The notes under the pieces: model-generated
The model's input: the letters and a program-made list of their open reading frames with translations, nothing else
What the model was told of the DNA's origin: nothing
Database searches by the model: none
Program-made: the position numbers and the translations under genes
IMG/VR virus record: IMGVR_UViG_3300032006_001851
Length of the DNA stretch: 64,000 nucleotides
From: an uncultured virus (IMG/VR IMGVR_UViG_3300032006_001851)
Taxonomy: Duplodnaviria; Heunggongvirae; Uroviricota; Caudoviricetes
Reading direction: 5' to 3' (one strand)
Part shown: piece by piece, positions 1 through 64,000 of the stretch
Position numbering within the stretch: position 1 is the first letter of the stretch
Layout of the letters: the number at the start of each line of letters is the position of its first letter

Positions 1-1
1 T

Positions 2-919
2 TTCGGACCACAATCAGATAGTGATGTTGATTTAGGCACCACTGGTGTACGATGGAAAGACGCTTATATTGATACAATAACAACAACTGGAACTATTACA
101 GCAGGCGGAATAGTTACAGGTACAGGATTTACAGCAGGTAGTGCTGTTCTTGCTGAAGCAGAACTAGAACTACTTGATGGATTAACTGCTGGTACAGCGA
201 TTGCTTCTAAAGTAGTTACAACAGATGCAAATATAGATACAACAGGACAAAGAAACCTTACAATTTCTGGCGAATTAGATGCTGCTACGCTAGATATATC
301 AGGAAATGCTGACATTGACGGCACGACAAATTTGGATGCTGTTGATATTGATGGCAATGTTGACCTTGACGGAACGCTTACCATAGGAGCGGCACAGGAT
401 GGTTATGATTTTAAGGTCTTTGGTAATGGAGGAGACGCGGCGGACAGTCCACCGCAGTCGCCAGATAAATATTTCATGTGGGACGAAAGTGCAGACGGGG
501 TGAGGTTGAGAGGCAACTTTGTTCAGGAAGCGGTTCCCTACTCCAATACCGGAACTACTGTTAGTGACGATAGCGGAGCCACCATCAATATAGATTGGCA
601 AAAAGGGAACTATCACTGGATAGTTCTTGCTGCCAACGTAACAAAGATTATCTTCCAGAACATGAAGAGGGGCGGGAGATACATTTTAAGAATTGAACAA
701 CACTCAAGCTCTCCAAAAACCGTCTCGTGGGGAAATGTGGATTACGACGAAAGCAACGGGGCTTATACCGAGGTCAGATGGGTAGGAGGAACTGCTCCTA
801 CAATGACGAACACAGCGGGCAGAGTGGATGTGTACGGATTTCTTGGCACTAGGAGTAATGGCAGAGGTATGGACGGTTTTGTTATCGCTCAAAACGTGGC
901 AGAAGATGGAACTCACTAA
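2..919 (+). CDS. Tail or neck fibre-like structural protein, 5'-truncated by the window edge
   Basis: Frame 2 is open from position 2 (FGPQSDSDVDLGTTGVRWKDAY...) into the tracked 332..919 ORF, so the TTG at 332 is not the start. Short beta repeats (LDAATLDISGNADIDGTTNLDAVDIDG) and a C-terminal GG.Y.L...W..G.APT...D.YGF module are typical of phage fibre tips. Confidence 0.65.
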   Translation, partial: FGPQSDSDVDLGTTGVRWKDAYIDTITTTGTITAGGIVTGTGFTAGSAVLAEAELELLDGLTAGTAIASKVVTTDANIDTTGQRNLTISGELDAATLDISGNADIDGTTNLDAVDIDGNVDLDGTLTIGAAQDGYDFKVFGNGGDAADSPPQSPDKYFMWDESADGVRLRGNFVQEAVPYSNTGTTVSDDSGATINIDWQKGNYHWIVLAANVTKIIFQNMKRGGRYILRIEQHSSSPKTVSWGNVDYDESNGAYTEVRWVGGTAPTMTNTAGRVDVYGFLGTRSNGRGMDGFVIAQNVAEDGTH

Positions 920-928
920 GGATTAATT

Positions 929-1471
929 ATGGCACAAAATGCAACACTGGATGGCACTTCTGACAGGGGTGGGTGGGTAGACGAAAGCTCTGGCACTAGC
1001 AATATCCATACTAGCGCAGATGGAACTTCTGCTGGTTCTGATTATGTCCAAGGGCAAGTAGGATTTGATTCCGCACCAGTAGGACCGGCAATATTTACCC
1101 TTAGCAATGTAACAGACCCAGAGTCAGCCGCTGACCACAAGATAATATACACGGCCTTGGCAACTGCCGGGGGTTTCATGGGGACGCCGGGATTGACAAT
1201 AGCTCTATTTGAAGGAACCACACAAAGGCATAGTACAACTAATGGCAGTGTTAGTACAAGCAGCGCTACTCAATACACAATTAATCTTAGCAGCGGCGAA
1301 GCAAACAGTATAGGAGACTACACCAATCTAATCCTGCGTGTTACAAATGCAGGCTCTGAAATGGGAGACACTATTAGGATATTTAATATGTACTTCCAGT
1401 GCGGCGATGCATCAGAAGAAGAAGAAGAAGCAGACACAACAAGCCCAGCGTTTTTATTATTCTTTCCGTAG
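929..1471 (+). CDS. Hypothetical virion-associated protein (S/T/G-rich)
   Basis: 180-aa ORF with SD (aagg), collinear with the structural genes. Confidence 0.55.
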   Translation: MAQNATLDGTSDRGGWVDESSGTSNIHTSADGTSAGSDYVQGQVGFDSAPVGPAIFTLSNVTDPESAADHKIIYTALATAGGFMGTPGLTIALFEGTTQRHSTTNGSVSTSSATQYTINLSSGEANSIGDYTNLILRVTNAGSEMGDTIRIFNMYFQCGDASEEEEEADTTSPAFLLFFP

Positions 1472-1480
1472 GAGTAAATC

Positions 1481-1840
1481 ATGGCGGAATTAACAGCAAA
1501 TTTTAATGGCAAGGATATTACCGTAACATATCCAGACTCTATACTTGGGAAGGCTCAGGAAGCTTTTCCAGCTATGAATGCTAACTTATGGTCTTCATTC
1601 TATCAAGATAAACTAGATGCCTTAGACGAAGACGAACCAAGTGAAGACCAACTAAGTGAATGGAAGTATGAGTTTACAGTTGACTGTATTATGCAGGATA
1701 TAATAAGCACAATAAGATCCTATGAAATACAAGAAGCGGTTAAAAATGTTGAGGACCAAGCAAAAGCTGCTGTGGATGAGGCGTTAGGTCAAATTAGTGT
1801 GGACATTGAAGAAGAGTCGTCTGGTCCAAGTTTTGTCTAA
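1481..1840 (+). CDS. Hypothetical acidic protein (possible fibre assembly factor)
   Basis: 119-aa ORF with aggag SD. The function is a positional guess only. Confidence 0.5.
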   Translation: MAELTANFNGKDITVTYPDSILGKAQEAFPAMNANLWSSFYQDKLDALDEDEPSEDQLSEWKYEFTVDCIMQDIISTIRSYEIQEAVKNVEDQAKAAVDEALGQISVDIEEESSGPSFV

Positions 1841-1856
1841 AGCGTAGGGGTGCAAC

Positions 1857-2441
1857 ATGCTAGGCTTTAATGCGATTAGCGAAGCCCCATTTTCAGAAGT
1901 AGAAAGTGGCATCATTAATACGGCGTCACTTTCTGGCGCTGCTAGCCTAATAACGGTGTCTTTGAAATCTAGCATAGGTTCTGGTAGTCCGTTTGATTCC
2001 GGCTTTGGTATTGGATACGAAAGCGGAAGTAGGCTAAGGGGCACGGCTACAATTACGCAGAATCTATTAAGTTCTTCTATGAGCTTAGTGGCCACCCCAA
2101 CCATAATTTCAGGCGATGTTGTATTTACAGAGAGTCTTAGCCTACAAAGCAGCACAAGTTTTAGCGCAAATAGTGTATTATTAATTGGGCCATCTAGTAG
2201 TATTGGTGCAAGCGTATTCTCAATACAGGCGGTTCTTTCTGGAAGCAAGGATCAAGCGGACTCCAAGCTGTTCACATTGTACCTAGACAAAGGAATAGAT
2301 TTATCTTCAAACATCTATAAAGGAATTGATATTTCAGCATACATTGATAAGTCATCCGGCTATTCCAGCCATCTCGACAAAGGAACTTTAATTACAGGAC
2401 ATATAGACAAATCCATGGATCAGATATTGGTGAGAGAATAA
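1857..2441 (+). CDS. Ser-rich virion-associated protein with C-terminal 10-aa repeats
   Basis: Starts MLGFNAISEAPFS. The C-terminus has about 5 repeats at 10-aa spacing (YLDKGIDL, NIYKGIDI, YIDKSSGY, HLDKGTLI, HIDKSMDQ). Confidence 0.55.
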   Translation: MLGFNAISEAPFSEVESGIINTASLSGAASLITVSLKSSIGSGSPFDSGFGIGYESGSRLRGTATITQNLLSSSMSLVATPTIISGDVVFTESLSLQSSTSFSANSVLLIGPSSSIGASVFSIQAVLSGSKDQADSKLFTLYLDKGIDLSSNIYKGIDISAYIDKSSGYSSHLDKGTLITGHIDKSMDQILVRE

Positions 2442-2444
2442 CAC

Positions 2445-2753
2445 ATGGCAGCTAATGAAATTCACGTCAACGATATAGGTACTATTTTTACGATTACCGT
2501 AAAAGATGGTTCAAGCGCAGTGAATATATCTTCAGCTAGCGCTAAGCAAGTAGTTATCAAAAAGCCCAGTGGTACAAAACTTACCAAGGATACGGCTTTT
2601 GTTACAGATGGAACTGACGGACAAATGAAGTATACGATTGTTTCTGGAGATTTGGACGAAGCGGGAACATATAAGTTACAGGGATATTTGACCATCTCAG
2701 ATGGAACATTTTATACGGACATAACATCTTTTAAAGTTTACAGAAACCTATAG
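2445..2753 (+). CDS. BppU N-terminal-like Ig-fold structural protein
   Basis: The pattern ND.G..F...V.D....V.IS......IKKP.G......DG..G.M.Y....DLD.AG.Y..Q resembles BppU_N-type modules. Confidence 0.55.
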   Translation: MAANEIHVNDIGTIFTITVKDGSSAVNISSASAKQVVIKKPSGTKLTKDTAFVTDGTDGQMKYTIVSGDLDEAGTYKLQGYLTISDGTFYTDITSFKVYRNL

Positions 2754-2764
2754 GGAGCAACAGT

Positions 2765-3277
2765 ATGACTTGGCAAAATGAAATGACGCTTATTGTTCGC
2801 CACCTTATAAATGATTTAGATTCCTCCAACTACACATTCATAGATGACAGAGTCGAAGAGTCTATCTTAGTATCCGCTCAACTTGTCCTTCATGAAATAG
2901 ATTTCGAAAAGACCTACACTGTTGACGTGGACTCCTCGACGTTATCCCCAGATCCCACCATCGCCTCAGACAAAGATGACCCTTTCATTACGTTGGTAAG
3001 CCTCAAAACCGCCAACCTCCTCATTGGCAGTGAACTTAAAACCAACTCTCTCAACGCTATCTCCCTAAGAGACGGAGCTTCAGCAATCGACTTAAGAGGA
3101 ATTGTTCAGGGTCTAAAGCTTTTGTTTGAGGACACCTACAAAAAATATGAAGACGCGAAAATGCAGTACAAGGCTGGCGGAAACGTAATCGGACAAGCCA
3201 TCCTTAGCCCATACTCACCGGGAAGTGATTCGGTTTCTACAACTAGGTATATAAGTAGATTAGGACGTTTTGAATAA
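2765..3277 (+). CDS. Putative head-tail adaptor
   Basis: Mostly helical 170 aa, VR.LI.D...FID...E near the N-terminus, at the start of the neck gene series. Confidence 0.45.
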   Translation: MTWQNEMTLIVRHLINDLDSSNYTFIDDRVEESILVSAQLVLHEIDFEKTYTVDVDSSTLSPDPTIASDKDDPFITLVSLKTANLLIGSELKTNSLNAISLRDGASAIDLRGIVQGLKLLFEDTYKKYEDAKMQYKAGGNVIGQAILSPYSPGSDSVSTTRYISRLGRFE

Positions 3278-5571
3278 TGGTAGAAAGAAAAAAATCAGAT
3301 CTAAAGACCCAGATTGAATCGCAGCTTGCGGATAATACCGATGGCGGTATTACCGCTAAGGTTTTGCGAGACAACATGGTTGATATTGTTGAATCCATTA
3401 TTCCAATTATGGCTAGTGGAACCGATAACTATTTTAGAAATGATGTGGACTTTAGAGACAGTAGTGTAACTACCAGCAATACTGCCATAGGTTCTATGTT
3501 TGGACAATGGGACACCAACATTGTTTCAGCGGTAACGTTTGCAACGGGCAATGACGCAAACACGCACAAAGATCACGGGTCGATAGAATTTTATACTTCC
3601 GCTGGCGTTCTTGCTTCTGGGACCGATGTTCTTTCAAAGAGGGTGGTTATTGATAATCATGGAACCGTCAGCATCTTTGGAAGCGGGGTGATGGACAATG
3701 GGGATACTGGTGGTCCTACTTTACATTTGAAATCGATACATGGGTCGGGATTAGGATTGCTGCTAGAGGGTTCTGAACGAGACATAGGAATCCCAACCGG
3801 CAAAAATTTCCAACTGGGACATCACCGTTCTGATCAAGACTTCACTCCCAGACTAGTAGTAAATAGTCTCGGATATCTTGGCATTGGAAGAGAGCATCCG
3901 GCAGAACCCGTACATGTTGCCCACTCTGGTTATGCAATAAGACTTGATACGCAAATTAGTAGCCCCAACAAGTCTAACTTAATGTTGAATAAGTATAAGT
4001 CAACCACCACTTGGTCAGATGATGACCTCCTGCTTGGGTTTGGCATGGGCGTGCATACCGCAGCTAGCGGTCATGGGTATTTCTATATTGGTGCAAACGC
4101 CTCACGAGATTTCCTAGTAAAGACAACAGAAGCCGCCATGGTTATTTCTAGTGGCGGATATATGGGTATTGGCAATGTAGGCCCGAATGAGAAACTCGTA
4201 GTAGGCGATGATCTGGGCAAGATAACATCTAGTGGAAACGCTGTAGTAGTTGGCACCACCAATGGGCCTTCCCACTTGATAATGGGTTCTGGGGTTGGAA
4301 ATGCCAACAGAGCTAACTACTCTTCATTTAAGTGGGAAAATGACAATAACAGATTAGTAGTTGAAACTAGAAGTAACTTTAAGAAAATGCAGAATCAGTT
4401 GGTTCTGGATTCAACAAATGGAAACGTAGGCATTGGATCTTCTGGCCTATATCCAAAAGCTGTCAAAACTCCAACATACTGGAAGCCTAACTACAAGCTA
4501 CATGTTATGGGTAGTGGGTCTTCTGTTGATCTTGCCATAGAGAATGCTGGCAATTCTGCCACCGCTCTTTATTTTGGAAAAGAGACAAATGCCAGTGGTG
4601 TTACAAATGCTGGTGATTGGAGTTGCATGGGGTATCACTCAGTTAATGATTCCCTAAAGATAAACAATTCTGGATCAATTACCGCCAACCACTTTGCCAT
4701 TAATAAGACTGGCAACGTGGGTATAAACACAAGCTCTCCGTATGAGAATGTCGCAATTGGAAAAAATAGATTGCATGTTTATGGTGAAAATAGCGCAGTG
4801 CTTATTGGTGACCCCTTGGGTGGAAGTTATTCTGCTCTCAGATTGCTAGGGTCGAGAAGCTCTTCTGGAGATTCAAATAATACAGCGTTTATTCAAGCGG
4901 GAACCACGGCGGCAGATACAGATGCCAAATTGAGAATATCTAGATTTGACACAGATGCCACCAACCTATTTAGATTTGATATTTATGCAGACGAAACCAG
5001 ACTTCGTGGGTCTGGAATATTTCATGACGGCATAAGAATGAATGACGGCAATATAGCTCTGAACAACGCTTGGCTCTCCAATGAAGGCACAGATAATGGC
5101 TTGAGGATCAACGGAAACAATGTAGGGATAGGCAGCTTGGTTAATATAAACTACATGCTTGAATTGGCTACCAATTCTGCTGCCAAGCCTCTGAGTACTT
5201 TATGGATAGCTACTTCAGATGAAAGAATTAAGGAGAACATACAGTCTATAGATAGTGAGTCTGCATTGAACAGAATTATGAACCTAAGACCTGTTAGTTT
5301 TAATTTCATCGAGGAATACTGCCACTGTCATAGTGTCGATGAAGGCAGCACGCATTACAACTTTATTGCTCAAGAAGTTGCTGATGTATTTCCAGAGTGT
5401 GTCGTAGAGGCTGGGTCAGATTTGATTGACCATGATACCGGAGAGGTTATTGTTGAAAACTTGAAAGGGTTGGATGCTCATTCAATCAACGTCCATATGA
5501 TCTCAGCAATTCAAGAATTGAAGACACAGCTTGATGCTGCAAAAGAGAGAATTTCACAACTAGAATCCTAA
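3277..5571 (+). CDS. Trimeric fibre/appendage protein with C-terminal intramolecular chaperone (peptidase S74)
   Basis: Repeated G(N/Y)(V/L/M)GI(G/N) units. The C-terminus has SDERIKENI...LRPVSF...FIAQEV..VFPE.V and a terminal coiled coil (AIQELKTQLDAAKERISQLE). Confidence 0.85.
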   Translation: MVERKKSDLKTQIESQLADNTDGGITAKVLRDNMVDIVESIIPIMASGTDNYFRNDVDFRDSSVTTSNTAIGSMFGQWDTNIVSAVTFATGNDANTHKDHGSIEFYTSAGVLASGTDVLSKRVVIDNHGTVSIFGSGVMDNGDTGGPTLHLKSIHGSGLGLLLEGSERDIGIPTGKNFQLGHHRSDQDFTPRLVVNSLGYLGIGREHPAEPVHVAHSGYAIRLDTQISSPNKSNLMLNKYKSTTTWSDDDLLLGFGMGVHTAASGHGYFYIGANASRDFLVKTTEAAMVISSGGYMGIGNVGPNEKLVVGDDLGKITSSGNAVVVGTTNGPSHLIMGSGVGNANRANYSSFKWENDNNRLVVETRSNFKKMQNQLVLDSTNGNVGIGSSGLYPKAVKTPTYWKPNYKLHVMGSGSSVDLAIENAGNSATALYFGKETNASGVTNAGDWSCMGYHSVNDSLKINNSGSITANHFAINKTGNVGINTSSPYENVAIGKNRLHVYGENSAVLIGDPLGGSYSALRLLGSRSSSGDSNNTAFIQAGTTAADTDAKLRISRFDTDATNLFRFDIYADETRLRGSGIFHDGIRMNDGNIALNNAWLSNEGTDNGLRINGNNVGIGSLVNINYMLELATNSAAKPLSTLWIATSDERIKENIQSIDSESALNRIMNLRPVSFNFIEEYCHCHSVDEGSTHYNFIAQEVADVFPECVVEAGSDLIDHDTGEVIVENLKGLDAHSINVHMISAIQELKTQLDAAKERISQLES

Positions 5572-5586
5572 TTATAGGAGTCAATA

Positions 5587-5826
5587 ATGGCTATAGTACA
5601 AAAGGTTATAAGTGGAAATAATGTTGAAAACGGTAATGCTTTGGTGCAGTCTCCCAGAGGCGTTGCCAACACGCTAGCCGGGGCAAACGAAAGAATTGGC
5701 TCGAATTATACAATCGACGCCCCGTTCACTGACAAAAGAGATACTACAGCGATTGCAACCTTAAACAGGTTGTATGATGATAAATATGATGAGCCGCGTT
5801 ATTACTCAGGTGATGCAATAACATAA
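5587..5826 (+). CDS. Small hypothetical protein
   Basis: 79-aa ORF with aggag SD that fills the gap between its neighbours. Confidence 0.55.
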   Translation: MAIVQKVISGNNVENGNALVQSPRGVANTLAGANERIGSNYTIDAPFTDKRDTTAIATLNRLYDDKYDEPRYYSGDAIT

Positions 5827-5837
5827 GGTGACAATTC

Positions 5838-6329
5838 ATGGCCATCCAACTTTCCGGCAAGGTTTTTACAAAGTTTAATGAAGCCATTAAGCTTTTTGAA
5901 AGAACTGCAACTGTGGTTTATCCAGAGAAAAGGGAGCGGTGTGGTAACTGTATTACCAACACCATAGGGGGAAGGTCTGCCAATTTCTATCGTAGCGGAG
6001 GCCCCATTTCGTTTAACAGGGGATCCATTTGTCCTCTGTGTGGCGGGGTGGGTTTTAAGCTGATAGAAAATAAAGATACTGTTAACCTAAGAATTTATCA
6101 CGACAGAAAAAATTGGGTCAATGTCGGCTTTGAGGTCGACATACCTAATAATACTATCCAGACAGTTGGCTATATGAGCGATTATGCCAAACTAACCAAG
6201 GCCAAAGAACTCCTAGTCGACATAGGCTCTTACAACCAGATGAGATACAAAAGGACGGGAGAGCCTATACCGCAAGGGTTTAAGCAAAATCCCACACAGT
6301 ATATTGTTATGTTTTGGGAAAGAGTCTAA
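5838..6329 (+). CDS. Putative head-closure (stopper) protein with zinc-binding motif
   Basis: CGNC...CPLCGGVG followed by a beta-rich region ending P.PQG.....Y....WER. Located in the neck series. Confidence 0.5.
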   Translation: MAIQLSGKVFTKFNEAIKLFERTATVVYPEKRERCGNCITNTIGGRSANFYRSGGPISFNRGSICPLCGGVGFKLIENKDTVNLRIYHDRKNWVNVGFEVDIPNNTIQTVGYMSDYAKLTKAKELLVDIGSYNQMRYKRTGEPIPQGFKQNPTQYIVMFWERV

Positions 6330-6988
6330 TGTCTTTTTATCATATTTTAGAAAACAATCAAGAAATTGCCAACAAAATCTTGACGGCTTTAGCGGAGGTA
6401 ATAGGCCCTCATTTTTCAACAGCCGTTGATGGAATCAGAGAAGATGTTTCTGCTGTTGTAAAAGAAACCATATCATCCTCACCAGAAATGCAGTCTCTAT
6501 TGGGCGGAACTTTGCAATTTGATATAGGGTTACCCCCCGGACAGGCTGTTCAAGTAGTAGATATTTTTGCGCAGGCAATAGCAGCCAACGTGGTTGTAAA
6601 ATACAAAAATGTCAAAAAGTCTGGTAGAAAACTCAAGGGTGGAATAACCATTGAAATTCAACCGCTGGCGTATCAAAATATACCAAACATACCCCTTCAA
6701 TGGGATTTAACTTCGGGTCAGCAAGCAGATGTAAAAACCCTATTGCTAGAGGCCGGGGACTCCATTCTTGTTTTTGGTTACGATATACAATATGGTCCGT
6801 TTGGTAGAAGCGGAGGGGCCAGAATGAGCAGACACGCCGATGAATCATGGGGGATGAGTGCAGGGGTTTCCAGAGTTCCTCCAAGCTTTTCTGGCACAAG
6901 GTCAAATAACTTCATCAGCAGAGCTTTGAAAAACAAAGATTTTGAATCTAAGCTATCTGCTGTTCTCGTAAAAAGACTGTCTAAATAA
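6329..6988 (+). CDS. Putative neck protein
   Basis: Start moved to ATG 6329 (TAATG overlap). C-terminal VPP..SGT..NNFISRAL. Lies between the closure and terminator candidates. Confidence 0.45.
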   Translation: MSFYHILENNQEIANKILTALAEVIGPHFSTAVDGIREDVSAVVKETISSSPEMQSLLGGTLQFDIGLPPGQAVQVVDIFAQAIAANVVVKYKNVKKSGRKLKGGITIEIQPLAYQNIPNIPLQWDLTSGQQADVKTLLLEAGDSILVFGYDIQYGPFGRSGGARMSRHADESWGMSAGVSRVPPSFSGTRSNNFISRALKNKDFESKLSAVLVKRLSK

Positions 6989-6997
6989 GTAGATAAT

Positions 6998-8029
6998 ATG
7001 TCACACGCTAGCAAAAATCTAAAAGGATTCGATAACGTAGGGGACAATACGTTAAATACCATCTTGCAAGACAACTTGGTAGAATTTTTTGATTGGGCGT
7101 TGTTGGAAAAGGGAAACTTCTTTAACATAGAAATCCCCACGTCTGGTCACTATGGAGGCGATAAGCATAAGTTAAGACTTGTCGATGATCCTAATTACGA
7201 CTCTGGTCAGGTATGGGAGGGATTTAGATCTAATTGGGTATGGCAAAGTGGGTTATCTTATCAGGCTCAACCCAATGTTATACAAAAGATGCTTGAAGAT
7301 ACAAGTGGTGATTATCCTAATCAAGAGAGACCACCCGGAATTTCTGGAGTGTTTGTGGATAATGTTTTTAGACCGGCTTCCGGCGTCGGCCCACACTCCT
7401 TTCATGTAGACTATCCAAAGGGAAGAATTGTTTTTGGCTCTGCAATTTCATCAACTAGTGATGTGCAAGCAGAATTCAGTTATAAATGGATCAATGTTAC
7501 CAGAGCCAACCAGCAATTCTTCAGAGAAATACAATATAGGTCTCAAAGAGCCGATGCTGATTTTAATTACGCAGCTTCCGGGGACTGGTCTCAGTTGGCG
7601 CAAACCAGAATGCAACTTCCAGTTATAGCTGTTGAAGCGGTTTCCAGAAGAGATTTTGAACCGTTCCAGCTTGGTGGAGGTCAGTATGTTAATACTGAAG
7701 TTCTGTTCCATATACTAGCAGAAGAAGAGTATGATCGTGATAAGCTACTTGATATAGTTTCTTTACAGAATGAAAAAACTATCAACGCTTTTGACTCAGA
7801 TAGAGTAGAAGATTATCAGATCAAGGCTTTTCCGCTAGACTGGAGGGGAATGACCAGACCAAGTGGTCTGAGGTATCCAGAATTAGTAGACGATTTTAGA
7901 AGTGTTAAGATTTTACACGGAAGCATTAGGCTCAAGGACTCTGCAATTACAGCCTCTACTAGCATTAATCCTAACCTATATCATGGCGTAGTGAGGACTT
8001 CAACGGAGGTAATTTTACCGGGAATATAG
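6998..8029 (+). CDS. Putative tail terminator/completion protein
   Basis: Directly precedes the tail tube gene. The C-terminal LPVIAVE...LGGG......FHILAE...RD.L.D resembles tail terminators. Confidence 0.5.
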   Translation: MSHASKNLKGFDNVGDNTLNTILQDNLVEFFDWALLEKGNFFNIEIPTSGHYGGDKHKLRLVDDPNYDSGQVWEGFRSNWVWQSGLSYQAQPNVIQKMLEDTSGDYPNQERPPGISGVFVDNVFRPASGVGPHSFHVDYPKGRIVFGSAISSTSDVQAEFSYKWINVTRANQQFFREIQYRSQRADADFNYAASGDWSQLAQTRMQLPVIAVEAVSRRDFEPFQLGGGQYVNTEVLFHILAEEEYDRDKLLDIVSLQNEKTINAFDSDRVEDYQIKAFPLDWRGMTRPSGLRYPELVDDFRSVKILHGSIRLKDSAITASTSINPNLYHGVVRTSTEVILPGI

Positions 8030-8034
8030 TTTTT

Positions 8035-8046
8035 TGGTGTATAATA
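8035..8046 (+). promoter_or_regulatory. Candidate phage promoter element TGGTGTATAATA
   Basis: Intergenic, contains TATAAT, upstream of the tail tube gene. An identical 12-mer is at 46148. Confidence 0.6.
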
Positions 8047-8093
8047 TCATGGCAACTCGCATTCTTCGCACAATGTAAAGGAGAGCTTATAAA

Positions 8094-9119
8094 ATGGCCA
8101 ATAATAGAATTTTCTGGGCATGTCAGGCAGTGCTTCAAGCCACACACGGCGAAGCCGACATGACCAACGCAACAGCGCTTTACGGCGTTCAGAGTGTAGG
8201 CATTACAACAACTTTCAACCTCGAACAAGCTTTCGAATTGGGTCAGATCGGCCTATACGAAAACATCGAAGAAGTACCCGATGTTGAAGTTACTATCGAA
8301 AAGGTTTTGGACGGCAGACCGTTAATCTACACGTCCATGTGCCCAACTGCTGGCAGTATCGTAGCCAAGGCCAACGACAGACGAGATGTTTATCTCGCTA
8401 TCTATTCTGACACGGCTGAAAAGGCCGGTGCGGCAGAACCCGGCTCTATTGTTTACTGCTCAGGCATGTATGTAAGTTCACTTACCTACACGCTTCCTGT
8501 AGACGGAAACTCAACTGAGTCCGTCACGATGGTTGGTAACGACAAGAGATGGTACGGTAACGCCTCTGATTTCACAACCGTTCTTCCTGCGCATCTTGGT
8601 GCTAAAGACCTTAGCTTCGGAGCAATTGGTAGTGAGCACTCTCCCGGTTCTGACGGGGTTCAGAGAAGAGAAAATGTCAACCTTGCAGCTTCTGTTCTCC
8701 CGGCGGATATTCCCGGCGTCGAAGACACTAGCACGGGCAACGGTTGGAATAGTTCTGCAAACTCACCCCACGTTCACCTTAACAGTATTACTGTTAGTGC
8801 TGACCTTGGTCGTGACGCGATTAATGAACTAGGTAGAAAGACTCCGTACCACAGATACGTTACTTTCCCGCTGGAAGTTACATCTGAGTTCGAAGTCACT
8901 ACAGTTTCCGGTGACCTAGTTGATGCCAGAAGTACTGCCGACAACTTGACAGATCGACAGATCTACATCAAGATGACCGATGGCACTATCTTGGATCTTG
9001 CAAGTAAAAATAAGTTAAACAGTGTTACCTATGCTGGTGGTAGTACCGGTGGTGAAAACGCAACTGTAACCTACAGTTACTCAACGTTCAACGCCCTTAC
9101 TGTTACTTCGCCTTCGTAA
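8094..9119 (+). CDS. Major tail tube protein
   Basis: Strong SD (aaggag) and its own promoter candidate. Beta-rich, with tube-type QS......F..E...ELG motifs. Upstream of the chaperone-region and tape measure genes. Confidence 0.75.
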   Translation: MANNRIFWACQAVLQATHGEADMTNATALYGVQSVGITTTFNLEQAFELGQIGLYENIEEVPDVEVTIEKVLDGRPLIYTSMCPTAGSIVAKANDRRDVYLAIYSDTAEKAGAAEPGSIVYCSGMYVSSLTYTLPVDGNSTESVTMVGNDKRWYGNASDFTTVLPAHLGAKDLSFGAIGSEHSPGSDGVQRRENVNLAASVLPADIPGVEDTSTGNGWNSSANSPHVHLNSITVSADLGRDAINELGRKTPYHRYVTFPLEVTSEFEVTTVSGDLVDARSTADNLTDRQIYIKMTDGTILDLASKNKLNSVTYAGGSTGGENATVTYSYSTFNALTVTSPS

Positions 9120-9126
9120 TCGACTA

Positions 9127-9212
9127 TTGAGGTCTAGGCGTTTACTAGACCGCTCAAAACCAGTATATGATGCGATAGCCATTTTTGGGATAGGCGAGTG
9201 GGTATACTGGTT
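9127..9212 (+). other. Two adjacent inverted repeats after the tail tube stop
   Basis: TTGAGGTCTAG/CTAGACCGCTCAA (9127-9157) and AACCAGTATAT/GTATACTGGTT (9158-9212). Confidence 0.5.
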
Positions 9213-9284
9213 AAAATACATTAGGATCTTAGGAGTGGACAGTTATGATAGCAAACACAAAATTCCCGTTGGTAAAGTTTCGAT

Positions 9285-10343
9285 ATGGAACCTTATGAGC
9301 GGGAATTTTATATATCAAGGATATGTGCAGGATATCTTAAGTATAAGATAGATTCCGAACTGTCTATTTACATACATCCATTAACCTTGGACCAACAATA
9401 CGACGCAAACGAAGTTTTTCTTGAGGCTTATAACGAAGCCTTAATGAATGACATGATGACCGAAGAAGAATGCATTGACATGTTGACAAGCTATGGATTG
9501 TGGGACGATGAGAAAGAAGAGAGTTTAGAAAAGCTAGTTAAGGATATAGAGGAGTTAAAAGTTCAGTTGTATAATTCTTACTTTAAAAGAGAACTAAAAA
9601 TAACTGTTCGAAAAGGAATCAATAGAGCTAAAAATAAACTGTCCTCCCTCATAGAGGAAAAAAGTTCGTATGATTTCTTAACATGTAGAGGATATGCAAT
9701 TTTCTGTAGATATTTTTGGATGCTGGAAAACGCCACCAAATATCCCGATGGAACGCCTTATGACTGGAAGCATGTGGACTTGGCTAAAATGTTAGCGTTC
9801 TATCACCAACAACAAATAAGCGACGAAGATTTACGAGAGATTTCCAAGACAGAGCCTTGGAGAAGCACTTGGTCTAGCGCCAAGAAGAATGGTTCTATTT
9901 TTCATAAAAGCGGAGTAGAGTTAACGCAAGATCAAAAAAGTTTACTTGCTTGGTCTAGTATGTATGACAATATTTTTGAGTCCCCCGAATGTCCACCAGA
10001 TGATGTAATTCAAGACGACGACGCTTTAGATGGTTGGTTAATCGTACAAAGAAGAAAACGAGAAGAGGATCAGAAAAGATCTGCCGCTGAAAATATTATA
10101 GGTAATTCAAAAATAAGCAACGCCGACGAAGTATTTATAATGACCGATCCCAGTAGCGCAAAAGATGTTAATCAGTTAAATGATCCGATTGCTAGAGCAA
10201 ATCAAAAATCAAGATTGAAGGAACTTAGATCTAGAGAAAAGGCTGGAAAAAGCATGACGAAACATTCGAAGCTAAAAGATGTAAAACAAAGAGTACAAAT
10301 GGAAGCCAACTCAAAATTTTCTAAAAACATGAAGGGAAGATAG
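9285..10343 (+). CDS. Putative tail assembly chaperone (long form)
   Basis: Between tube and tape measure genes, helical, N-terminal half resembles 10715..11677. Confidence 0.5.
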   Translation: MEPYEREFYISRICAGYLKYKIDSELSIYIHPLTLDQQYDANEVFLEAYNEALMNDMMTEEECIDMLTSYGLWDDEKEESLEKLVKDIEELKVQLYNSYFKRELKITVRKGINRAKNKLSSLIEEKSSYDFLTCRGYAIFCRYFWMLENATKYPDGTPYDWKHVDLAKMLAFYHQQQISDEDLREISKTEPWRSTWSSAKKNGSIFHKSGVELTQDQKSLLAWSSMYDNIFESPECPPDDVIQDDDALDGWLIVQRRKREEDQKRSAAENIIGNSKISNADEVFIMTDPSSAKDVNQLNDPIARANQKSRLKELRSREKAGKSMTKHSKLKDVKQRVQMEANSKFSKNMKGR

Positions 10344-10344
10344 A

Positions 10345-10722
10345 ATGGACAAGGGATACGAAGATTTAATCAGGGCGTCTACAAAATATAAGGTTGATAA
10401 AGATTCTAAATACAAAGAAGACTCTAAAGATAGACTGTTAAAAATTTCCAAAAAGAAAATACAAACAACAATGATAGGAGCACTAAGCACTATCGAAAAG
10501 CATTTTGGATTTTTATGGGGATATGAAGAATCAGACAGTCTAACAGATGAGCAAAAGCATATGCGGGATATTTTTGAAGAGGCCCGCTCAGAAATATTGG
10601 ACAAAGGAAATAGCCAAATGCGAAATTTGGAGGCGGAATTTGCCCAGTATGATGTTAAATGGCTAAGATATAGCATGACACTTCCAGTCAAAACAGTAGA
10701 TAAGGAGGAAAACGATGGCTAA
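10345..10722 (+). CDS. Hypothetical helical protein in the chaperone region
   Basis: 125-aa ORF abutting both neighbours. Confidence 0.6.
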   Translation: MDKGYEDLIRASTKYKVDKDSKYKEDSKDRLLKISKKKIQTTMIGALSTIEKHFGFLWGYEESDSLTDEQKHMRDIFEEARSEILDKGNSQMRNLEAEFAQYDVKWLRYSMTLPVKTVDKEENDG

Positions 10723-11677
10723 GCAGAAGGGTAGAATCACAGTAGAGTCTGTAGATAAGAATGGAAACGAAAAAATTGTTTCCGTTGTTGATCCTACAGC
10801 TAAGGATAGAAATGAAGCACAATTACATTATCTAAAAGCTTTCAGAAAAGCTCTAGAAAATGGTGCTATTCTTAGACAGAAGCTCGAAGACTATCTAAGA
10901 GATCAACAGATTTGGGATGAGGAAAAAGAAACCAGATATTCTGAAATTGTCAAAGAGATTGCTCAGGGTGAACGAAGATTGAGCGCTGGCGGAATTAAAC
11001 TCGCTGAAGCTAAAGATATAGCTCTGTCCATGAGAGATGCCAGAAATGAATTCAGAGTTCTAGTGGCCGAAAGAACTTCAATGGACGCCAACACAGCCGA
11101 AGCCCAAGCCGATAACGCCAGCTTCAACTATCTAGTTTACTCCTGCACTGTAGATCCAGACAGCGGGAAAAAGGTTTTTGACAGCTTGGATGACTACGAA
11201 GAAAATGCAGATGAGCCGTTTGCGGCCAGCGCTGCCGCCACCTTGGCAGACAAGCTATACCAACTGGACCCAGATTACGAGAAGGGGTTGCCAGAAAATA
11301 AGTTTCTCGTTCAGTATAAGTTTGCTGACGAAAAACTGCGCCTTCTAAATAAGGATGGCAAGCTTGTAGATGAAGAAGGCAGACTGTTAAATGATGATGG
11401 TCGTTTCATTAATGATGATGGCCAACTCATCGACATTGATGGCAACCTTGTTGACGAAGAAGGCGAATTTGTTTCGGATTTTGTGCCATTTCTTGATGAC
11501 GATGGAAAGCCCGTCGTTCTTGAAGAAGATAAAAAGACAGAAACAAAAAAGAGAACATCAAGGAAAAAGAAGGTTCAAGAAGAACCACCCGAAGATGAAG
11601 TCTTGAATGAGACAGAAGAAGTTGAAGAAGAGGTCGAAGCCACTAGCGAGGTTGAGACCGCTGAAGTAGATAGCTAG
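10715..11677 (+). CDS. Putative tail assembly chaperone with 7-aa (D/N)xxG repeats and acidic tail
   Basis: aaggagg SD, immediately upstream of the tape measure gene, contains LLNKDGKLVDEEGRLLNDDGRFINDDGQLIDIDGNLVDEEGEFV. Confidence 0.55.
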   Translation: MAKQKGRITVESVDKNGNEKIVSVVDPTAKDRNEAQLHYLKAFRKALENGAILRQKLEDYLRDQQIWDEEKETRYSEIVKEIAQGERRLSAGGIKLAEAKDIALSMRDARNEFRVLVAERTSMDANTAEAQADNASFNYLVYSCTVDPDSGKKVFDSLDDYEENADEPFAASAAATLADKLYQLDPDYEKGLPENKFLVQYKFADEKLRLLNKDGKLVDEEGRLLNDDGRFINDDGQLIDIDGNLVDEEGEFVSDFVPFLDDDGKPVVLEEDKKTETKKRTSRKKKVQEEPPEDEVLNETEEVEEEVEATSEVETAEVDS

Positions 11678-11692
11678 AATAGTAACTAACGG

Positions 11693-11744
11693 ATAGTGGG
11701 TATGCGGGTAGTGTTTCATGCTATCGGTATGCCCACTATTTTTT
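11693..11744 (+). terminator. Long hairpin plus U-tract directly before the tape measure RBS
   Basis: Stem of about 22 bp (ATAGTGGGTATGCGGGTAGTGT / ATGCTATCGGTATGCCCACTAT) with several G-U pairs, then TTTTT and AGGAGA. Confidence 0.7.
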
Positions 11745-11754
11745 AGGAGAAACC

Positions 11755-14700
11755 ATGGCTGGCAAATTTGTATTGACAGCAGAAATCCGAATGCGAGCAC
11801 CTAAAAACCTTAAAAAGGTTGCTCAGCAAATCAGGAGTAATCTCGGCAGCAAGACTACCGAGGTTAAGGTTCAGGTAAAAGGGGCAAAGAAAACCGCAGC
11901 CGATTTGGCCAGAGTGGAGAAGGCTGTAGAAAAGGCCGGTTCTAAAGCGTCTGCGGCAAGGGGAAAGTTTGACTTGCTTGGCAGCGCAATTGGTCAGGCT
12001 GTGGTTCATGTCGCTAGATATGACGTAGCTAGAAGAATTGTAACTGCATTTGGTCAGGCTATTGGTAGGGCTACTAAAGATGCCATAGCCTTCGAAAGAG
12101 AAATAATTAAAGTGTCTCAGGTTACTGGGCAAAGTGTACAAAGTCTTAAATTTTTAAATACTGAAATTACCAGACTGGCTACGAACTTCGGTGTTTCTTC
12201 TTCATCTCTTGTTAAGACAACTAGAATTCTTGCTCAGGCCGGTCTCACCGCTAAACAAACTAAGTCGGCCCTAGAAGCCCTAGCTAAAACTACACTAGCT
12301 CCAACCTTTGATGATATTACCAGCACTACGGAAACTAGTATTGCGGTTATGTCTCAGTTTGGCTTAGAGGCTAGTAAGCTAGAAAATGTTCTCGGTAAAA
12401 TTAACAGGGTTGCTGGTAGTTTTGCTGTAGAAGCCGGTGATTTGGGCACGGCTATTAAACGTGCTGGTGGCGTATTTAAAAGCGCTGGCGGTTCTGTAGA
12501 AGAACTCATAGCTCTGTTTACGTCTGTTCGATCAACTACGCGAGAGACTGCTGAAACTATTGCCACGGGCTTTAGAACCATTTTTACAAGATTGCAACGT
12601 CCAACCACCCTGAAATTCCTTAAACGGTTTGGGGTTGAGCTTCAGAATCTTGAAGGGCAATTCGTTGGACCTTTTGAGGCGGTTAGAAGACTTAACGCAG
12701 TTCTTAAAGATTTAGACCCAAGAGACATAAGATACTCCCAGATTACTGAACAGTTGGGCGGCTTCAGGCAGGTGTCTAAAGTTATTCCCTTAATCCAACA
12801 GTTCGAGAAAGCTCAGAAAGCTTATAACGTTGCCCTAGACGGAGGTGCCTCTCTATCTAAAGATGCGCAAACCGCCCAGCAAGGACTGGCCGTTCAATTC
12901 ACAAAGGTTAGAGAAGAGTTCACCGCTTTGGTCAGGGCGATATCAAATGATAGTGTCTTCAGGGGAATGATTGAGCTTGCCACAAATATGGCGAAGGCGT
13001 TTATACGGGTTGCAGATTCGATTAAGCCACTCATTCCCCTATTGACAGCCTTTGGAACTTTTGCGCTTGCTAGGGGCGTGGGAAGATTTGCTTTGGGTAG
13101 AGGGGGTGGTGGTGGAAGAGGTGCCGGTGGGAGAGGCGGCGCTATGCCCGGCATATTTGGGGTAAACAAGGGCGGGAAGATCAAGGGGTATGCGCGAGGA
13201 GGATTGGTTCCCGGCAGAGGCAACGCAGATACAGTACCGGCTATGTTGCAACCGGGTGAATTTGTTATCAGGAAGTCTGCTGTTCAGTCACACGGCGTCA
13301 GTAATTTAGCGGGCATAAATAGATATAATAAAGGCACAAAAAATCGAGGCGTGCCTAAAAGAGGAAAGAAAAAACCCGGAACTATCCAAAGCCAACAAAG
13401 ACTGGGAATGTTGGTTCAAAAAGTTGGAAAAGCCGACCCCCCGGATTATACTAAGGTTAGCGCCTCTCTTCGAAGCGCCAAACAAAGAGGGCCGGTTAAA
13501 CGCCTTCTTGCGCAAGATGAAACCGCCAGAGTGCAGGCTCCTGTGGATGTTTCTATTTTTACGAAGGGAGGCAATTCGTTTGAAAATTCGGAAAAAGCAA
13601 TCAGAAAGAGAGCAAAAAACGCACAAAGAAACTTAAGCAGAAGCGCCGGAAGAAGCATTGGTAATGCCTACAAGGCTAAGCTGGGCCTAAGTCTTGGACA
13701 ATTGTTTGAAGACTATGTTACCACCACCGCAGGAGTCAAAAAACCCGGCAATAAAAATTTTGATCTGATCAAGAAGGAGGGTCAACTCAAAGACTTTGTC
13801 AACGAGCGGATCCGGCCATATACCGATATCAAACTATCCTCTAACTCGACAAATGCTAGAGATGTTATTCGTAAAGGCATTAATCAAAAACGCTTTGATA
13901 GGTCAATAAACAGGCGCGCACAACGGCTTGAGGCAACAAACAAGAAAAACACTGGTGGAGTTATTACTACCGGGTTTGCTGCTGGTGGCGCTGTAGATAC
14001 TGTTCCAGCATTATTAACCCCCGGCGAATTTGTTATAAACAAAGAGTCTTCCCAGAAAATTGGGTACTCTAAACTAAACGCGATGAACAAGTTTTCCAGA
14101 GGCGGGCCGGTACAGAAGCGTGCTAACGGTGGTCCGATACTGAAGTTCGCGGAGGGAACTCCCGGCAGAGGTGTTCCCGGTGGAGCTATGGGGCAGGCTG
14201 CTATTCGAAGAAACGAGGAGGCGGCGGCGAGGAAGGCTAATAAGGGGCTTGATGATGCGGGAAAAGCTGGAAAGAAGGCAAGCCGCGATCTGCTGGGGAT
14301 GGCGTTTGTTGTATCTGCCCTGACGGAAAGTCTTGCGTCAGGAGAGGGCGTCTTTAACGATTTCATGGGAGGAGTTAGTCAGGGTATCCTGACATTCGTT
14401 CTTCTTAATGAAGTTATCAGCGCTTCGGCATTAGCTAGGGGTTTTGATAACTTGAGGGGTGGGACTGAAGGCGCTGGAAAAGGTCTTGGAACTCTTGCCG
14501 GTGGTTTGATTGCTGGGGCTTTTGCCGTTAATGCCTTTGCAGATAAATTGGTAGCGGCAGATATCAAGGCTGGTGGTGCGGCTAGACAGGGTGCGGCAGG
14601 CAAGGCTGCTGGCTTCGGTGTTGCTGCCGGGGCGATTGGAGGCGCTGGAGTTGGACTGGGTGCAGCGGCTGGTGTAGCGGCAGCGACTGGCACCGCTTTA

Positions 14701-17700
14701 ACCTCAACGGGTATTGGAGCTTTGATAGGAATTCCCCTACTCATAGGGGCACTTGCTTTTGGAGCCTCGGAATATAGCGCAGCCACGAAGGCTATACAAA
14801 AAGCGGACTTTGCAGATTCGGTTTCAAAACTAGATGACACCTTCCAGAGATTTTCTAAGGGTAGAATTTCTACCGGGCTTGCTCTCGCACAAGCTGGAAC
14901 TGGATCAAGGGATCTAAGACGGGTTATAGAAAGAGATCCTTCACAAAGGGGAGAATTTGCAGGAGAGATCAAAAAGATAACCGGCAAAACTAAAGAGTTG
15001 GTTTTAGAGTTTGCCAAGACTTCCAAAACAACGCAAGAGTTTGACAATGCAACGAGAGGTGCTATAAGAGAAGCTACTCTCCTTGGTCAAACATCTTTCA
15101 GGCGGCTAAGAGAAGAAGCCCATAAGCAAATTGAAGCTCAGATTAAAGCTAGAGAAGCTCAAGCGAAACTGAGTCAGCAAATAGAAGATACATTTAAAAC
15201 ATTAAATCTACAAAGATCTCTAGCTGCTGGGTTCAGGGAAATGACGGCCAGAGTTCAAGAAGCCTCAAGAGGTCTTGAAGTATTTGCAACTTTAGCAACT
15301 GGTAGATTGAGCATTGGAAAGCCTCGCGCTATTGGAAGACTTCTACAAAAGCCAGAAGAGATTGTAGACTTTGACAAATTTAAAAGAGAGATTGAAGCTG
15401 TTGATGACAAATTAAAAGAAATGCAGGTTCCCCTAGAAGATATAACTAAAATTTCGGGACCAGCTAAAAAGGCCGGTGAAGTATTAACTAAGCTTCCGGC
15501 TGTACTTCTAGGGTCTGCAAAAGCCTCACCGACAGCAAAGAAGGGCGAAGGTCTTATTGATCAGGTTCTTAAGCAATTGGGATTGACCGGGGCGGGTGCA
15601 TCCGATGCAGATCAGGAGATAGGTAAAGCTCTAGCGATTGCCCTAGACAATGTTGGTGACGATTTAGCTTCAAAAATTAAAGCAGATCCAGAGGGTATTA
15701 ATGCTAAGATTGCTCAGGCTTTAACTCCATTTCTGAAAACTCACGCGGAAGGTGCAAAGTTTATTGACGCTTCCAATAAACAACTAGCCGCTGGTTTACA
15801 GCAAAGAGGTCAGCTTGAGCTTAAAATTGCAAGAGAAGAATCGGAGTTGCATAAGTCGAGATTGCAAGGGCTTAAGCTTATATCAGAAGCTAGAGGAATA
15901 GACGTAGACCTAGTAAAGATTAAAGAAGCAGAAGTAGCTGCAAGAAAGAGTTTGCTTGGTACAGACTTCCGTGGCGGGAGCGATGTTGATTCCTTAGCTA
16001 AAAAGCTAAAAGAATTACAGGCTGAAATTGTTAATCAGGAAAGGGCTTACGATGAGGGCACAATCAGCTTTAGAGAATTACAGGATGAAACTGCTCGTCT
16101 TAGATCTCAGTTCTCGCGGGTAAATCTGGTTCTAAAAGATTACGCTAATATACAAAAGCGTATCGCAGAAGATCAAAAGAGGCTCAGTCAGCTTCGTTCA
16201 CAGAGAGAAAAGAAAGCTGCAACTCTAATAGATGCGACCTTCGGCGGCTTGGAGGATATACTTAAGCTCAGGGCTAATTTCGAAAGGGCTGAAGGACTGG
16301 GTAGGGGCGGTCAGCCTATCGTTGCGGGTGATCCAAGAAATAAAGACATCTTGCAGCTTATGAGGCAATTTGGAGATGTTCCTCTGGAAGCCTTTGGTAA
16401 AATTACCAAACCGGAATTACAAGCTCAGGGATTGGACGCTAATGCGATAGCGAAGGCTTTGAAAGAAGGCAGGGCTAGAACCGGTGACGAATTAGCCGCA
16501 TTTAAAACATTCGAATTTTTCAGAACAAAGTTCCCCAAGTTGTTTGAAGGTGCTGGTGGAAGAGCAGCGGGTAGGCAAATACTGGGTGGTACTAGCGACC
16601 CGGAAGAAAGGCTTATCCAGAGTATTGAGAAGCAAATTCTCGAAGGAGAGAGAGCTAGGCAGGCTATGATAGATTCCCTTAAGCAAACAAATAGGGATCT
16701 GGGAGACACCCTTGCTAGACAAAACAAAGAGTTCCTCAGAGGATTGAGACAGGTATTTATTCAGTCTAGAGTAGATGAAGCCAATATAGAAAAGGCGACT
16801 GCTGATGCCGAGAAGAAAAATGCCCGTGCTAATGTCAAGGCATTGACGACCACCATACCACAGACCATTGAGAAACTTTTAGAAACGACTACTGAAAGGG
16901 ACACAGCTAGAGGGTTCACTGCACCAAGTGTTGCCCTAGACCTCTTAACAAGGGCACTAGATAAAGACGTATTAACGACTTTGCAGAATAGTCTTGAACC
17001 CTTAAAAGAGCTTGATAAACTACGTGGCGAAAGACAGAGAGGGCAGAGTTTACGGGATCTTCTTGCAACGCCGTCGCTGAACCGCCTTTCCACGCCACCG
17101 TCAGTGACTGCCGATTCTGGCGTCATTAATCCGCTGGGAAATCTCCGTGCGGCTGGTTTTCAGGAGATTGAAAAAAGGCTTGACGGAATAAGACGTGGGA
17201 CTGCTGGGTTTGGGGGCTTGGGGGCTGGGGGTGACGCTAAGGCGAACCGTCAAGCCGGGAAGAATTTGGCAGCAAACCTGCAAGAGTTAAGAGCAGTAGC
17301 TAAATCTCTTGGATTTTTGGATGAGCTTATTGCTGCGGATGCAGGCATAGGTTCCGACAGTCAGGTCACTCAACAAAAATCCTTGCTTCAGTTCTTAAAT
17401 AAAAATACGTTTGGAACCGGTGACAAGATTCAGCAAGCGCTTATTGAAGGCATTGAACGTGCTGGAATAGACCCTAGCACAATAGAGGGGCTTACTGAGC
17501 TAGGCAAGGTTTTGGGTAAGGGTGGACAGGTACGTGGGAGAACTGATGACGGTGATCCCATAAGGGTGTTTCCTCTTCAGAAATTAAATGAAGTTCTTGC
17601 TAATGTACGTGAAGAACTTAGAAGACGTATTGTGATACAGCGGGAAGAAGAGGCATCACGGACATCGGAACTTTTGGAAGGAGATCTTGGAAAACTATTC

Positions 17701-20700
17701 CAAAAAATTGGTATTGATCCGTCAGTAGGTACTGCGCTACTTGCTCGTTCAACAGAAGAAATTCAAAAAGCTCTACAGAATTTAGACACATTCGATTTGA
17801 ATGAAGCGCGAGACGAATTTATACGTACATCGACAGATGCAAAGAAAGCTGCGGATGCATTAGAAATTTTTAGGAGACAGCTTCGTAATATAAGATTAGA
17901 GGCAATGAGTCCTGCAAGACGGATTCTTACTGAGGGAGAAGAGAGAAGAAAGCGGGCTGGTCGGCTCACCGAAGGGCAGAGAAGAAGAAGAGGGGAGCCG
18001 GGTGACAGTGGAGCAGGAATGCCGCAAGGCGGGTTCGATCAATTCTCTGCTACCAGAGGCGGCGGTGATCGCCTAAGAACCGATGACACCACCGCTCATG
18101 CCCTATTGGAGAGTATTAACAGGGGTGTAAACAGACCGAGCCGTGGTCTCAGTACTATTTTTAGTGCTACGGGTGGCGTTGTTACCAAATATGCTAAGAT
18201 GGGAGCGGGCATTCCAAATTGGAAACCCAGAGGTACTGATACGGTTCCTGCTCAAACCCCTGATGGTCAGCCATACGGGTTAACTCCCGGTGAAAGGGTA
18301 ATGAGCGTTAAGGCTACAAATGCATTTGGCCCACAGTTGGCGAGCATGGAAAGGTCTGCTCAAACAGGTATTGGTCTTGCTACCGGTGGAATTATCTATG
18401 CACAGGGTGGAGCCAAGGCGGGCAAGGCGGGTGTTGGTCCGACAGCACCAGCACCGGCGGTGGGAAAAAATGCTCCAGATTGGATGACACATACAAGGGT
18501 TTCGGATTTGTCCCCGGAGCTACAAAAACAGTACGAGGCCATGGGTTATGGACCTGATGCTAAACTATGGTTTGGTTCAAATCAAGAATTAAGAGGCCCC
18601 ATTCTTAGTCAGGGAGGCTTCACCAGCCCAGACAAATTAAAAGCAAGATACCAACGCTCTAAAAGAGATCAGGAGTTTTCTGGATCTAGGCAATTTCAGG
18701 CGATTGCTGCCTTAATGGCATATGCCCCACAAAGATCCGTGAAGGGAGATTATAAGTTTTTTGGAGCGGCAGCTTTTCAGGAAATGATGGAGCGGCTAGC
18801 TCCCGGTCAGGCTCCTCCTCCGGGCCTTCTTACTTTCTTTAAAGCTTTCGGGTTGGGGGCCGGTGGTAAGGGTGGCCAACCAAATCGCGGTAACCAAGAT
18901 GACTTTGCGAGAGCAAGAGCTAGGATTTTCGGTGACCCCCCAGACCCCCTTGATAAACCTCCAACTTCGGGTCTTATGGGAAGATTTTATCGAAATACCG
19001 GAATAGATGCAAGAAGAGCCATGAAAAAGTTTGGACTCTTTGACGATCAGGGAATTTCCGACGATGGTAGAAGACTACTTCTATTTTCAAAAAGCACTCC
19101 CATAACAAGGTCTTCTTCTGGAACGCCGAAGGCGCAGGTTCATGGATTTATGGGGATTGGTTCAGAGGGATTCTTTGGCACTGGCGTTAACTATAATATA
19201 TTCTACCATGAAATGATGCACGCCCTAAGTCGCAAAGCGGCTACGTCAACGATGTATGCGTCAAGTCGTGCAGATTATGCAGGATATGAAGCCAGACTAC
19301 AAGGAATCTTTTCAGGTAAGGATGATGTCAGCAATGAATTGTTACAACAAGAACTAGCAAAGTATGGCATAACCAAGGATTCTATTGGAACCGGAAAAGG
19401 GTTGCCGATTGCACTTATGGAAGCTATTAGGCTTTCCGCTCAAAATCCAGAGGCACAATCTGGTCTTCCTTCGATAAGAAAGTACTTACCGTGGTTGTTT
19501 AACATGACCACTGCGAGAAGTTATGATGCAAATCAGGATGGATTCTTGGATTACTCGGAATTTTCTAATGCTATAGAAGCCACAATGTTTGCCCAAAGGG
19601 CATTATCTGGTCAGTTGAAGGGGGTGCGGGGAGCAGTAGCTTCAGGTGTAATTGGAGATCTCGCAGGTCCGACGAAGTTGGCAACTGTGGCCATGGATGC
19701 TGCTGGTGGGATTGGAAGATCGCAGGCTACAGGAACAGCAGAAGAACTGAAGAGGGCGGGGATCGAACAAGGACCGGAATATAGACTAGTTGAATATATT
19801 CAAGAGATTAATAAGTCATTTGGTGGAGCTTCGGGTACTGACTTCTTAGAAAGAATATATAACTATAGTTCTTACGGGAAGGGATTCATAGACCCGAGAG
19901 GCTTCGCGGAGAATCATCCGAGAGGCAAGGGATTCCGCAAGCAGTATCTGACGAACAGAGACGAAACGTTTGTCAGAACCATGATGTTGGCGTCTGGAGC
20001 ACAACCGGTTGATCGATCAAGGCGAGGTAGACTTAGGAGAGGGCTGAATCTTGATGACTTTATTGCCAATCTAGGGACTGATAAAAACAGTGCCGCTCTC
20101 AAGGCTCATTTTAATCAAAAGGTGAAATATGAAGGAAACACAATGACTAGAGCGGATAAGTTGAAGAGACTTATTCGGAAAGTCAGAGATAATCAAAAGG
20201 AAATTTCAACAGAGCCAGTTAGAACAAACCAAAGGCAGTTTGGCGGCGTAATTTATGCTCAAACAGGACAACAAATAGACCCGGCGGTTCCAAGTGGAAT
20301 AGATGATGAAACTGGGCGACCCTATCATATTGGCCCGCGACCTCCCAATGATGGTAAAGCGTGGGAGCGGCACTTACTTCCAAACGGCACGCCCTATTGG
20401 CTACTGGTTCCGGGTCAACGCACCGGGCCGTCAGAGCAGCCAGCACCCACGGAGATTGAACCCGTATCGCCAGCCCCAGCCATGCCAACCACGCCTGAGC
20501 CGACTACACCGAGATCTGAACAGCCCGACTACGACCCCACTCCTCCCACTCCCACCCCACGTCCAAGACCACGTAGACGCCCACGCCCACGCCCAAGACC
20601 ACGTCCAAGACCGGCAGCACAAGTGCCTCGCCCTCGCAGACGACGCCGAGGTCGCGCGCCTAATAGAAGAGGGGGAGTATACCCACACTTGAACCCGTTT

Positions 20701-23700
20701 GGTGGGCGGGGATATTTCTTTAACATGCTTAATAAGGGTGGAGTAGTATATGGGCAGACAGGAATAAGCGTTGCGGAAAAACGTAGACAGTCTGAATCCA
20801 GAAGGAAAGCTCATCGTAATATGGTGGTTGATGGTTTCAGTATGGGTGGTTTATTTTCTCGCCTAAAGGGAAATGCCGCCAATCCACTTGGTGATCCGAT
20901 TGAACACGATAGACTCTTGAGAGAACAGGATAAAGCCAAGAAGAGAAACGTCAATATGGACAAGCCTCCATCAATCTGGCCCATTGTAGCCGAAGGTGGG
21001 AAGACGCTTCCACTTGACCAAGAAAAAGCCGAGGCATGGCGAAAAGCTATGGGCCTGCCTAAAAATTACTGGTCCTTAAGCGGCAAACAAAAAGATGAAG
21101 CTAGACATCACGCCTATCTAAAACACGTGGCGCTTCGCCGTCTAACTCAAGAGCCTGTCCCGATAATCCCCCCACCCTTCCCTCTTGATTTGCCACCTGC
21201 AACTTTGCCTAAACAATCGCCTATCCCCAAACGTGGCTGGCGTCCTCGTGATCCTCATAAGCCTCCAAAAGCTCCAGCACTTCCTCCATCTCAGCCATCA
21301 GCCCCCGGTCTAACCCCCGTGCCAGCAGCACCAGCACCGGGGACAAAACCCGATCATCATGCAGCCCCGCGCCGCCGCCATCCGATTGTAGGCCCCAATG
21401 GGGCTAGCCCAGCCCGCCGAGATCCGATCTCGACTGATATTGAAAGCGGTGGATTGATGTTCCGCAAGGCCAGACCCGGCGAAAGAAAAATGGGGCCAAA
21501 CACAAGAGCAAGAGAGCAAAGAGAGAAGAATATAATAGACCAGATCCGTAAAAAATTGTACCAACAAGGTCTATCTAATAAAGATATTATCGAAAAGTTT
21601 GGACCGGTGCAGGCAGCTAAACTTGGTATTGGTGGAAGACCTCCAGCCTCCAAGCAAGAACTTTTAACAAGGGCACTTCTTAAAAGAAAATTCGGCTTAA
21701 CAGAAGCTCAAGTAGATGAAGCTATGTACTTTGGAATTACGGATGAAAAGGGCAACGTAACGTTCAAGGGTAGCAGGAGATCTCTTGGTCCAACTAAAGC
21801 CAAGCCGAAACCGGGATTGACTATAAAAAAGAAGAAGCGTTCTGTGCGGGATGTCCTAAAAGAACAAAGAGAGGGCCGCAGGAAGAATCGTGCAACTGGT
21901 GGGATGATTGGGCTACAGCGCGGTGGAATACCATCAAGACCACCCTATCAGGAACCCGGAAAAGATGTTCCATGGTTAACCAATGATGCTTGGGGGTTAC
22001 CTCCGCTTTCAATACAAGCAAAGTTTCCGGGTAGATCATGGCCATGGCGTAGCCCCGATCCCTTCGGGCTTCCTCCGCTTTCAGAACAAATGTTTGGCCT
22101 TGGCCAACAACCTTATGGGTTTCATCCCGGCCCAGAACCTTCCTCTTTCTCGCCTTGGCCGCGTGCAACTGGTGGGATGATTGGGTTGCAGCGTGGTGGA
22201 ATACCATCAAGACCACTCTACCCGGAACCCGGAAAAGATGTTCCATGGCTAACCAATGATGCTTGGGGTTTGCCTCCGCTTTCAATACAGGCAAAGTTTC
22301 CGGGTAGATCATGGCCGTGGCGTAGCCCTGATCTCGATCCCTTCGGGCTTCCTCCGCTTTCAGAACAAATATTTGGTCAACAACCTTATGGGTTTCATCC
22401 CGGCCCAGAACGTCGTGCAACTGGTGGTGTGATATATGCAGGTATAGGGTCTGTTATAGGGAAGGGGTTAAAGTGGTTGAGGGGACTGTTTGGGTTTGGT
22501 GCAAAGAAGGCGGTAAAAAAGACGGCAAAAGGAACGGGCCTATCCTTGACAAAGGGGGTGTCGAAGGTACTATCTAAAGCCGTAGAACCCCCTGTAAAGA
22601 ATATCCCCCTGCCACCACCGGGGCGACCTGATTGGGTTTCAGCGGCAAGCGGAGAACCCGGCACTGTTGCTTATCTAAAACAAGCATATGAAAATATATG
22701 GTTGCAGTCCGACGATCCATTTGGAATGATGGAACAATCGACGGTCACCATTGCCGGAAAAGAGATGGATACTTTTCATGCCATGATGGATGCTATGGTC
22801 TCACACGACTTTGTGAAGTCACGGGGGGGCTGGGGGGGAACTGGGTCGGGTGCCTATAAGGGTTCAGCTAGGGATATTGAAATTGAACTTCTTGACCACC
22901 TGTCAGGTATGGGGTTCGCTGAAAAGGATGTATTAGACTTCTACAATATGATGCAAAAGGGTGGTAGGGGTCGTGTCCTTGGTTCATCGTTAGAGCAGCA
23001 TAGAATTCTTAAAGCTACAATGAAAACCAAAAGGTCAAGACCTGTTCCGCGATCATTAAAAGGAATGGGTGATTATGAGGAAGAAGCTCTTGCTGAGTTT
23101 CTTAAGAGATATGGGCTTCATAGTTTTGATGCTCCAAAAGAGATGCAGAACCTTGGACCTGTTTGGCCCGAGAAAGGGATTGGCGGTGATAAAGCAACCG
23201 AACTGAAGGCGATAAGAGATCGAGTGAAGGCTCGTCAAAAAGATCCTCAATTGCCCCCCTTGCAATACATGCCCGGTTTTCGTATAAATCTAAAGACGGG
23301 TGAACCCTACAAGGTTAGGGTTACACCGTTAGCCCAAGAATTAATTGACGCAAGATATAGAAAAACAGGACTCCTTCCCAATGATCCCGTAGAACCCAGC
23401 ATCTGGGAAGATCTTCCCCCTAAGTTATCTTTCCATGACGGCGGTCTTGTGCCACGACAGCGTGGGGGAGATGTACCGGCCTACCTGCAAAGTGGCGAGT
23501 TTGTTATGCAGAAGAAGGCCGTTGATAATATCGGTCTTAGCAATCTAGAGAGAATGAATAGTGGCGGGGTTGTTTATGCTAAGAACGGTAGGCGTCTACC
23601 GCGCTTGCATGCGAAAGGCCAGCTACCGCCGGAGCAGAGTAAAGAGCGGGCAGCGGCAATTAAAGCCCACAGTGATCCCCATCGAGCTTTCAAGCAAGGA

Positions 23701-26460
23701 GAGCAGGATCCGCGTGGGGTAAGGGGTCAAGGGTTTTGGGGCGGACTCGTCTTTCCGGCATTTGAACTTGCTAGTGAATCTAGTCTCGATGTTGTTGGGG
23801 GAATTAAGGAGAAGTTGGGATGGCCAAAGGGAGAGCAGGAAAGATTAAGAGAAGATCCAGCATTGTGGGAGGAATTGCTTTTTGATTTTACCCATTTAAT
23901 TGGCGCTGGAGTTGTGACTGTCCCGTTTAAGTTGGGTAAAGCTGGTGTATCCGCATTTAAGGCGTCTCCAAAAGTGATTAAAGCTTTTGTTGCCTTTATG
24001 AAGAATGCCCCAATCAGTAAGACCAAGGAAGGTCTTAAAGAGGCTGCTTCTTATCTCGCCGCTCAGAGAAAAACCTATAAGGCCGGGAAAAAGGCGATGG
24101 GGTGGCAGGGCAGGCCGTTTAGGCATAAGGGTGCGGGTCGGGGTTCTCGCACTGTGCAAGGGCCTCCCGTGCCGGGTGTCGACGGCCCACGGGCAACGGG
24201 AGTTTTTGGAGGATTTTATGACGCGATGGCGATTGGTAGGAGAGTGTTGGCCGAAGGGGCCGATAAGATGGGACCGGCGGGGATGGCTCATGGAGCAAAG
24301 GTGATGACGCTCCAAGGAGCAAAGGCGTGGGACGATGCGGCACAGGAGACGCTGAAGAGGGCAGAAGTCTGGTCCAAGCAGTTGTCTGGTGGGCAGCGGA
24401 ATAGGGGAAATAAAGTCTTCGATGAAATGATCCAAAGTTTTATTGGGGAAGCTAAGCAAAAGGGAGATCTTGATATATTAAAAACCCTAGATGAGATGTT
24501 CATGACATCCGACCCTGCTCAGGCTGCGTCTGTGCAAAATCTACACCGTATGGCGATTCGTGGAATAGAACAGGGGCGGGGCGCGGAGTACTATGGGGAT
24601 ATAGAGACGGCGTTCTGGAATGATTGGGCATTTGATCTTGCAAATTCAATGGGAGATTTTGATAAGCGTCTTGGTATTAGGGCTGAGAATATTCTCAATG
24701 ATATTGTAATAGACCCCCAGATGCAGAGAGAGAAAAGTTATGGTTGGGCATCGCGTAACACCGACTATCTGAGGAGAACGGGAGAATTCTCTGGGCGTGG
24801 TTCATTGGGTCATATACAAGCCGATCTTCCAGAGCTTATGGATACTACGAGAAAAATGAGGACAGTAGGATTGCATCGTCAAAACATGACCGTTCCGGGG
24901 GGGCGCGGAAGGCGGGCCATGGAGGCAGAAGACATTATGTTTCGGGGTATGATACCCGGAGGACTTAGTAGCTCCACCCCAAAGGATTTTGAGGAAGCAA
25001 GAGCAATGCTGGTCAGCCTCAGAAGAACCGCGATGGAAGAAACACTTCACTCGATTGATAGAAGTGGTCGAATTGGTCAAATCTTAGGTCGAGCTAGAGA
25101 AGGACACCCACTTGGGGTGGGACGAGAATCGATCAGTGCGACATTCGATAAAGACATGGGAGCACTTTCGGAGTTGACCAAGCCCGGCACGGCGGGGAAG
25201 GTTCCAGAGGGGCCGTTTGCAGAGATAGCAGCGTTGGTAGATGATGAAGCGGCGTTAAAAATCTCTCAATGGGAAATGAGACTGCATAAGGCTACCGGAT
25301 TCGCAAGGAATTTCGGCACCGACACGATCAGCCACGCAGAATATATTGCAGGTAGCGCGAGAGAGAAATTTGCAAAGTTGATATCAGCCTATGAAAGCTT
25401 GATTGTAGGCACAGGGGCTGATACCGTAGCTGCGGATAAACTGATAGAAGAGATTCTTGGAAAAGGCAAAGCTCAAAAGTTTAGAAATCTTTGGCTTGGC
25501 ACAGGGAGCGGCATTGGAGATATCGGTAAGCCGGGCTTGAAAGACTTCCTGCAAAGAGTCGATAAAGCTGGCCGGTTCAAGCCGGGAGTCATGGCGAATT
25601 TAGATGAACTACCGGCTCCGCTTTTGGAATCACGATTCGAAGATATCTCAAGAATTAATTTCGGCGCTGACCCCGATGATCTGAGTCCAAGTATTAACTA
25701 TGATAGTCCGAACTTAGACTGGGCGTTTCGAAAAAATGAAACCGTAGACTTGTTGGGTACTCCTTTTTATGGGTCCGGCTCATCACGCAGCCAGTACTTC
25801 GACCCGCAGTTTCATAGAGGCCAGTTGACTTTAGAGCAGCAGAAACTGTTTGGGGAATTGCCGGGTGTGCATTGGAGACTCCGTGGAGTAGAGAAGAAAA
25901 CGGCCCTAACCGGTTTCCATCAAGGTGGTCTTGTTACAGGGCTTGCTGGTGGGGGCGATGTGATCGCTAGGCTACAGCAGAATGAATACGTTCTTAGGTC
26001 GAATGCTGCCTCTAGACTCACTAGAGATTTTGGTCCCGATTTCCTTAATAACATGAATAACTATCACAGCGGAGGACATGTTGGCTCGCAACCATCAAGC
26101 ACGTCCATAAGTGGTGGTGGTGGTGGTGAAATTTCCGTCAACATGACTGACTTTACAAACGCCTTGAATGCCACACTACAGACATTCACTCAGGGCATGC
26201 AGCAAATAGTTGTGCCGCTTGCTGAAGCAGGAAATAACTTGTCGAAGGTTGATGGTTCTGTTATTACAATGAATAGCAAGCAGGATGTTAATGTTAGTAT
26301 TCCAAACCACTCAAAGGGAATGGGTGACGCAATGGAATCGCTGGCTAATGAGGCAGTTAGGAGTGGGCTTAATCAGGTGCTTACTAAGCAGGGAGCAGCC
26401 CCTAGACCCGCCAACAAATCTAGCGTGACACCGATAGGTAAGAGACAAGGACTGACGTAA
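11755..26460 (+). CDS. Giant tape measure protein (TP901/PhageMin_Tail-like N-terminus) with multiple cargo modules
   Basis: N-terminal Ala-rich helical TMP domain (...AVEAGDLGTAIKRAGG...EELIALFT...AETIATGFRTIFTRL). Gly/Ala hydrophobic segments near 14300-14770, a long coiled region, and repeated GG...D.VPA.L..GEFV motifs. Confidence 0.9.
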   Translation: MAGKFVLTAEIRMRAPKNLKKVAQQIRSNLGSKTTEVKVQVKGAKKTAADLARVEKAVEKAGSKASAARGKFDLLGSAIGQAVVHVARYDVARRIVTAFGQAIGRATKDAIAFEREIIKVSQVTGQSVQSLKFLNTEITRLATNFGVSSSSLVKTTRILAQAGLTAKQTKSALEALAKTTLAPTFDDITSTTETSIAVMSQFGLEASKLENVLGKINRVAGSFAVEAGDLGTAIKRAGGVFKSAGGSVEELIALFTSVRSTTRETAETIATGFRTIFTRLQRPTTLKFLKRFGVELQNLEGQFVGPFEAVRRLNAVLKDLDPRDIRYSQITEQLGGFRQVSKVIPLIQQFEKAQKAYNVALDGGASLSKDAQTAQQGLAVQFTKVREEFTALVRAISNDSVFRGMIELATNMAKAFIRVADSIKPLIPLLTAFGTFALARGVGRFALGRGGGGGRGAGGRGGAMPGIFGVNKGGKIKGYARGGLVPGRGNADTVPAMLQPGEFVIRKSAVQSHGVSNLAGINRYNKGTKNRGVPKRGKKKPGTIQSQQRLGMLVQKVGKADPPDYTKVSASLRSAKQRGPVKRLLAQDETARVQAPVDVSIFTKGGNSFENSEKAIRKRAKNAQRNLSRSAGRSIGNAYKAKLGLSLGQLFEDYVTTTAGVKKPGNKNFDLIKKEGQLKDFVNERIRPYTDIKLSSNSTNARDVIRKGINQKRFDRSINRRAQRLEATNKKNTGGVITTGFAAGGAVDTVPALLTPGEFVINKESSQKIGYSKLNAMNKFSRGGPVQKRANGGPILKFAEGTPGRGVPGGAMGQAAIRRNEEAAARKANKGLDDAGKAGKKASRDLLGMAFVVSALTESLASGEGVFNDFMGGVSQGILTFVLLNEVISASALARGFDNLRGGTEGAGKGLGTLAGGLIAGAFAVNAFADKLVAADIKAGGAARQGAAGKAAGFGVAAGAIGGAGVGLGAAAGVAAATGTALTSTGIGALIGIPLLIGALAFGASEYSAATKAIQKADFADSVSKLDDTFQRFSKGRISTGLALAQAGTGSRDLRRVIERDPSQRGEFAGEIKKITGKTKELVLEFAKTSKTTQEFDNATRGAIREATLLGQTSFRRLREEAHKQIEAQIKAREAQAKLSQQIEDTFKTLNLQRSLAAGFREMTARVQEASRGLEVFATLATGRLSIGKPRAIGRLLQKPEEIVDFDKFKREIEAVDDKLKEMQVPLEDITKISGPAKKAGEVLTKLPAVLLGSAKASPTAKKGEGLIDQVLKQLGLTGAGASDADQEIGKALAIALDNVGDDLASKIKADPEGINAKIAQALTPFLKTHAEGAKFIDASNKQLAAGLQQRGQLELKIAREESELHKSRLQGLKLISEARGIDVDLVKIKEAEVAARKSLLGTDFRGGSDVDSLAKKLKELQAEIVNQERAYDEGTISFRELQDETARLRSQFSRVNLVLKDYANIQKRIAEDQKRLSQLRSQREKKAATLIDATFGGLEDILKLRANFERAEGLGRGGQPIVAGDPRNKDILQLMRQFGDVPLEAFGKITKPELQAQGLDANAIAKALKEGRARTGDELAAFKTFEFFRTKFPKLFEGAGGRAAGRQILGGTSDPEERLIQSIEKQILEGERARQAMIDSLKQTNRDLGDTLARQNKEFLRGLRQVFIQSRVDEANIEKATADAEKKNARANVKALTTTIPQTIEKLLETTTERDTARGFTAPSVALDLLTRALDKDVLTTLQNSLEPLKELDKLRGERQRGQSLRDLLATPSLNRLSTPPSVTADSGVINPLGNLRAAGFQEIEKRLDGIRRGTAGFGGLGAGGDAKANRQAGKNLAANLQELRAVAKSLGFLDELIAADAGIGSDSQVTQQKSLLQFLNKNTFGTGDKIQQALIEGIERAGIDPSTIEGLTELGKVLGKGGQVRGRTDDGDPIRVFPLQKLNEVLANVREELRRRIVIQREEEASRTSELLEGDLGKLFQKIGIDPSVGTALLARSTEEIQKALQNLDTFDLNEARDEFIRTSTDAKKAADALEIFRRQLRNIRLEAMSPARRILTEGEERRKRAGRLTEGQRRRRGEPGDSGAGMPQGGFDQFSATRGGGDRLRTDDTTAHALLESINRGVNRPSRGLSTIFSATGGVVTKYAKMGAGIPNWKPRGTDTVPAQTPDGQPYGLTPGERVMSVKATNAFGPQLASMERSAQTGIGLATGGIIYAQGGAKAGKAGVGPTAPAPAVGKNAPDWMTHTRVSDLSPELQKQYEAMGYGPDAKLWFGSNQELRGPILSQGGFTSPDKLKARYQRSKRDQEFSGSRQFQAIAALMAYAPQRSVKGDYKFFGAAAFQEMMERLAPGQAPPPGLLTFFKAFGLGAGGKGGQPNRGNQDDFARARARIFGDPPDPLDKPPTSGLMGRFYRNTGIDARRAMKKFGLFDDQGISDDGRRLLLFSKSTPITRSSSGTPKAQVHGFMGIGSEGFFGTGVNYNIFYHEMMHALSRKAATSTMYASSRADYAGYEARLQGIFSGKDDVSNELLQQELAKYGITKDSIGTGKGLPIALMEAIRLSAQNPEAQSGLPSIRKYLPWLFNMTTARSYDANQDGFLDYSEFSNAIEATMFAQRALSGQLKGVRGAVASGVIGDLAGPTKLATVAMDAAGGIGRSQATGTAEELKRAGIEQGPEYRLVEYIQEINKSFGGASGTDFLERIYNYSSYGKGFIDPRGFAENHPRGKGFRKQYLTNRDETFVRTMMLASGAQPVDRSRRGRLRRGLNLDDFIANLGTDKNSAALKAHFNQKVKYEGNTMTRADKLKRLIRKVRDNQKEISTEPVRTNQRQFGGVIYAQTGQQIDPAVPSGIDDETGRPYHIGPRPPNDGKAWERHLLPNGTPYWLLVPGQRTGPSEQPAPTEIEPVSPAPAMPTTPEPTTPRSEQPDYDPTPPTPTPRPRPRRRPRPRPRPRPRPAAQVPRPRRRRRGRAPNRRGGVYPHLNPFGGRGYFFNMLNKGGVVYGQTGISVAEKRRQSESRRKAHRNMVVDGFSMGGLFSRLKGNAANPLGDPIEHDRLLREQDKAKKRNVNMDKPPSIWPIVAEGGKTLPLDQEKAEAWRKAMGLPKNYWSLSGKQKDEARHHAYLKHVALRRLTQEPVPIIPPPFPLDLPPATLPKQSPIPKRGWRPRDPHKPPKAPALPPSQPSAPGLTPVPAAPAPGTKPDHHAAPRRRHPIVGPNGASPARRDPISTDIESGGLMFRKARPGERKMGPNTRAREQREKNIIDQIRKKLYQQGLSNKDIIEKFGPVQAAKLGIGGRPPASKQELLTRALLKRKFGLTEAQVDEAMYFGITDEKGNVTFKGSRRSLGPTKAKPKPGLTIKKKKRSVRDVLKEQREGRRKNRATGGMIGLQRGGIPSRPPYQEPGKDVPWLTNDAWGLPPLSIQAKFPGRSWPWRSPDPFGLPPLSEQMFGLGQQPYGFHPGPEPSSFSPWPRATGGMIGLQRGGIPSRPLYPEPGKDVPWLTNDAWGLPPLSIQAKFPGRSWPWRSPDLDPFGLPPLSEQIFGQQPYGFHPGPERRATGGVIYAGIGSVIGKGLKWLRGLFGFGAKKAVKKTAKGTGLSLTKGVSKVLSKAVEPPVKNIPLPPPGRPDWVSAASGEPGTVAYLKQAYENIWLQSDDPFGMMEQSTVTIAGKEMDTFHAMMDAMVSHDFVKSRGGWGGTGSGAYKGSARDIEIELLDHLSGMGFAEKDVLDFYNMMQKGGRGRVLGSSLEQHRILKATMKTKRSRPVPRSLKGMGDYEEEALAEFLKRYGLHSFDAPKEMQNLGPVWPEKGIGGDKATELKAIRDRVKARQKDPQLPPLQYMPGFRINLKTGEPYKVRVTPLAQELIDARYRKTGLLPNDPVEPSIWEDLPPKLSFHDGGLVPRQRGGDVPAYLQSGEFVMQKKAVDNIGLSNLERMNSGGVVYAKNGRRLPRLHAKGQLPPEQSKERAAAIKAHSDPHRAFKQGEQDPRGVRGQGFWGGLVFPAFELASESSLDVVGGIKEKLGWPKGEQERLREDPALWEELLFDFTHLIGAGVVTVPFKLGKAGVSAFKASPKVIKAFVAFMKNAPISKTKEGLKEAASYLAAQRKTYKAGKKAMGWQGRPFRHKGAGRGSRTVQGPPVPGVDGPRATGVFGGFYDAMAIGRRVLAEGADKMGPAGMAHGAKVMTLQGAKAWDDAAQETLKRAEVWSKQLSGGQRNRGNKVFDEMIQSFIGEAKQKGDLDILKTLDEMFMTSDPAQAASVQNLHRMAIRGIEQGRGAEYYGDIETAFWNDWAFDLANSMGDFDKRLGIRAENILNDIVIDPQMQREKSYGWASRNTDYLRRTGEFSGRGSLGHIQADLPELMDTTRKMRTVGLHRQNMTVPGGRGRRAMEAEDIMFRGMIPGGLSSSTPKDFEEARAMLVSLRRTAMEETLHSIDRSGRIGQILGRAREGHPLGVGRESISATFDKDMGALSELTKPGTAGKVPEGPFAEIAALVDDEAALKISQWEMRLHKATGFARNFGTDTISHAEYIAGSAREKFAKLISAYESLIVGTGADTVAADKLIEEILGKGKAQKFRNLWLGTGSGIGDIGKPGLKDFLQRVDKAGRFKPGVMANLDELPAPLLESRFEDISRINFGADPDDLSPSINYDSPNLDWAFRKNETVDLLGTPFYGSGSSRSQYFDPQFHRGQLTLEQQKLFGELPGVHWRLRGVEKKTALTGFHQGGLVTGLAGGGDVIARLQQNEYVLRSNAASRLTRDFGPDFLNNMNNYHSGGHVGSQPSSTSISGGGGGEISVNMTDFTNALNATLQTFTQGMQQIVVPLAEAGNNLSKVDGSVITMNSKQDVNVSIPNHSKGMGDAMESLANEAVRSGLNQVLTKQGAAPRPANKSSVTPIGKRQGLT
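20557..20655 (+). repeat. In-frame low-complexity (Pro-Arg)n tract
   Basis: Encodes PRPRPRRRPRPRPRPRPRPAAQVPRPRRRRRGR. Confidence 0.85.
21889..22427 (+). repeat. In-frame tandem duplication (273-bp and 252-bp units) bounded by CGTGCAACTGGTGG
   Basis: The 14-mer occurs at 21889, 22162 and 22414, and the two units align closely. Confidence 0.95.
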
Positions 26461-29132
26461 TGGCAAACACTTCTGGACTAATAGGACTGGTAATGTTCGG
26501 CGGGGTGGAATTCGCCGGGGAAAATTCCCTATATCCCAGCGGCGTAAACAAAGAGTACGGATACTGGAGAAGCTCTCTACACAACTCTCTTAGATCTAAC
26601 TTTGACGAGTTATATTTTCCTTTTGAGGGTAGCGGTGTATCCGGTGGCTCGGCAGTAGTATACGATACAGTTAACAGCCAATCCTACACCGTTCAAGCTG
26701 GAGTAGGAGAATGGTTCAAGTCTGGGCAGCTAAGAACCAGATACGGGTCTGATGGAATTCAAGAGAGGGCTGTCTATCTATCCAAAGGAGGATATGTAGA
26801 CGCTGGCAGTGGAATTCCGTTACCGGCTGGCTTTACTGCTTACGCTAAGATTACCCCCAGTGGGGATATATCTAGCACGGTATTTATAGGGCAGCATAAG
26901 GTCGATCCAGCCAACATGGTTCTTGGTTGTAATTACGACGGCAAGTTTTATGTTAGAGCAGACTCTAGCGTTGAAGGCGTGAATGTTCCTAACTACGCTG
27001 TAAGTGAAAAAACTTTTACCGACTACGATTATCCGGCGCAGGTTGTGGGAGTTCTTAGTTCTGGAGATTCTCGATTAAGAATTTATGTTAACGGTAAGCA
27101 AGAAGGCATATCCGAGGAATTTGCCAGAACAAGACATAGATCTGAAAATACCAGAGTTTTCATAGGGAAAAGAGAATACCCTGTTGACGAGGGGCAATAC
27201 ACCGGCTGGATAGATGAGGTTGGGCTTAGTAGTAGGTCAATGGGTGCTAGCGGAATTAAGGATTGGCATGACGACAGATTTCGTTTAAGTAGATTTATTG
27301 ACGACAAGGTTCCGGCGGCGTTGCCAGAAGGGGCGGCTTCAACTGGAGAAATCAGCAAGTGTGCATGTGATAATATTTCCAATAGCATTCAAGCTGAAGT
27401 CACAGCCATAACGCTTCCAGAAGGGGGGACAAACAAGGGGTTGCTGGGAGAGAAATTTACATTAACATATGACGCCTCTGCTACCTACACAGACGCTGGC
27501 ACCAACACATATACCGGTGTCTGGGATTCTGGCACTGCGTCATTGGCTTGCGGGGGTACAGTCAGGCTAAGGCTTTACTGTGGAGCCAGCAGCAGATTTT
27601 ATCTGGCTCACGATTTTTCTTTCATGGATGCTGGAGAAGAATTAAGAACGAGTCAAGCATGTACCCCATTTAATGTTGTATTTGATGCCGCCGGAAATAC
27701 TTCTGGTGGTGGGGCTTGCGTAAGCGACGACGCGGCTGCTGAAATTCAAATAACCTTAACCGGAGCACCTGTCCAGCCCGGAGGCGTGGGTGGCGGCGGA
27801 TTTGGACCCGGTTTTTCTACAGTGGATAAGGAGTATGTTCAGTTTGTTGTAGAGTCTGGCAATGTTATGAACGCCAGAGGTGGAGCGTTTGATAAAGACC
27901 TGTGGGGACAAATTGATTATGCCGTTTCATCCCAGATCTCTATACCTAAACAAGATCTACCAGAGAATTTTTATCAGCTTCAAAACTTTGAAATAGATGC
28001 GTGGATAGAACACACCACCAACCACCATAGCGGAGTTTTATTAAGCACGGCTTTCGTGAGAAGGGGAGACACGGCGGCTAGTCAGCAGCTTCAAGACATC
28101 GGGTGGTATTCTCAACATATATCGGTTCCCTCTGGTTCAATACGGAAGGTAATATTCTCAGGAGTTCTTCCAGATAGTGTATATTCTTTAGACGGGAAGA
28201 CAACTTTTAGAGATGATTTCGAAGCCCATGACTTGAAGTTTATATTGTCCTACCCGCAGTCATCTCAGCCATACGATGCTGAGTTCAAAATATACTCTAC
28301 AAAAATGAGGTACAAGAGTTATGATAGCATCGTACAAGAGACTCAAGATGCTACATTATTTTCAATAGGGGCTGTGGCTACTGCTTCAAGTGGAATAATG
28401 AATCTCTTTGCTGAGTCTGACTATCCCGCAATGAGCCTTCCGTTATTCCTAAAAGCTAAACAGAACTTGAGTGGGTTGGGAGATACTGGTAATGTTGCCA
28501 TGTCTGGAGTGGCTTCAGTTACCACCAATAAAGCTATTGATTTATTTGTGCGTGGAGGAATCGACGAGGAAAGCATGAACCTATATACCCTCGCAAGAGG
28601 GGTTCCTCCTACGGCAAAATTTGCTACAAAAGATCTAATTATTGAGGGTGGTAAGGATCTTTATCCACAAAAATTTAAAATAATGCCGTTGTTTATTAAG
28701 GATCTTGTTTCTGGAAGTGGAACTCCGTCTGCGGAAATGATATTGACAATGCCAAAAGTTGGCAAGGGCATAATAGGAAGCCCAACAAGGTTGCTTTACA
28801 CCAAGGGCGTTATGCCTGATGTGGTAAATAATATTGAATTATATATGCGCGTTAAGGAATCTGGAATACGTATAGCCCCGCTGTTTATTGAGGGACCAGA
28901 AGTCTATGCGCCCAGTTCAGTTATGCAGATGTATCTTAAGGCTTACGATCCCACCTTTGCCGGTTCGTCTTATCTTGCTGGGACCAGTTATATGGACCAT
29001 ACAAATTCTGTAACCTTATTTATGCCATCTGGAGTGGGAACTACTACAAATTCAATGACATTATTTATGCCAAGTGGGCTGGGAACTAGTACTAATAATA
29101 TGACCCTATGGACTAGAGGTTATCAATCTTAG
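26460..29132 (+). CDS. Tail-tip-region protein with LamG/ConA-like domain, Cys-containing insert and C-terminal xLF/LYxxG repeats
   Basis: LamG pattern YFPFEG...LRIYVNG...FIG...YTGWIDEV. About 15 short repeats at the C-terminus. TAATG overlap with the tape measure gene. Confidence 0.65.
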   Translation: MANTSGLIGLVMFGGVEFAGENSLYPSGVNKEYGYWRSSLHNSLRSNFDELYFPFEGSGVSGGSAVVYDTVNSQSYTVQAGVGEWFKSGQLRTRYGSDGIQERAVYLSKGGYVDAGSGIPLPAGFTAYAKITPSGDISSTVFIGQHKVDPANMVLGCNYDGKFYVRADSSVEGVNVPNYAVSEKTFTDYDYPAQVVGVLSSGDSRLRIYVNGKQEGISEEFARTRHRSENTRVFIGKREYPVDEGQYTGWIDEVGLSSRSMGASGIKDWHDDRFRLSRFIDDKVPAALPEGAASTGEISKCACDNISNSIQAEVTAITLPEGGTNKGLLGEKFTLTYDASATYTDAGTNTYTGVWDSGTASLACGGTVRLRLYCGASSRFYLAHDFSFMDAGEELRTSQACTPFNVVFDAAGNTSGGGACVSDDAAAEIQITLTGAPVQPGGVGGGGFGPGFSTVDKEYVQFVVESGNVMNARGGAFDKDLWGQIDYAVSSQISIPKQDLPENFYQLQNFEIDAWIEHTTNHHSGVLLSTAFVRRGDTAASQQLQDIGWYSQHISVPSGSIRKVIFSGVLPDSVYSLDGKTTFRDDFEAHDLKFILSYPQSSQPYDAEFKIYSTKMRYKSYDSIVQETQDATLFSIGAVATASSGIMNLFAESDYPAMSLPLFLKAKQNLSGLGDTGNVAMSGVASVTTNKAIDLFVRGGIDEESMNLYTLARGVPPTAKFATKDLIIEGGKDLYPQKFKIMPLFIKDLVSGSGTPSAEMILTMPKVGKGIIGSPTRLLYTKGVMPDVVNNIELYMRVKESGIRIAPLFIEGPEVYAPSSVMQMYLKAYDPTFAGSSYLAGTSYMDHTNSVTLFMPSGVGTTTNSMTLFMPSGLGTSTNNMTLWTRGYQS

Positions 29133-29141
29133 AGGTGAACT

Positions 29142-31145
29142 ATGCCAGTTTCATATACAGACCGATCAGGGACTGAAAATTTCATTATCCCCGCGCCGTT
29201 AGTTAGCATAAGCAAGGCTTATGATTCTACTGGTGATGGTAATGTTATAGGAACCAGATATACCATAACTCTAACCGGCGTGCTAACAGCCGATAAAGGG
29301 TCTCCAACCAACACAGGCGCTTTTTATACTTCGTCTGTCGACACCCCATACAACCCGCCAGTTGACGATGAGGCGTGGTATAGGTCTATACAGCAAAAAC
29401 AGAAGGCTCTGTCTAATCTGTTTAGCCGGGAAAATGAAGGCGGTGAATTGCATCTATTGCCGCCAGAAGACGAGAGTGTTCAGGGGTTGAGATGTTTTCC
29501 TAGGATAGCCAGTATAGAATTTCCCGAACAAACTGGTGGAGCGCCCAATCTTTGTAATTACACAATACAGCTAGAAGCAGATAGACTGGTTGGATACGCT
29601 ACGGATAAAGATGGGCACCAAGCTTCGACGGAAGATTTTAAGTTTTTGGTGCAAAGTGCAGACGAGGCTTGGTCTATAGATGAAAACGAAGCCACCCAGT
29701 TAAGGGTAGAAGGTACGGGGGTGGTAGGAGCTTCACACCTTGCAGACCACACTAATTATAAAACTCTTTCTACAACTTATAAAACCTATGTTTTAACACA
29801 CACAATATCAGCAGTTGGTAAAAGAAGATATGACGAATCTACTACTACTGCTGGAGATTTAGCAGCAGATGGTTCTATAACAGGACATAGATCAGATGGT
29901 GTCGAGGATGGTGAAGCTTGGCAACAAGCAAGAGGGTATGTTTTAAATAAAATATCTAACTCTGGAAAAGCTACCAGAAGCGGAGGCTACCAAACCGAGG
30001 ACGGTGTTCTTTCAACAAATAAGCAGGGTTTTATAGATGTGGACGGCATAAATCTTCCTGCTTCCTACAAGGGATATGATTATAAAAGAGTCCAAAATAT
30101 AGATAAATCTGCTGGCTCATTTAATGTAACTGAAACATGGTTGCTTGTTGATTCAACCGTCTCTACCTTAGAGGGGACTGCTACTGGTGATGGGTTGGGG
30201 GAAAATCCAGTGGTGGAAACAATGGAGATATCGAAGAATGAGTCTAAGGAAGAAGGGGTAATTACTGTAGAGATAAATGGATCAATAGAGGGTCTGGCAA
30301 GAGAGTCTGATTGGGAGACCGATAGTGGAAAACCCCAGCACGATGCTGCCCAAGCAGCACAAACAACAATGGCTAAATATAAATTCGATCAGGCCAATCG
30401 AAGATTTAAATATTTAGCTCCATATCTGTATCAGATTGCACATAAGACTGTAGAGGCCGGGGGTGTTGATCCTGCTAATCAAATAGCGGCTTCACCAATT
30501 TTCACGAACACGTCTTTAAATCCCAGACCGGTAACTAAAAGCATAACCGTAAACAAGTCTGCGGGTACAATTAATTATTCTGTATCTTACGACAACAGAG
30601 CAACCGTATGTATACCGGGAGCATTGACAGAAACTATTACTGTTGAAGATACCCAGCCTCACCATATTTTTGCAGAAACACCTGTTATAGGGAGAAGGCG
30701 CGGTCCAGTATTTCAGGATATCAATACTCAATCTGCATGGAGAAGAACACTAACAATAGAAGTTCAGGTTTCTGGAATTCTGCATGGTTGTAATTGGACC
30801 ACTGCAATGAGAGGAAAACCTAGTCAGGTAACTTCTATACATGGAAACGCTGCGTATAATCAACAGGCTGCAATAAGAAGTATTATTAACACCCTATCTC
30901 CTGTTGGAACTATTGGCGTCGATAATGTTGCCGTTGGCCCCAGTGATCCCTTAGAAACTTGGGATCCAATTTCGGGTAGATATACTTATAGGTTAGAGTG
31001 GACATACGATCTATACGAGGGGGCTGGTACAAGGGGTGGCGCGCTTGGGCATAGTTATTTGGGCAATGTCGTATTTCAGTACCCAAGAACCGTTACCAAT
31101 GTTAACACAGGTCTTGGCACGACTCCTCCGGGTATGCCGTGGTAG
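29142..31145 (+). CDS. Putative distal tail/baseplate protein
   Basis: Beta-rich 667 aa downstream of the TMP, with recurring G.(F/I/Y).(Y/V)...(W/Y) strands. Function inferred from position. Confidence 0.5.
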   Translation: MPVSYTDRSGTENFIIPAPLVSISKAYDSTGDGNVIGTRYTITLTGVLTADKGSPTNTGAFYTSSVDTPYNPPVDDEAWYRSIQQKQKALSNLFSRENEGGELHLLPPEDESVQGLRCFPRIASIEFPEQTGGAPNLCNYTIQLEADRLVGYATDKDGHQASTEDFKFLVQSADEAWSIDENEATQLRVEGTGVVGASHLADHTNYKTLSTTYKTYVLTHTISAVGKRRYDESTTTAGDLAADGSITGHRSDGVEDGEAWQQARGYVLNKISNSGKATRSGGYQTEDGVLSTNKQGFIDVDGINLPASYKGYDYKRVQNIDKSAGSFNVTETWLLVDSTVSTLEGTATGDGLGENPVVETMEISKNESKEEGVITVEINGSIEGLARESDWETDSGKPQHDAAQAAQTTMAKYKFDQANRRFKYLAPYLYQIAHKTVEAGGVDPANQIAASPIFTNTSLNPRPVTKSITVNKSAGTINYSVSYDNRATVCIPGALTETITVEDTQPHHIFAETPVIGRRRGPVFQDINTQSAWRRTLTIEVQVSGILHGCNWTTAMRGKPSQVTSIHGNAAYNQQAAIRSIINTLSPVGTIGVDNVAVGPSDPLETWDPISGRYTYRLEWTYDLYEGAGTRGGALGHSYLGNVVFQYPRTVTNVNTGLGTTPPGMPW

Positions 31146-31162
31146 TATAAGGAAAATTTATA

Positions 31163-34100
31163 ATGGCAGAAATTCTTGGTCAACAAACTTTTATGGGGGC
31201 TTCCATAGTCAACTTCAATCTACAGTTGAAGTACGATTTAAATCCATCTGTACTGGACTTAAATTTAATTGTAGATAAAGATAACAAGGTTGATGCCCTC
31301 GGAAATCCAAGAGTGTATAATGCCGTTGACGAAGGATACCACGCATTTAAGACGGGGCATTTTCCAAACGGTCTTGTCGCCAGCGCCCTTGCTACTGCTG
31401 GGGGAATAGCAAACCTGTACCACAATTCAGGTGATTTTTTCTATACCGCTGAATTAGGATCTCCTGTTTGGTTTAACTATTATCGTTTTGATAAGAATCC
31501 CGCGACAGAAGTTGTCACCCTGTTTCCAACAGTGCCACAACATCCTTGGTATTTCAACGGACTATTATCAGCAATTCGTGAGGACCATTCAACACAGGGT
31601 GGTAGAATTATTAATGCTAGAATTGAAGACCCCAGAAAGATTCTAGCTGGAATGAAAGTTATTCTAGGTTCACATAATAGATGGACCGCTCCAGCAGATG
31701 GGTCTTATGGAGTAATAACCGACCCAATTAATAGACAATTCAGAGACGGACATGTCGGTTTTTATAATGTTCTAAACGTGTTTGGAATGATTGAGGAAAT
31801 TCAAGGATTTGGCTCCGCAGATAGAAACAAATCAGGTCTTGTTTGGTATGATCCGTTCCCCGGAAAAATGTCCTTCAGGAACATACTTGAAATTTTACAA
31901 GTAATGCTTATGGGTAAACCCGGACCCGCGTGGGAAGTTCACGGCAGGCATACTCCGGGGTTCCCCGTTTTCAGCGAACCCGCTGGCTATCAACCCCATC
32001 CATTTTGGAACGGGGATTATTTTACAACCGGCCAAGAGAGATTTGGCGGGCCTCCGTACTATGTAACCAATCTAACGAACACTCCCGATGGACCATTCAA
32101 TCCTGCCATAGCAGGCTTTGGAACCTCACCCCGCAGCGCATATAGATACAAGGTGGATCTCAGCGAGCTATCTCTCCTAACTGAAGGTCAACATCCTGAC
32201 GGACTTCTGGACTCTAATTTTAGAATTGGTGCCGAAGTTGTATCTCTTCTAGACCTGATAAGTCAAGTATGCAAGGCTGCAAATGCCGACTTTTATGTTG
32301 AGCTACTACCAGATGCCGCTCCGTGGCCACCGAACTTCCCCGCCGGGTTTGTGCCCGTGTATGGAGAAGGTGTTGCCGGTGTCATAAAAATTAAAGTTAT
32401 ACATAGGGTTCGGCCACCTGTGCCGGGACTACTCTTGCGTTATATCGAGTCCTCTAAAAGAGATCCGTTTGATATTCCAGATCCTCCGTTTGACCAATGG
32501 AGAGGAAGGATGGCGTCAAGCAAAATTGGATATGAGTTTGGTGATGAGATAATGGGCGCTATTCTTATTGGTGGCGCAAGAACAAGAGTTATCGGAGTTA
32601 GTGATCTAGGTGCAGATAGGTTAAGGGGTGAATATGTTTCCCCTCTTGATCCAACCGATATCTTGAGAGAATGGACTCAGTTTGATGGAGTAAGGGGTCC
32701 ACAGATTGTTGGCCCTCCAGCATTTGTAGACTCCAATAAGTTTTCGAAGGATGCTGCTGTTCCCGCTATGCCACCAGCGACGTTAAATCCGCTACCCCTA
32801 GGAAGAAAAATTGCCGACAAGGTTCCCGCTAACGGGGCTGTTGCGGATGTAGCTTCAGAACAAGATGACTACAGAAATGATATCTGGGATGTGGCTCCGA
32901 ATAACATGCCCGCCGATATGCGGATGACTGTTCCTACCGGCCTTGGCGGATCAAATGTAAATGCCAATGTACCCCTTGGCGACGATAAGATAGATTTGTT
33001 TCCGGCTTTTGGTTTAACTGAAAGGGAAGATTATTGTTGGCATATAGCCCAAGAACATCCTTGTAATGCTATAATAGGTTGCTCTTGGGATGTCCCGCAA
33101 GCTCCAGCCGCGCCTAGCTGTAAGCAAACCGTAAACCTCCCTCTAGAGGGACAACCAAATATAGGCTTCTTCAATGCTGATGAGCCTATGAAAGATTTTA
33201 ATCCGCCCAACCAAGCCAATATAACTGATCGCAAAGCTGGGTTACTGTATACGGTACAATGGGTGACGCCGAACTGTGACGTAATCCCCGGCCCGAATCT
33301 CCCCGGCACACCCTTGCCCCTCTTCCCCGGTGGAATATATAACGAGGCAAATTGTCCCGGTGAAGACGAATGGAAGGGCGGGCCGGGAGAACCAAAACCA
33401 AATCACACCCGGCCAAGAATCAGGAGAGAGGGTGAAGGATGTGTGAACAATGCCAACCAAAGAATGATTCCGGCTGTTTCCCAAGATGAATGCTTGTGTG
33501 GGTATTGTTCCGATCCCGGTGGCGGTGTACTTGCCCATGTGAACCGAAAAGCTTGTGAAGATGACGTAGCCAACGGTGGGGCATGGACAATTGGAATATG
33601 GGATGTTGCTGCTGGGAATTGTAGTGTAGGAGATCCCACCGATAATTTTTGGGGTGGTGGTGGCGGAACTCCTGTTAATCCGCAAACCGCTATTATAGAA
33701 ATAGATATGGTTGATGTAACCGTTCCTAATGTTGCGGGATCGAGGATATTGTATAATGGTGGAGATACTATTAACGGCCAGTTTCCGAAACGCAAACACC
33801 TTTACAAAACTACGGTGACAGAGCTAAGAGCGGCAGCGGTTAGTAAGGACAGTTGGATAAGTTACATTACTAATTTTAACCCACGCTTGGTGGAGTTAAT
33901 GGGATGGGATGGTCACATGGCGTTGGAGGGAATCTTTAAGACAATATATAATGTTGACGCCATGGGTGTTGAAGTAGACGTAGCGGGCAAGGGTGGTGTT
34001 TCAGCATCGCAAGTTTCTGAGTTTGAACGGATTCAAACTGATGCCGATCCGACAAGAGCGGTTCCCGTTGGGCCTGCCGGTCTCTCACAGCCAGATGTTG

Positions 34101-35641
34101 ATGCTGCATATAGTTTAACTGGCGCCGCAGCTGGCATGTTGAGCGTGAAAAATTCCCGTGCTCAAAAATTTAGAGCAGATCGTGCAGACTATATTAGCCC
34201 GCTCACGTCTAAAGGTGTAGAAATGGAAACCTTTTATGAAAAAATTAGAGACATTGCAACTAATTGGTATGGTAAAAAATACTTAATGCCCCTTCCTTTT
34301 GATCCAGAGATTATAGATCAGCATATAAGAGAGATCAAAATTCCCGGTGCAGCATCGGCATCTATAGCTAGCAAGCCAAGCTTTGAACTAGACTGGGATA
34401 TTACCGGTGCCGGATGGATAGATGTGGATATGAAATCAGGCGGCGGCAAGAATGGGAATTTGGTTTACCCGCAAAACTTTGAGTTTTATGATGATGATGG
34501 AAAGCTCCAGCCATTCTTCACTTACCCCACGTTGTTTCAAAGCATTAACAGAGACGGCAATGTTACATTAGAGCATGTCGACCACACTCTAGTAGACAAG
34601 AAAACAAAGCATATTACCTTGCCTTCAAATCACAGGGGGTATAATGCGGGTAATGGAGGAAAGGTATTTGTTAGAGCTTCCGTAGATCCTAAAACTTATT
34701 GGCTTTGGGAGCCTCAAGCGGGAGTTCAGTTTGACGTTGATGGAAATTTTGTGGATGCCGTACATGGTGGTGGGGAGGAATGGTTTTTACAGAAGGTTGA
34801 TACAGAAGGTTCCGCCAACGCCGCCGCAGGATTTGTACTTGCTGATGGAGATACCGGTCCTGTTCCATTGAGATTAAAGCCGTATGCGTTATTAACACTT
34901 GAACAAGGTCCGGTTAATTATCATGGGGGCTTAAAAGCGGGTGCCGGTGACCCTTTGAAAAACGATAGTTTGATAGCGCAAAGAGAGCTATTGGCAATAT
35001 TAGAGTTCTTATTCCCCACGGGGGTTGTTAAATGGGGAGATACATATAGGCCGGGGGCGGAATGGATCAAGGCCGGATTAGCCGCCGCTGCCTTCAAGCC
35101 CTATCAAGCAGCCGTACCGCAAATAAGCAACAGGGAATCTTGGGGGCCGTGGGGTGGAGGCATTAGCTTTGGAAAAGTGGAGGTTAAAAAAGATGATAAT
35201 CTGACTCCAGAAAATGCTGGTAGCATGTCCGCTTTAAATAAATCGGCAAAATCCCAATTGAGAAAAACCCTAGTATCTCAGCAGATAGCCGAAACAGGGT
35301 CCGTGGAATTGGTTGGTGGTCCACACTATTTTGCGGGAAGACCTATAGTAGTCTTTGGGGTGCTGCTAGGGCCATATATTACTGGTATTACTGTAGACAT
35401 AGGAGCTACGTCTGCGGTAACTACGACCTATACAATGAGTAGTTGGATTCCTGAACTTCCCGGCGGGGCTGGTCCACGAGAAGAAGGAGAAGCAGCTAAG
35501 GGATATTCAGAGGCTCGCAAACTCATTGAAGAGACGAGACAGACTACAAGTGATATATTAAAACAACTGAATAAGCCGAAACCATCGCCGCCACCACCAT
35601 CGTGGAGTCAAGACTTTCAATCTGGCTCATGGCGAATGTAA
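31163..35641 (+). CDS. Putative baseplate hub/tail-tip protein with Pro- and Cys-rich inserts
   Basis: Hub-like SLLDLISQVC.AA..DFYVEL and a C-terminal GPYITGITVDIG..VTTTY. Position in the tail-tip block. Confidence 0.5.
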   Translation: MAEILGQQTFMGASIVNFNLQLKYDLNPSVLDLNLIVDKDNKVDALGNPRVYNAVDEGYHAFKTGHFPNGLVASALATAGGIANLYHNSGDFFYTAELGSPVWFNYYRFDKNPATEVVTLFPTVPQHPWYFNGLLSAIREDHSTQGGRIINARIEDPRKILAGMKVILGSHNRWTAPADGSYGVITDPINRQFRDGHVGFYNVLNVFGMIEEIQGFGSADRNKSGLVWYDPFPGKMSFRNILEILQVMLMGKPGPAWEVHGRHTPGFPVFSEPAGYQPHPFWNGDYFTTGQERFGGPPYYVTNLTNTPDGPFNPAIAGFGTSPRSAYRYKVDLSELSLLTEGQHPDGLLDSNFRIGAEVVSLLDLISQVCKAANADFYVELLPDAAPWPPNFPAGFVPVYGEGVAGVIKIKVIHRVRPPVPGLLLRYIESSKRDPFDIPDPPFDQWRGRMASSKIGYEFGDEIMGAILIGGARTRVIGVSDLGADRLRGEYVSPLDPTDILREWTQFDGVRGPQIVGPPAFVDSNKFSKDAAVPAMPPATLNPLPLGRKIADKVPANGAVADVASEQDDYRNDIWDVAPNNMPADMRMTVPTGLGGSNVNANVPLGDDKIDLFPAFGLTEREDYCWHIAQEHPCNAIIGCSWDVPQAPAAPSCKQTVNLPLEGQPNIGFFNADEPMKDFNPPNQANITDRKAGLLYTVQWVTPNCDVIPGPNLPGTPLPLFPGGIYNEANCPGEDEWKGGPGEPKPNHTRPRIRREGEGCVNNANQRMIPAVSQDECLCGYCSDPGGGVLAHVNRKACEDDVANGGAWTIGIWDVAAGNCSVGDPTDNFWGGGGGTPVNPQTAIIEIDMVDVTVPNVAGSRILYNGGDTINGQFPKRKHLYKTTVTELRAAAVSKDSWISYITNFNPRLVELMGWDGHMALEGIFKTIYNVDAMGVEVDVAGKGGVSASQVSEFERIQTDADPTRAVPVGPAGLSQPDVDAAYSLTGAAAGMLSVKNSRAQKFRADRADYISPLTSKGVEMETFYEKIRDIATNWYGKKYLMPLPFDPEIIDQHIREIKIPGAASASIASKPSFELDWDITGAGWIDVDMKSGGGKNGNLVYPQNFEFYDDDGKLQPFFTYPTLFQSINRDGNVTLEHVDHTLVDKKTKHITLPSNHRGYNAGNGGKVFVRASVDPKTYWLWEPQAGVQFDVDGNFVDAVHGGGEEWFLQKVDTEGSANAAAGFVLADGDTGPVPLRLKPYALLTLEQGPVNYHGGLKAGAGDPLKNDSLIAQRELLAILEFLFPTGVVKWGDTYRPGAEWIKAGLAAAAFKPYQAAVPQISNRESWGPWGGGISFGKVEVKKDDNLTPENAGSMSALNKSAKSQLRKTLVSQQIAETGSVELVGGPHYFAGRPIVVFGVLLGPYITGITVDIGATSAVTTTYTMSSWIPELPGGAGPREEGEAAKGYSEARKLIEETRQTTSDILKQLNKPKPSPPPPSWSQDFQSGSWRM

Positions 35642-35665
35642 ACATATAACAACTGGAGTTTTAAG

Positions 35666-37567
35666 ATGGCATTTTTTAAAGAAGGAAAATCTCACGATAT
35701 ATTTACAGGGTATCTAGGTATTAATACCCCAGAACATATAAGAGACTGGGATAATAGACCCGTTACGGGTCAGTGCCAAGATTCCAACGGGAGTATAGTC
35801 CCTGCTATAAAGAATTACCACGAGTGTGTTCAAACCAAGGATAGTGGCGGGTCTCTTTGCAGGTGGTTATCATATCCAGATTCCAGAACTGTAAATATTC
35901 TTTCCCAAGAAATAGATGGATGGATGGGGCAGGTGAGAGAAGATACGTGGTCGGCTTTTTCCATGACAAGCATGGATGGATTACTGACACCCTTCGCTAC
36001 AGATTTTTATGGCTACTGTAGAGATCCCATTACCCTAAAGAAAAAGCCAGAACATAGGACTGCTGCCCCTTGTATAGCCGCCAATCAAGAATGGTTTGGG
36101 GCAGATTTTAAATTCGGGGTTTCAACATTCGAAGCTCCAGAAGGCGTTGATTACGGCATGGCTGGTTCTGGAGTCGTAACTTCTGTAACATTAAATCCGT
36201 TTGCCTCTGGTCACAGCGTTGCAGCCTTGAGCAGCAATGCAAAACTTTCTGATCGAGGAACGATTATTAATAAGAAGGGGTACTCTGAAGCTTCTCAATC
36301 ATTGACCGGAATTCATAGTGGTGGCGGTGCAGCCAGTAGGCCAGTAGGACTAAGAGGTCCAATGGTTCTTGTCGGTTGGGGTTATGATACCGAAGGTAAG
36401 CCCGTGCCAAATGCACATTTTGATGCTGATTCTCGTGATAGTGATGGGGTGCCAATTAACCTCCCCGGCCACTGTGTGGATTCCGCAGGAAATACATCTA
36501 CGGGAGAAACCAACCAAGAGGATTGCGAGACCGCAGGCAAGAGGTGGGATGGAGTTCCCACTCGCAAGGCAGCAAAAGATAACTTCTATTTCAACCATCT
36601 AAAAAGACCGGATAAGTGGAAAGCTGGTCCGATAGATCTGAGATGGGATAGGCAGAGAAAGGTCTGGACAGCAGCCGGTGGTGGTGGTGGTGGAGGAACG
36701 GATATGTTTCTATGTAAGGCTACGAGATGCATAATGCCCAAAGCCGGTATCGACGGGAAAAACTCTTTCAACTTTGGTATACTTGATAGCGTAGCCTCTC
36801 CCGGTAGACTGTATAGAAACCCTTGTTCAAGTGAGGATTGTTCGTTTGGGAGCTATTTTCCATCTTCTAAAATGTATCCAGATATTCATATATACGATCC
36901 AGAGGATTATGAATGGTGTGGAAATTGCGAAGTAAAAATAGATCCAGATACAAGCGCCTACTATGTTAACTGCCAAAATTTCACAACGGCATGTGTTCCA
37001 TTTTATGATGCTGTCGTGCTTAGGAAGTTTGCTCATAGCGTTAGAAAGACTGCTTCAGACTGCGGAGATAAATTAAACAAGGTAAGTAGGGGAGACCCTC
37101 AAGCCAGAAGAATGGGAGATCCATGTCACGAGTTTGGCAACACTATAACAGGGCCACCCGGAGAAAGCCACCCGGTGGGTGCGGCGGGTCTTCCTGATGA
37201 AGCTATATCTTTGCTATATCAAAGAGTGCTTATTGAGAACCCATTAAATCAGGGGTTGATGATGGGGGATAGTTTTATAAGTGCAGACACAGGAAGAAAA
37301 GCTGTTATAACATACGCAAAAAAGAAGGCCGGAACTGGAACAAATATGTGTACTGGAGAAGGTGCTACCGCAGAGACTGTGTCAGAATCCCTTCCAATAC
37401 ATATAATATTACAGGCAGAGTTTGTTGGACAAGAGGTCATAACCATGATGGGTTGTGAGCAGGGAGAGACCACTGCTTGTAGCAAGAAAATATTTATTCA
37501 AGGGTTTACTACCCTAGAGGACTGTGGTCCAAACGATGATTACCCAACAACAGCTATAACATATTAA
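35666..37567 (+). CDS. Cys-rich tail-tip protein
   Basis: 633 aa with ggag SD. Shares the CxDxxG...C...W module with both neighbours. Confidence 0.5.
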   Translation: MAFFKEGKSHDIFTGYLGINTPEHIRDWDNRPVTGQCQDSNGSIVPAIKNYHECVQTKDSGGSLCRWLSYPDSRTVNILSQEIDGWMGQVREDTWSAFSMTSMDGLLTPFATDFYGYCRDPITLKKKPEHRTAAPCIAANQEWFGADFKFGVSTFEAPEGVDYGMAGSGVVTSVTLNPFASGHSVAALSSNAKLSDRGTIINKKGYSEASQSLTGIHSGGGAASRPVGLRGPMVLVGWGYDTEGKPVPNAHFDADSRDSDGVPINLPGHCVDSAGNTSTGETNQEDCETAGKRWDGVPTRKAAKDNFYFNHLKRPDKWKAGPIDLRWDRQRKVWTAAGGGGGGGTDMFLCKATRCIMPKAGIDGKNSFNFGILDSVASPGRLYRNPCSSEDCSFGSYFPSSKMYPDIHIYDPEDYEWCGNCEVKIDPDTSAYYVNCQNFTTACVPFYDAVVLRKFAHSVRKTASDCGDKLNKVSRGDPQARRMGDPCHEFGNTITGPPGESHPVGAAGLPDEAISLLYQRVLIENPLNQGLMMGDSFISADTGRKAVITYAKKKAGTGTNMCTGEGATAETVSESLPIHIILQAEFVGQEVITMMGCEQGETTACSKKIFIQGFTTLEDCGPNDDYPTTAITY

Positions 37568-37585
37568 GATCCTAGGAAGGTTTCG

Positions 37586-40500
37586 ATGTCGGCAGGCGAC
37601 AATTTTGATACTACGCGCGAAGGCGAAACCAGTTATAAGACCAAAAGGCATACTGGACATTTCCCTTTGCATCAGACATACATGTCTGGCAAAGATTATG
37701 CTCCGCAATATTACAAGTCGGATGATAATCTTGGTCACCCATGTAATGCTGGGTGTGGCTGTAAAGAAGTATGCGATCCCAACCTAACGGCTACGGGTGA
37801 GACTGGATGTTTGCTTCCTCCAGAACTTACCATCAGGGTCGCTCAAGCTTCCTCAAGACAGGGGGCTAGAGATAAATTTGAAAAGAAGGTAGAAGGCAAG
37901 GACTTTAAAACCTACCATCTAAAGTACGAGAACGGTACTTGGCGTGGAAGAAGATGTTGTACGGTGGACCCAAACACAGGAAAGGATCTTTGTGATCCGT
38001 GCTTAATAACCACTCGTGCTGATGGTAGCAAATCTGATTGTACCTATAGTGGCAGAGAGGGCGCCAACAGAGAGGCCCCCATGGGTACTCCAACCCATTC
38101 AACCGATGCTTATAGAAGCAGGGGAATGAGTAGTCGAACTCGTGAAACCTTAATGGGTAAGATGAGTAATCCGCCAACCTCGGCTCCTCATGCCCCCGAT
38201 CCAACCGCTGGAGAGGCCGACTGGATTCCACAACCTAGAAATGGTGGAACATTTTTTCAGGCTACTTCTGGTGAAAAAATTCACACCTGTCTGGAAGACG
38301 GAAGCGTGGTTTCTTTTGTCAATCCGTATTGTGAAGTTCTGGATATCAAGGGAAACAATCCTTTAACAGGAAATACTACGGCTGGGTTTTTTGAATATGA
38401 CGAAACTGCTTCATTTGGAGAGGCAGAGTGTGCCAATGGTGAATCGATAGCAGAACCAGCTAATCCGGCAATGTGTAATGATGTTGACGCTGGTTCGACT
38501 AGATTGTGGCGAACATTGCGAAATATAACTTCTGACAAATGCAAAAACCCAAAAACGGTTAGTATTACTTATAGCTTCATTAAGAAAGACAACCAAGATA
38601 GCAATGGGAAAAAGTTTGTCACTTTAAAAGATCATGTTGATGGTTCTGTAGATGCGGCAAAATTCAAGAGAGAAATAGGCAGTGCCTTTAACGTATGGAA
38701 AAGATTATTTGAAGATCAATTCCCTTGGCTGACTTTAAACTTTACGTCTCTTGACGACGAAACGGGAACCAGTCAAGAGCTAGATAGAACGGGGGGAACC
38801 ACCTACGATCTTCCCCATAAAGATAACATTGGCGATATTCGTATTGGGATGCAAGACCTCGGTGCTGCGGCGCTCGCGGAGACGTTCCTCCTTGATGCGC
38901 AAGCCGATCCGGGGTCGCAACTGGGTTTAAGAGGTGGTGTTGCTGGCGAAATAATTTTCAATAAAAACCAAGACTGGAGAACAGATGGTCAGCAGCCTTC
39001 TGATGATCCCGATGCCTTCAGCGTCATGCTGGCTGCGGCACACGAAATAGGTAATTCTCTGGGTCTCGGACATAGCTCCAGCCTCACTTCTCTAATGAAA
39101 ACGACGATGGGGGCTGATGAAAGTCTTGATCCAGATGGAAGTGCCGTTCCTCTTGACGGCGTCTTGAATAATTGTATTAACAGGATGTATGGTCCTATCA
39201 CATCAAGCAAAATAAGCGATGCTAAGATCGGAAGATGTGTATGTATTGAAAATTGTGAGAATTCAACCGAATTGTCGGTTAGCCTAGGTGCCATTTCACA
39301 ACATCATGAAATCACCAAGAAGAATGCCGCTGGAACAGAATTGTTATTGAATACTAAGGATAAATGTGAGAACACAATTCCGGGTCAAGATCCCGATCCA
39401 TTACATGAAAAAAAGTACGGCAAAACGAAATGGTTTCCTGCTCAGTGCGTAGTTTATGATGACAGATTCCAAGATAGTTGGAGACTGGCAAAGAATTGTA
39501 AAAGGATGATTCCAGCACACTGTGAGGATAGTGAAGGAAAATTCATTCATCAAGGAGATGAAAAAAGCAAACCCAAATACCCGACAGAGGAGACGTGCCT
39601 GTCCAGTAACAAGGAATGGGTTGCCGCAGCTACGCCACCTCACTGCAAAGATAAAGCTGGAAATATTACAAACCACAATAACCAAAAAGACTGCTTAAGA
39701 TTAAATAATAAGTGGGCAAAAGAACAACAATTCAGTGAAATAATAGTAGATAAAAATGGGTGTTTGGCTCGTGGATATTGTATAGACGCAAATGGAAAAG
39801 TAAAGGATGACGTTAATACTAAGAAAGATTGTGAGAAGCCAAATGAAACCTTGGGTGAATCCACCACGGGTGATACATGGTATTACAATACATGGACCAC
39901 TTCTTGGAAGCAGGCAAGAGAGTGCGTTAATACTTGCTGTGGCGGGAATTTCGTTGGTCAACAAAGTTCTGCACATCAGCCAAATTTGTCTAGTGGTGGC
40001 CGAATGGGCGGTGTCGCTGCAAGACCCGGAGGACAATCAGACAATATATGTGTTACCCCATATGATGAAGCTATCCTGATTGACCCCGGCAAAACTGCGG
40101 CACAAACAAATCTTCCATGCATAGCATCTCAAGGGGTTGGACCCCCCTCTTCTACCGGAGCGGGCAGAGGGGAAGGAAGCTTTATTCTTATACTCAGGGG
40201 TTGTGATTTTCACAATGATTGCACAACACTAGATGATCCAAACAGGGGTGGAAGAATAACGGTTCTGTATATTCCCCTAGATCAGATATTAAACTGTTCA
40301 AATTTGGATCTTAACACCTCTAAAATAGATGGAACAAACGACAACGTTGCCGCAAAAGCTTCTTACTCGTTTGAATTCACCAATCCCTCTATGGAGCATT
40401 ACCCTCTAGATAAAAATGCCGCGTCTCCGTACCTTGACATGATGGGGTTTGAAAGGTTTACCATTGCGGAAAGCCCAATATATATCTACCAAGAAAGCAG

Positions 40501-43500
40501 AAAAAAATTCTTCATACGACCACCCGGCGATCATGACCTGACTAAATTGAATATGCAGTATGGCCCATTTAAGGCCACTGAAACTAAACAGAATTATCAT
40601 AAAACATATTCTCAAGCAAGTCAAGATTCCATGGGATACACAGTCTGCGCCTGTACCGGTGGATGTTTTTCAGATTCTGGAGTTACGGGATCGGATCCTA
40701 ATGGTCGAATTACCCCCAAAGATTTTTGGACGGAGGCAGAGTGCAAGCAAGCTGGATTTGAGTGGCATACCGGATGTCCTCAAAACTTTGACGCTAATAA
40801 TCCTGTCTTTGAAAGTTGCCCTGTTGAAAGTGCATCTAAATGGTTTGATAGGGATATTGTTGATCCGGGGACTGGCAAGCCTGTTGACTGGTACAATGTT
40901 AGTCAGCAAATGCTGAAAATTTGTAAGAATAGACGGGCACATGTAGATGGAGTGTTAAGATCTAAAAAAGCAAAAATTCTTTATAAACATCCGTGTGAAT
41001 TTACCACGAGCTACTGTCAATACCACGACGGTGTTGGAATTAACGATTTAATAGAGCCACTTATTGTCGGTGGCCCGCCCTCTCAGTTTGGCAACAATAA
41101 CCTAGATTACTGGGCCGATACCGGTCTGTATCCACAAAATGTGCTGTATGGAGATGTGGGTCATGCCAGCATTTTCCAGCCCAGTCATGTAACTGAAACA
41201 TGCTTTGGAAATGAATACTCTGGCAATGTTGAACATGCTAGTAATACAATGCCAATTGTGATAAAGTCAAGTGGTCACGATTTAACAACCGGCGATGCTG
41301 TTACAGTCAATAACGTTTCAGGAAACTTCGCCGCAAACGTGTTGACAAATGCGAAGCTAGACGAAATACATTGGGACTTTAAAAAGTCTAAGGCATGCAA
41401 AGGTGAACATTGCAACAAGGTTGTAAACCCAAAAGGTAAATGTGTAACCGCACCATACGACACAAGTGGTCAACCAAAGGGGCCAGTTCCACTTGCCTTA
41501 TGGGTAGTGGATGTGATTGATGAGGATCACTTTGCTCTGTATGACTGTAATGGTGATCCTTCGGATGGAAGAGTGTGGTATAACACGGGAACTGATGCGG
41601 GTGCCAATGCAGGTTTTGGTAGGGACGAGCCATGTCCACCAGTCTGTGGTGACTCTCTTCCTGTGCCAAAGCCCAAGCATGATGTGCCGGTGTGGGAAGT
41701 GTGTCCGTATACTGGTTTCTGGGAATCACCTTCAGCTTCTGATCCATCGCAACTGTTTGGCAAAACTAAAGGATGGAGAGCGGGAGGTTTTGGATTCTTT
41801 AAGATAGATGAAGTAACAAGTGTGGCTCAGGATTGGTATGTTGATATTGAGCAGACAGAGGTTTGTCCAGTTTGCTCCGATCACTTTATGCCTCTTGAGT
41901 TAGTGGCTACCGTGAAAGACCCCGGAACTCTCATATTAGATTCTATGTGTGGGTTTGATTGCGAGGGGGATCTAGAACCAGTAGTTAAAACTGGACATAT
42001 TGGTCCCGATGGATTGGATGGTGTGATTGGTGGGGGACATTGTTGTGAATGCGCATATGGTTGTACGAATCCGAAGACCAAACGTGATATGCCATGTGGA
42101 TGCTGGAAGTGTTCTGATAGAACTAGATCTGGGGATAAGCCAGTATGTAGATCTGGAAAGAACAGTGCTTTTAAAAAGGCCCGGTGTAAAAACGCAGCTT
42201 CTCTGGATAAAGCCTGCGGTAAGGGATGTGAGGACGATGATTGCTGTTCTTGTGATTGCTGCCCCGGCTCCTCAAAGGAGACAAATATATGCAAAAAGAA
42301 ATACCCCACAATTTCAGACTGGCATGCTTGCAACATGCAGTGTGGAGAAGAAGGCAGTCCCACAAAGCTTGGAGAGCTAGAGTGCGAGAAAAAGATCATA
42401 TATACGTGTAAGCCCAATCCAATGAATCCCTTTGGCGATCCCTCAGTCTGTTTCAGTAAGGGGACACAGGCGTTGTGTCAAGGAGTATCTGGCGGTGCTT
42501 GCGAATGGATGCCGCAGAGGGTGATGAATGTGTTTACTCCCTGCTTAGGTTATCCCAGTAGCAGGGATTTAAAATGCGAGGGCAAATTCATATGCATAAA
42601 AGATGCTGCTAATTCCGAAGGACAAACCTGCACGCAGCTATCGCCTGCTGATGGTGGAGCGTATTTTAATAAAGAATATGAGTGTATGGGTATAGATCTC
42701 CCCGGAGATATGAAATGTCAAGATTGTAGCGGGGCAATCGTTACTGGTTGTGACAAGTTTGAATACAAGGAACGCGAACAATCATGCCCCGGTTTTCCTA
42801 AAGCCGGGCTTGATATTCCTATGAAGTGGGACGGAATAAAATGGATTTCTGAATGGGTTCCGATGGGCAAAGTAGGCACAAAACAGTGTCATAAATTTGC
42901 CGACACTCCAACGAGCGGAAAGGGAGTAACAGGTTCACCATTCTGCACGGGGGGAGACTGCAATTTCTGTGGACCATGTAATGAAGCCATATATGCATTG
43001 TCGGATCCCCGCGTTTCAATTGGAGATGCGCCAGAAGATAAATGGTATATGCAATTAGTAATGGGATGCGGTTCTGCTATTGATATGGGGGGTCATGGAC
43101 TACCTACATTTGATAGCTATTTTGAAACCGGATTGAATATGCGTATGAATATTACTACCTGTCGCCTACCCACTGGTGGACCCGGAAAATATCTTGGGCC
43201 TTGTCCGGGTACGGGTGGTTGTGAAATAGAGGGATTCAATTGTGGTCCTCGCATACCATGCACAGACTGTTGCTCCTTCACCAAGAGTTGTGAAATTCCC
43301 CTAATGTACGGAATGGACCCTGCCGCCTGTCTGAACCTACAGGGAGAGCAATTGAAAGGGAATGAATGGAGAACATTCAAAAAAGAACCTGAAGTGTTTG
43401 AAGTTTACTATGTTGACATGGATGACGAGAAGGGGACTAGAGGATATGATCTTTTGGTTGGAAGACAAATTGGTGGCAGGGCGTGTGGATGGTATGCGGG

Positions 43501-45655
43501 GAGGCAGGTTCAGCGTGGCGGCAAGACTGTAACTCTTCCACCTGACAGAGTCAGTATAGGCTTAGCAGACAGAACTGCTGCCGAGACCGGCGGCAAACAC
43601 TTTGGCAGTAACAATGTTGGAGGGTTCACTCTAGCGGATGCCGATAATTTTGGACCTAACTCCATGCTTCCTAGCTCAACCGACAGACTGTCTGCTAATA
43701 CTGTATATCCAGAAAGCACGTATCTCGTAGAGGATATAGAAAAACCCAGAAGAATCCCGGTAAACTGGGAGTATCATAAGGACTTTTCACAAGGGCCTAA
43801 GTTTACTCACACGGTTGAAGACATAACAGTAGATAAACAACCGGGGTATCGAACACTCACTAGCGACATTCCCACCATGGAAGTCTCTAGAAGAGTTGAC
43901 TCAATTATTCCATCAGATGTCATGACAGACGTAGACCCGGACACCGGCTTTGGAAAACCCAAGCCCGATGGAACCGCGAATTATCCTCAGTGGGTAGAAA
44001 TAAAAGTAAAGGATGCAACAAAGCTAACCTCTCACAACAGAGCGCTTGACAGATATCTTTACAGGGGAACAAGACAGGAGCCTTGGCCTTATGGGGATGC
44101 TCCTTGGCCAGTGCCTCATCAGTCTGAGTTTAATGTGCCTCAAGGATCAGTGTATGATATAGGCGCCAATTTTCCGGGGCCGTTAAATAATCTGTTTAGG
44201 ACTGGAAAAAAGGCTGAAAAATCAAACATTCTTTTTGACGACTACTTTATAGCTGACGAACCCTTGCTAAATCCTGTCCCAGAGAAATTGGGATTTTTTG
44301 AACTAGTTGAAACTCTTGAGGGATACGGCACACCAGTACCGGGAATAGCTGGTCGACATTTGAATACCCTTAGTAAGGTTGAAGAGGTTAAAATAAACGG
44401 GGTTCCACACATTCAGGTTACCACGGCTGTTGATCACGATCTGAAAAATGGAGAGAAGATCTGGCTCGACGAAGTTGTGGCTGAACAGGGTGTTTGCAAA
44501 ATGAGCGACTCCATATGTCAAGATGAAAATGGAAATGATGTAACCAGCACCTTCGACACTAAGGCAAAATGTGAAGTTGCAGAAATACCACCTAACAATA
44601 GGAGGTGGTTCGACGGCAGGATCTCGAAAAGAAAAGTTTCTCCTGATGCTTCTATAAAAGTGGATGAGGATTATTGTAAGAGTGCAGATTTTGGAATATG
44701 CAAAACATCGAATGATGCTTTAGGCATTGAAGTGAGGCTAAATCCAAATGAGATAAAGGATAAAGACGGAAAGTATGTTGGAGTTCTAGGAGACGCGGAA
44801 GGTAATGAAACCAATGCAATTCTGGACAAATCTGCATGCCTTAGAATCACTAAGGATGAAGATAAAAACGATATCTCTCCCGTGTGGCAAGGACCGGGAA
44901 CTTGGATCAATAGTGGTGTTGTTGTAAAGGGTTGTGTTGGGGCTGATAGTGGTGGTGGGGATGAAGATTGGGAAGAATCCTCAAGTGATACTTGTTCTAA
45001 ATGTTACATGAGATGCCGAATGGCTGGCATGTTTTGGAATTCTGAGGGCGCGTGTGATGCTAACAATTGCTGCGGAAGAGATGATTATTGTCCCAGTTCA
45101 GAGGCGAATGGAGAATGGGTAGTAAGCAATGTCAGCACAAGGACTTTCACAATACATTACGAATCTTATATAGATCCTGAACCTAATGATGCTATTGATG
45201 CAACCGGGGCGGTATCTTTAGAATACGATCCCACAGCACCCGCATCGTTTGATGCTCTTACTACCAAACACGCGGCTGATGGGTGGAATAAAATCGTTCC
45301 GGGGCATCCTATGGGTCACGAGGTAGGCATAGGAAAGCCAGCAGCATTCGGTGAATTTTATGAGAATTCCGCGTCGGGACTTTGGACTAGGCATGGTGGT
45401 CTGTTCAGGATTGTTGTTGGTAGTCACGAGGGGACGCCGTATCCGGGGATGGACGCTAGACAGGCAAACACTGAAGGCCCGGTTGATTTAGATTTTCAGT
45501 TTATTCGAATACCAGAAGCATGTTGTAATATACATACTCCCGTGGGGGATAATGCTTGTGCTAGCGACGGGTGGCCGGGGTATGGTCCTAGTTCAGCCCG
45601 CTCAGAGAAGTTAGATGGCATAGCTTTTATAGCAAATGTAACCGAAGGCAGATAA
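37586..45655 (+). CDS. Giant Cys-rich virion protein with matrixin (M10)-like domain and two E1-FCCH-like beta modules
   Basis: About 120 Cys by hand count. HEIGNSLGLGH...SLM at 39041. PIVIKSSGHDLTTGDAVTV and IQVTTAVDHDLKNGEKIWL modules. Confidence 0.7.
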   Translation: MSAGDNFDTTREGETSYKTKRHTGHFPLHQTYMSGKDYAPQYYKSDDNLGHPCNAGCGCKEVCDPNLTATGETGCLLPPELTIRVAQASSRQGARDKFEKKVEGKDFKTYHLKYENGTWRGRRCCTVDPNTGKDLCDPCLITTRADGSKSDCTYSGREGANREAPMGTPTHSTDAYRSRGMSSRTRETLMGKMSNPPTSAPHAPDPTAGEADWIPQPRNGGTFFQATSGEKIHTCLEDGSVVSFVNPYCEVLDIKGNNPLTGNTTAGFFEYDETASFGEAECANGESIAEPANPAMCNDVDAGSTRLWRTLRNITSDKCKNPKTVSITYSFIKKDNQDSNGKKFVTLKDHVDGSVDAAKFKREIGSAFNVWKRLFEDQFPWLTLNFTSLDDETGTSQELDRTGGTTYDLPHKDNIGDIRIGMQDLGAAALAETFLLDAQADPGSQLGLRGGVAGEIIFNKNQDWRTDGQQPSDDPDAFSVMLAAAHEIGNSLGLGHSSSLTSLMKTTMGADESLDPDGSAVPLDGVLNNCINRMYGPITSSKISDAKIGRCVCIENCENSTELSVSLGAISQHHEITKKNAAGTELLLNTKDKCENTIPGQDPDPLHEKKYGKTKWFPAQCVVYDDRFQDSWRLAKNCKRMIPAHCEDSEGKFIHQGDEKSKPKYPTEETCLSSNKEWVAAATPPHCKDKAGNITNHNNQKDCLRLNNKWAKEQQFSEIIVDKNGCLARGYCIDANGKVKDDVNTKKDCEKPNETLGESTTGDTWYYNTWTTSWKQARECVNTCCGGNFVGQQSSAHQPNLSSGGRMGGVAARPGGQSDNICVTPYDEAILIDPGKTAAQTNLPCIASQGVGPPSSTGAGRGEGSFILILRGCDFHNDCTTLDDPNRGGRITVLYIPLDQILNCSNLDLNTSKIDGTNDNVAAKASYSFEFTNPSMEHYPLDKNAASPYLDMMGFERFTIAESPIYIYQESRKKFFIRPPGDHDLTKLNMQYGPFKATETKQNYHKTYSQASQDSMGYTVCACTGGCFSDSGVTGSDPNGRITPKDFWTEAECKQAGFEWHTGCPQNFDANNPVFESCPVESASKWFDRDIVDPGTGKPVDWYNVSQQMLKICKNRRAHVDGVLRSKKAKILYKHPCEFTTSYCQYHDGVGINDLIEPLIVGGPPSQFGNNNLDYWADTGLYPQNVLYGDVGHASIFQPSHVTETCFGNEYSGNVEHASNTMPIVIKSSGHDLTTGDAVTVNNVSGNFAANVLTNAKLDEIHWDFKKSKACKGEHCNKVVNPKGKCVTAPYDTSGQPKGPVPLALWVVDVIDEDHFALYDCNGDPSDGRVWYNTGTDAGANAGFGRDEPCPPVCGDSLPVPKPKHDVPVWEVCPYTGFWESPSASDPSQLFGKTKGWRAGGFGFFKIDEVTSVAQDWYVDIEQTEVCPVCSDHFMPLELVATVKDPGTLILDSMCGFDCEGDLEPVVKTGHIGPDGLDGVIGGGHCCECAYGCTNPKTKRDMPCGCWKCSDRTRSGDKPVCRSGKNSAFKKARCKNAASLDKACGKGCEDDDCCSCDCCPGSSKETNICKKKYPTISDWHACNMQCGEEGSPTKLGELECEKKIIYTCKPNPMNPFGDPSVCFSKGTQALCQGVSGGACEWMPQRVMNVFTPCLGYPSSRDLKCEGKFICIKDAANSEGQTCTQLSPADGGAYFNKEYECMGIDLPGDMKCQDCSGAIVTGCDKFEYKEREQSCPGFPKAGLDIPMKWDGIKWISEWVPMGKVGTKQCHKFADTPTSGKGVTGSPFCTGGDCNFCGPCNEAIYALSDPRVSIGDAPEDKWYMQLVMGCGSAIDMGGHGLPTFDSYFETGLNMRMNITTCRLPTGGPGKYLGPCPGTGGCEIEGFNCGPRIPCTDCCSFTKSCEIPLMYGMDPAACLNLQGEQLKGNEWRTFKKEPEVFEVYYVDMDDEKGTRGYDLLVGRQIGGRACGWYAGRQVQRGGKTVTLPPDRVSIGLADRTAAETGGKHFGSNNVGGFTLADADNFGPNSMLPSSTDRLSANTVYPESTYLVEDIEKPRRIPVNWEYHKDFSQGPKFTHTVEDITVDKQPGYRTLTSDIPTMEVSRRVDSIIPSDVMTDVDPDTGFGKPKPDGTANYPQWVEIKVKDATKLTSHNRALDRYLYRGTRQEPWPYGDAPWPVPHQSEFNVPQGSVYDIGANFPGPLNNLFRTGKKAEKSNILFDDYFIADEPLLNPVPEKLGFFELVETLEGYGTPVPGIAGRHLNTLSKVEEVKINGVPHIQVTTAVDHDLKNGEKIWLDEVVAEQGVCKMSDSICQDENGNDVTSTFDTKAKCEVAEIPPNNRRWFDGRISKRKVSPDASIKVDEDYCKSADFGICKTSNDALGIEVRLNPNEIKDKDGKYVGVLGDAEGNETNAILDKSACLRITKDEDKNDISPVWQGPGTWINSGVVVKGCVGADSGGGDEDWEESSSDTCSKCYMRCRMAGMFWNSEGACDANNCCGRDDYCPSSEANGEWVVSNVSTRTFTIHYESYIDPEPNDAIDATGAVSLEYDPTAPASFDALTTKHAADGWNKIVPGHPMGHEVGIGKPAAFGEFYENSASGLWTRHGGLFRIVVGSHEGTPYPGMDARQANTEGPVDLDFQFIRIPEACCNIHTPVGDNACASDGWPGYGPSSARSEKLDGIAFIANVTEGR

Positions 45656-45664
45656 GGAGAAGGT

Positions 45665-46147
45665 ATGGGATGTGGAAGTTGCGGAAAGAATAGGACTGTA
45701 TCCAGACCTAGAGAAAAACCCACAGAGGATGTTCACGGGGAAACTGGATGCGATTGCATTTTTAGTGGGAGTGATGAAGAAATTTTCTGCCCTAGACATA
45801 ATATAACGAAAACTCCACACCAATACAACCTATGCAAGAAACGCAGGGACTATTTTCAGAAATGGGAAGAGGGAAGAGGACCATTCCAAACAGCCACCTC
45901 AAACGCCGAGGTTAGATCTGGAACAGTAAAAACCCCTGAAGAGAAACAAGCGGAGGAGGTAGAGGAGACAAAAGAATCAAGTGGGTTGGGGGATACTATA
46001 GAAAAAATTACAAAGTTCACAGGGATTAAGGCTGTGGTGGATGCGTTTACGAAGGCCAGCGGTAAGGATTGTGGATGCGAAGGAAGAAAGGAATGGTTAA
46101 ATAACAAGGTTCCTTACAAGCGTAAAACAAAAGGCTTTTTCGAGTAA
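45665..46147 (+). CDS. Small Cys-rich phage protein (GLGDT...DCGC..RK..LN type)
   Basis: MGCGSCG, CDC...CPRH...C and GLGDTIEKITKFTGIK...DCGCEGRKEWLN. aaggag SD. Confidence 0.65.
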   Translation: MGCGSCGKNRTVSRPREKPTEDVHGETGCDCIFSGSDEEIFCPRHNITKTPHQYNLCKKRRDYFQKWEEGRGPFQTATSNAEVRSGTVKTPEEKQAEEVEETKESSGLGDTIEKITKFTGIKAVVDAFTKASGKDCGCEGRKEWLNNKVPYKRKTKGFFE

Positions 46148-46159
46148 TGGTGTATAATA
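46148..46159 (+). promoter_or_regulatory. Candidate phage promoter element TGGTGTATAATA (second copy)
   Basis: Identical to 8035-8046, intergenic, upstream of a gene with an aaggagg SD. Confidence 0.6.
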
Positions 46160-46162
46160 CAA

Positions 46163-46178
46163 TAGATTGTACAATCTA
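46163..46178. promoter_or_regulatory. Perfect 16-bp palindrome TAGATTGTACAATCTA
   Basis: Lies between the promoter candidate and the SD. Confidence 0.45.
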
Positions 46179-46189
46179 AGGAGGTAAAA

Positions 46190-46900
46190 ATGGCATCCAT
46201 AGATTTTTATGCTGGCAATACGTCCATAAATAATCTTGCTGGCTCCGGGCTAGGTTTCTTTGGCGGTTCTTTTGGGCAATCAGTAGAGCTTAATCAGTGG
46301 CAAGGCACGACGTTTATAACAGATGGTAACGGTACTACAGACGGTGGGGCTGCTAAAAATATCAAGTATTCTACAGATACTTTAGCTTTCACTCCCAGCG
46401 TAGTTCCCGCAACCGGTCTAAAGTACATCCCAAATTCAGATGCTACTTTAAATGTTAGATTTGTTAATGCTTCAGATGTAAGAACTCAGAATGTAAAGTT
46501 TAGAATCTTTGACAGGGTGAACAAGGATCATCCTGCAAGCGGAGTGACTACTAGAGTTGCTGAGTTTATTCACCCGCAAAGTTCTTATAGCATCGAGGGT
46601 TCTGGGGATTCTATTTGGTGGGGTAGTGCTACGCACGCTGGAGCAGATGCTCAGGGTACTCAGCAAGGCTCGCCAAACCCAAGTGACAGATTAGCCGCTG
46701 GGACAAATACGGTTGGTGGAAGCGGAATTATTGTCCCGCTAGCCAAATCACCCGGACCTAGTGGCTTCTACGCTGGAAATGGATCAGCAAATACCGGCCA
46801 GTACAAACAACACGACTGGTACTTAGGTATTACGGCTTCCCCTGACAGTATTGGAAGCAAGACTCAATACGGCTTGTACGTTAGCCTAGAGTATCTCTAA
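46190..46900 (+). CDS. Putative abundant virion structural protein (G/S/T-rich)
   Basis: Own promoter candidate, strong SD, beta-rich. Last gene of the structural block. Confidence 0.55.
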   Translation: MASIDFYAGNTSINNLAGSGLGFFGGSFGQSVELNQWQGTTFITDGNGTTDGGAAKNIKYSTDTLAFTPSVVPATGLKYIPNSDATLNVRFVNASDVRTQNVKFRIFDRVNKDHPASGVTTRVAEFIHPQSSYSIEGSGDSIWWGSATHAGADAQGTQQGSPNPSDRLAAGTNTVGGSGIIVPLAKSPGPSGFYAGNGSANTGQYKQHDWYLGITASPDSIGSKTQYGLYVSLEYL

Positions 46901-46946
46901 GAAGCCCGCGACAAATGTAATTGCCGTTGTCTTGGGAGGCAACGAG

Positions 46947-46978
46947 AAAAGGCCCGGCGGCATAATGCTACCGGGCCT
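46947..46978 (-). terminator. Intrinsic terminator between the convergent blocks (possibly bidirectional)
   Basis: Hairpin AGGCCCGGCGGCA-TAA-TGCTACCGGGCCT, with AAAA on the left (U-tract on the minus strand) and a pyrimidine run on the right. Confidence 0.75.
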
Positions 46979-47007
46979 CCTCTCTTCTCCGCAAGACGCG
47001 CTAGGCG

Positions 47008-47343
47008 CTACTCTTCCTGCTGGGTCTCCTTATTCCACTTAACCCAACCACGATCTGGTAGCCAGTTTCCTTCCTTGTCCTTGCGTCTTGGGAAGAGTCT
47101 GCCCCCAACCTTCATAGTGCCAAATGCTAGCTTGGCTCCACAATCTACACACTTAAGCTCGTAGTATAGATTGTCCTCAACCTTCCTTACCTGAAATCTC
47201 AGGTTCTCGCTACCGCACTTTGCGCATTGCTCCTCACCAAAAATTTCTTGGAAGTAGGCTAGCTGTTCAAAAAGATCAGTTTGTGTATCTACGTCAAACT
47301 CAGCAGTCATTCTTCCATTGTTTGTGGTAAAAGTAACTTTCAT
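47008..47343 (-). CDS. Zinc-ribbon protein
   Basis: CAKC...CVDC. Start moved to MKVTF (TAATG overlap). Confidence 0.65.
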   Translation of the reverse strand: MKVTFTTNNGRMTAEFDVDTQTDLFEQLAYFQEIFGEEQCAKCGSENLRFQVRKVEDNLYYELKCVDCGAKLAFGTMKVGGRLFPRRKDKEGNWLPDRGWVKWNKETQQEE

Positions 47344-48260
47344 TATTCTCTCCAATTCTTGTCATAACCTAAAATTTCTTCTGGAATATCTACAATGCCA
47401 TTTTGATAGTCATTGAGAACTTTAATCATCTGTTTAGCTTTGTCTCTTTTTACATCATTAATGCTCCGGTAATCTGATGAGCCAATATTAATAAAGTTAC
47501 TAACATTAATATTAAGCTGACTACACTTCTTGTCAATAAATACTACCTGTTGAGGACTGATTCTGTCGTCTAGGTTGTACTCTCCATCCGTAGGAGAAGA
47601 TGCGGATACAGCCTCCTTGACAATACCCACTATATCTTTCTTAGCAAGCTCCTCCGCTGCTATAACTCGAATCTTTAAAGCCTTTCTTAGTGCCCTGCCT
47701 TCTGCTCTTGTAGAAGCAGTAGCTACGGGATGAGCACAGAATAAGTCATCTGTGTTACCGTGCCACACGTCGGCAACTTCACTAAAGGTTCTGTGAAAAC
47801 CGTTGTTCATCCAGTCAATAACAACCTTGTAAACTACGGTAGCTCTACCGGGACCGTTGGAGTCAGAAGACGGAAAAACTTCAGTTGGGCCAGACTCTAT
47901 AATGTCTCCCAATAACAGTTCTGCCACACGTCTCAATCCTGCTGTAATTGGATGGCCATCGATAAGTTCATCGCTTCTAAAATGAGACATAACATGCTCA
48001 TTCCATTCTGGAGACGCAAAGCTCGGAGCATCAGGCTCTACCACCTCATCCTCCTGATCCCCGCCGCCAACTCCATCAACCCCCATGTCGTGCTCAAATA
48101 AGATGTCCTCGCCAACCTCTTCCGTAGCTTGTCCGATTTCATTCATGTAAACCTCCAAAATTTTTAACAGTTCATCTTTCTTTATGCCTTGCTGCAAACG
48201 GATATTATTATCTCTAGCAAGTTTCTTCAATTCTGCAACTGTTTTATCTTCTAAATTCAT
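47343..48260 (-). CDS. Putative Rad52/Sak-like single-strand annealing protein with N-terminal Rho_N/HeH-like module
   Basis: N-terminal LEDKTVAELKKLA...KKDELL. Central ATASTRAEGRALRKAL resembles the Rad52-fold helix motif. Confidence 0.45.
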   Translation of the reverse strand: MNLEDKTVAELKKLARDNNIRLQQGIKKDELLKILEVYMNEIGQATEEVGEDILFEHDMGVDGVGGGDQEDEVVEPDAPSFASPEWNEHVMSHFRSDELIDGHPITAGLRRVAELLLGDIIESGPTEVFPSSDSNGPGRATVVYKVVIDWMNNGFHRTFSEVADVWHGNTDDLFCAHPVATASTRAEGRALRKALKIRVIAAEELAKKDIVGIVKEAVSASSPTDGEYNLDDRISPQQVVFIDKKCSQLNINVSNFINIGSSDYRSINDVKRDKAKQMIKVLNDYQNGIVDIPEEILGYDKNWRE

Positions 48261-49042
48261 GTTTCTATTTCTACCAGTCTCTTATCCATGGGTGGAAATT
48301 CTTGTTCTATCTTTTTCAATTCCACGGTAAGTTTTTCAAAAACGTCTCGCATGTTTTTTGCAGACAGATTTTTTATCAGGTTCTTTATTCTTATTACAAC
48401 GTATCCCCGATTCATCAACAGTCCAGCTTTAACCGAATCAGATCTAATATGACGATTCAAATTTTCCTCACCCCAAATTGGCAAAAAGTGTGCTGGTCCA
48501 TCTATTTCTATTGCTGTTTTTAATTCGGGAACAAATATGTCAACTTCAAGTTTGTCGTTGGCAATCAGGCCCTTCTTATGAAATATAGCCTGATACCCCT
48601 CTTTGGACAAGGCTTCGTAGATAAATTTTTCAATTTTAGACCCTTCCTTGCTGGCGCGTCTTACGGCTTCTGCGGCCAAACTTCTAAGGGTCTGTCGCTC
48701 TTCATCCGACATGCTGGCCCATTGCTTCTTGGATATTTCCGACCTTCTATCCCTCTCGGAATCATCCATTTCCTCCCAGTATGAAAACATCCCGTCGCTT
48801 ATAGCAATCTTTTCTGATTCAGTGCGCTTCTTTCCCTTGGTGGGATGCTCGTGCCTTCCACTTGCGATGGCAACGGATTGCGCAGAGCTTTTATCTCTTA
48901 GCTCCACACCCAAAGCCTTTAGCGCCCTCCTTACTTTGTTGGGATAGGTGTTAAGTTCTTGGGCGATTTCATAAGTGCTCTTCTTTTCGTTTACGTATTG
49001 ACTTATAAGGAACTCTTTGTGTTTTTGAGAAAATCTATTCAT
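48257..49042 (-). CDS. HTH + NUMOD3-like + Vsr/DUF559-type endonuclease (homing-endonuclease-like)
   Basis: HTH (STYEIAQELNTYPNKVRRAL), KGKKRTESEKIAIS, and VDIF...AIEIDGPAHF...D..K......GY.VIRI. Start moved to 49042 (ATGA overlap). Confidence 0.75.
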   Translation of the reverse strand: MNRFSQKHKEFLISQYVNEKKSTYEIAQELNTYPNKVRRALKALGVELRDKSSAQSVAIASGRHEHPTKGKKRTESEKIAISDGMFSYWEEMDDSERDRRSEISKKQWASMSDEERQTLRSLAAEAVRRASKEGSKIEKFIYEALSKEGYQAIFHKKGLIANDKLEVDIFVPELKTAIEIDGPAHFLPIWGEENLNRHIRSDSVKAGLLMNRGYVVIRIKNLIKNLSAKNMRDVFEKLTVELKKIEQEFPPMDKRLVEIET

Positions 49043-49500
49043 TTGATTATTTCCATTAATTGGTCCATATTGAAATCTGTAACTATTCCGCATACATCTC
49101 TGTTACAATAATTTTTAATAGCCTTGGCATGATCTTCACTTCTTGCAATCAAATCTACCCCTTTGTTGTTGTAGGCTTGTATCATATAGTCGAATCCTTT
49201 TCCATGTGGTCTACACCACTCTAAATCCCAGACGTAAAAAAACTTCTTTTTCGGAGCAATGGCGTTGATAGACAGCATGGTATTTGCAGCAGTGGTGGAT
49301 ATTAAAGTCCCATCAAAGTTCCATATCTCGCTACTATTCATGAAGGCAAACGCTGGCTGTATAACATTTGGCGTAGCGTTTTCAAAAAATATCACAAAGT
49401 CTTTATCATTGTTGTTGTTTGTGGCGAAATTCAAATTGCGTATAGCGTGATAAGAAATTTGATTCGCGCTGGTGTCTTCTAGTATAAGACCGAGTTTCAT
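49039..49500 (-). CDS. Hypothetical protein, possibly a stand-alone GT-B N-terminal-like domain
   Basis: LISTT..T......KKFFYVWDLEW resembles the IAT...T...K.Y.VQD.E pattern of some GT-B N-domains. Weak match. Confidence 0.35.
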   Translation of the reverse strand: MKLGLILEDTSANQISYHAIRNLNFATNNNNDKDFVIFFENATPNVIQPAFAFMNSSEIWNFDGTLISTTAANTMLSINAIAPKKKFFYVWDLEWCRPHGKGFDYMIQAYNNKGVDLIARSEDHAKAIKNYCNRDVCGIVTDFNMDQLMEIIK

Positions 49501-49502
49501 GA

Positions 49503-50510
49503 TTATTTCCTAGAGTCTGCCCATTCTTTATTGTTAATATACCATTCAACCGTTTTGTTTATGCCCTCGCTAAGGCCCGCCGGATTTATGTCAATAATTT
49601 TATTCATTCTTTCTGTGCTTAATAGTTTTTTAAGTTGTCCGTCAGGCTTTTCAGTATTCCATATTACGTCTCCTTCATAGCCCAAAGAAGTTACGATGTA
49701 ATTCACCAGTTCTTTTATGGTAATATCATTTCCGGTGCCAATATTTAAAGGCTGGGTGTGGTCGTCATACTTTTCTAAGGCTTGCACGATAGCTTCTGCG
49801 GCGTCTGAGACGTACATAAACTCCCTCTTGGGAGACCCTGTTCCCCAGCATTCTACAGCGGGCTTGTCGATTTCTTCGATGGGTACATCAGACCTCTTGG
49901 CAATTTCCATATCTTCCAGATACTCAATGTGGGCCTCTGTAAATTTACGTATCAGGGCGCCCACAACCTTTGTTCTCACCAAATCAAAAGTATCATAAGG
50001 TCCGTACAGGTTGGTTACACATGCTGTTACTGAATTAAAATTGTACTGCTTTTTGTAAGCGTCTGTAGCCGCTTGTAGTGTTCGCTTAGCTATTCCGTGT
50101 GCTCTAATTGTTTCATTTGGCTGTCCATTCCAAAAATTGCTCTCCTCCAGAACTTGTTCTCCAGTATCGGGATATGCACAAGAAGTCATTATTGAGATCA
50201 TTTTTTTTATTTGTGAATATTCACAGGCGTGAAATAGATTCAAACCCATAACCGTATTAGCGTACAGTATATCCGCTGGGTACATTCTGTTAAATTCAAT
50301 GCCTCCGTTATATCCAGCGCAGTGTATACAATAGTCTGGATTCTGTGATACAAAGAACTTGATTGTAGCGTCAAGGTCTAGAAGGTTTACTTTGTCGTGT
50401 GACAAAATTATTGGAATAGCCTCGCGTTCAAACAGTACGCTTTTTACTGCTCTCCCGAGAAACCCTTCGCCGCCTGTAACTACTACTTTTTTTTCAGATA
50501 GATCTATCAT
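49503..50510 (-). CDS. GDP-L-fucose synthase-like extended SDR (epimerase/reductase)
   Basis: VVTGGEGFLG, GGI..N...PA, TSCAYP, NLYGP.D, WGTG.P.REF.Y..D.A, KPDG. Catalytic positions are atypical. Confidence 0.85.
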   Translation of the reverse strand: MIDLSEKKVVVTGGEGFLGRAVKSVLFEREAIPIILSHDKVNLLDLDATIKFFVSQNPDYCIHCAGYNGGIEFNRMYPADILYANTVMGLNLFHACEYSQIKKMISIMTSCAYPDTGEQVLEESNFWNGQPNETIRAHGIAKRTLQAATDAYKKQYNFNSVTACVTNLYGPYDTFDLVRTKVVGALIRKFTEAHIEYLEDMEIAKRSDVPIEEIDKPAVECWGTGSPKREFMYVSDAAEAIVQALEKYDDHTQPLNIGTGNDITIKELVNYIVTSLGYEGDVIWNTEKPDGQLKKLLSTERMNKIIDINPAGLSEGINKTVEWYINNKEWADSRK

Positions 50511-51430
50511 TGATACTGATGCCTTATTTGTAGGAGTGGGACAGTCTTTATTAACTCATCTATCCCCTGCTCCATGCTAACTTCACACCTGAATCCCTCG
50601 TCATTCAACCTGCTGTAATCCACAGAATAATCCCTCTTATCTAGATCTTCACCCGTCTCCGCGTAATTGATAAATGCTCCAGTTCGCTCTCCAATATATT
50701 CTGCAAGCTCTCTTTTAGTCCAGTTTAGATCATTGTCACCAACGTTATAGACTTTGTGATTCAAGACTCCTGTATTCTTTAGGCCAAAAATAAAAGCTCT
50801 GGACATATCTCTGACGTGTACGAAGGTACGTCTGAAATCCGCCTGAAAAACATTCAAGCATTTCTGTGAGTGGGCATTAAGAACAAAATCGTTAACCAGC
50901 AGATTAACCCTCATGCATGGGCTTACCCCAAATCCTGTGGCAAACCTGAAAGATACGGTGTTTGGATTCTTAGACACCTCCCTCTCAGCAACCTTTTTTG
51001 ATTCCCCGTATAAGGAGACTGCGTTTAAGGGGGAGTCTTCCGTGCAAATGCCATCCACTTTTCCGTATACGCTGCCGGTGGAAGCAAACACAAAGGGGAT
51101 GTCGGGGTCTCTCTGCTCCAGCAAATTTTGTGTTCCGTCTATGTTGACAGAAGTAGCTAACGCTGGCTGTTTTAGGCATGCGGGAAATCCTACTATCGCA
51201 GCTAAGTGAATTACTCCGTCAACTCCATCCAGCATTCTTTCTACATGCTTTACATTTGTGACATCTCCGTACATAAATTCAAATGGCGAATGTATCATTA
51301 GGCCCATAAGAGCGTCACACTGCCCCTTATGAAAATTATCTACACATCGCACCTGAAACCCCTGAGCTAGAAGATCCCTGCAAAGGATATTTCCTACATA
51401 TCCACCGCCACCCGTGACCAGTATTTTCAT
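50507..51430 (-). CDS. NAD-dependent epimerase/dehydratase (extended SDR)
   Basis: ILVTGGGGYVG, HLAAIVG, FASTGSVYG, YGESK. Confidence 0.9.
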   Translation of the reverse strand: MKILVTGGGGYVGNILCRDLLAQGFQVRCVDNFHKGQCDALMGLMIHSPFEFMYGDVTNVKHVERMLDGVDGVIHLAAIVGFPACLKQPALATSVNIDGTQNLLEQRDPDIPFVFASTGSVYGKVDGICTEDSPLNAVSLYGESKKVAEREVSKNPNTVSFRFATGFGVSPCMRVNLLVNDFVLNAHSQKCLNVFQADFRRTFVHVRDMSRAFIFGLKNTGVLNHKVYNVGDNDLNWTKRELAEYIGERTGAFINYAETGEDLDKRDYSVDYSRLNDEGFRCEVSMEQGIDELIKTVPLLQIRHQYQ

Positions 51431-52152
51431 TGTTTCTCCCATATTAAAGCTGTACCAGCAACAACTTTTTGATCGTGGTTTACATGGTCTAGGGAAAATA
51501 TATCTTCGCTAGATCTCCAATCTTCGAATAGATAGTGATCATACTTGGGCTTGATCTCTTCCCTAAAGACCGTTGTGGAGTCGTGAACGTAGTCGTAAAC
51601 ATCGTCAAGCAGCATGTAGTGGGGTGGGCGACTCAAAGCTTTTGCTATCTCTACGTCTTTCAAAAAAGAGTCCCTCTGATGATCGCCGTCTATAAAGACA
51701 AAATCGAATGGTTCGTATATTCCAGCCGAAGATTTATAATCCTCTATGATTTTGCAATTCTTTTCTTCGGAACCTTCAACCTCTTCCGACCCCTCAAGCA
51801 CGTCTTTGTCTTTTACATGCTTATGATGTTTTTTAAAGTTTAGGACGTGGGGATATACTGTAGCCTGTGCAACGTTGTCAGTTCTAACATCAACATATTC
51901 CTTTATGTCTACAGTTAGCAACCATCCATCATTGCAGTAGTTATCGAAGTATCTCTGAAAAGTTTTTGCGGACCCTCCACGATGCGTCCCTATTTCCAAA
52001 CAGATCTTTGGTTGCAATTCAACCAGAGTGGAATACAGGGCGTCAATATAAAAGGTCATTGCCCCACCTTGAGTAATTTTCGGGGAATCTTTTTCTGCCT
52101 TAAGTATGTATCCGTGAGGCCCTTTTATTGGCGGTATGGGTGATATCTTCAT
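51427..52152 (-). CDS. Class I SAM-dependent methyltransferase (Methyltransf_24-like)
   Basis: LEIGTHRGGS, FDFVFIDGDH, LDD. Confidence 0.85.
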   Translation of the reverse strand: MKISPIPPIKGPHGYILKAEKDSPKITQGGAMTFYIDALYSTLVELQPKICLEIGTHRGGSAKTFQRYFDNYCNDGWLLTVDIKEYVDVRTDNVAQATVYPHVLNFKKHHKHVKDKDVLEGSEEVEGSEEKNCKIIEDYKSSAGIYEPFDFVFIDGDHQRDSFLKDVEIAKALSRPPHYMLLDDVYDYVHDSTTVFREEIKPKYDHYLFEDWRSSEDIFSLDHVNHDQKVVAGTALIWEKQ

Positions 52153-52958
52153 AGCTCCTCCATGCTTCCTATTGAGCTTTTTCCGTGTATACTCTCTAGA
52201 AAAATTTCATAATCTTTATGTCCTATGCCTTTTATATTGCATAAAAATTCCCCCATTTCAGACAGAGGAACAAGCTGAACATGTTTCTTCATTATCTCCA
52301 CGCTGTCGTCACAGTTAATATCCACTCCCATGTGGGTTAAAAATGCCAAGCACAGGAATGATTCGGGAGAAACTTTTCCGTCCTTGTAGACGTTTCTGTA
52401 ATTTTGTACTCCTATTTGATCAGCAGTAATAGGGTCGGTCCCAGTGAATTTTTTACACCACTCAAATGCCTTCTCGTACATGCCTAGAATATTTTCAGTG
52501 TATCCACCGGCCATGTGATCTGACGGATGAAACTGCTCAATTGAATCCGGGTTAAACAGAAAGTTGTGAGTGGTTAATTTTTCTGGGCTGGACTTCATCA
52601 AGTCAATAAACTTAGATATGTCCGTATAATATTCATCGCATCTCATCTTTATTGCATACTTCGTTTTGACTTCCCTAATTCCGTTTAACGAGCTTGCTGC
52701 TTGGTAACATATATTGGAGTTATTGTAATACTCATCATATTTATCGATATCGTCTGTAACCAAAGATATGTTACCATGTTTTATAGCCTGTTCTAGTTTG
52801 CTTGGTTCAAACCTGTCAAGAGAATCAGACCAGCTTGATATTATAATTTCGTTTACATTTTCTAGATAGTCATACACATACGCCAGACCCTCGGACATAG
52901 CGCCCCAGTAGTTAACCAGTGGACCCTGAAGAACTATGGTTACATCTTCATGCTTCAT
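52149..52958 (-). CDS. WavE-like protein
   Basis: VTIVLQGP, EIIISSW, Q..SSL.G, TKYAIKMRCD, FHPSDH. Confidence 0.7.
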   Translation of the reverse strand: MKHEDVTIVLQGPLVNYWGAMSEGLAYVYDYLENVNEIIISSWSDSLDRFEPSKLEQAIKHGNISLVTDDIDKYDEYYNNSNICYQAASSLNGIREVKTKYAIKMRCDEYYTDISKFIDLMKSSPEKLTTHNFLFNPDSIEQFHPSDHMAGGYTENILGMYEKAFEWCKKFTGTDPITADQIGVQNYRNVYKDGKVSPESFLCLAFLTHMGVDINCDDSVEIMKKHVQLVPLSEMGEFLCNIKGIGHKDYEIFLESIHGKSSIGSMEEL

Positions 52959-53389
52959 TTAAATATCTCTACATAGTCAGAACATATCGCATAAGCAGAA
53001 CCATATAGCTGGGTGTACGACTGGGCTTCGGGTCTCATGCATATAGTTTTAGGTGTAACTGCATACCCCGGATAGCTTACAATGTATCCATTGCTAGTTA
53101 TAGTATAGTGATCCTCTTGATGCCAAAAGCAGTGAACATCGTCCATCTTGAGCATGTATTCTAGAGCTTCTAGATTCTTAGCGTGACATAGAAGGCTTTC
53201 ATTTTTGATAAAGCCATAGTCTATGGGAAACTGTGGCCCGTCATGCCCTAGAAAAAGCTTGGACCCAATCTTCCACACATCTATCTCCACATCATAACCC
53301 TTATTCAGAACGTCCTCTATACGTGAGGGGTCATTCTCCCATTCCGGGTTCGGCCCGTCTATGTTTCCCCTATGAGATATGAATTTCAT
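52955..53389 (-). CDS. Small GDPD/PI-PLC-like phosphodiesterase
   Basis: ISHRGN, EN, VEIDVW, LGHD, ICSDY. Confidence 0.75.
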   Translation of the reverse strand: MKFISHRGNIDGPNPEWENDPSRIEDVLNKGYDVEIDVWKIGSKLFLGHDGPQFPIDYGFIKNESLLCHAKNLEALEYMLKMDDVHCFWHQEDHYTITSNGYIVSYPGYAVTPKTICMRPEAQSYTQLYGSAYAICSDYVEIFK

Positions 53390-54237
53390 TCTATCATCAT
53401 CCTCTCAGCTAAATCTGCATAGCCTCTTTTGGGACTTGTTATATGATTTCTCGTCCTCTTGTCTAGAATAGCGTCTTCGACCCTTGTGCAATTTATGTCA
53501 TACATGTTCATAATTTTTTCAGTGTCGTCCCATTTGTGATAATCCTTAGACACTCCTACAGTGTATATATTTTTAATGCCTTTCATCCATAGCCAGTTCA
53601 GTGCAAAATGAGTACTGTTGCAGTCATTTCTTAGCTTGCCATCTTTATGTAAGAATTGATGGTACGCATCAACTTTGTCAGTGTTGTGTTTCCATATGTC
53701 ATCCCGAGTGAACTTGGTAATATTTTTGTACTTAGAGAAGTCTACAATTTCATCTACGTCTTCGTATTTCAATGATCCAGCTATCAAGTAAGAACCATCG
53801 TGTTTTCCAACGGTAAATTTTGGAACACTTCTAAAGTCCAAAAAATGATGCGCCATGGAATTATGCTCTGGACTCAGGGGATATCTATATCTGCTATCAT
53901 CCGTATACGGTTTGCTGGTTCCATCGTGATGGTTAAACTCTATTTTCCAGCTTCCGGTTTCAAATATTCCCGAAGATCTAGAATCCCAAAAGTGATGCGT
54001 AATAAAATGTGGAACAAGATAGTGTCCCCATCTATCAGAAAAATTAGACAGATTATGTACGACTCTTACTAAGTCAATAGAAAAGAGTAAGTCTGTATAA
54101 TTTGTTGCATACAAAGCCTTGCCTATAGTTATAGTAAAGAAATTTTTATAGGCATCCGGCTTAAGATACTGTTTTAGATTTGGAGCAGCACCAATAAGCA
54201 GGACTGGTTTATCTATATTGATATCATTTAAGACCAC
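53386..54237 (-). CDS. Maf/DUF115- or GT29/GT42-like transferase
   Basis: LLIGAAPNL near the N-terminus and ST..AL......G.K.IY.VG near the C-terminus. GTG start assumed. Confidence 0.5.
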   Translation of the reverse strand: MVLNDINIDKPVLLIGAAPNLKQYLKPDAYKNFFTITIGKALYATNYTDLLFSIDLVRVVHNLSNFSDRWGHYLVPHFITHHFWDSRSSGIFETGSWKIEFNHHDGTSKPYTDDSRYRYPLSPEHNSMAHHFLDFRSVPKFTVGKHDGSYLIAGSLKYEDVDEIVDFSKYKNITKFTRDDIWKHNTDKVDAYHQFLHKDGKLRNDCNSTHFALNWLWMKGIKNIYTVGVSKDYHKWDDTEKIMNMYDINCTRVEDAILDKRTRNHITSPKRGYADLAERMMIE

Positions 54238-54589
54238 CAATGTCTCGCCTCACTATATCGTTGGGATCAAGACCGTCTATCCAGTATATCTCTAAGGCTC
54301 TTGTGTCTTCCATGGCCTCGAATCTATGGTCGACTGCGGGTGGAACGTCAGAAAACATTCCGTCAGTCAGAATTGTCTCATCTTGACCATCCTGCTTATA
54401 TATAATAACCTTTAATGCCCCTTCCAGCACAATAAATCTGTTCCATTTATTTTCATGATGGTGACGGGAGCAGAACCCACCCTTGACAGCTTCTATGTAA
54501 TGCACCTCGCTTGTGCAATTTTCAAAAAAGCACTGCGTGGTTCCCCAAAATTTTCCCTGAATAGCCCCGGTCAAAGTTTTGTGACCCAT
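54224..54589 (-). CDS. Cupin-fold protein
   Basis: K.WG, S.HHH..K...F.V..G, VPP...HRF.A.ED. Confidence 0.8.
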   Translation of the reverse strand: MGHKTLTGAIQGKFWGTTQCFFENCTSEVHYIEAVKGGFCSRHHHENKWNRFIVLEGALKVIIYKQDGQDETILTDGMFSDVPPAVDHRFEAMEDTRALEIYWIDGLDPNDIVRRDIGGLK

Positions 54590-54590
54590 A

Positions 54591-55238
54591 TTACATCCTT
54601 TCGAAATAATCGCCTATCGAAAATTTAACATTGTACGTTACGCTTTTCTTATCGGATTCTACATACTTGGACTCTGGAAGCACCCTGAAATCCACACTAA
54701 CTCTGGACTTGCCGGTCTTATTAACCTTGTTGCCATGTAAAAGAATTGCCCCGTTCCACATATAGAACTCACCGTTATCTGCCTCCATGGGTGCAAAATC
54801 TCTTTTGTCCATCTCTGATTCTACCCATATCGTATTTGATCCAAAAGCTTTTGTCATAGGGAGGAAGAAATTAACCTCATGCTCTGAGTGATTGTAGTCC
54901 ATGTCTCGATGATATCCTGCAACAGCCAGATTATCTGGTTGATGAACTCTAAACGTTGGTATCTTTTGATAAAGCATAGGCTCATCAAAAAATTCCGCTA
55001 TCACGGTCTTGACAAATTTATTATATGTTTCATACCAGTCAAATTTTTCTACATTGTCATAGAAGTGCTTATGGTATACAGTCAATTGATCAGTTTTAAC
55101 ATTGTCAAGAAGTTCGTATTCTTTTGCAGAGGACCACTCCTCATGCACCATAGACAAATCTTCAACGTCAAAAAGTTGAGATATGATCTCAGAAAAATTA
55201 TATTCATGTTTGTCGTAAGTAAACTTTTTTGGGGGCAT
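54591..55238 (-). CDS. 2OG-Fe(II) dioxygenase-like protein (StrG-like)
   Basis: PTFRVH, HRD (HxD), LHGN, RVSVDFR. Start moved to 55238 (gaggag SD). Confidence 0.7.
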   Translation of the reverse strand: MPPKKFTYDKHEYNFSEIISQLFDVEDLSMVHEEWSSAKEYELLDNVKTDQLTVYHKHFYDNVEKFDWYETYNKFVKTVIAEFFDEPMLYQKIPTFRVHQPDNLAVAGYHRDMDYNHSEHEVNFFLPMTKAFGSNTIWVESEMDKRDFAPMEADNGEFYMWNGAILLHGNKVNKTGKSRVSVDFRVLPESKYVESDKKSVTYNVKFSIGDYFERM

Positions 55239-55248
55239 GTCCACTCCT

Positions 55249-55854
55249 CTAGTGTTCGTACATCCGTTTAAGCGTGGCCAAGGTATCATCGTAGATTTCA
55301 GAGTCACCTTCCAAGACATTTCCACGTCTGAAAATACGCGGCCTGTCTTTATAACAGTCATCTATCTGGGATTGTTCAAGACGCTCTAACAAGCGTAAGC
55401 TTCCCAAAACAAAAGAGGGAAAGCATTGTGTCATTCGTTCATAAAGATTTACCATTGTGTCAGACTTGTCTACCGGATATGTAATCTTACTTATGATATT
55501 CCCGTAATCAAAATCCTCAGACATTTTGTGGAATGTTAAACCCTGTTCAAAAATACGACCTTCCCTTATTCCTTTTATAGTGTGGTATAGTATATCCGTG
55601 CCGCCCCATAATGGCAAGAGTCCCGTGTGGACGTTGAATGCATTATGCGTATCCTTTATCCTTCTATTATATTGCAGTGACAGCTTAATATCATGTTCAA
55701 CCGCTTCATCTACCACCGGTAAATCCATCTTCCCAGCTATGACCGGATTGTTAGATGGTACGTGTCCAACTAAATTGTAATGATCCTTGATAAGGAGACA
55801 AGCTTCTTGTGTTAAATGTGCAGATCCGTATATTAATATGTTCTCAATTTTCAT
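55249..55854 (-). CDS. Sugar N-formyltransferase-like protein
   Basis: SLQY, NVHTGLLP..GG, GLTFH.M...D.G.II. Start moved to 55854 (ATGA overlap). Confidence 0.8.
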   Translation of the reverse strand: MKIENILIYGSAHLTQEACLLIKDHYNLVGHVPSNNPVIAGKMDLPVVDEAVEHDIKLSLQYNRRIKDTHNAFNVHTGLLPLWGGTDILYHTIKGIREGRIFEQGLTFHKMSEDFDYGNIISKITYPVDKSDTMVNLYERMTQCFPSFVLGSLRLLERLEQSQIDDCYKDRPRIFRRGNVLEGDSEIYDDTLATLKRMYEH

Positions 55855-56861
55855 GATCTGAGTTTTTCCTTCAAGTGTATCCAAGGGTCTCCGTTTCTCA
55901 TCTCTTCTATCGTCCACTGTGTATATGCTAGGTCGTGACACCATTGCGTTCTGTCTGGAGTTCTGGGGTTCTCTAGATTTTCTATATCGTGTTCTGCCAT
56001 GTCGTAAGCCATGGAAAATTTATCGGTTGTTATTATGGGGACTCCATTTATTACACATTCACATAGGGCGTTACTCGTGTTACCTATAGCGCACCAAGCT
56101 CCAGAAATGTCTTCCTCAAGAGTGCTAAAGTGCTCTCCTGTAACAGTAATGGATGGATATGATGCAAACATAGATAGGTGCCTCTTACGCTTTCTTTCTT
56201 TCACCTTGCCCAGACCTTCCGCCCTCGCAGCATATACCTGATTTGGATGCAGTCTAACCCTTACCTGTCTATTTGTAAACTTGTCCAGCCAGTTAATATA
56301 ATCATGGAAATATGCCAGAGGGTTGTTAGGATGATAGTCTAAATTTTTTAGACCAATGCCGCCAAAGTTTTGCATGATATACAAGACATAGTCTCCGTCT
56401 TTTCTCCAAGGTTTTATACCGTATCCAATTTTATCCCAACGGTCAGGAGGTGAGTTTATATTATTATACTCTCCCTCACTTTTAATTCCATTTATACCCA
56501 CGGAATAAAATTTGTCATCATTAACCGGATCGGTTTTTCTATCTTTAAAGGCAGCAGACTCTATAATTAGAGTATCCTTTCCAAGGGTAGTCAGTTTACT
56601 TCTGAACAATACATATTCTTTTTTCTGGCCATTTTTTCTTTTGTGCAGCTTACTGTCATGAAACTCGCAAGCTGAAACTATTACATCATATCTTTCATCA
56701 ATTGTTGGAATCCATCTCATTGAGGGTTCAAAAATTCTTGCATGATCCCCAGTCTTTTCAATCCCCTCGGCAAACGCTACGCAAGCAGCGTGCCCGCTTT
56801 TTTTGGTGAGGCACACCGCTATGTTTCTAGGGGTCTTGGTAACTTTAGCCGTAATTTCCAT
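55851..56861 (-). CDS. GT-B glycosyltransferase-like, KpsS/KpsC (Capsule_synth)-like, paralog 3
   Basis: DRW..I...IKPWR..G, VRLHP, TSNAL.E.V..GVP, W...LAY.QWT.EE..G..W. Confidence 0.6.
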   Translation of the reverse strand: MEITAKVTKTPRNIAVCLTKKSGHAACVAFAEGIEKTGDHARIFEPSMRWIPTIDERYDVIVSACEFHDSKLHKRKNGQKKEYVLFRSKLTTLGKDTLIIESAAFKDRKTDPVNDDKFYSVGINGIKSEGEYNNINSPPDRWDKIGYGIKPWRKDGDYVLYIMQNFGGIGLKNLDYHPNNPLAYFHDYINWLDKFTNRQVRVRLHPNQVYAARAEGLGKVKERKRKRHLSMFASYPSITVTGEHFSTLEEDISGAWCAIGNTSNALCECVINGVPIITTDKFSMAYDMAEHDIENLENPRTPDRTQWCHDLAYTQWTIEEMRNGDPWIHLKEKLRS

Positions 56862-58034
56862 TCACCATCCCCCTTTTATGGATTCAATTATGTATTCCCT
56901 ATCCTCTTGAGCAACCCACCATCCCGCTGGAATGCATATCATTTTTTGAACCGTGTCTTCTAGATTCGGAAGCGTGGCAGAGAATTCTTTTACACAAGAA
57001 TGTTTATCATTTCTTTCATGAACCCTACTTACAGCTACTCCTCTAGTTTCCATCATTCGCATAAAGTCGTCCCGGTTCTCCACCTTTATAGTATAAAGCC
57101 AGTAAGAAGACTTTCTATCCGGCTTTGCTTCAAGAAGCGTAACTCCAGAAACACCGCTAAGATTTTCGTTGTAGTACTTAGCGTTTTCTATATTCTTAGT
57201 GATGACTTCTTTATCCACTTCTTTTAGATTCTCAATTCCTATTGAAGCATTTACGTCATTCATATGAAACTTAAATCCCCACTCGGTGATGTCCTCCTCG
57301 CACCTGAAATCCCTTCTGGGAGAATCCCTGTCTATCCCATACCATCGGATAAGTTTTCCACGAGATAGTAGCTTTTCGTATGGTACACACAACGCGCCTC
57401 CGTCTACCGACGTAAGATGTTTTATAGCCTGAAAGCTGTAGAATCCTATGTTCCTTGTGCCCACGGAGGCGTTCTTGTAGGTGGAGCCAAAAGAGTGAGC
57501 ACAGTCTTCTATGACCATGGGTCTAAATCCTATCCTTCTCTTCGCCTCTCCACAAATCTTAGACAGCTTATCTAGATCGACAGGATACCCACCCCAATGC
57601 ACAACGATAATAGCTTTTGTCTTCTCTGTGATTTTTTTTGACAGGTCTTCTAGATCCATATTAAGGTTATCTGGATCAATATCCACCCACTTTATCTTTA
57701 ATCCGTTAGCGAGCACCGGCCAATTGGTGGCGGTACAGGTAAGAGGAGTACACAAAACCTCATCTCCATCCTTCAACCCCGGCCAATCATCTTCTGTCAT
57801 CACAGGATATTCTTTCCACTGCAAGAGGTCTGGTTTTTTCAGGAGGTGTAGAGCCAGATGGGCAGCGGAAGTTCCGCTGTTTGTGGTTAGAAGATGCTCA
57901 TGATTAAGCCTTTTGCTAAGAAGCTTTTCAAATTGATCTACTTTAAGCCCCTGTCCGATATATCCGCTTTCAAGCACCCCAGACGCTGCGCGAGAAGCTT
58001 TATCAGACATGTATACTTTAAATAATGGAATCAT
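56862..58034 (-). CDS. DegT/DnrJ/EryC1/StrS-family PLP sugar aminotransferase
   Basis: NSGTSA.HLAL, VHWGG, IEDCAHSFG, SFQAIKHLTSVDGG. Confidence 0.92.
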   Translation of the reverse strand: MIPLFKVYMSDKASRAASGVLESGYIGQGLKVDQFEKLLSKRLNHEHLLTTNSGTSAAHLALHLLKKPDLLQWKEYPVMTEDDWPGLKDGDEVLCTPLTCTATNWPVLANGLKIKWVDIDPDNLNMDLEDLSKKITEKTKAIIVVHWGGYPVDLDKLSKICGEAKRRIGFRPMVIEDCAHSFGSTYKNASVGTRNIGFYSFQAIKHLTSVDGGALCVPYEKLLSRGKLIRWYGIDRDSPRRDFRCEEDITEWGFKFHMNDVNASIGIENLKEVDKEVITKNIENAKYYNENLSGVSGVTLLEAKPDRKSSYWLYTIKVENRDDFMRMMETRGVAVSRVHERNDKHSCVKEFSATLPNLEDTVQKMICIPAGWWVAQEDREYIIESIKGGW

Positions 58035-58926
58035 AACTTCTAATCTCTCTTATCTTGTTTGGTATGAAGTCCAAAGCCCACTCCATTAGCTCTTTTTTCT
58101 TCGGCCTTTTAACCGCCCTGTGAGGTTTGGATCTGGAATGCATGCTAAATAATTTACCATTCCAAAAGTATATATCTATGTGCCGTTTAAGACCCACCTT
58201 AATTCCATATTTGCTCTGAATAGTTTCCTTGCTCTTTTTACAATGGGCGTTGTCTGGATGATCATCCTTGCTTCTTTTATGTGGCTGTCTAGGCCATCCA
58301 CCACCACCCGCATTAGAGTACAGGACTATGTCGTGCTTATGTTTTGGGTCCGAGTAATATTTTTCGTACACTCTCCACGAAGTGTCCTTGTCTAATTTTA
58401 CATCGTCGCATTTTGGCCTGAAGTCTAAATCTTTTAGGTCTACTTTTTCTGTGTCGATAAGCATAAAAAATACTGTTGGAAAATCATAAAACCTTTTGCT
58501 GTACCATAGGGGGTATGATGCTCCGAAAAAGGACAGATCTTCTTCTACTGCGTAGTGTAGAACGGTATTAAGGTTGGGCGCGAAGAAAAAGTCTGGATCA
58601 AGAATTAGAGCAAACCTAGTGTCTACATATTTTACAGACTCGTTCAGTGTCATCCCGTGATGATAGCTAGTTTTTCCCACTTTAGAAATATCATATGCTA
58701 CTTGGGATTCTAATTCATTACTGGCGACCACCTCATCAAGCGTCAGATCGAAATCTATAGTTCTAACGTTCTTTTTCTTCAGACGCCTCTTATCTTCAGG
58801 ATAATTATGCATCACCAGCCAGTTGACTTCGCTATTCAGTTCGTTTACAAGGTCGTAATTCTTCTCCAACAAATCATATGACATAAACTGGGATGTGCAT
58901 ATTGTTATATCTGATGCGTCTACCAC
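58018..58926 (-). CDS. GT-A fold glycosyltransferase
   Basis: HG..LN......TRFALILDPDFF (DxD). GTG start at 58926 with a gggag SD is likely. Confidence 0.7.
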   Translation of the reverse strand: MVDASDITICTSQFMSYDLLEKNYDLVNELNSEVNWLVMHNYPEDKRRLKKKNVRTIDFDLTLDEVVASNELESQVAYDISKVGKTSYHHGMTLNESVKYVDTRFALILDPDFFFAPNLNTVLHYAVEEDLSFFGASYPLWYSKRFYDFPTVFFMLIDTEKVDLKDLDFRPKCDDVKLDKDTSWRVYEKYYSDPKHKHDIVLYSNAGGGGWPRQPHKRSKDDHPDNAHCKKSKETIQSKYGIKVGLKRHIDIYFWNGKLFSMHSRSKPHRAVKRPKKKELMEWALDFIPNKIREIRSYDSII

Positions 58927-59711
58927 TTGTAGTACTCCCTGTCGTATTTGTGATAATTTTTTATCTCGTCCCAAGCCATGCCACTACGCATCTCTTCAAG
59001 CGTCCATTGTCTGTTGGCTAGATTTTTTAAAAAGCCTCTACTCTTTGGAGGATTTTCTATTTCTTCAAGGGAACCTATTCTTCTGTCTGGGTGTGTCACT
59101 ATTACAGGCACACCGTGTATAACGGCGTCTACAGCCGCGTTTGAATGATCTGTCACCAGTGCCCAAGCTCCGGGTAGGCAGTCTCTCAACTTAACACCGT
59201 CCTTGGTTGATACAATTATTTTCCTCTTTGTGTATTTTGACAACTCCCGCTGAGTTTTTTCAAGCCACCACACACGATTTAAAAACGGACCCATATATCT
59301 TGATGGAGGAACCACAATTATATGGCTTCCATCTTTTCTCCAAGGCTTTAGCTCTATTTTAAAACTATTAAATCTATCCCAAGTATAATCACCCTCGCCG
59401 CTGCTCCACAAGGTGTTGTGTCCAACACGGTAATATCCATCACAGTCTGGTGGGTGCTTTGTTCTATGAAAATATCCATGATCTATGTACCAAAACTCTT
59501 CTGCCTTTTTTACACATTCCCCGCTACCTCGAAGTATTCCGGCAGTTGCTATTGATTTTTTGTAGGGGTAATTAAAATTCTCCTCGGATAGGTATTCTTC
59601 AGTCGTAACCAAGTGTCCACCACAGCCAAAGCCAAAGGACGTGGTTATTGTCACATCTTTAGGGTTTCCTGTAATTATTATATTGGGCGGGGGAAGCTCA
59701 TGACTTGTCAT
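58920..59711 (-). CDS. GT-B glycosyltransferase-like, KpsS/KpsC-like, paralog 2
   Basis: YIDHGYF, DRF......KPWR..G.HI, HSNAAVDA...GVPV, LA..QWTLEE..SG.AW. Confidence 0.6.
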   Translation of the reverse strand: MTSHELPPPNIIITGNPKDVTITTSFGFGCGGHLVTTEEYLSEENFNYPYKKSIATAGILRGSGECVKKAEEFWYIDHGYFHRTKHPPDCDGYYRVGHNTLWSSGEGDYTWDRFNSFKIELKPWRKDGSHIIVVPPSRYMGPFLNRVWWLEKTQRELSKYTKRKIIVSTKDGVKLRDCLPGAWALVTDHSNAAVDAVIHGVPVIVTHPDRRIGSLEEIENPPKSRGFLKNLANRQWTLEEMRSGMAWDEIKNYHKYDREYYKW

Positions 59712-60630
59712 GCTGCCTCCTTAAGTGTCTCCAAGGCAATCCTTCCCTGATTTCCTCCAGATTCCATTGAGCATACGCTAGGTCATAAGCCCATTGAGTC
59801 CTGTCTGGCATCAGTGGATTTTCTATATTAGAGATGTCGTGTTCTGCCACCTCATATGCGGCAGAGATTTTGTCAGCAGTTATGACTGGAATTCCATACA
59901 ATATGGAATCAACAGCAGCGTTTGTTGTAATAGCTACAGAGCACCAAGCATTTTTTAGGTCATTGAAAATGGAGTTGTCATTGCTCATCTGGGATGCGAA
60001 GACGTTTTTCATTTCTGAATTTTTAAAAACGAGATCATACTCGCTTCTTTTATGCTTGTGCATTCTGAACACGATTGGTCTATCGGTATATTTTCTTATG
60101 TCAAATATAAGATCAGAAAACGCTGTAAATTTATTTCCAGAAAAATGATTCATTCCAAATCCGGTTTCGTTTTGCCCAAGAACTAGTACGTGCTCCCCAC
60201 TATTTCTCCACTCCCCCATCTCTAAGTTTAAATCTTCCCACCTGTCCGAAGGGGAGTTTTTGTTACAGTAATCAGCGGCTCCCTTTATGTGGTCGTATCC
60301 TACAGAGTGATACGCATCCTCCCATCTGTCTTCGAAATCCATCACTCTGACAGAATTAAAGAAGGCCGCATCCATTATAATTCTGCGATGTCCAATTTCG
60401 TTGGCAACCTCTCTAAGGATGTTCCTAGCGTTCCCGCCTTCACACAACTGAACCGTAACGTCTGTTCCGCGAGCAGTAGATTTAACAGCGTCAGGAAAAT
60501 CGTCCAGTGCATCATCAGGTTGTGCCCATATGGCACAGTCTCCAGAATTTAAAATCCCTTCGTAAAATGCCCAGCTAACCTGTGTTCCTCTTGGGGTTGG
60601 CTTTGTGTTAAAAACTCCAGCATATATCAT
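59698..60630 (-). CDS. GT-B glycosyltransferase-like, KpsS/KpsC-like, paralog 1
   Basis: DRW......WR..G.HVL..GQ, FRMH, TTNAAVDS...GIPV, W..DLAYAQW..EE...G.PW. Start at 60630 (TAATG overlap). Confidence 0.6.
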   Translation of the reverse strand: MIYAGVFNTKPTPRGTQVSWAFYEGILNSGDCAIWAQPDDALDDFPDAVKSTARGTDVTVQLCEGGNARNILREVANEIGHRRIIMDAAFFNSVRVMDFEDRWEDAYHSVGYDHIKGAADYCNKNSPSDRWEDLNLEMGEWRNSGEHVLVLGQNETGFGMNHFSGNKFTAFSDLIFDIRKYTDRPIVFRMHKHKRSEYDLVFKNSEMKNVFASQMSNDNSIFNDLKNAWCSVAITTNAAVDSILYGIPVITADKISAAYEVAEHDISNIENPLMPDRTQWAYDLAYAQWNLEEIREGLPWRHLRRQHDKS

Positions 60631-61445
60631 TATATTCCGTATCTCCTCCAATGATCACCCTTATAGTGATCAAAATATTTATGAAATACGCTTTCATCCA
60701 TAACATTCATGCCCTTTCGCCCATGAATAACTAAGTCCCTAGAAGGAACATCAACCTCGTCAAAAACTTTTTCGAAAATGTATCCATCGTTTCTTCTTTC
60801 ATAGTCACGAAAACTACCATCCTCAAATTTACTGATTACAGTTTCTATAAATTTATAACCACCATTAGTCTTTGAAAAAGCCATGAATCCTGACTCTACG
60901 CCGCTCTTCACTTTCCTCCTGTGAGGACCAAGAAAATAAAAAGCTCCGTGATGCCCTAGAACCTCCAGCAGAAAGTCATTTGTTAATCTATCTTTAAAGA
61001 TGATGTCGCAATCACACCATACAAATATATCGTAATCATCTTTGTGCCTATCCAAGGCGGCTTTAAGAGCTACTATTTTTCTGAACCAGTGTGATACTCT
61101 GGAGTGGTAAGTGCCATTTAAACATCCATCAACATGGCCACGCCAGTTGTCGTTTGGGTTGGGACATCCGTCACATAGCGGGGCTTTCCCGCCATACTTT
61201 TGAGGAATTATATCCTCGTTTTCTTTCAGCCACTTTAGCAGGAAGGGGTCGTCATCCATCTTGTGTAGGATTCTATTTTTAATCCTTTGGTTATTTTCAT
61301 CAAACTCTGGAAAGTTTATAACGTCCTCATAAGCAATGAACAGATCCCCTTCCACGTTCCTTTTATTGAAACTATGAATTAGTTTAGACCCAGTTGCCAC
61401 GAATAGTGGCCCGTTGAAAGAGGTAACGTAGAGGACTCTATTCAT
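60630..61445 (-). CDS. GT-A fold nucleotide-diphospho-sugar transferase
   Basis: YVTSF, KI.A, VWCDCDI (DxD), ESGF, D..IF, HYKG. Confidence 0.7.
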   Translation of the reverse strand: MNRVLYVTSFNGPLFVATGSKLIHSFNKRNVEGDLFIAYEDVINFPEFDENNQRIKNRILHKMDDDPFLLKWLKENEDIIPQKYGGKAPLCDGCPNPNDNWRGHVDGCLNGTYHSRVSHWFRKIVALKAALDRHKDDYDIFVWCDCDIIFKDRLTNDFLLEVLGHHGAFYFLGPHRRKVKSGVESGFMAFSKTNGGYKFIETVISKFEDGSFRDYERRNDGYIFEKVFDEVDVPSRDLVIHGRKGMNVMDESVFHKYFDHYKGDHWRRYGI

Positions 61446-62115
61446 TTTTGGACTCTGCTATAGATTCGTTCCATAAATCAGCATAATCCACATCCTGACA
61501 CTCCTCAAACCATGGCCCACCGTTTGTATAGTGAATCACGGCAGGTGGGTTTTCAGGCTTATCATATTCTCCCTCAAGCCAGTTCCACTCCAGTGGCAAT
61601 TCGCCTATTTCTCTGTCGTCAAGCCACTGAAATCGATGAAGGAATGCTCCAGAAACATATTCAGAGTTGACAATTTGCGGGGTAAGTATTTGATTTGATT
61701 CGTGACCACAGTTCCACAAGATACAACTAGACCAGTTCTTTCTTGGGTAAGCCACTTGCTTCTGCCCATCCATTTTTACAGAATCTTTTGGAACATAGTC
61801 ATGTTTTACACACATTAATGCATACTGGTCGTCACGCATGTTATATAGCTCTGCAACATCTTTTGTGAAAAGAAAATCGCAATCAATGAACAGGGACCAC
61901 CCCGAGTAATCAGAAAGGTGTGGGGTTAGGAATCTGGTGAAGGCAAACTCAGTAGATACGGCAGTCTCTTCCCTTGTATAAAGACCACGAATGCGCAACT
62001 GCTTCTGTTTTAACGGAACGATATCTAGAGGCATGGAGGAATGTTTTAGTAGGGTGTGAACACACACCTCGTAGGCATCATTTTCTCTGGAATCCCATCC
62101 TATGAACACTCTCAT
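61438..62115 (-). CDS. GT-A glycosyltransferase (GT8-related, plant CDI-like)
   Basis: FIGWDSRE, STEF.FTRFL.P, FIDCDFL, YPRKNWSS, LHRFQWL, WNWL, HYTNGGPWF. Confidence 0.85.
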   Translation of the reverse strand: MRVFIGWDSRENDAYEVCVHTLLKHSSMPLDIVPLKQKQLRIRGLYTREETAVSTEFAFTRFLTPHLSDYSGWSLFIDCDFLFTKDVAELYNMRDDQYALMCVKHDYVPKDSVKMDGQKQVAYPRKNWSSCILWNCGHESNQILTPQIVNSEYVSGAFLHRFQWLDDREIGELPLEWNWLEGEYDKPENPPAVIHYTNGGPWFEECQDVDYADLWNESIAESKNE

Positions 62116-62789
62116 ATTTTTTCTCCCGTGTATCTTTTATAGTCTTCCTCTGTGTCAATACCGATAGTTGACTCCGGTATGTTCTTGACAAGGATCTTGT
62201 ATCCATTTTCCATCCATTTTATTTGCTCAAGACTCTCCTCTATTGAGGCTTCGCTATCTTCCATAAATGGAAAATCCTGTATAAATTTCTTGCTAAATAT
62301 ATAAATTCCCATGTGTTTGTAACCTATAGATGTCTCCCTCGTAAACCGAACCGCCTCCATCCTTCCATTAACGCGAACCTTAACGGTATTGGGATCATAC
62401 AATTCGTCGGCGGTTGGCTTGGTGCAGAATGTTCCTATATCATATCCATCCATTTCTTCTAGGAGTTCTAGGACTCTTTCTGGAGGAAATTCTGGTTCAT
62501 CACCCTGCCAGTTTACAACGTAGTCATATCTAATAAATGATGGCTGGTAAAGAGCGTCAACGATTCTTTCTGTTCCGCTCTCACAGGCTTCGGTAAAAAT
62601 GGGAATGCAGAAGGGGTCCACTAAATTAAAAATTTTCATGCTGTCGGTTGCAACAACAACAGGAAGTCCAGTTTTTTCAGCTTGAAGAATGGTATGCCAA
62701 ATTAATGGATGGCCATTTTTCTTCAGTAGCATCTTGTTTGGAAGTCTTGTGGACTCTAATCTAGCTGGAATGGCTATAATTGCACTCAT
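62112..62789 (-). CDS. kdsB: 3-deoxy-manno-octulosonate cytidylyltransferase (CMP-Kdo synthetase)-like
   Basis: IPARL.STRLP.K.L, VATD, SGTERI, N.QGDEP, PN.VKV, H.GIY, LEQ...ENG, GIDT.ED. Confidence 0.85.
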   Translation of the reverse strand: MSAIIAIPARLESTRLPNKMLLKKNGHPLIWHTILQAEKTGLPVVVATDSMKIFNLVDPFCIPIFTEACESGTERIVDALYQPSFIRYDYVVNWQGDEPEFPPERVLELLEEMDGYDIGTFCTKPTADELYDPNTVKVRVNGRMEAVRFTRETSIGYKHMGIYIFSKKFIQDFPFMEDSEASIEESLEQIKWMENGYKILVKNIPESTIGIDTEEDYKRYTGEKI

Positions 62790-63999
62790 TGACAAATACC
62801 TTAAGGTCTTCTGGTGTTCCCAGTCCCCACATCTTTTCTACATGGAAAGTCTTTATCTTCTTTTCATCTTCGATAGCTTCGTTGTACACAGGACATACAT
62901 AGAATTCTCCATTGACACGATTGTCTTTTTTAATCATCTGTTCTGCAAATTTAACGTAATCACTTCCCTTGGACCAGTAGTATATTCCTACGGTGGCGTT
63001 GTTGGAAATCGGCTTCTTTTCAGCAACCTCCGTAACAAAACCGTCTTCATCAGTTTTAGCAAAGCTCCACTTGGGATGGACGGAATTGAAAGTTAGTATC
63101 CCACCATCAACTTCGTCTGCCTGCATTGAATACAAGAATTCGTTACTGTCCCATTCTACAAATTGATCTGAATTAGCAGTTAATAAAGGCTGGTCATTGT
63201 CTATAAATTCTTTCGCTAGGAGCGTTGTACACGCTGCCCCCTCGGTAATTCCCTCCACCGGAATAATCACATTGTTTGGAGATATAAGATTAAGTAGGTA
63301 CTGTAGGTTATACTTTTCATAGTGTTCTTTTTGCACTATGAATATGTGTTGCGCATCTATGTTTAGATTTTCCACCACCAATTGAATCATCGGCTTTCCA
63401 TTTACCTCAATGAGAGGCTTTGGAAAAGTGTACCCAGCTTTTTCGAAACGCGATCCGGCTCCAGCCATTGGGATTAGAACTTTCATCTCCCCTCCTTGCC
63501 ATTTAGGCTTAAATAGTTTCTTTTGATTTTGCTTGTCTGCTTTCTCAATTTCTCTCAGTATATTCCCATATGTCACATCTGGCAATCCAGACACACCCAT
63601 GACATGACCGCCAGATTCATGAGCAGCCTTTCGTCCAATGTGCGAATCCTCCACAATGAGACATTCTTTTGGGTTAACATGCGCGTCTACCATACATGTG
63701 AGATAGATCTCTGAGTGAGGCTTTGGATAAAGAACATCTTCATTTGAAAACCATTTATCTACAAGGTCAATATATCCAGCGCAAGACAGCATGAGATCCA
63801 TGCTAGATTTTATTGAGTTTGAGGCACAGTATATCTTGTATCCGTTGTCTTTTAGTCTTAATATTGCATCTGCTATTTCAACGTGATCCTCTGGCCACAC
63901 CATATCCTCTATAACTTCAGATGTACACTGTTGTTTCATTCTCCAGATTTTATCATGGTACTCTTCCGGTAAACCTTTTTCCTCAGTTAGTTTTATTAA
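62761..63999 (-). CDS. HAD phosphatase fused to sugar-phosphate nucleotidyltransferase, 5'-truncated
   Basis: The frame stays open to the window end (LIKLTEEKGLPEEYHDKIWRMKQ...). HAD motifs ASNS, KP.SE.Y, VEDS..G..AA are followed by IPMAGAGSRF...PKPLI, NSDQ, EKKPIS, LGTPEDL. Confidence 0.85.
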   Translation of the reverse strand, partial: LIKLTEEKGLPEEYHDKIWRMKQQCTSEVIEDMVWPEDHVEIADAILRLKDNGYKIYCASNSIKSSMDLMLSCAGYIDLVDKWFSNEDVLYPKPHSEIYLTCMVDAHVNPKECLIVEDSHIGRKAAHESGGHVMGVSGLPDVTYGNILREIEKADKQNQKKLFKPKWQGGEMKVLIPMAGAGSRFEKAGYTFPKPLIEVNGKPMIQLVVENLNIDAQHIFIVQKEHYEKYNLQYLLNLISPNNVIIPVEGITEGAACTTLLAKEFIDNDQPLLTANSDQFVEWDSNEFLYSMQADEVDGGILTFNSVHPKWSFAKTDEDGFVTEVAEKKPISNNATVGIYYWSKGSDYVKFAEQMIKKDNRVNGEFYVCPVYNEAIEDEKKIKTFHVEKMWGLGTPEDLKVFVNECNYSHSS

Positions 64000-64000
64000 C

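Follow-up and report, generated by a model that had tools for sequence, protein, structure and literature searches.

RESULTS

A giant tape measure gene and its surroundings

The window analyzed here is a stretch of 64,000 nucleotides from an uncultured virus (IMG/VR IMGVR_UViG_3300032006_001851). Its ORF at 11755-26460 matches PHROGs tape measure protein (TMP) families and, at aa 137-323, the TMP N-terminal domain PF10145 (102.8 bits against a cut-off of 33.2; E 3e-29). Judged by these matches, the ORF is the 4901-aa TMP of a marine bacterial virus (Table 1). The neighboring genes had no family match, and their order and conservation fit a tube/chaperone-TMP-tip layout. The gene at 8094-9119 probably encodes the tail tube protein, given its position and size. 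The probable tail tube protein of a relative (G001:C90:36381-37454) gave a two-piece match in one frame with a short insertion.

Other genes in the window include a tail fiber with a C-terminal Peptidase_S74 self-cleaving chaperone (3277-5571) and a 2689-aa protein (37586-45655) that matches Peptidase_M10 at aa 451-509 (E 2.7e-9). The latter has neither a strict HExxH nor a GG motif and is a candidate tip protein or processing protease. The minus strand at 47343-63939 carries a sugar-nucleotide/surface-glycan gene cluster (two epimerases, a DegT aminotransferase, a formyltransferase, a methyltransferase, WavE, a cytidylyltransferase, and a HAD plus nucleotidyltransferase) on this phage contig.

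The first 20 kb of locus L100, from a 177-kb contig, are identical to the window sequence. In four of four sequencing runs, all of which may be the source of the window, long contigs covered the ORF with no differing letters. Contig breaks in these runs fell at or near a 273-nt duplication, with one more at a short repeat (run X13), and one contig omitted a 273-nt unit, either as a variant or through assembly collapse. Five genome-bin matches carried five unlike host labels and are probably misbinned phage contigs. No sheath family was found in the three genome bins examined, which is weak evidence, and no cultured relative of the window phage was found. A planctomycete host is conceivable from one SHD1 match.

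Table 1. Features of the TMP gene and its upstream region
Feature	Coordinates	Strand	Basis
Conserved upstream tail genes	5838-11677	+	Conservation
Giant TMP, 4901 aa, 530 kDa	11755-26460	+	ORF, PF10145, PHROGs TMP families
Conserved N-terminal TMP region; presumed head-proximal end	11755-13161	+	Matches 49/50 other giant TMPs
Domain copy 1; predicted cuts before 13165 and 13192	13162-13374	+	HMM
Slot-1 cargo, 191 aa, PD-(D/E)xK-like motif; replaced in L101, L102	13375-13947	+	Alignment
Domain copy 2	13948-14142	+	HMM
Conserved core: hydrophobic segments, then long charged helical region	14143-18165	+	
Domain copy 3, with insertion	18166-18423	+	HMM
Cargo with HExxH (19207-19221) and EF-hand-like loop (19519-19578)	18424-20232	+	
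Lone motif; also ends the same HExxH module in L102	20236-20259	+	
Two proline-rich, basic segments, lone motif at 20731 between them	20260-21888	+	
Tandem duplication of 273-nt motif-bounded unit	21889-22413	+	
Lone motif, then cargo opening with a cationic amphipathic stretch (by eye)	22417-23406	+	
Domain copy 4	23407-23601	+	HMM
762-aa cargo; part common to P0156 at 72%	23602-25887	+	
Domain copy 5; position of the lambda/JBD30 single copy	25888-26112	+	HMM
C-terminal 115 aa	26113-26460	+	

A repeated domain of about 65 residues bounded by GG motifs

A sequence-only reading of this DNA had listed a recurring GG motif at 16 coordinates and a longer block occurring five times. All 16 motifs are present within 3 nt of those coordinates, and an HMM finds five copies of the block (aa 470-540, 732-796, 2138-2223, 3885-3949, and 4712-4786), of which a strict regular expression caught three. 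The 16 sites are not separate motifs: 11 are the two ends of the five domain copies, and five stand alone. The domain consensus opens with (F/Y/K/R/L)-(A/S/N)-x-G-G-x-(V/I), continues to D-T-V-P-A-x-L-T-P-G-E-F-V, and closes with L-x-x-x-N followed by (Y/F)-A-x-G-G-x-V. Among 933 copies, the Asp (92%), Pro (93%), Gly (99%), Glu (95%), Asn (94%), and closing GG (93/90%) are strongly conserved.

The simple motif GG[VILM] is only weakly above chance in the ORF (26 matches against a mean of 12.7 and a maximum of 24 in 300 shuffles), and GG[VILM][VI] is clearly above it (14 against a mean of 1.3 and a maximum of 5). Lone motifs in giant TMPs numbered 232 against 13 expected. All four Gly codons are used at the motifs; the constraint therefore acts on the protein. 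The motif is restricted to the TMP for all eight matches among the 93 ORFs of a 141-kb relative and for 15 of 16 in the window. The earlier statement that segments between motifs are mostly unrelated fails for the two 273-nt units bounded by 21889, 22162, and 22414, which are 93% identical because these lone sites bound a recent tandem duplication. By eye, the units look like a decayed domain copy lacking the Glu.

The domain profile matched 31,829 protein clusters (50% identity), and the 150 best-scoring of these ranged from 2122 to 7872 aa, each matched in 4-11 stretches. The profile also matches lambda gpH (733-785), JBD30, Douge, which has two copies, and, weakly, Chi; further matches are to T4-like cyanophage proteins and to the TMPs of many cultured actinophages. 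No Pfam or NCBIfam family, including the Pfam LPD families, matched the ~65-aa sequence. In 193 giant TMPs, copy number grew with protein length (rho 0.75), and the last copy ended a median of 136 aa before the C-terminus, the position that the single copy occupies in lambda and JBD30. AlphaFold predicted two short helices only, with a pLDDT of 55 that rose to 67 with a deeper alignment. Foldseek against the PDB and VIA gave no match, and BFVD gave weak TMP rows only.

The domain was also seen, mostly once, in hypothetical proteins of 500-1000 aa (L048, L065, L079, L088, L093, and Prochlorococcus phage P-TIM68), some of them from T4-like cyanophages; these are possibly the unrecognized tape measures of their phages. 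The giant TMPs are nearly cysteine-free, with 40 Cys in 739,753 residues (P0001-P0150 and loci).

Modules are exchanged at the domain copies and lone motifs

Turnover was analyzed in 193 of 201 giant proteins, eight duplicates having been dropped, from a set picked for many copies (best 150 by score). Over all pairs, a break in homology was seen at 71-99% of informative domain junctions, at 55-90% of lone motifs, and at 7-39% of control points. In 65 disjoint pairs, breaks fell at 66 of 85 internal copies versus 55 of 161 masked random controls (odds ratio 6.7, p 6e-11), at 47 of 58 first copies, at 27 of 33 last copies, and at 17 of 30 lone motifs (odds ratio 2.5, p 0.024 versus the same controls). 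Uninformative cases were excluded from these counts (internal 105, first 7, last 19, lone 54, and controls 135). Boundary-dominated cases made up 133 of 159 informative lone motifs and 81 of 790 controls.

Individual comparisons gave the same picture. The L101 protein, from a close relative, is 89% identical to the window protein before slot 1 and 86% identical after it, with a different slot-1 module between copies 1 and 2. At the DNA level, 28-30 of every 30 positions are identical up to 13284, identity is random by 13375, and it is high again from 13963, so that it drops just past the core of copy 1 and recovers within copy 2. The distant P0152 and P0050 carry the slot-1 module of the window, and L102 carries the HExxH module together with its terminal lone motif. 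At the repeated domain and the lone end motifs, which partition the chain, modules have been gained and lost, moved, and exchanged. The suggestion that the motifs are points of recombination and module turnover was supported by this direct test among related giant TMPs.

Break enrichment would be expected at any conserved linker, and turnover alone fits cut sites and linkers alike. According to one alternative, only the last copy is cut, as in lambda and T5, while the inner copies and lone motifs serve as recombination linkers and flexible spacers and the cargo is active while tethered or is ruler filler. The crossover inside domain DNA fits such linkers, as do the motif DNA bounding the 273-nt duplication, the proline-rich low-complexity sequence in several window segments, and the fact that 820 of the 858 copies have their nearest neighbor in a different gene, usually in the same position class (659). 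We nevertheless regard this alternative as unlikely: inner copies retain the full conserved core, the 8-residue lone motifs are too short and too diverged at synonymous sites for a role in DNA alone, and catalytic-type residues are conserved within cargo families.

Cargo modules are sorted around the conserved core

The 1268 segments of the giant TMPs fell into 453 families, of which 352 were singletons. Upstream families carried PD-(D/E)xK-like, ADP-ribosyltransferase (ART), P-loop plus HIGH, HAD, and HExxH motifs; the enzyme family names follow the motifs. Segments upstream and downstream of the core were counted in 163 of the 193 TMPs. The upstream/downstream counts were 71/3 for the nuclease motif, 16/0 for ART, 18/0 for HIGH, 48/2 for HAD, 10/2 for SNase, 0/14 for EF-hands, 1/19 for hydrophobic segments, and 24/24 for HExxH, and they are not independent events because the enzyme patterns were defined once the consensuses, most of them upstream, had been viewed and because family members share ancestry. 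Shuffles gave 0-0.6 HExxH segments. At the motif level, nuclease-, ART-, NAD-, and phosphatase-like modules thus lie before the core, and EF-hands and hydrophobic segments lie after it. This sorting would fit cytoplasmic targets for upstream cargo and envelope targets for distal cargo.

Pfam matches were obtained for 13 of 91 modules, most of them weak. The ART module was confirmed (PF03496, E 1.8e-7), and the HIGH enzyme had a weak library match. Distal cargos elsewhere included a DnaJ domain (E 2.5e-8) and an SHD1 domain (E 6.9e-10) (L003:11663-14986 and L038:5228-6742).

In the window, the slot-1 cargo resembles a PD-(D/E)xK nuclease by its motifs. An alignment of 24 slot-1 sequences has a helix Glu, an Asp, and (D/E)-x-K in order, a conservation that is partly by construction because members were chosen by the nuclease pattern (three of 27 were dropped as false). 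Its best profile match was BsaWI (E 0.87), PADLOC gave nothing relevant, and the ESM Atlas and the family libraries searched gave no match. The HExxH zincin motif at aa 2485 had no family match; L102 keeps both it and the EF-hand-like loop at 46% identity. The 762-aa cargo gave ESM Atlas leads below 0.9 only, including one of 0.75 to LPD22. No relative of three distal cargos was found in viral-contig scans, and the segments at 20260-21888 had no homolog among 192 giant TMPs. Neither the TMP nor its modules matched LPD or other named polyvalent domains in Pfam. The proposed injected payload is supported at the motif level for giant TMPs, few of whose modules have Pfam or PHROGs matches, and does not extend to the window modules, none of which had a significant family or fold. 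The clearest effector slot lies ahead of the core (13375-13947) and not in the distal part.

The mapped cleavage site in T5 and a predicted site in lambda

The GG motifs had also been read as processing points. The T5 TMP, pb2, is cut after R1127 (PMC10038345), and residue 1128 starts the sole [ASN]-x-G-G-x-[VILM] in its 1219 aa. The mapped T5 cut thus lies two residues before GG, which supports the reading indirectly; for the window phage, processing is a prediction. R-A-x-G-G, with a Glu downstream, is conserved in 10 of 10 T5-family sequences examined, distant Vibrio phages included. A match of S-RIM14 to T5 was spurious and was left out. Most window sites fit the pattern (A/S/N)-x-G-G-x-hydrophobic, as does T5 at residue 1128. 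The motif of giant TMPs opens with A, S, or N and is preceded mostly by F, K, R, L, or Y, and specificity would therefore lie after the cut. The T5 block and the domain had an hhalign probability of 0.1-0.2; the A2 HMM of the domain did not match pb2, and the T5 profile gave weak, motif-driven matches only. With no statistical profile link, what T5 and the domain share comes down to the short motif and a Glu at similar spacing. P318 carries two domain copies plus a final T5-like block in one chain.

The region of lambda gpH homologous to the domain (E 1.4e-6 and 5e-6) lies near the C-terminus, where gpH is cut after tail assembly into products of ~78 and ~14 kDa; a 2025 paper states that the site and catalyst are unknown (PMC12617516). 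By analogy with T5, a cut at F733/A734 is predicted. It would give 79.8/12.5 kDa, and a cut at residue 710 would give 77.7/14.6 kDa, closer to the reported sizes. The Asp and Asn, conserved at 92-94% in giant TMPs, are both missing from lambda gpH. Asn self-cleavage was rejected as a universal mechanism for lack of this Asn in lambda, and an analogy to double-glycine bacteriocin leaders was rejected on the position of the T5 cut, which is before GG and not after it.

Two other functions have been considered for the domain. It could act as a hook, engaging the baseplate once this has opened and setting the pace of ejection, with cleavage behind it; the JBD30 paper predicts this for residues 1022-1066 (PMC11445458, section 16). 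Those residues are this domain, and the two predicted helices would suit a hook. In T5, however, the 42-43 baseplate-bound residues precede the cut and the A-x-G-G block follows it, the JBD30 cut at 1066 is itself a prediction only, and lone motifs are left unexplained, which makes the hook quite improbable. Still less probable, in our judgment, is a small zinc peptidase acting on peptidoglycan, after the metallopeptidase motif with muralytic activity that was placed behind the T5 cut (PMC10038345). H-x-x-E does occur at the conserved Glu in both T5 pb2 (1144-1147; L124) and lambda gpH (752-755; L103), but the His is replaced in four of 10 T5-family sequences, 81% of giant-TMP copies have Thr, and chains contain up to 10-11 copies, some flanking cytoplasmic-type enzymes. 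The T5 zinc carboxypeptidase motif may instead be a misreading of this block.

DISCUSSION

We think it fairly likely that the window TMP is a polyprotein that is cleaved at x/(A,S,N)-x-G-G and ejected piece by piece in order, the tail ruler doubling as a magazine. The chain would be threaded, extended, through a very long non-contractile tail with its C-terminus at the tip, and during tail maturation it would be cut just before each (A/S/N)-x-G-G, as in T5 pb2. The first candidate for the cutting agent would be the domain itself, with its conserved Glu. TMP C-termini are reported to sit at the tail tip; distal pieces would therefore exit first, then the channel former, and the slot-1 pieces at the end. 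Upon infection, the anchor would leave tip-first, followed by envelope-acting distal cargo. The C-terminal 115 aa are the probable anchor in the baseplate (gpHC/pb2C equivalent), from position alone. The core would come next and form a membrane channel, a role that is likely by analogy with lambda gpH* and T5 pb2* (hydrophobic segments at aa 911-1007, 14485-14775). Slot-1 enzymes (nucleases, ADP-ribosyltransferases, NAD enzymes, and phosphatases) would pass through this channel last, immediately before the DNA. Crossover between related phages would take place in the conserved DNA of copies that hold the same position.

A broader, two-part proposal is offered as tentative, and we would sooner expect it to fail in some part than to hold entire. 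The domain would be an unrecognized Glu-dependent self-processing module, recognizing A-x-G-G past the cut both in its own copy and in lone motifs, and would account for the maturation of TMPs in phages ranging from lambda and T5 to mycobacteriophages. In addition, a large group of uncultured long-tailed phages would have multiplied the domain and turned the tail lumen into an ordered injection magazine, with a last-out slot from which polymorphic cytoplasmic enzymes (nucleases, ADP-ribosyltransferases, and NAD enzymes) would be delivered before the genome. For lambda, the cut is predicted to the residue (F733/A734), and E755 becomes the candidate catalytic Glu. The analysis also names a widespread domain (31,829 clusters) that has no Pfam family, and it offers a rule for dividing TMPs into modules. 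If the reading is true, a reservoir of unassigned phage-delivered enzymes resides in tails rather than heads.

About 2700 aa had been placed beyond the helical ruler. A length of 2,764 aa does lie distal to the core; its exclusion from the ruler is not supported: in TM4, loss of a 114-aa enzyme motif shortened the tail by ~20 nm (PMC1796659). Given the length relations of TM4, Douge (1699-aa TMP, 269.6-nm tube), and JBD30 (1158 aa, 180 nm), the distal ~2,760 aa of cargo probably count as ruler, and the tail of the window phage would be about 710-785 nm long.

TMP cleavage, TMP enzymes, and polyvalent proteins are known separately. A shared cut motif, a multiplied domain, and position-sorted, swappable cargo in tail rulers appear to be new: our literature search, which covered mainly open-access articles, found none of these, and no text describing the motif or domain as a TMP processing signal. 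Like the window TMP, T5 pb2 has hydrophobic segments, a long helical body, and A-x-G-G-x-hydrophobic near its C-terminus, there at the mapped cut that yields pb2* and pb2C. It differs in having one site in 1219 aa, compared with five copies and five lone motifs in 4901 aa, and the block behind its cut belongs to another subtype, whose profile does not match the domain significantly. Lambda gpH has the same domain with both end motifs, but as a single copy with no cargo.

The actinophage TMPs of TM4, Douge, P318, and Hortense have 1-4 domain copies adjoining enzyme modules; the wall-enzyme modules of TM4, P318 (CHAP), and Hortense (SLT) adjoin copies or sit between them. Unlike in giant TMPs, their known cargo is wall-degrading, and the four examined have no nuclease/ART/NAD slot. 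Thermus phage P74-26 gp95 is a TMP of similar size (5006 aa) with an annotated metallopeptidase domain and, unlike the window protein, no domain copy; a giant TMP therefore does not need the domain. Polyvalent proteins combine many unrelated conflict-type domains, HExxH peptidases and ARTs among them, in one injected chain for which processing has been proposed (PMC5512222), a paper in which "tape measure" occurs 0 times. By motif and, for ART, by Pfam, giant TMPs may likewise hold several unrelated effector domains; the window cargos have no significant family. The two differ in the proposed cutting agent, which in polyvalent proteins is the metallopeptidase domains (PMC5512222) and in the window protein would be the repeated domain itself.
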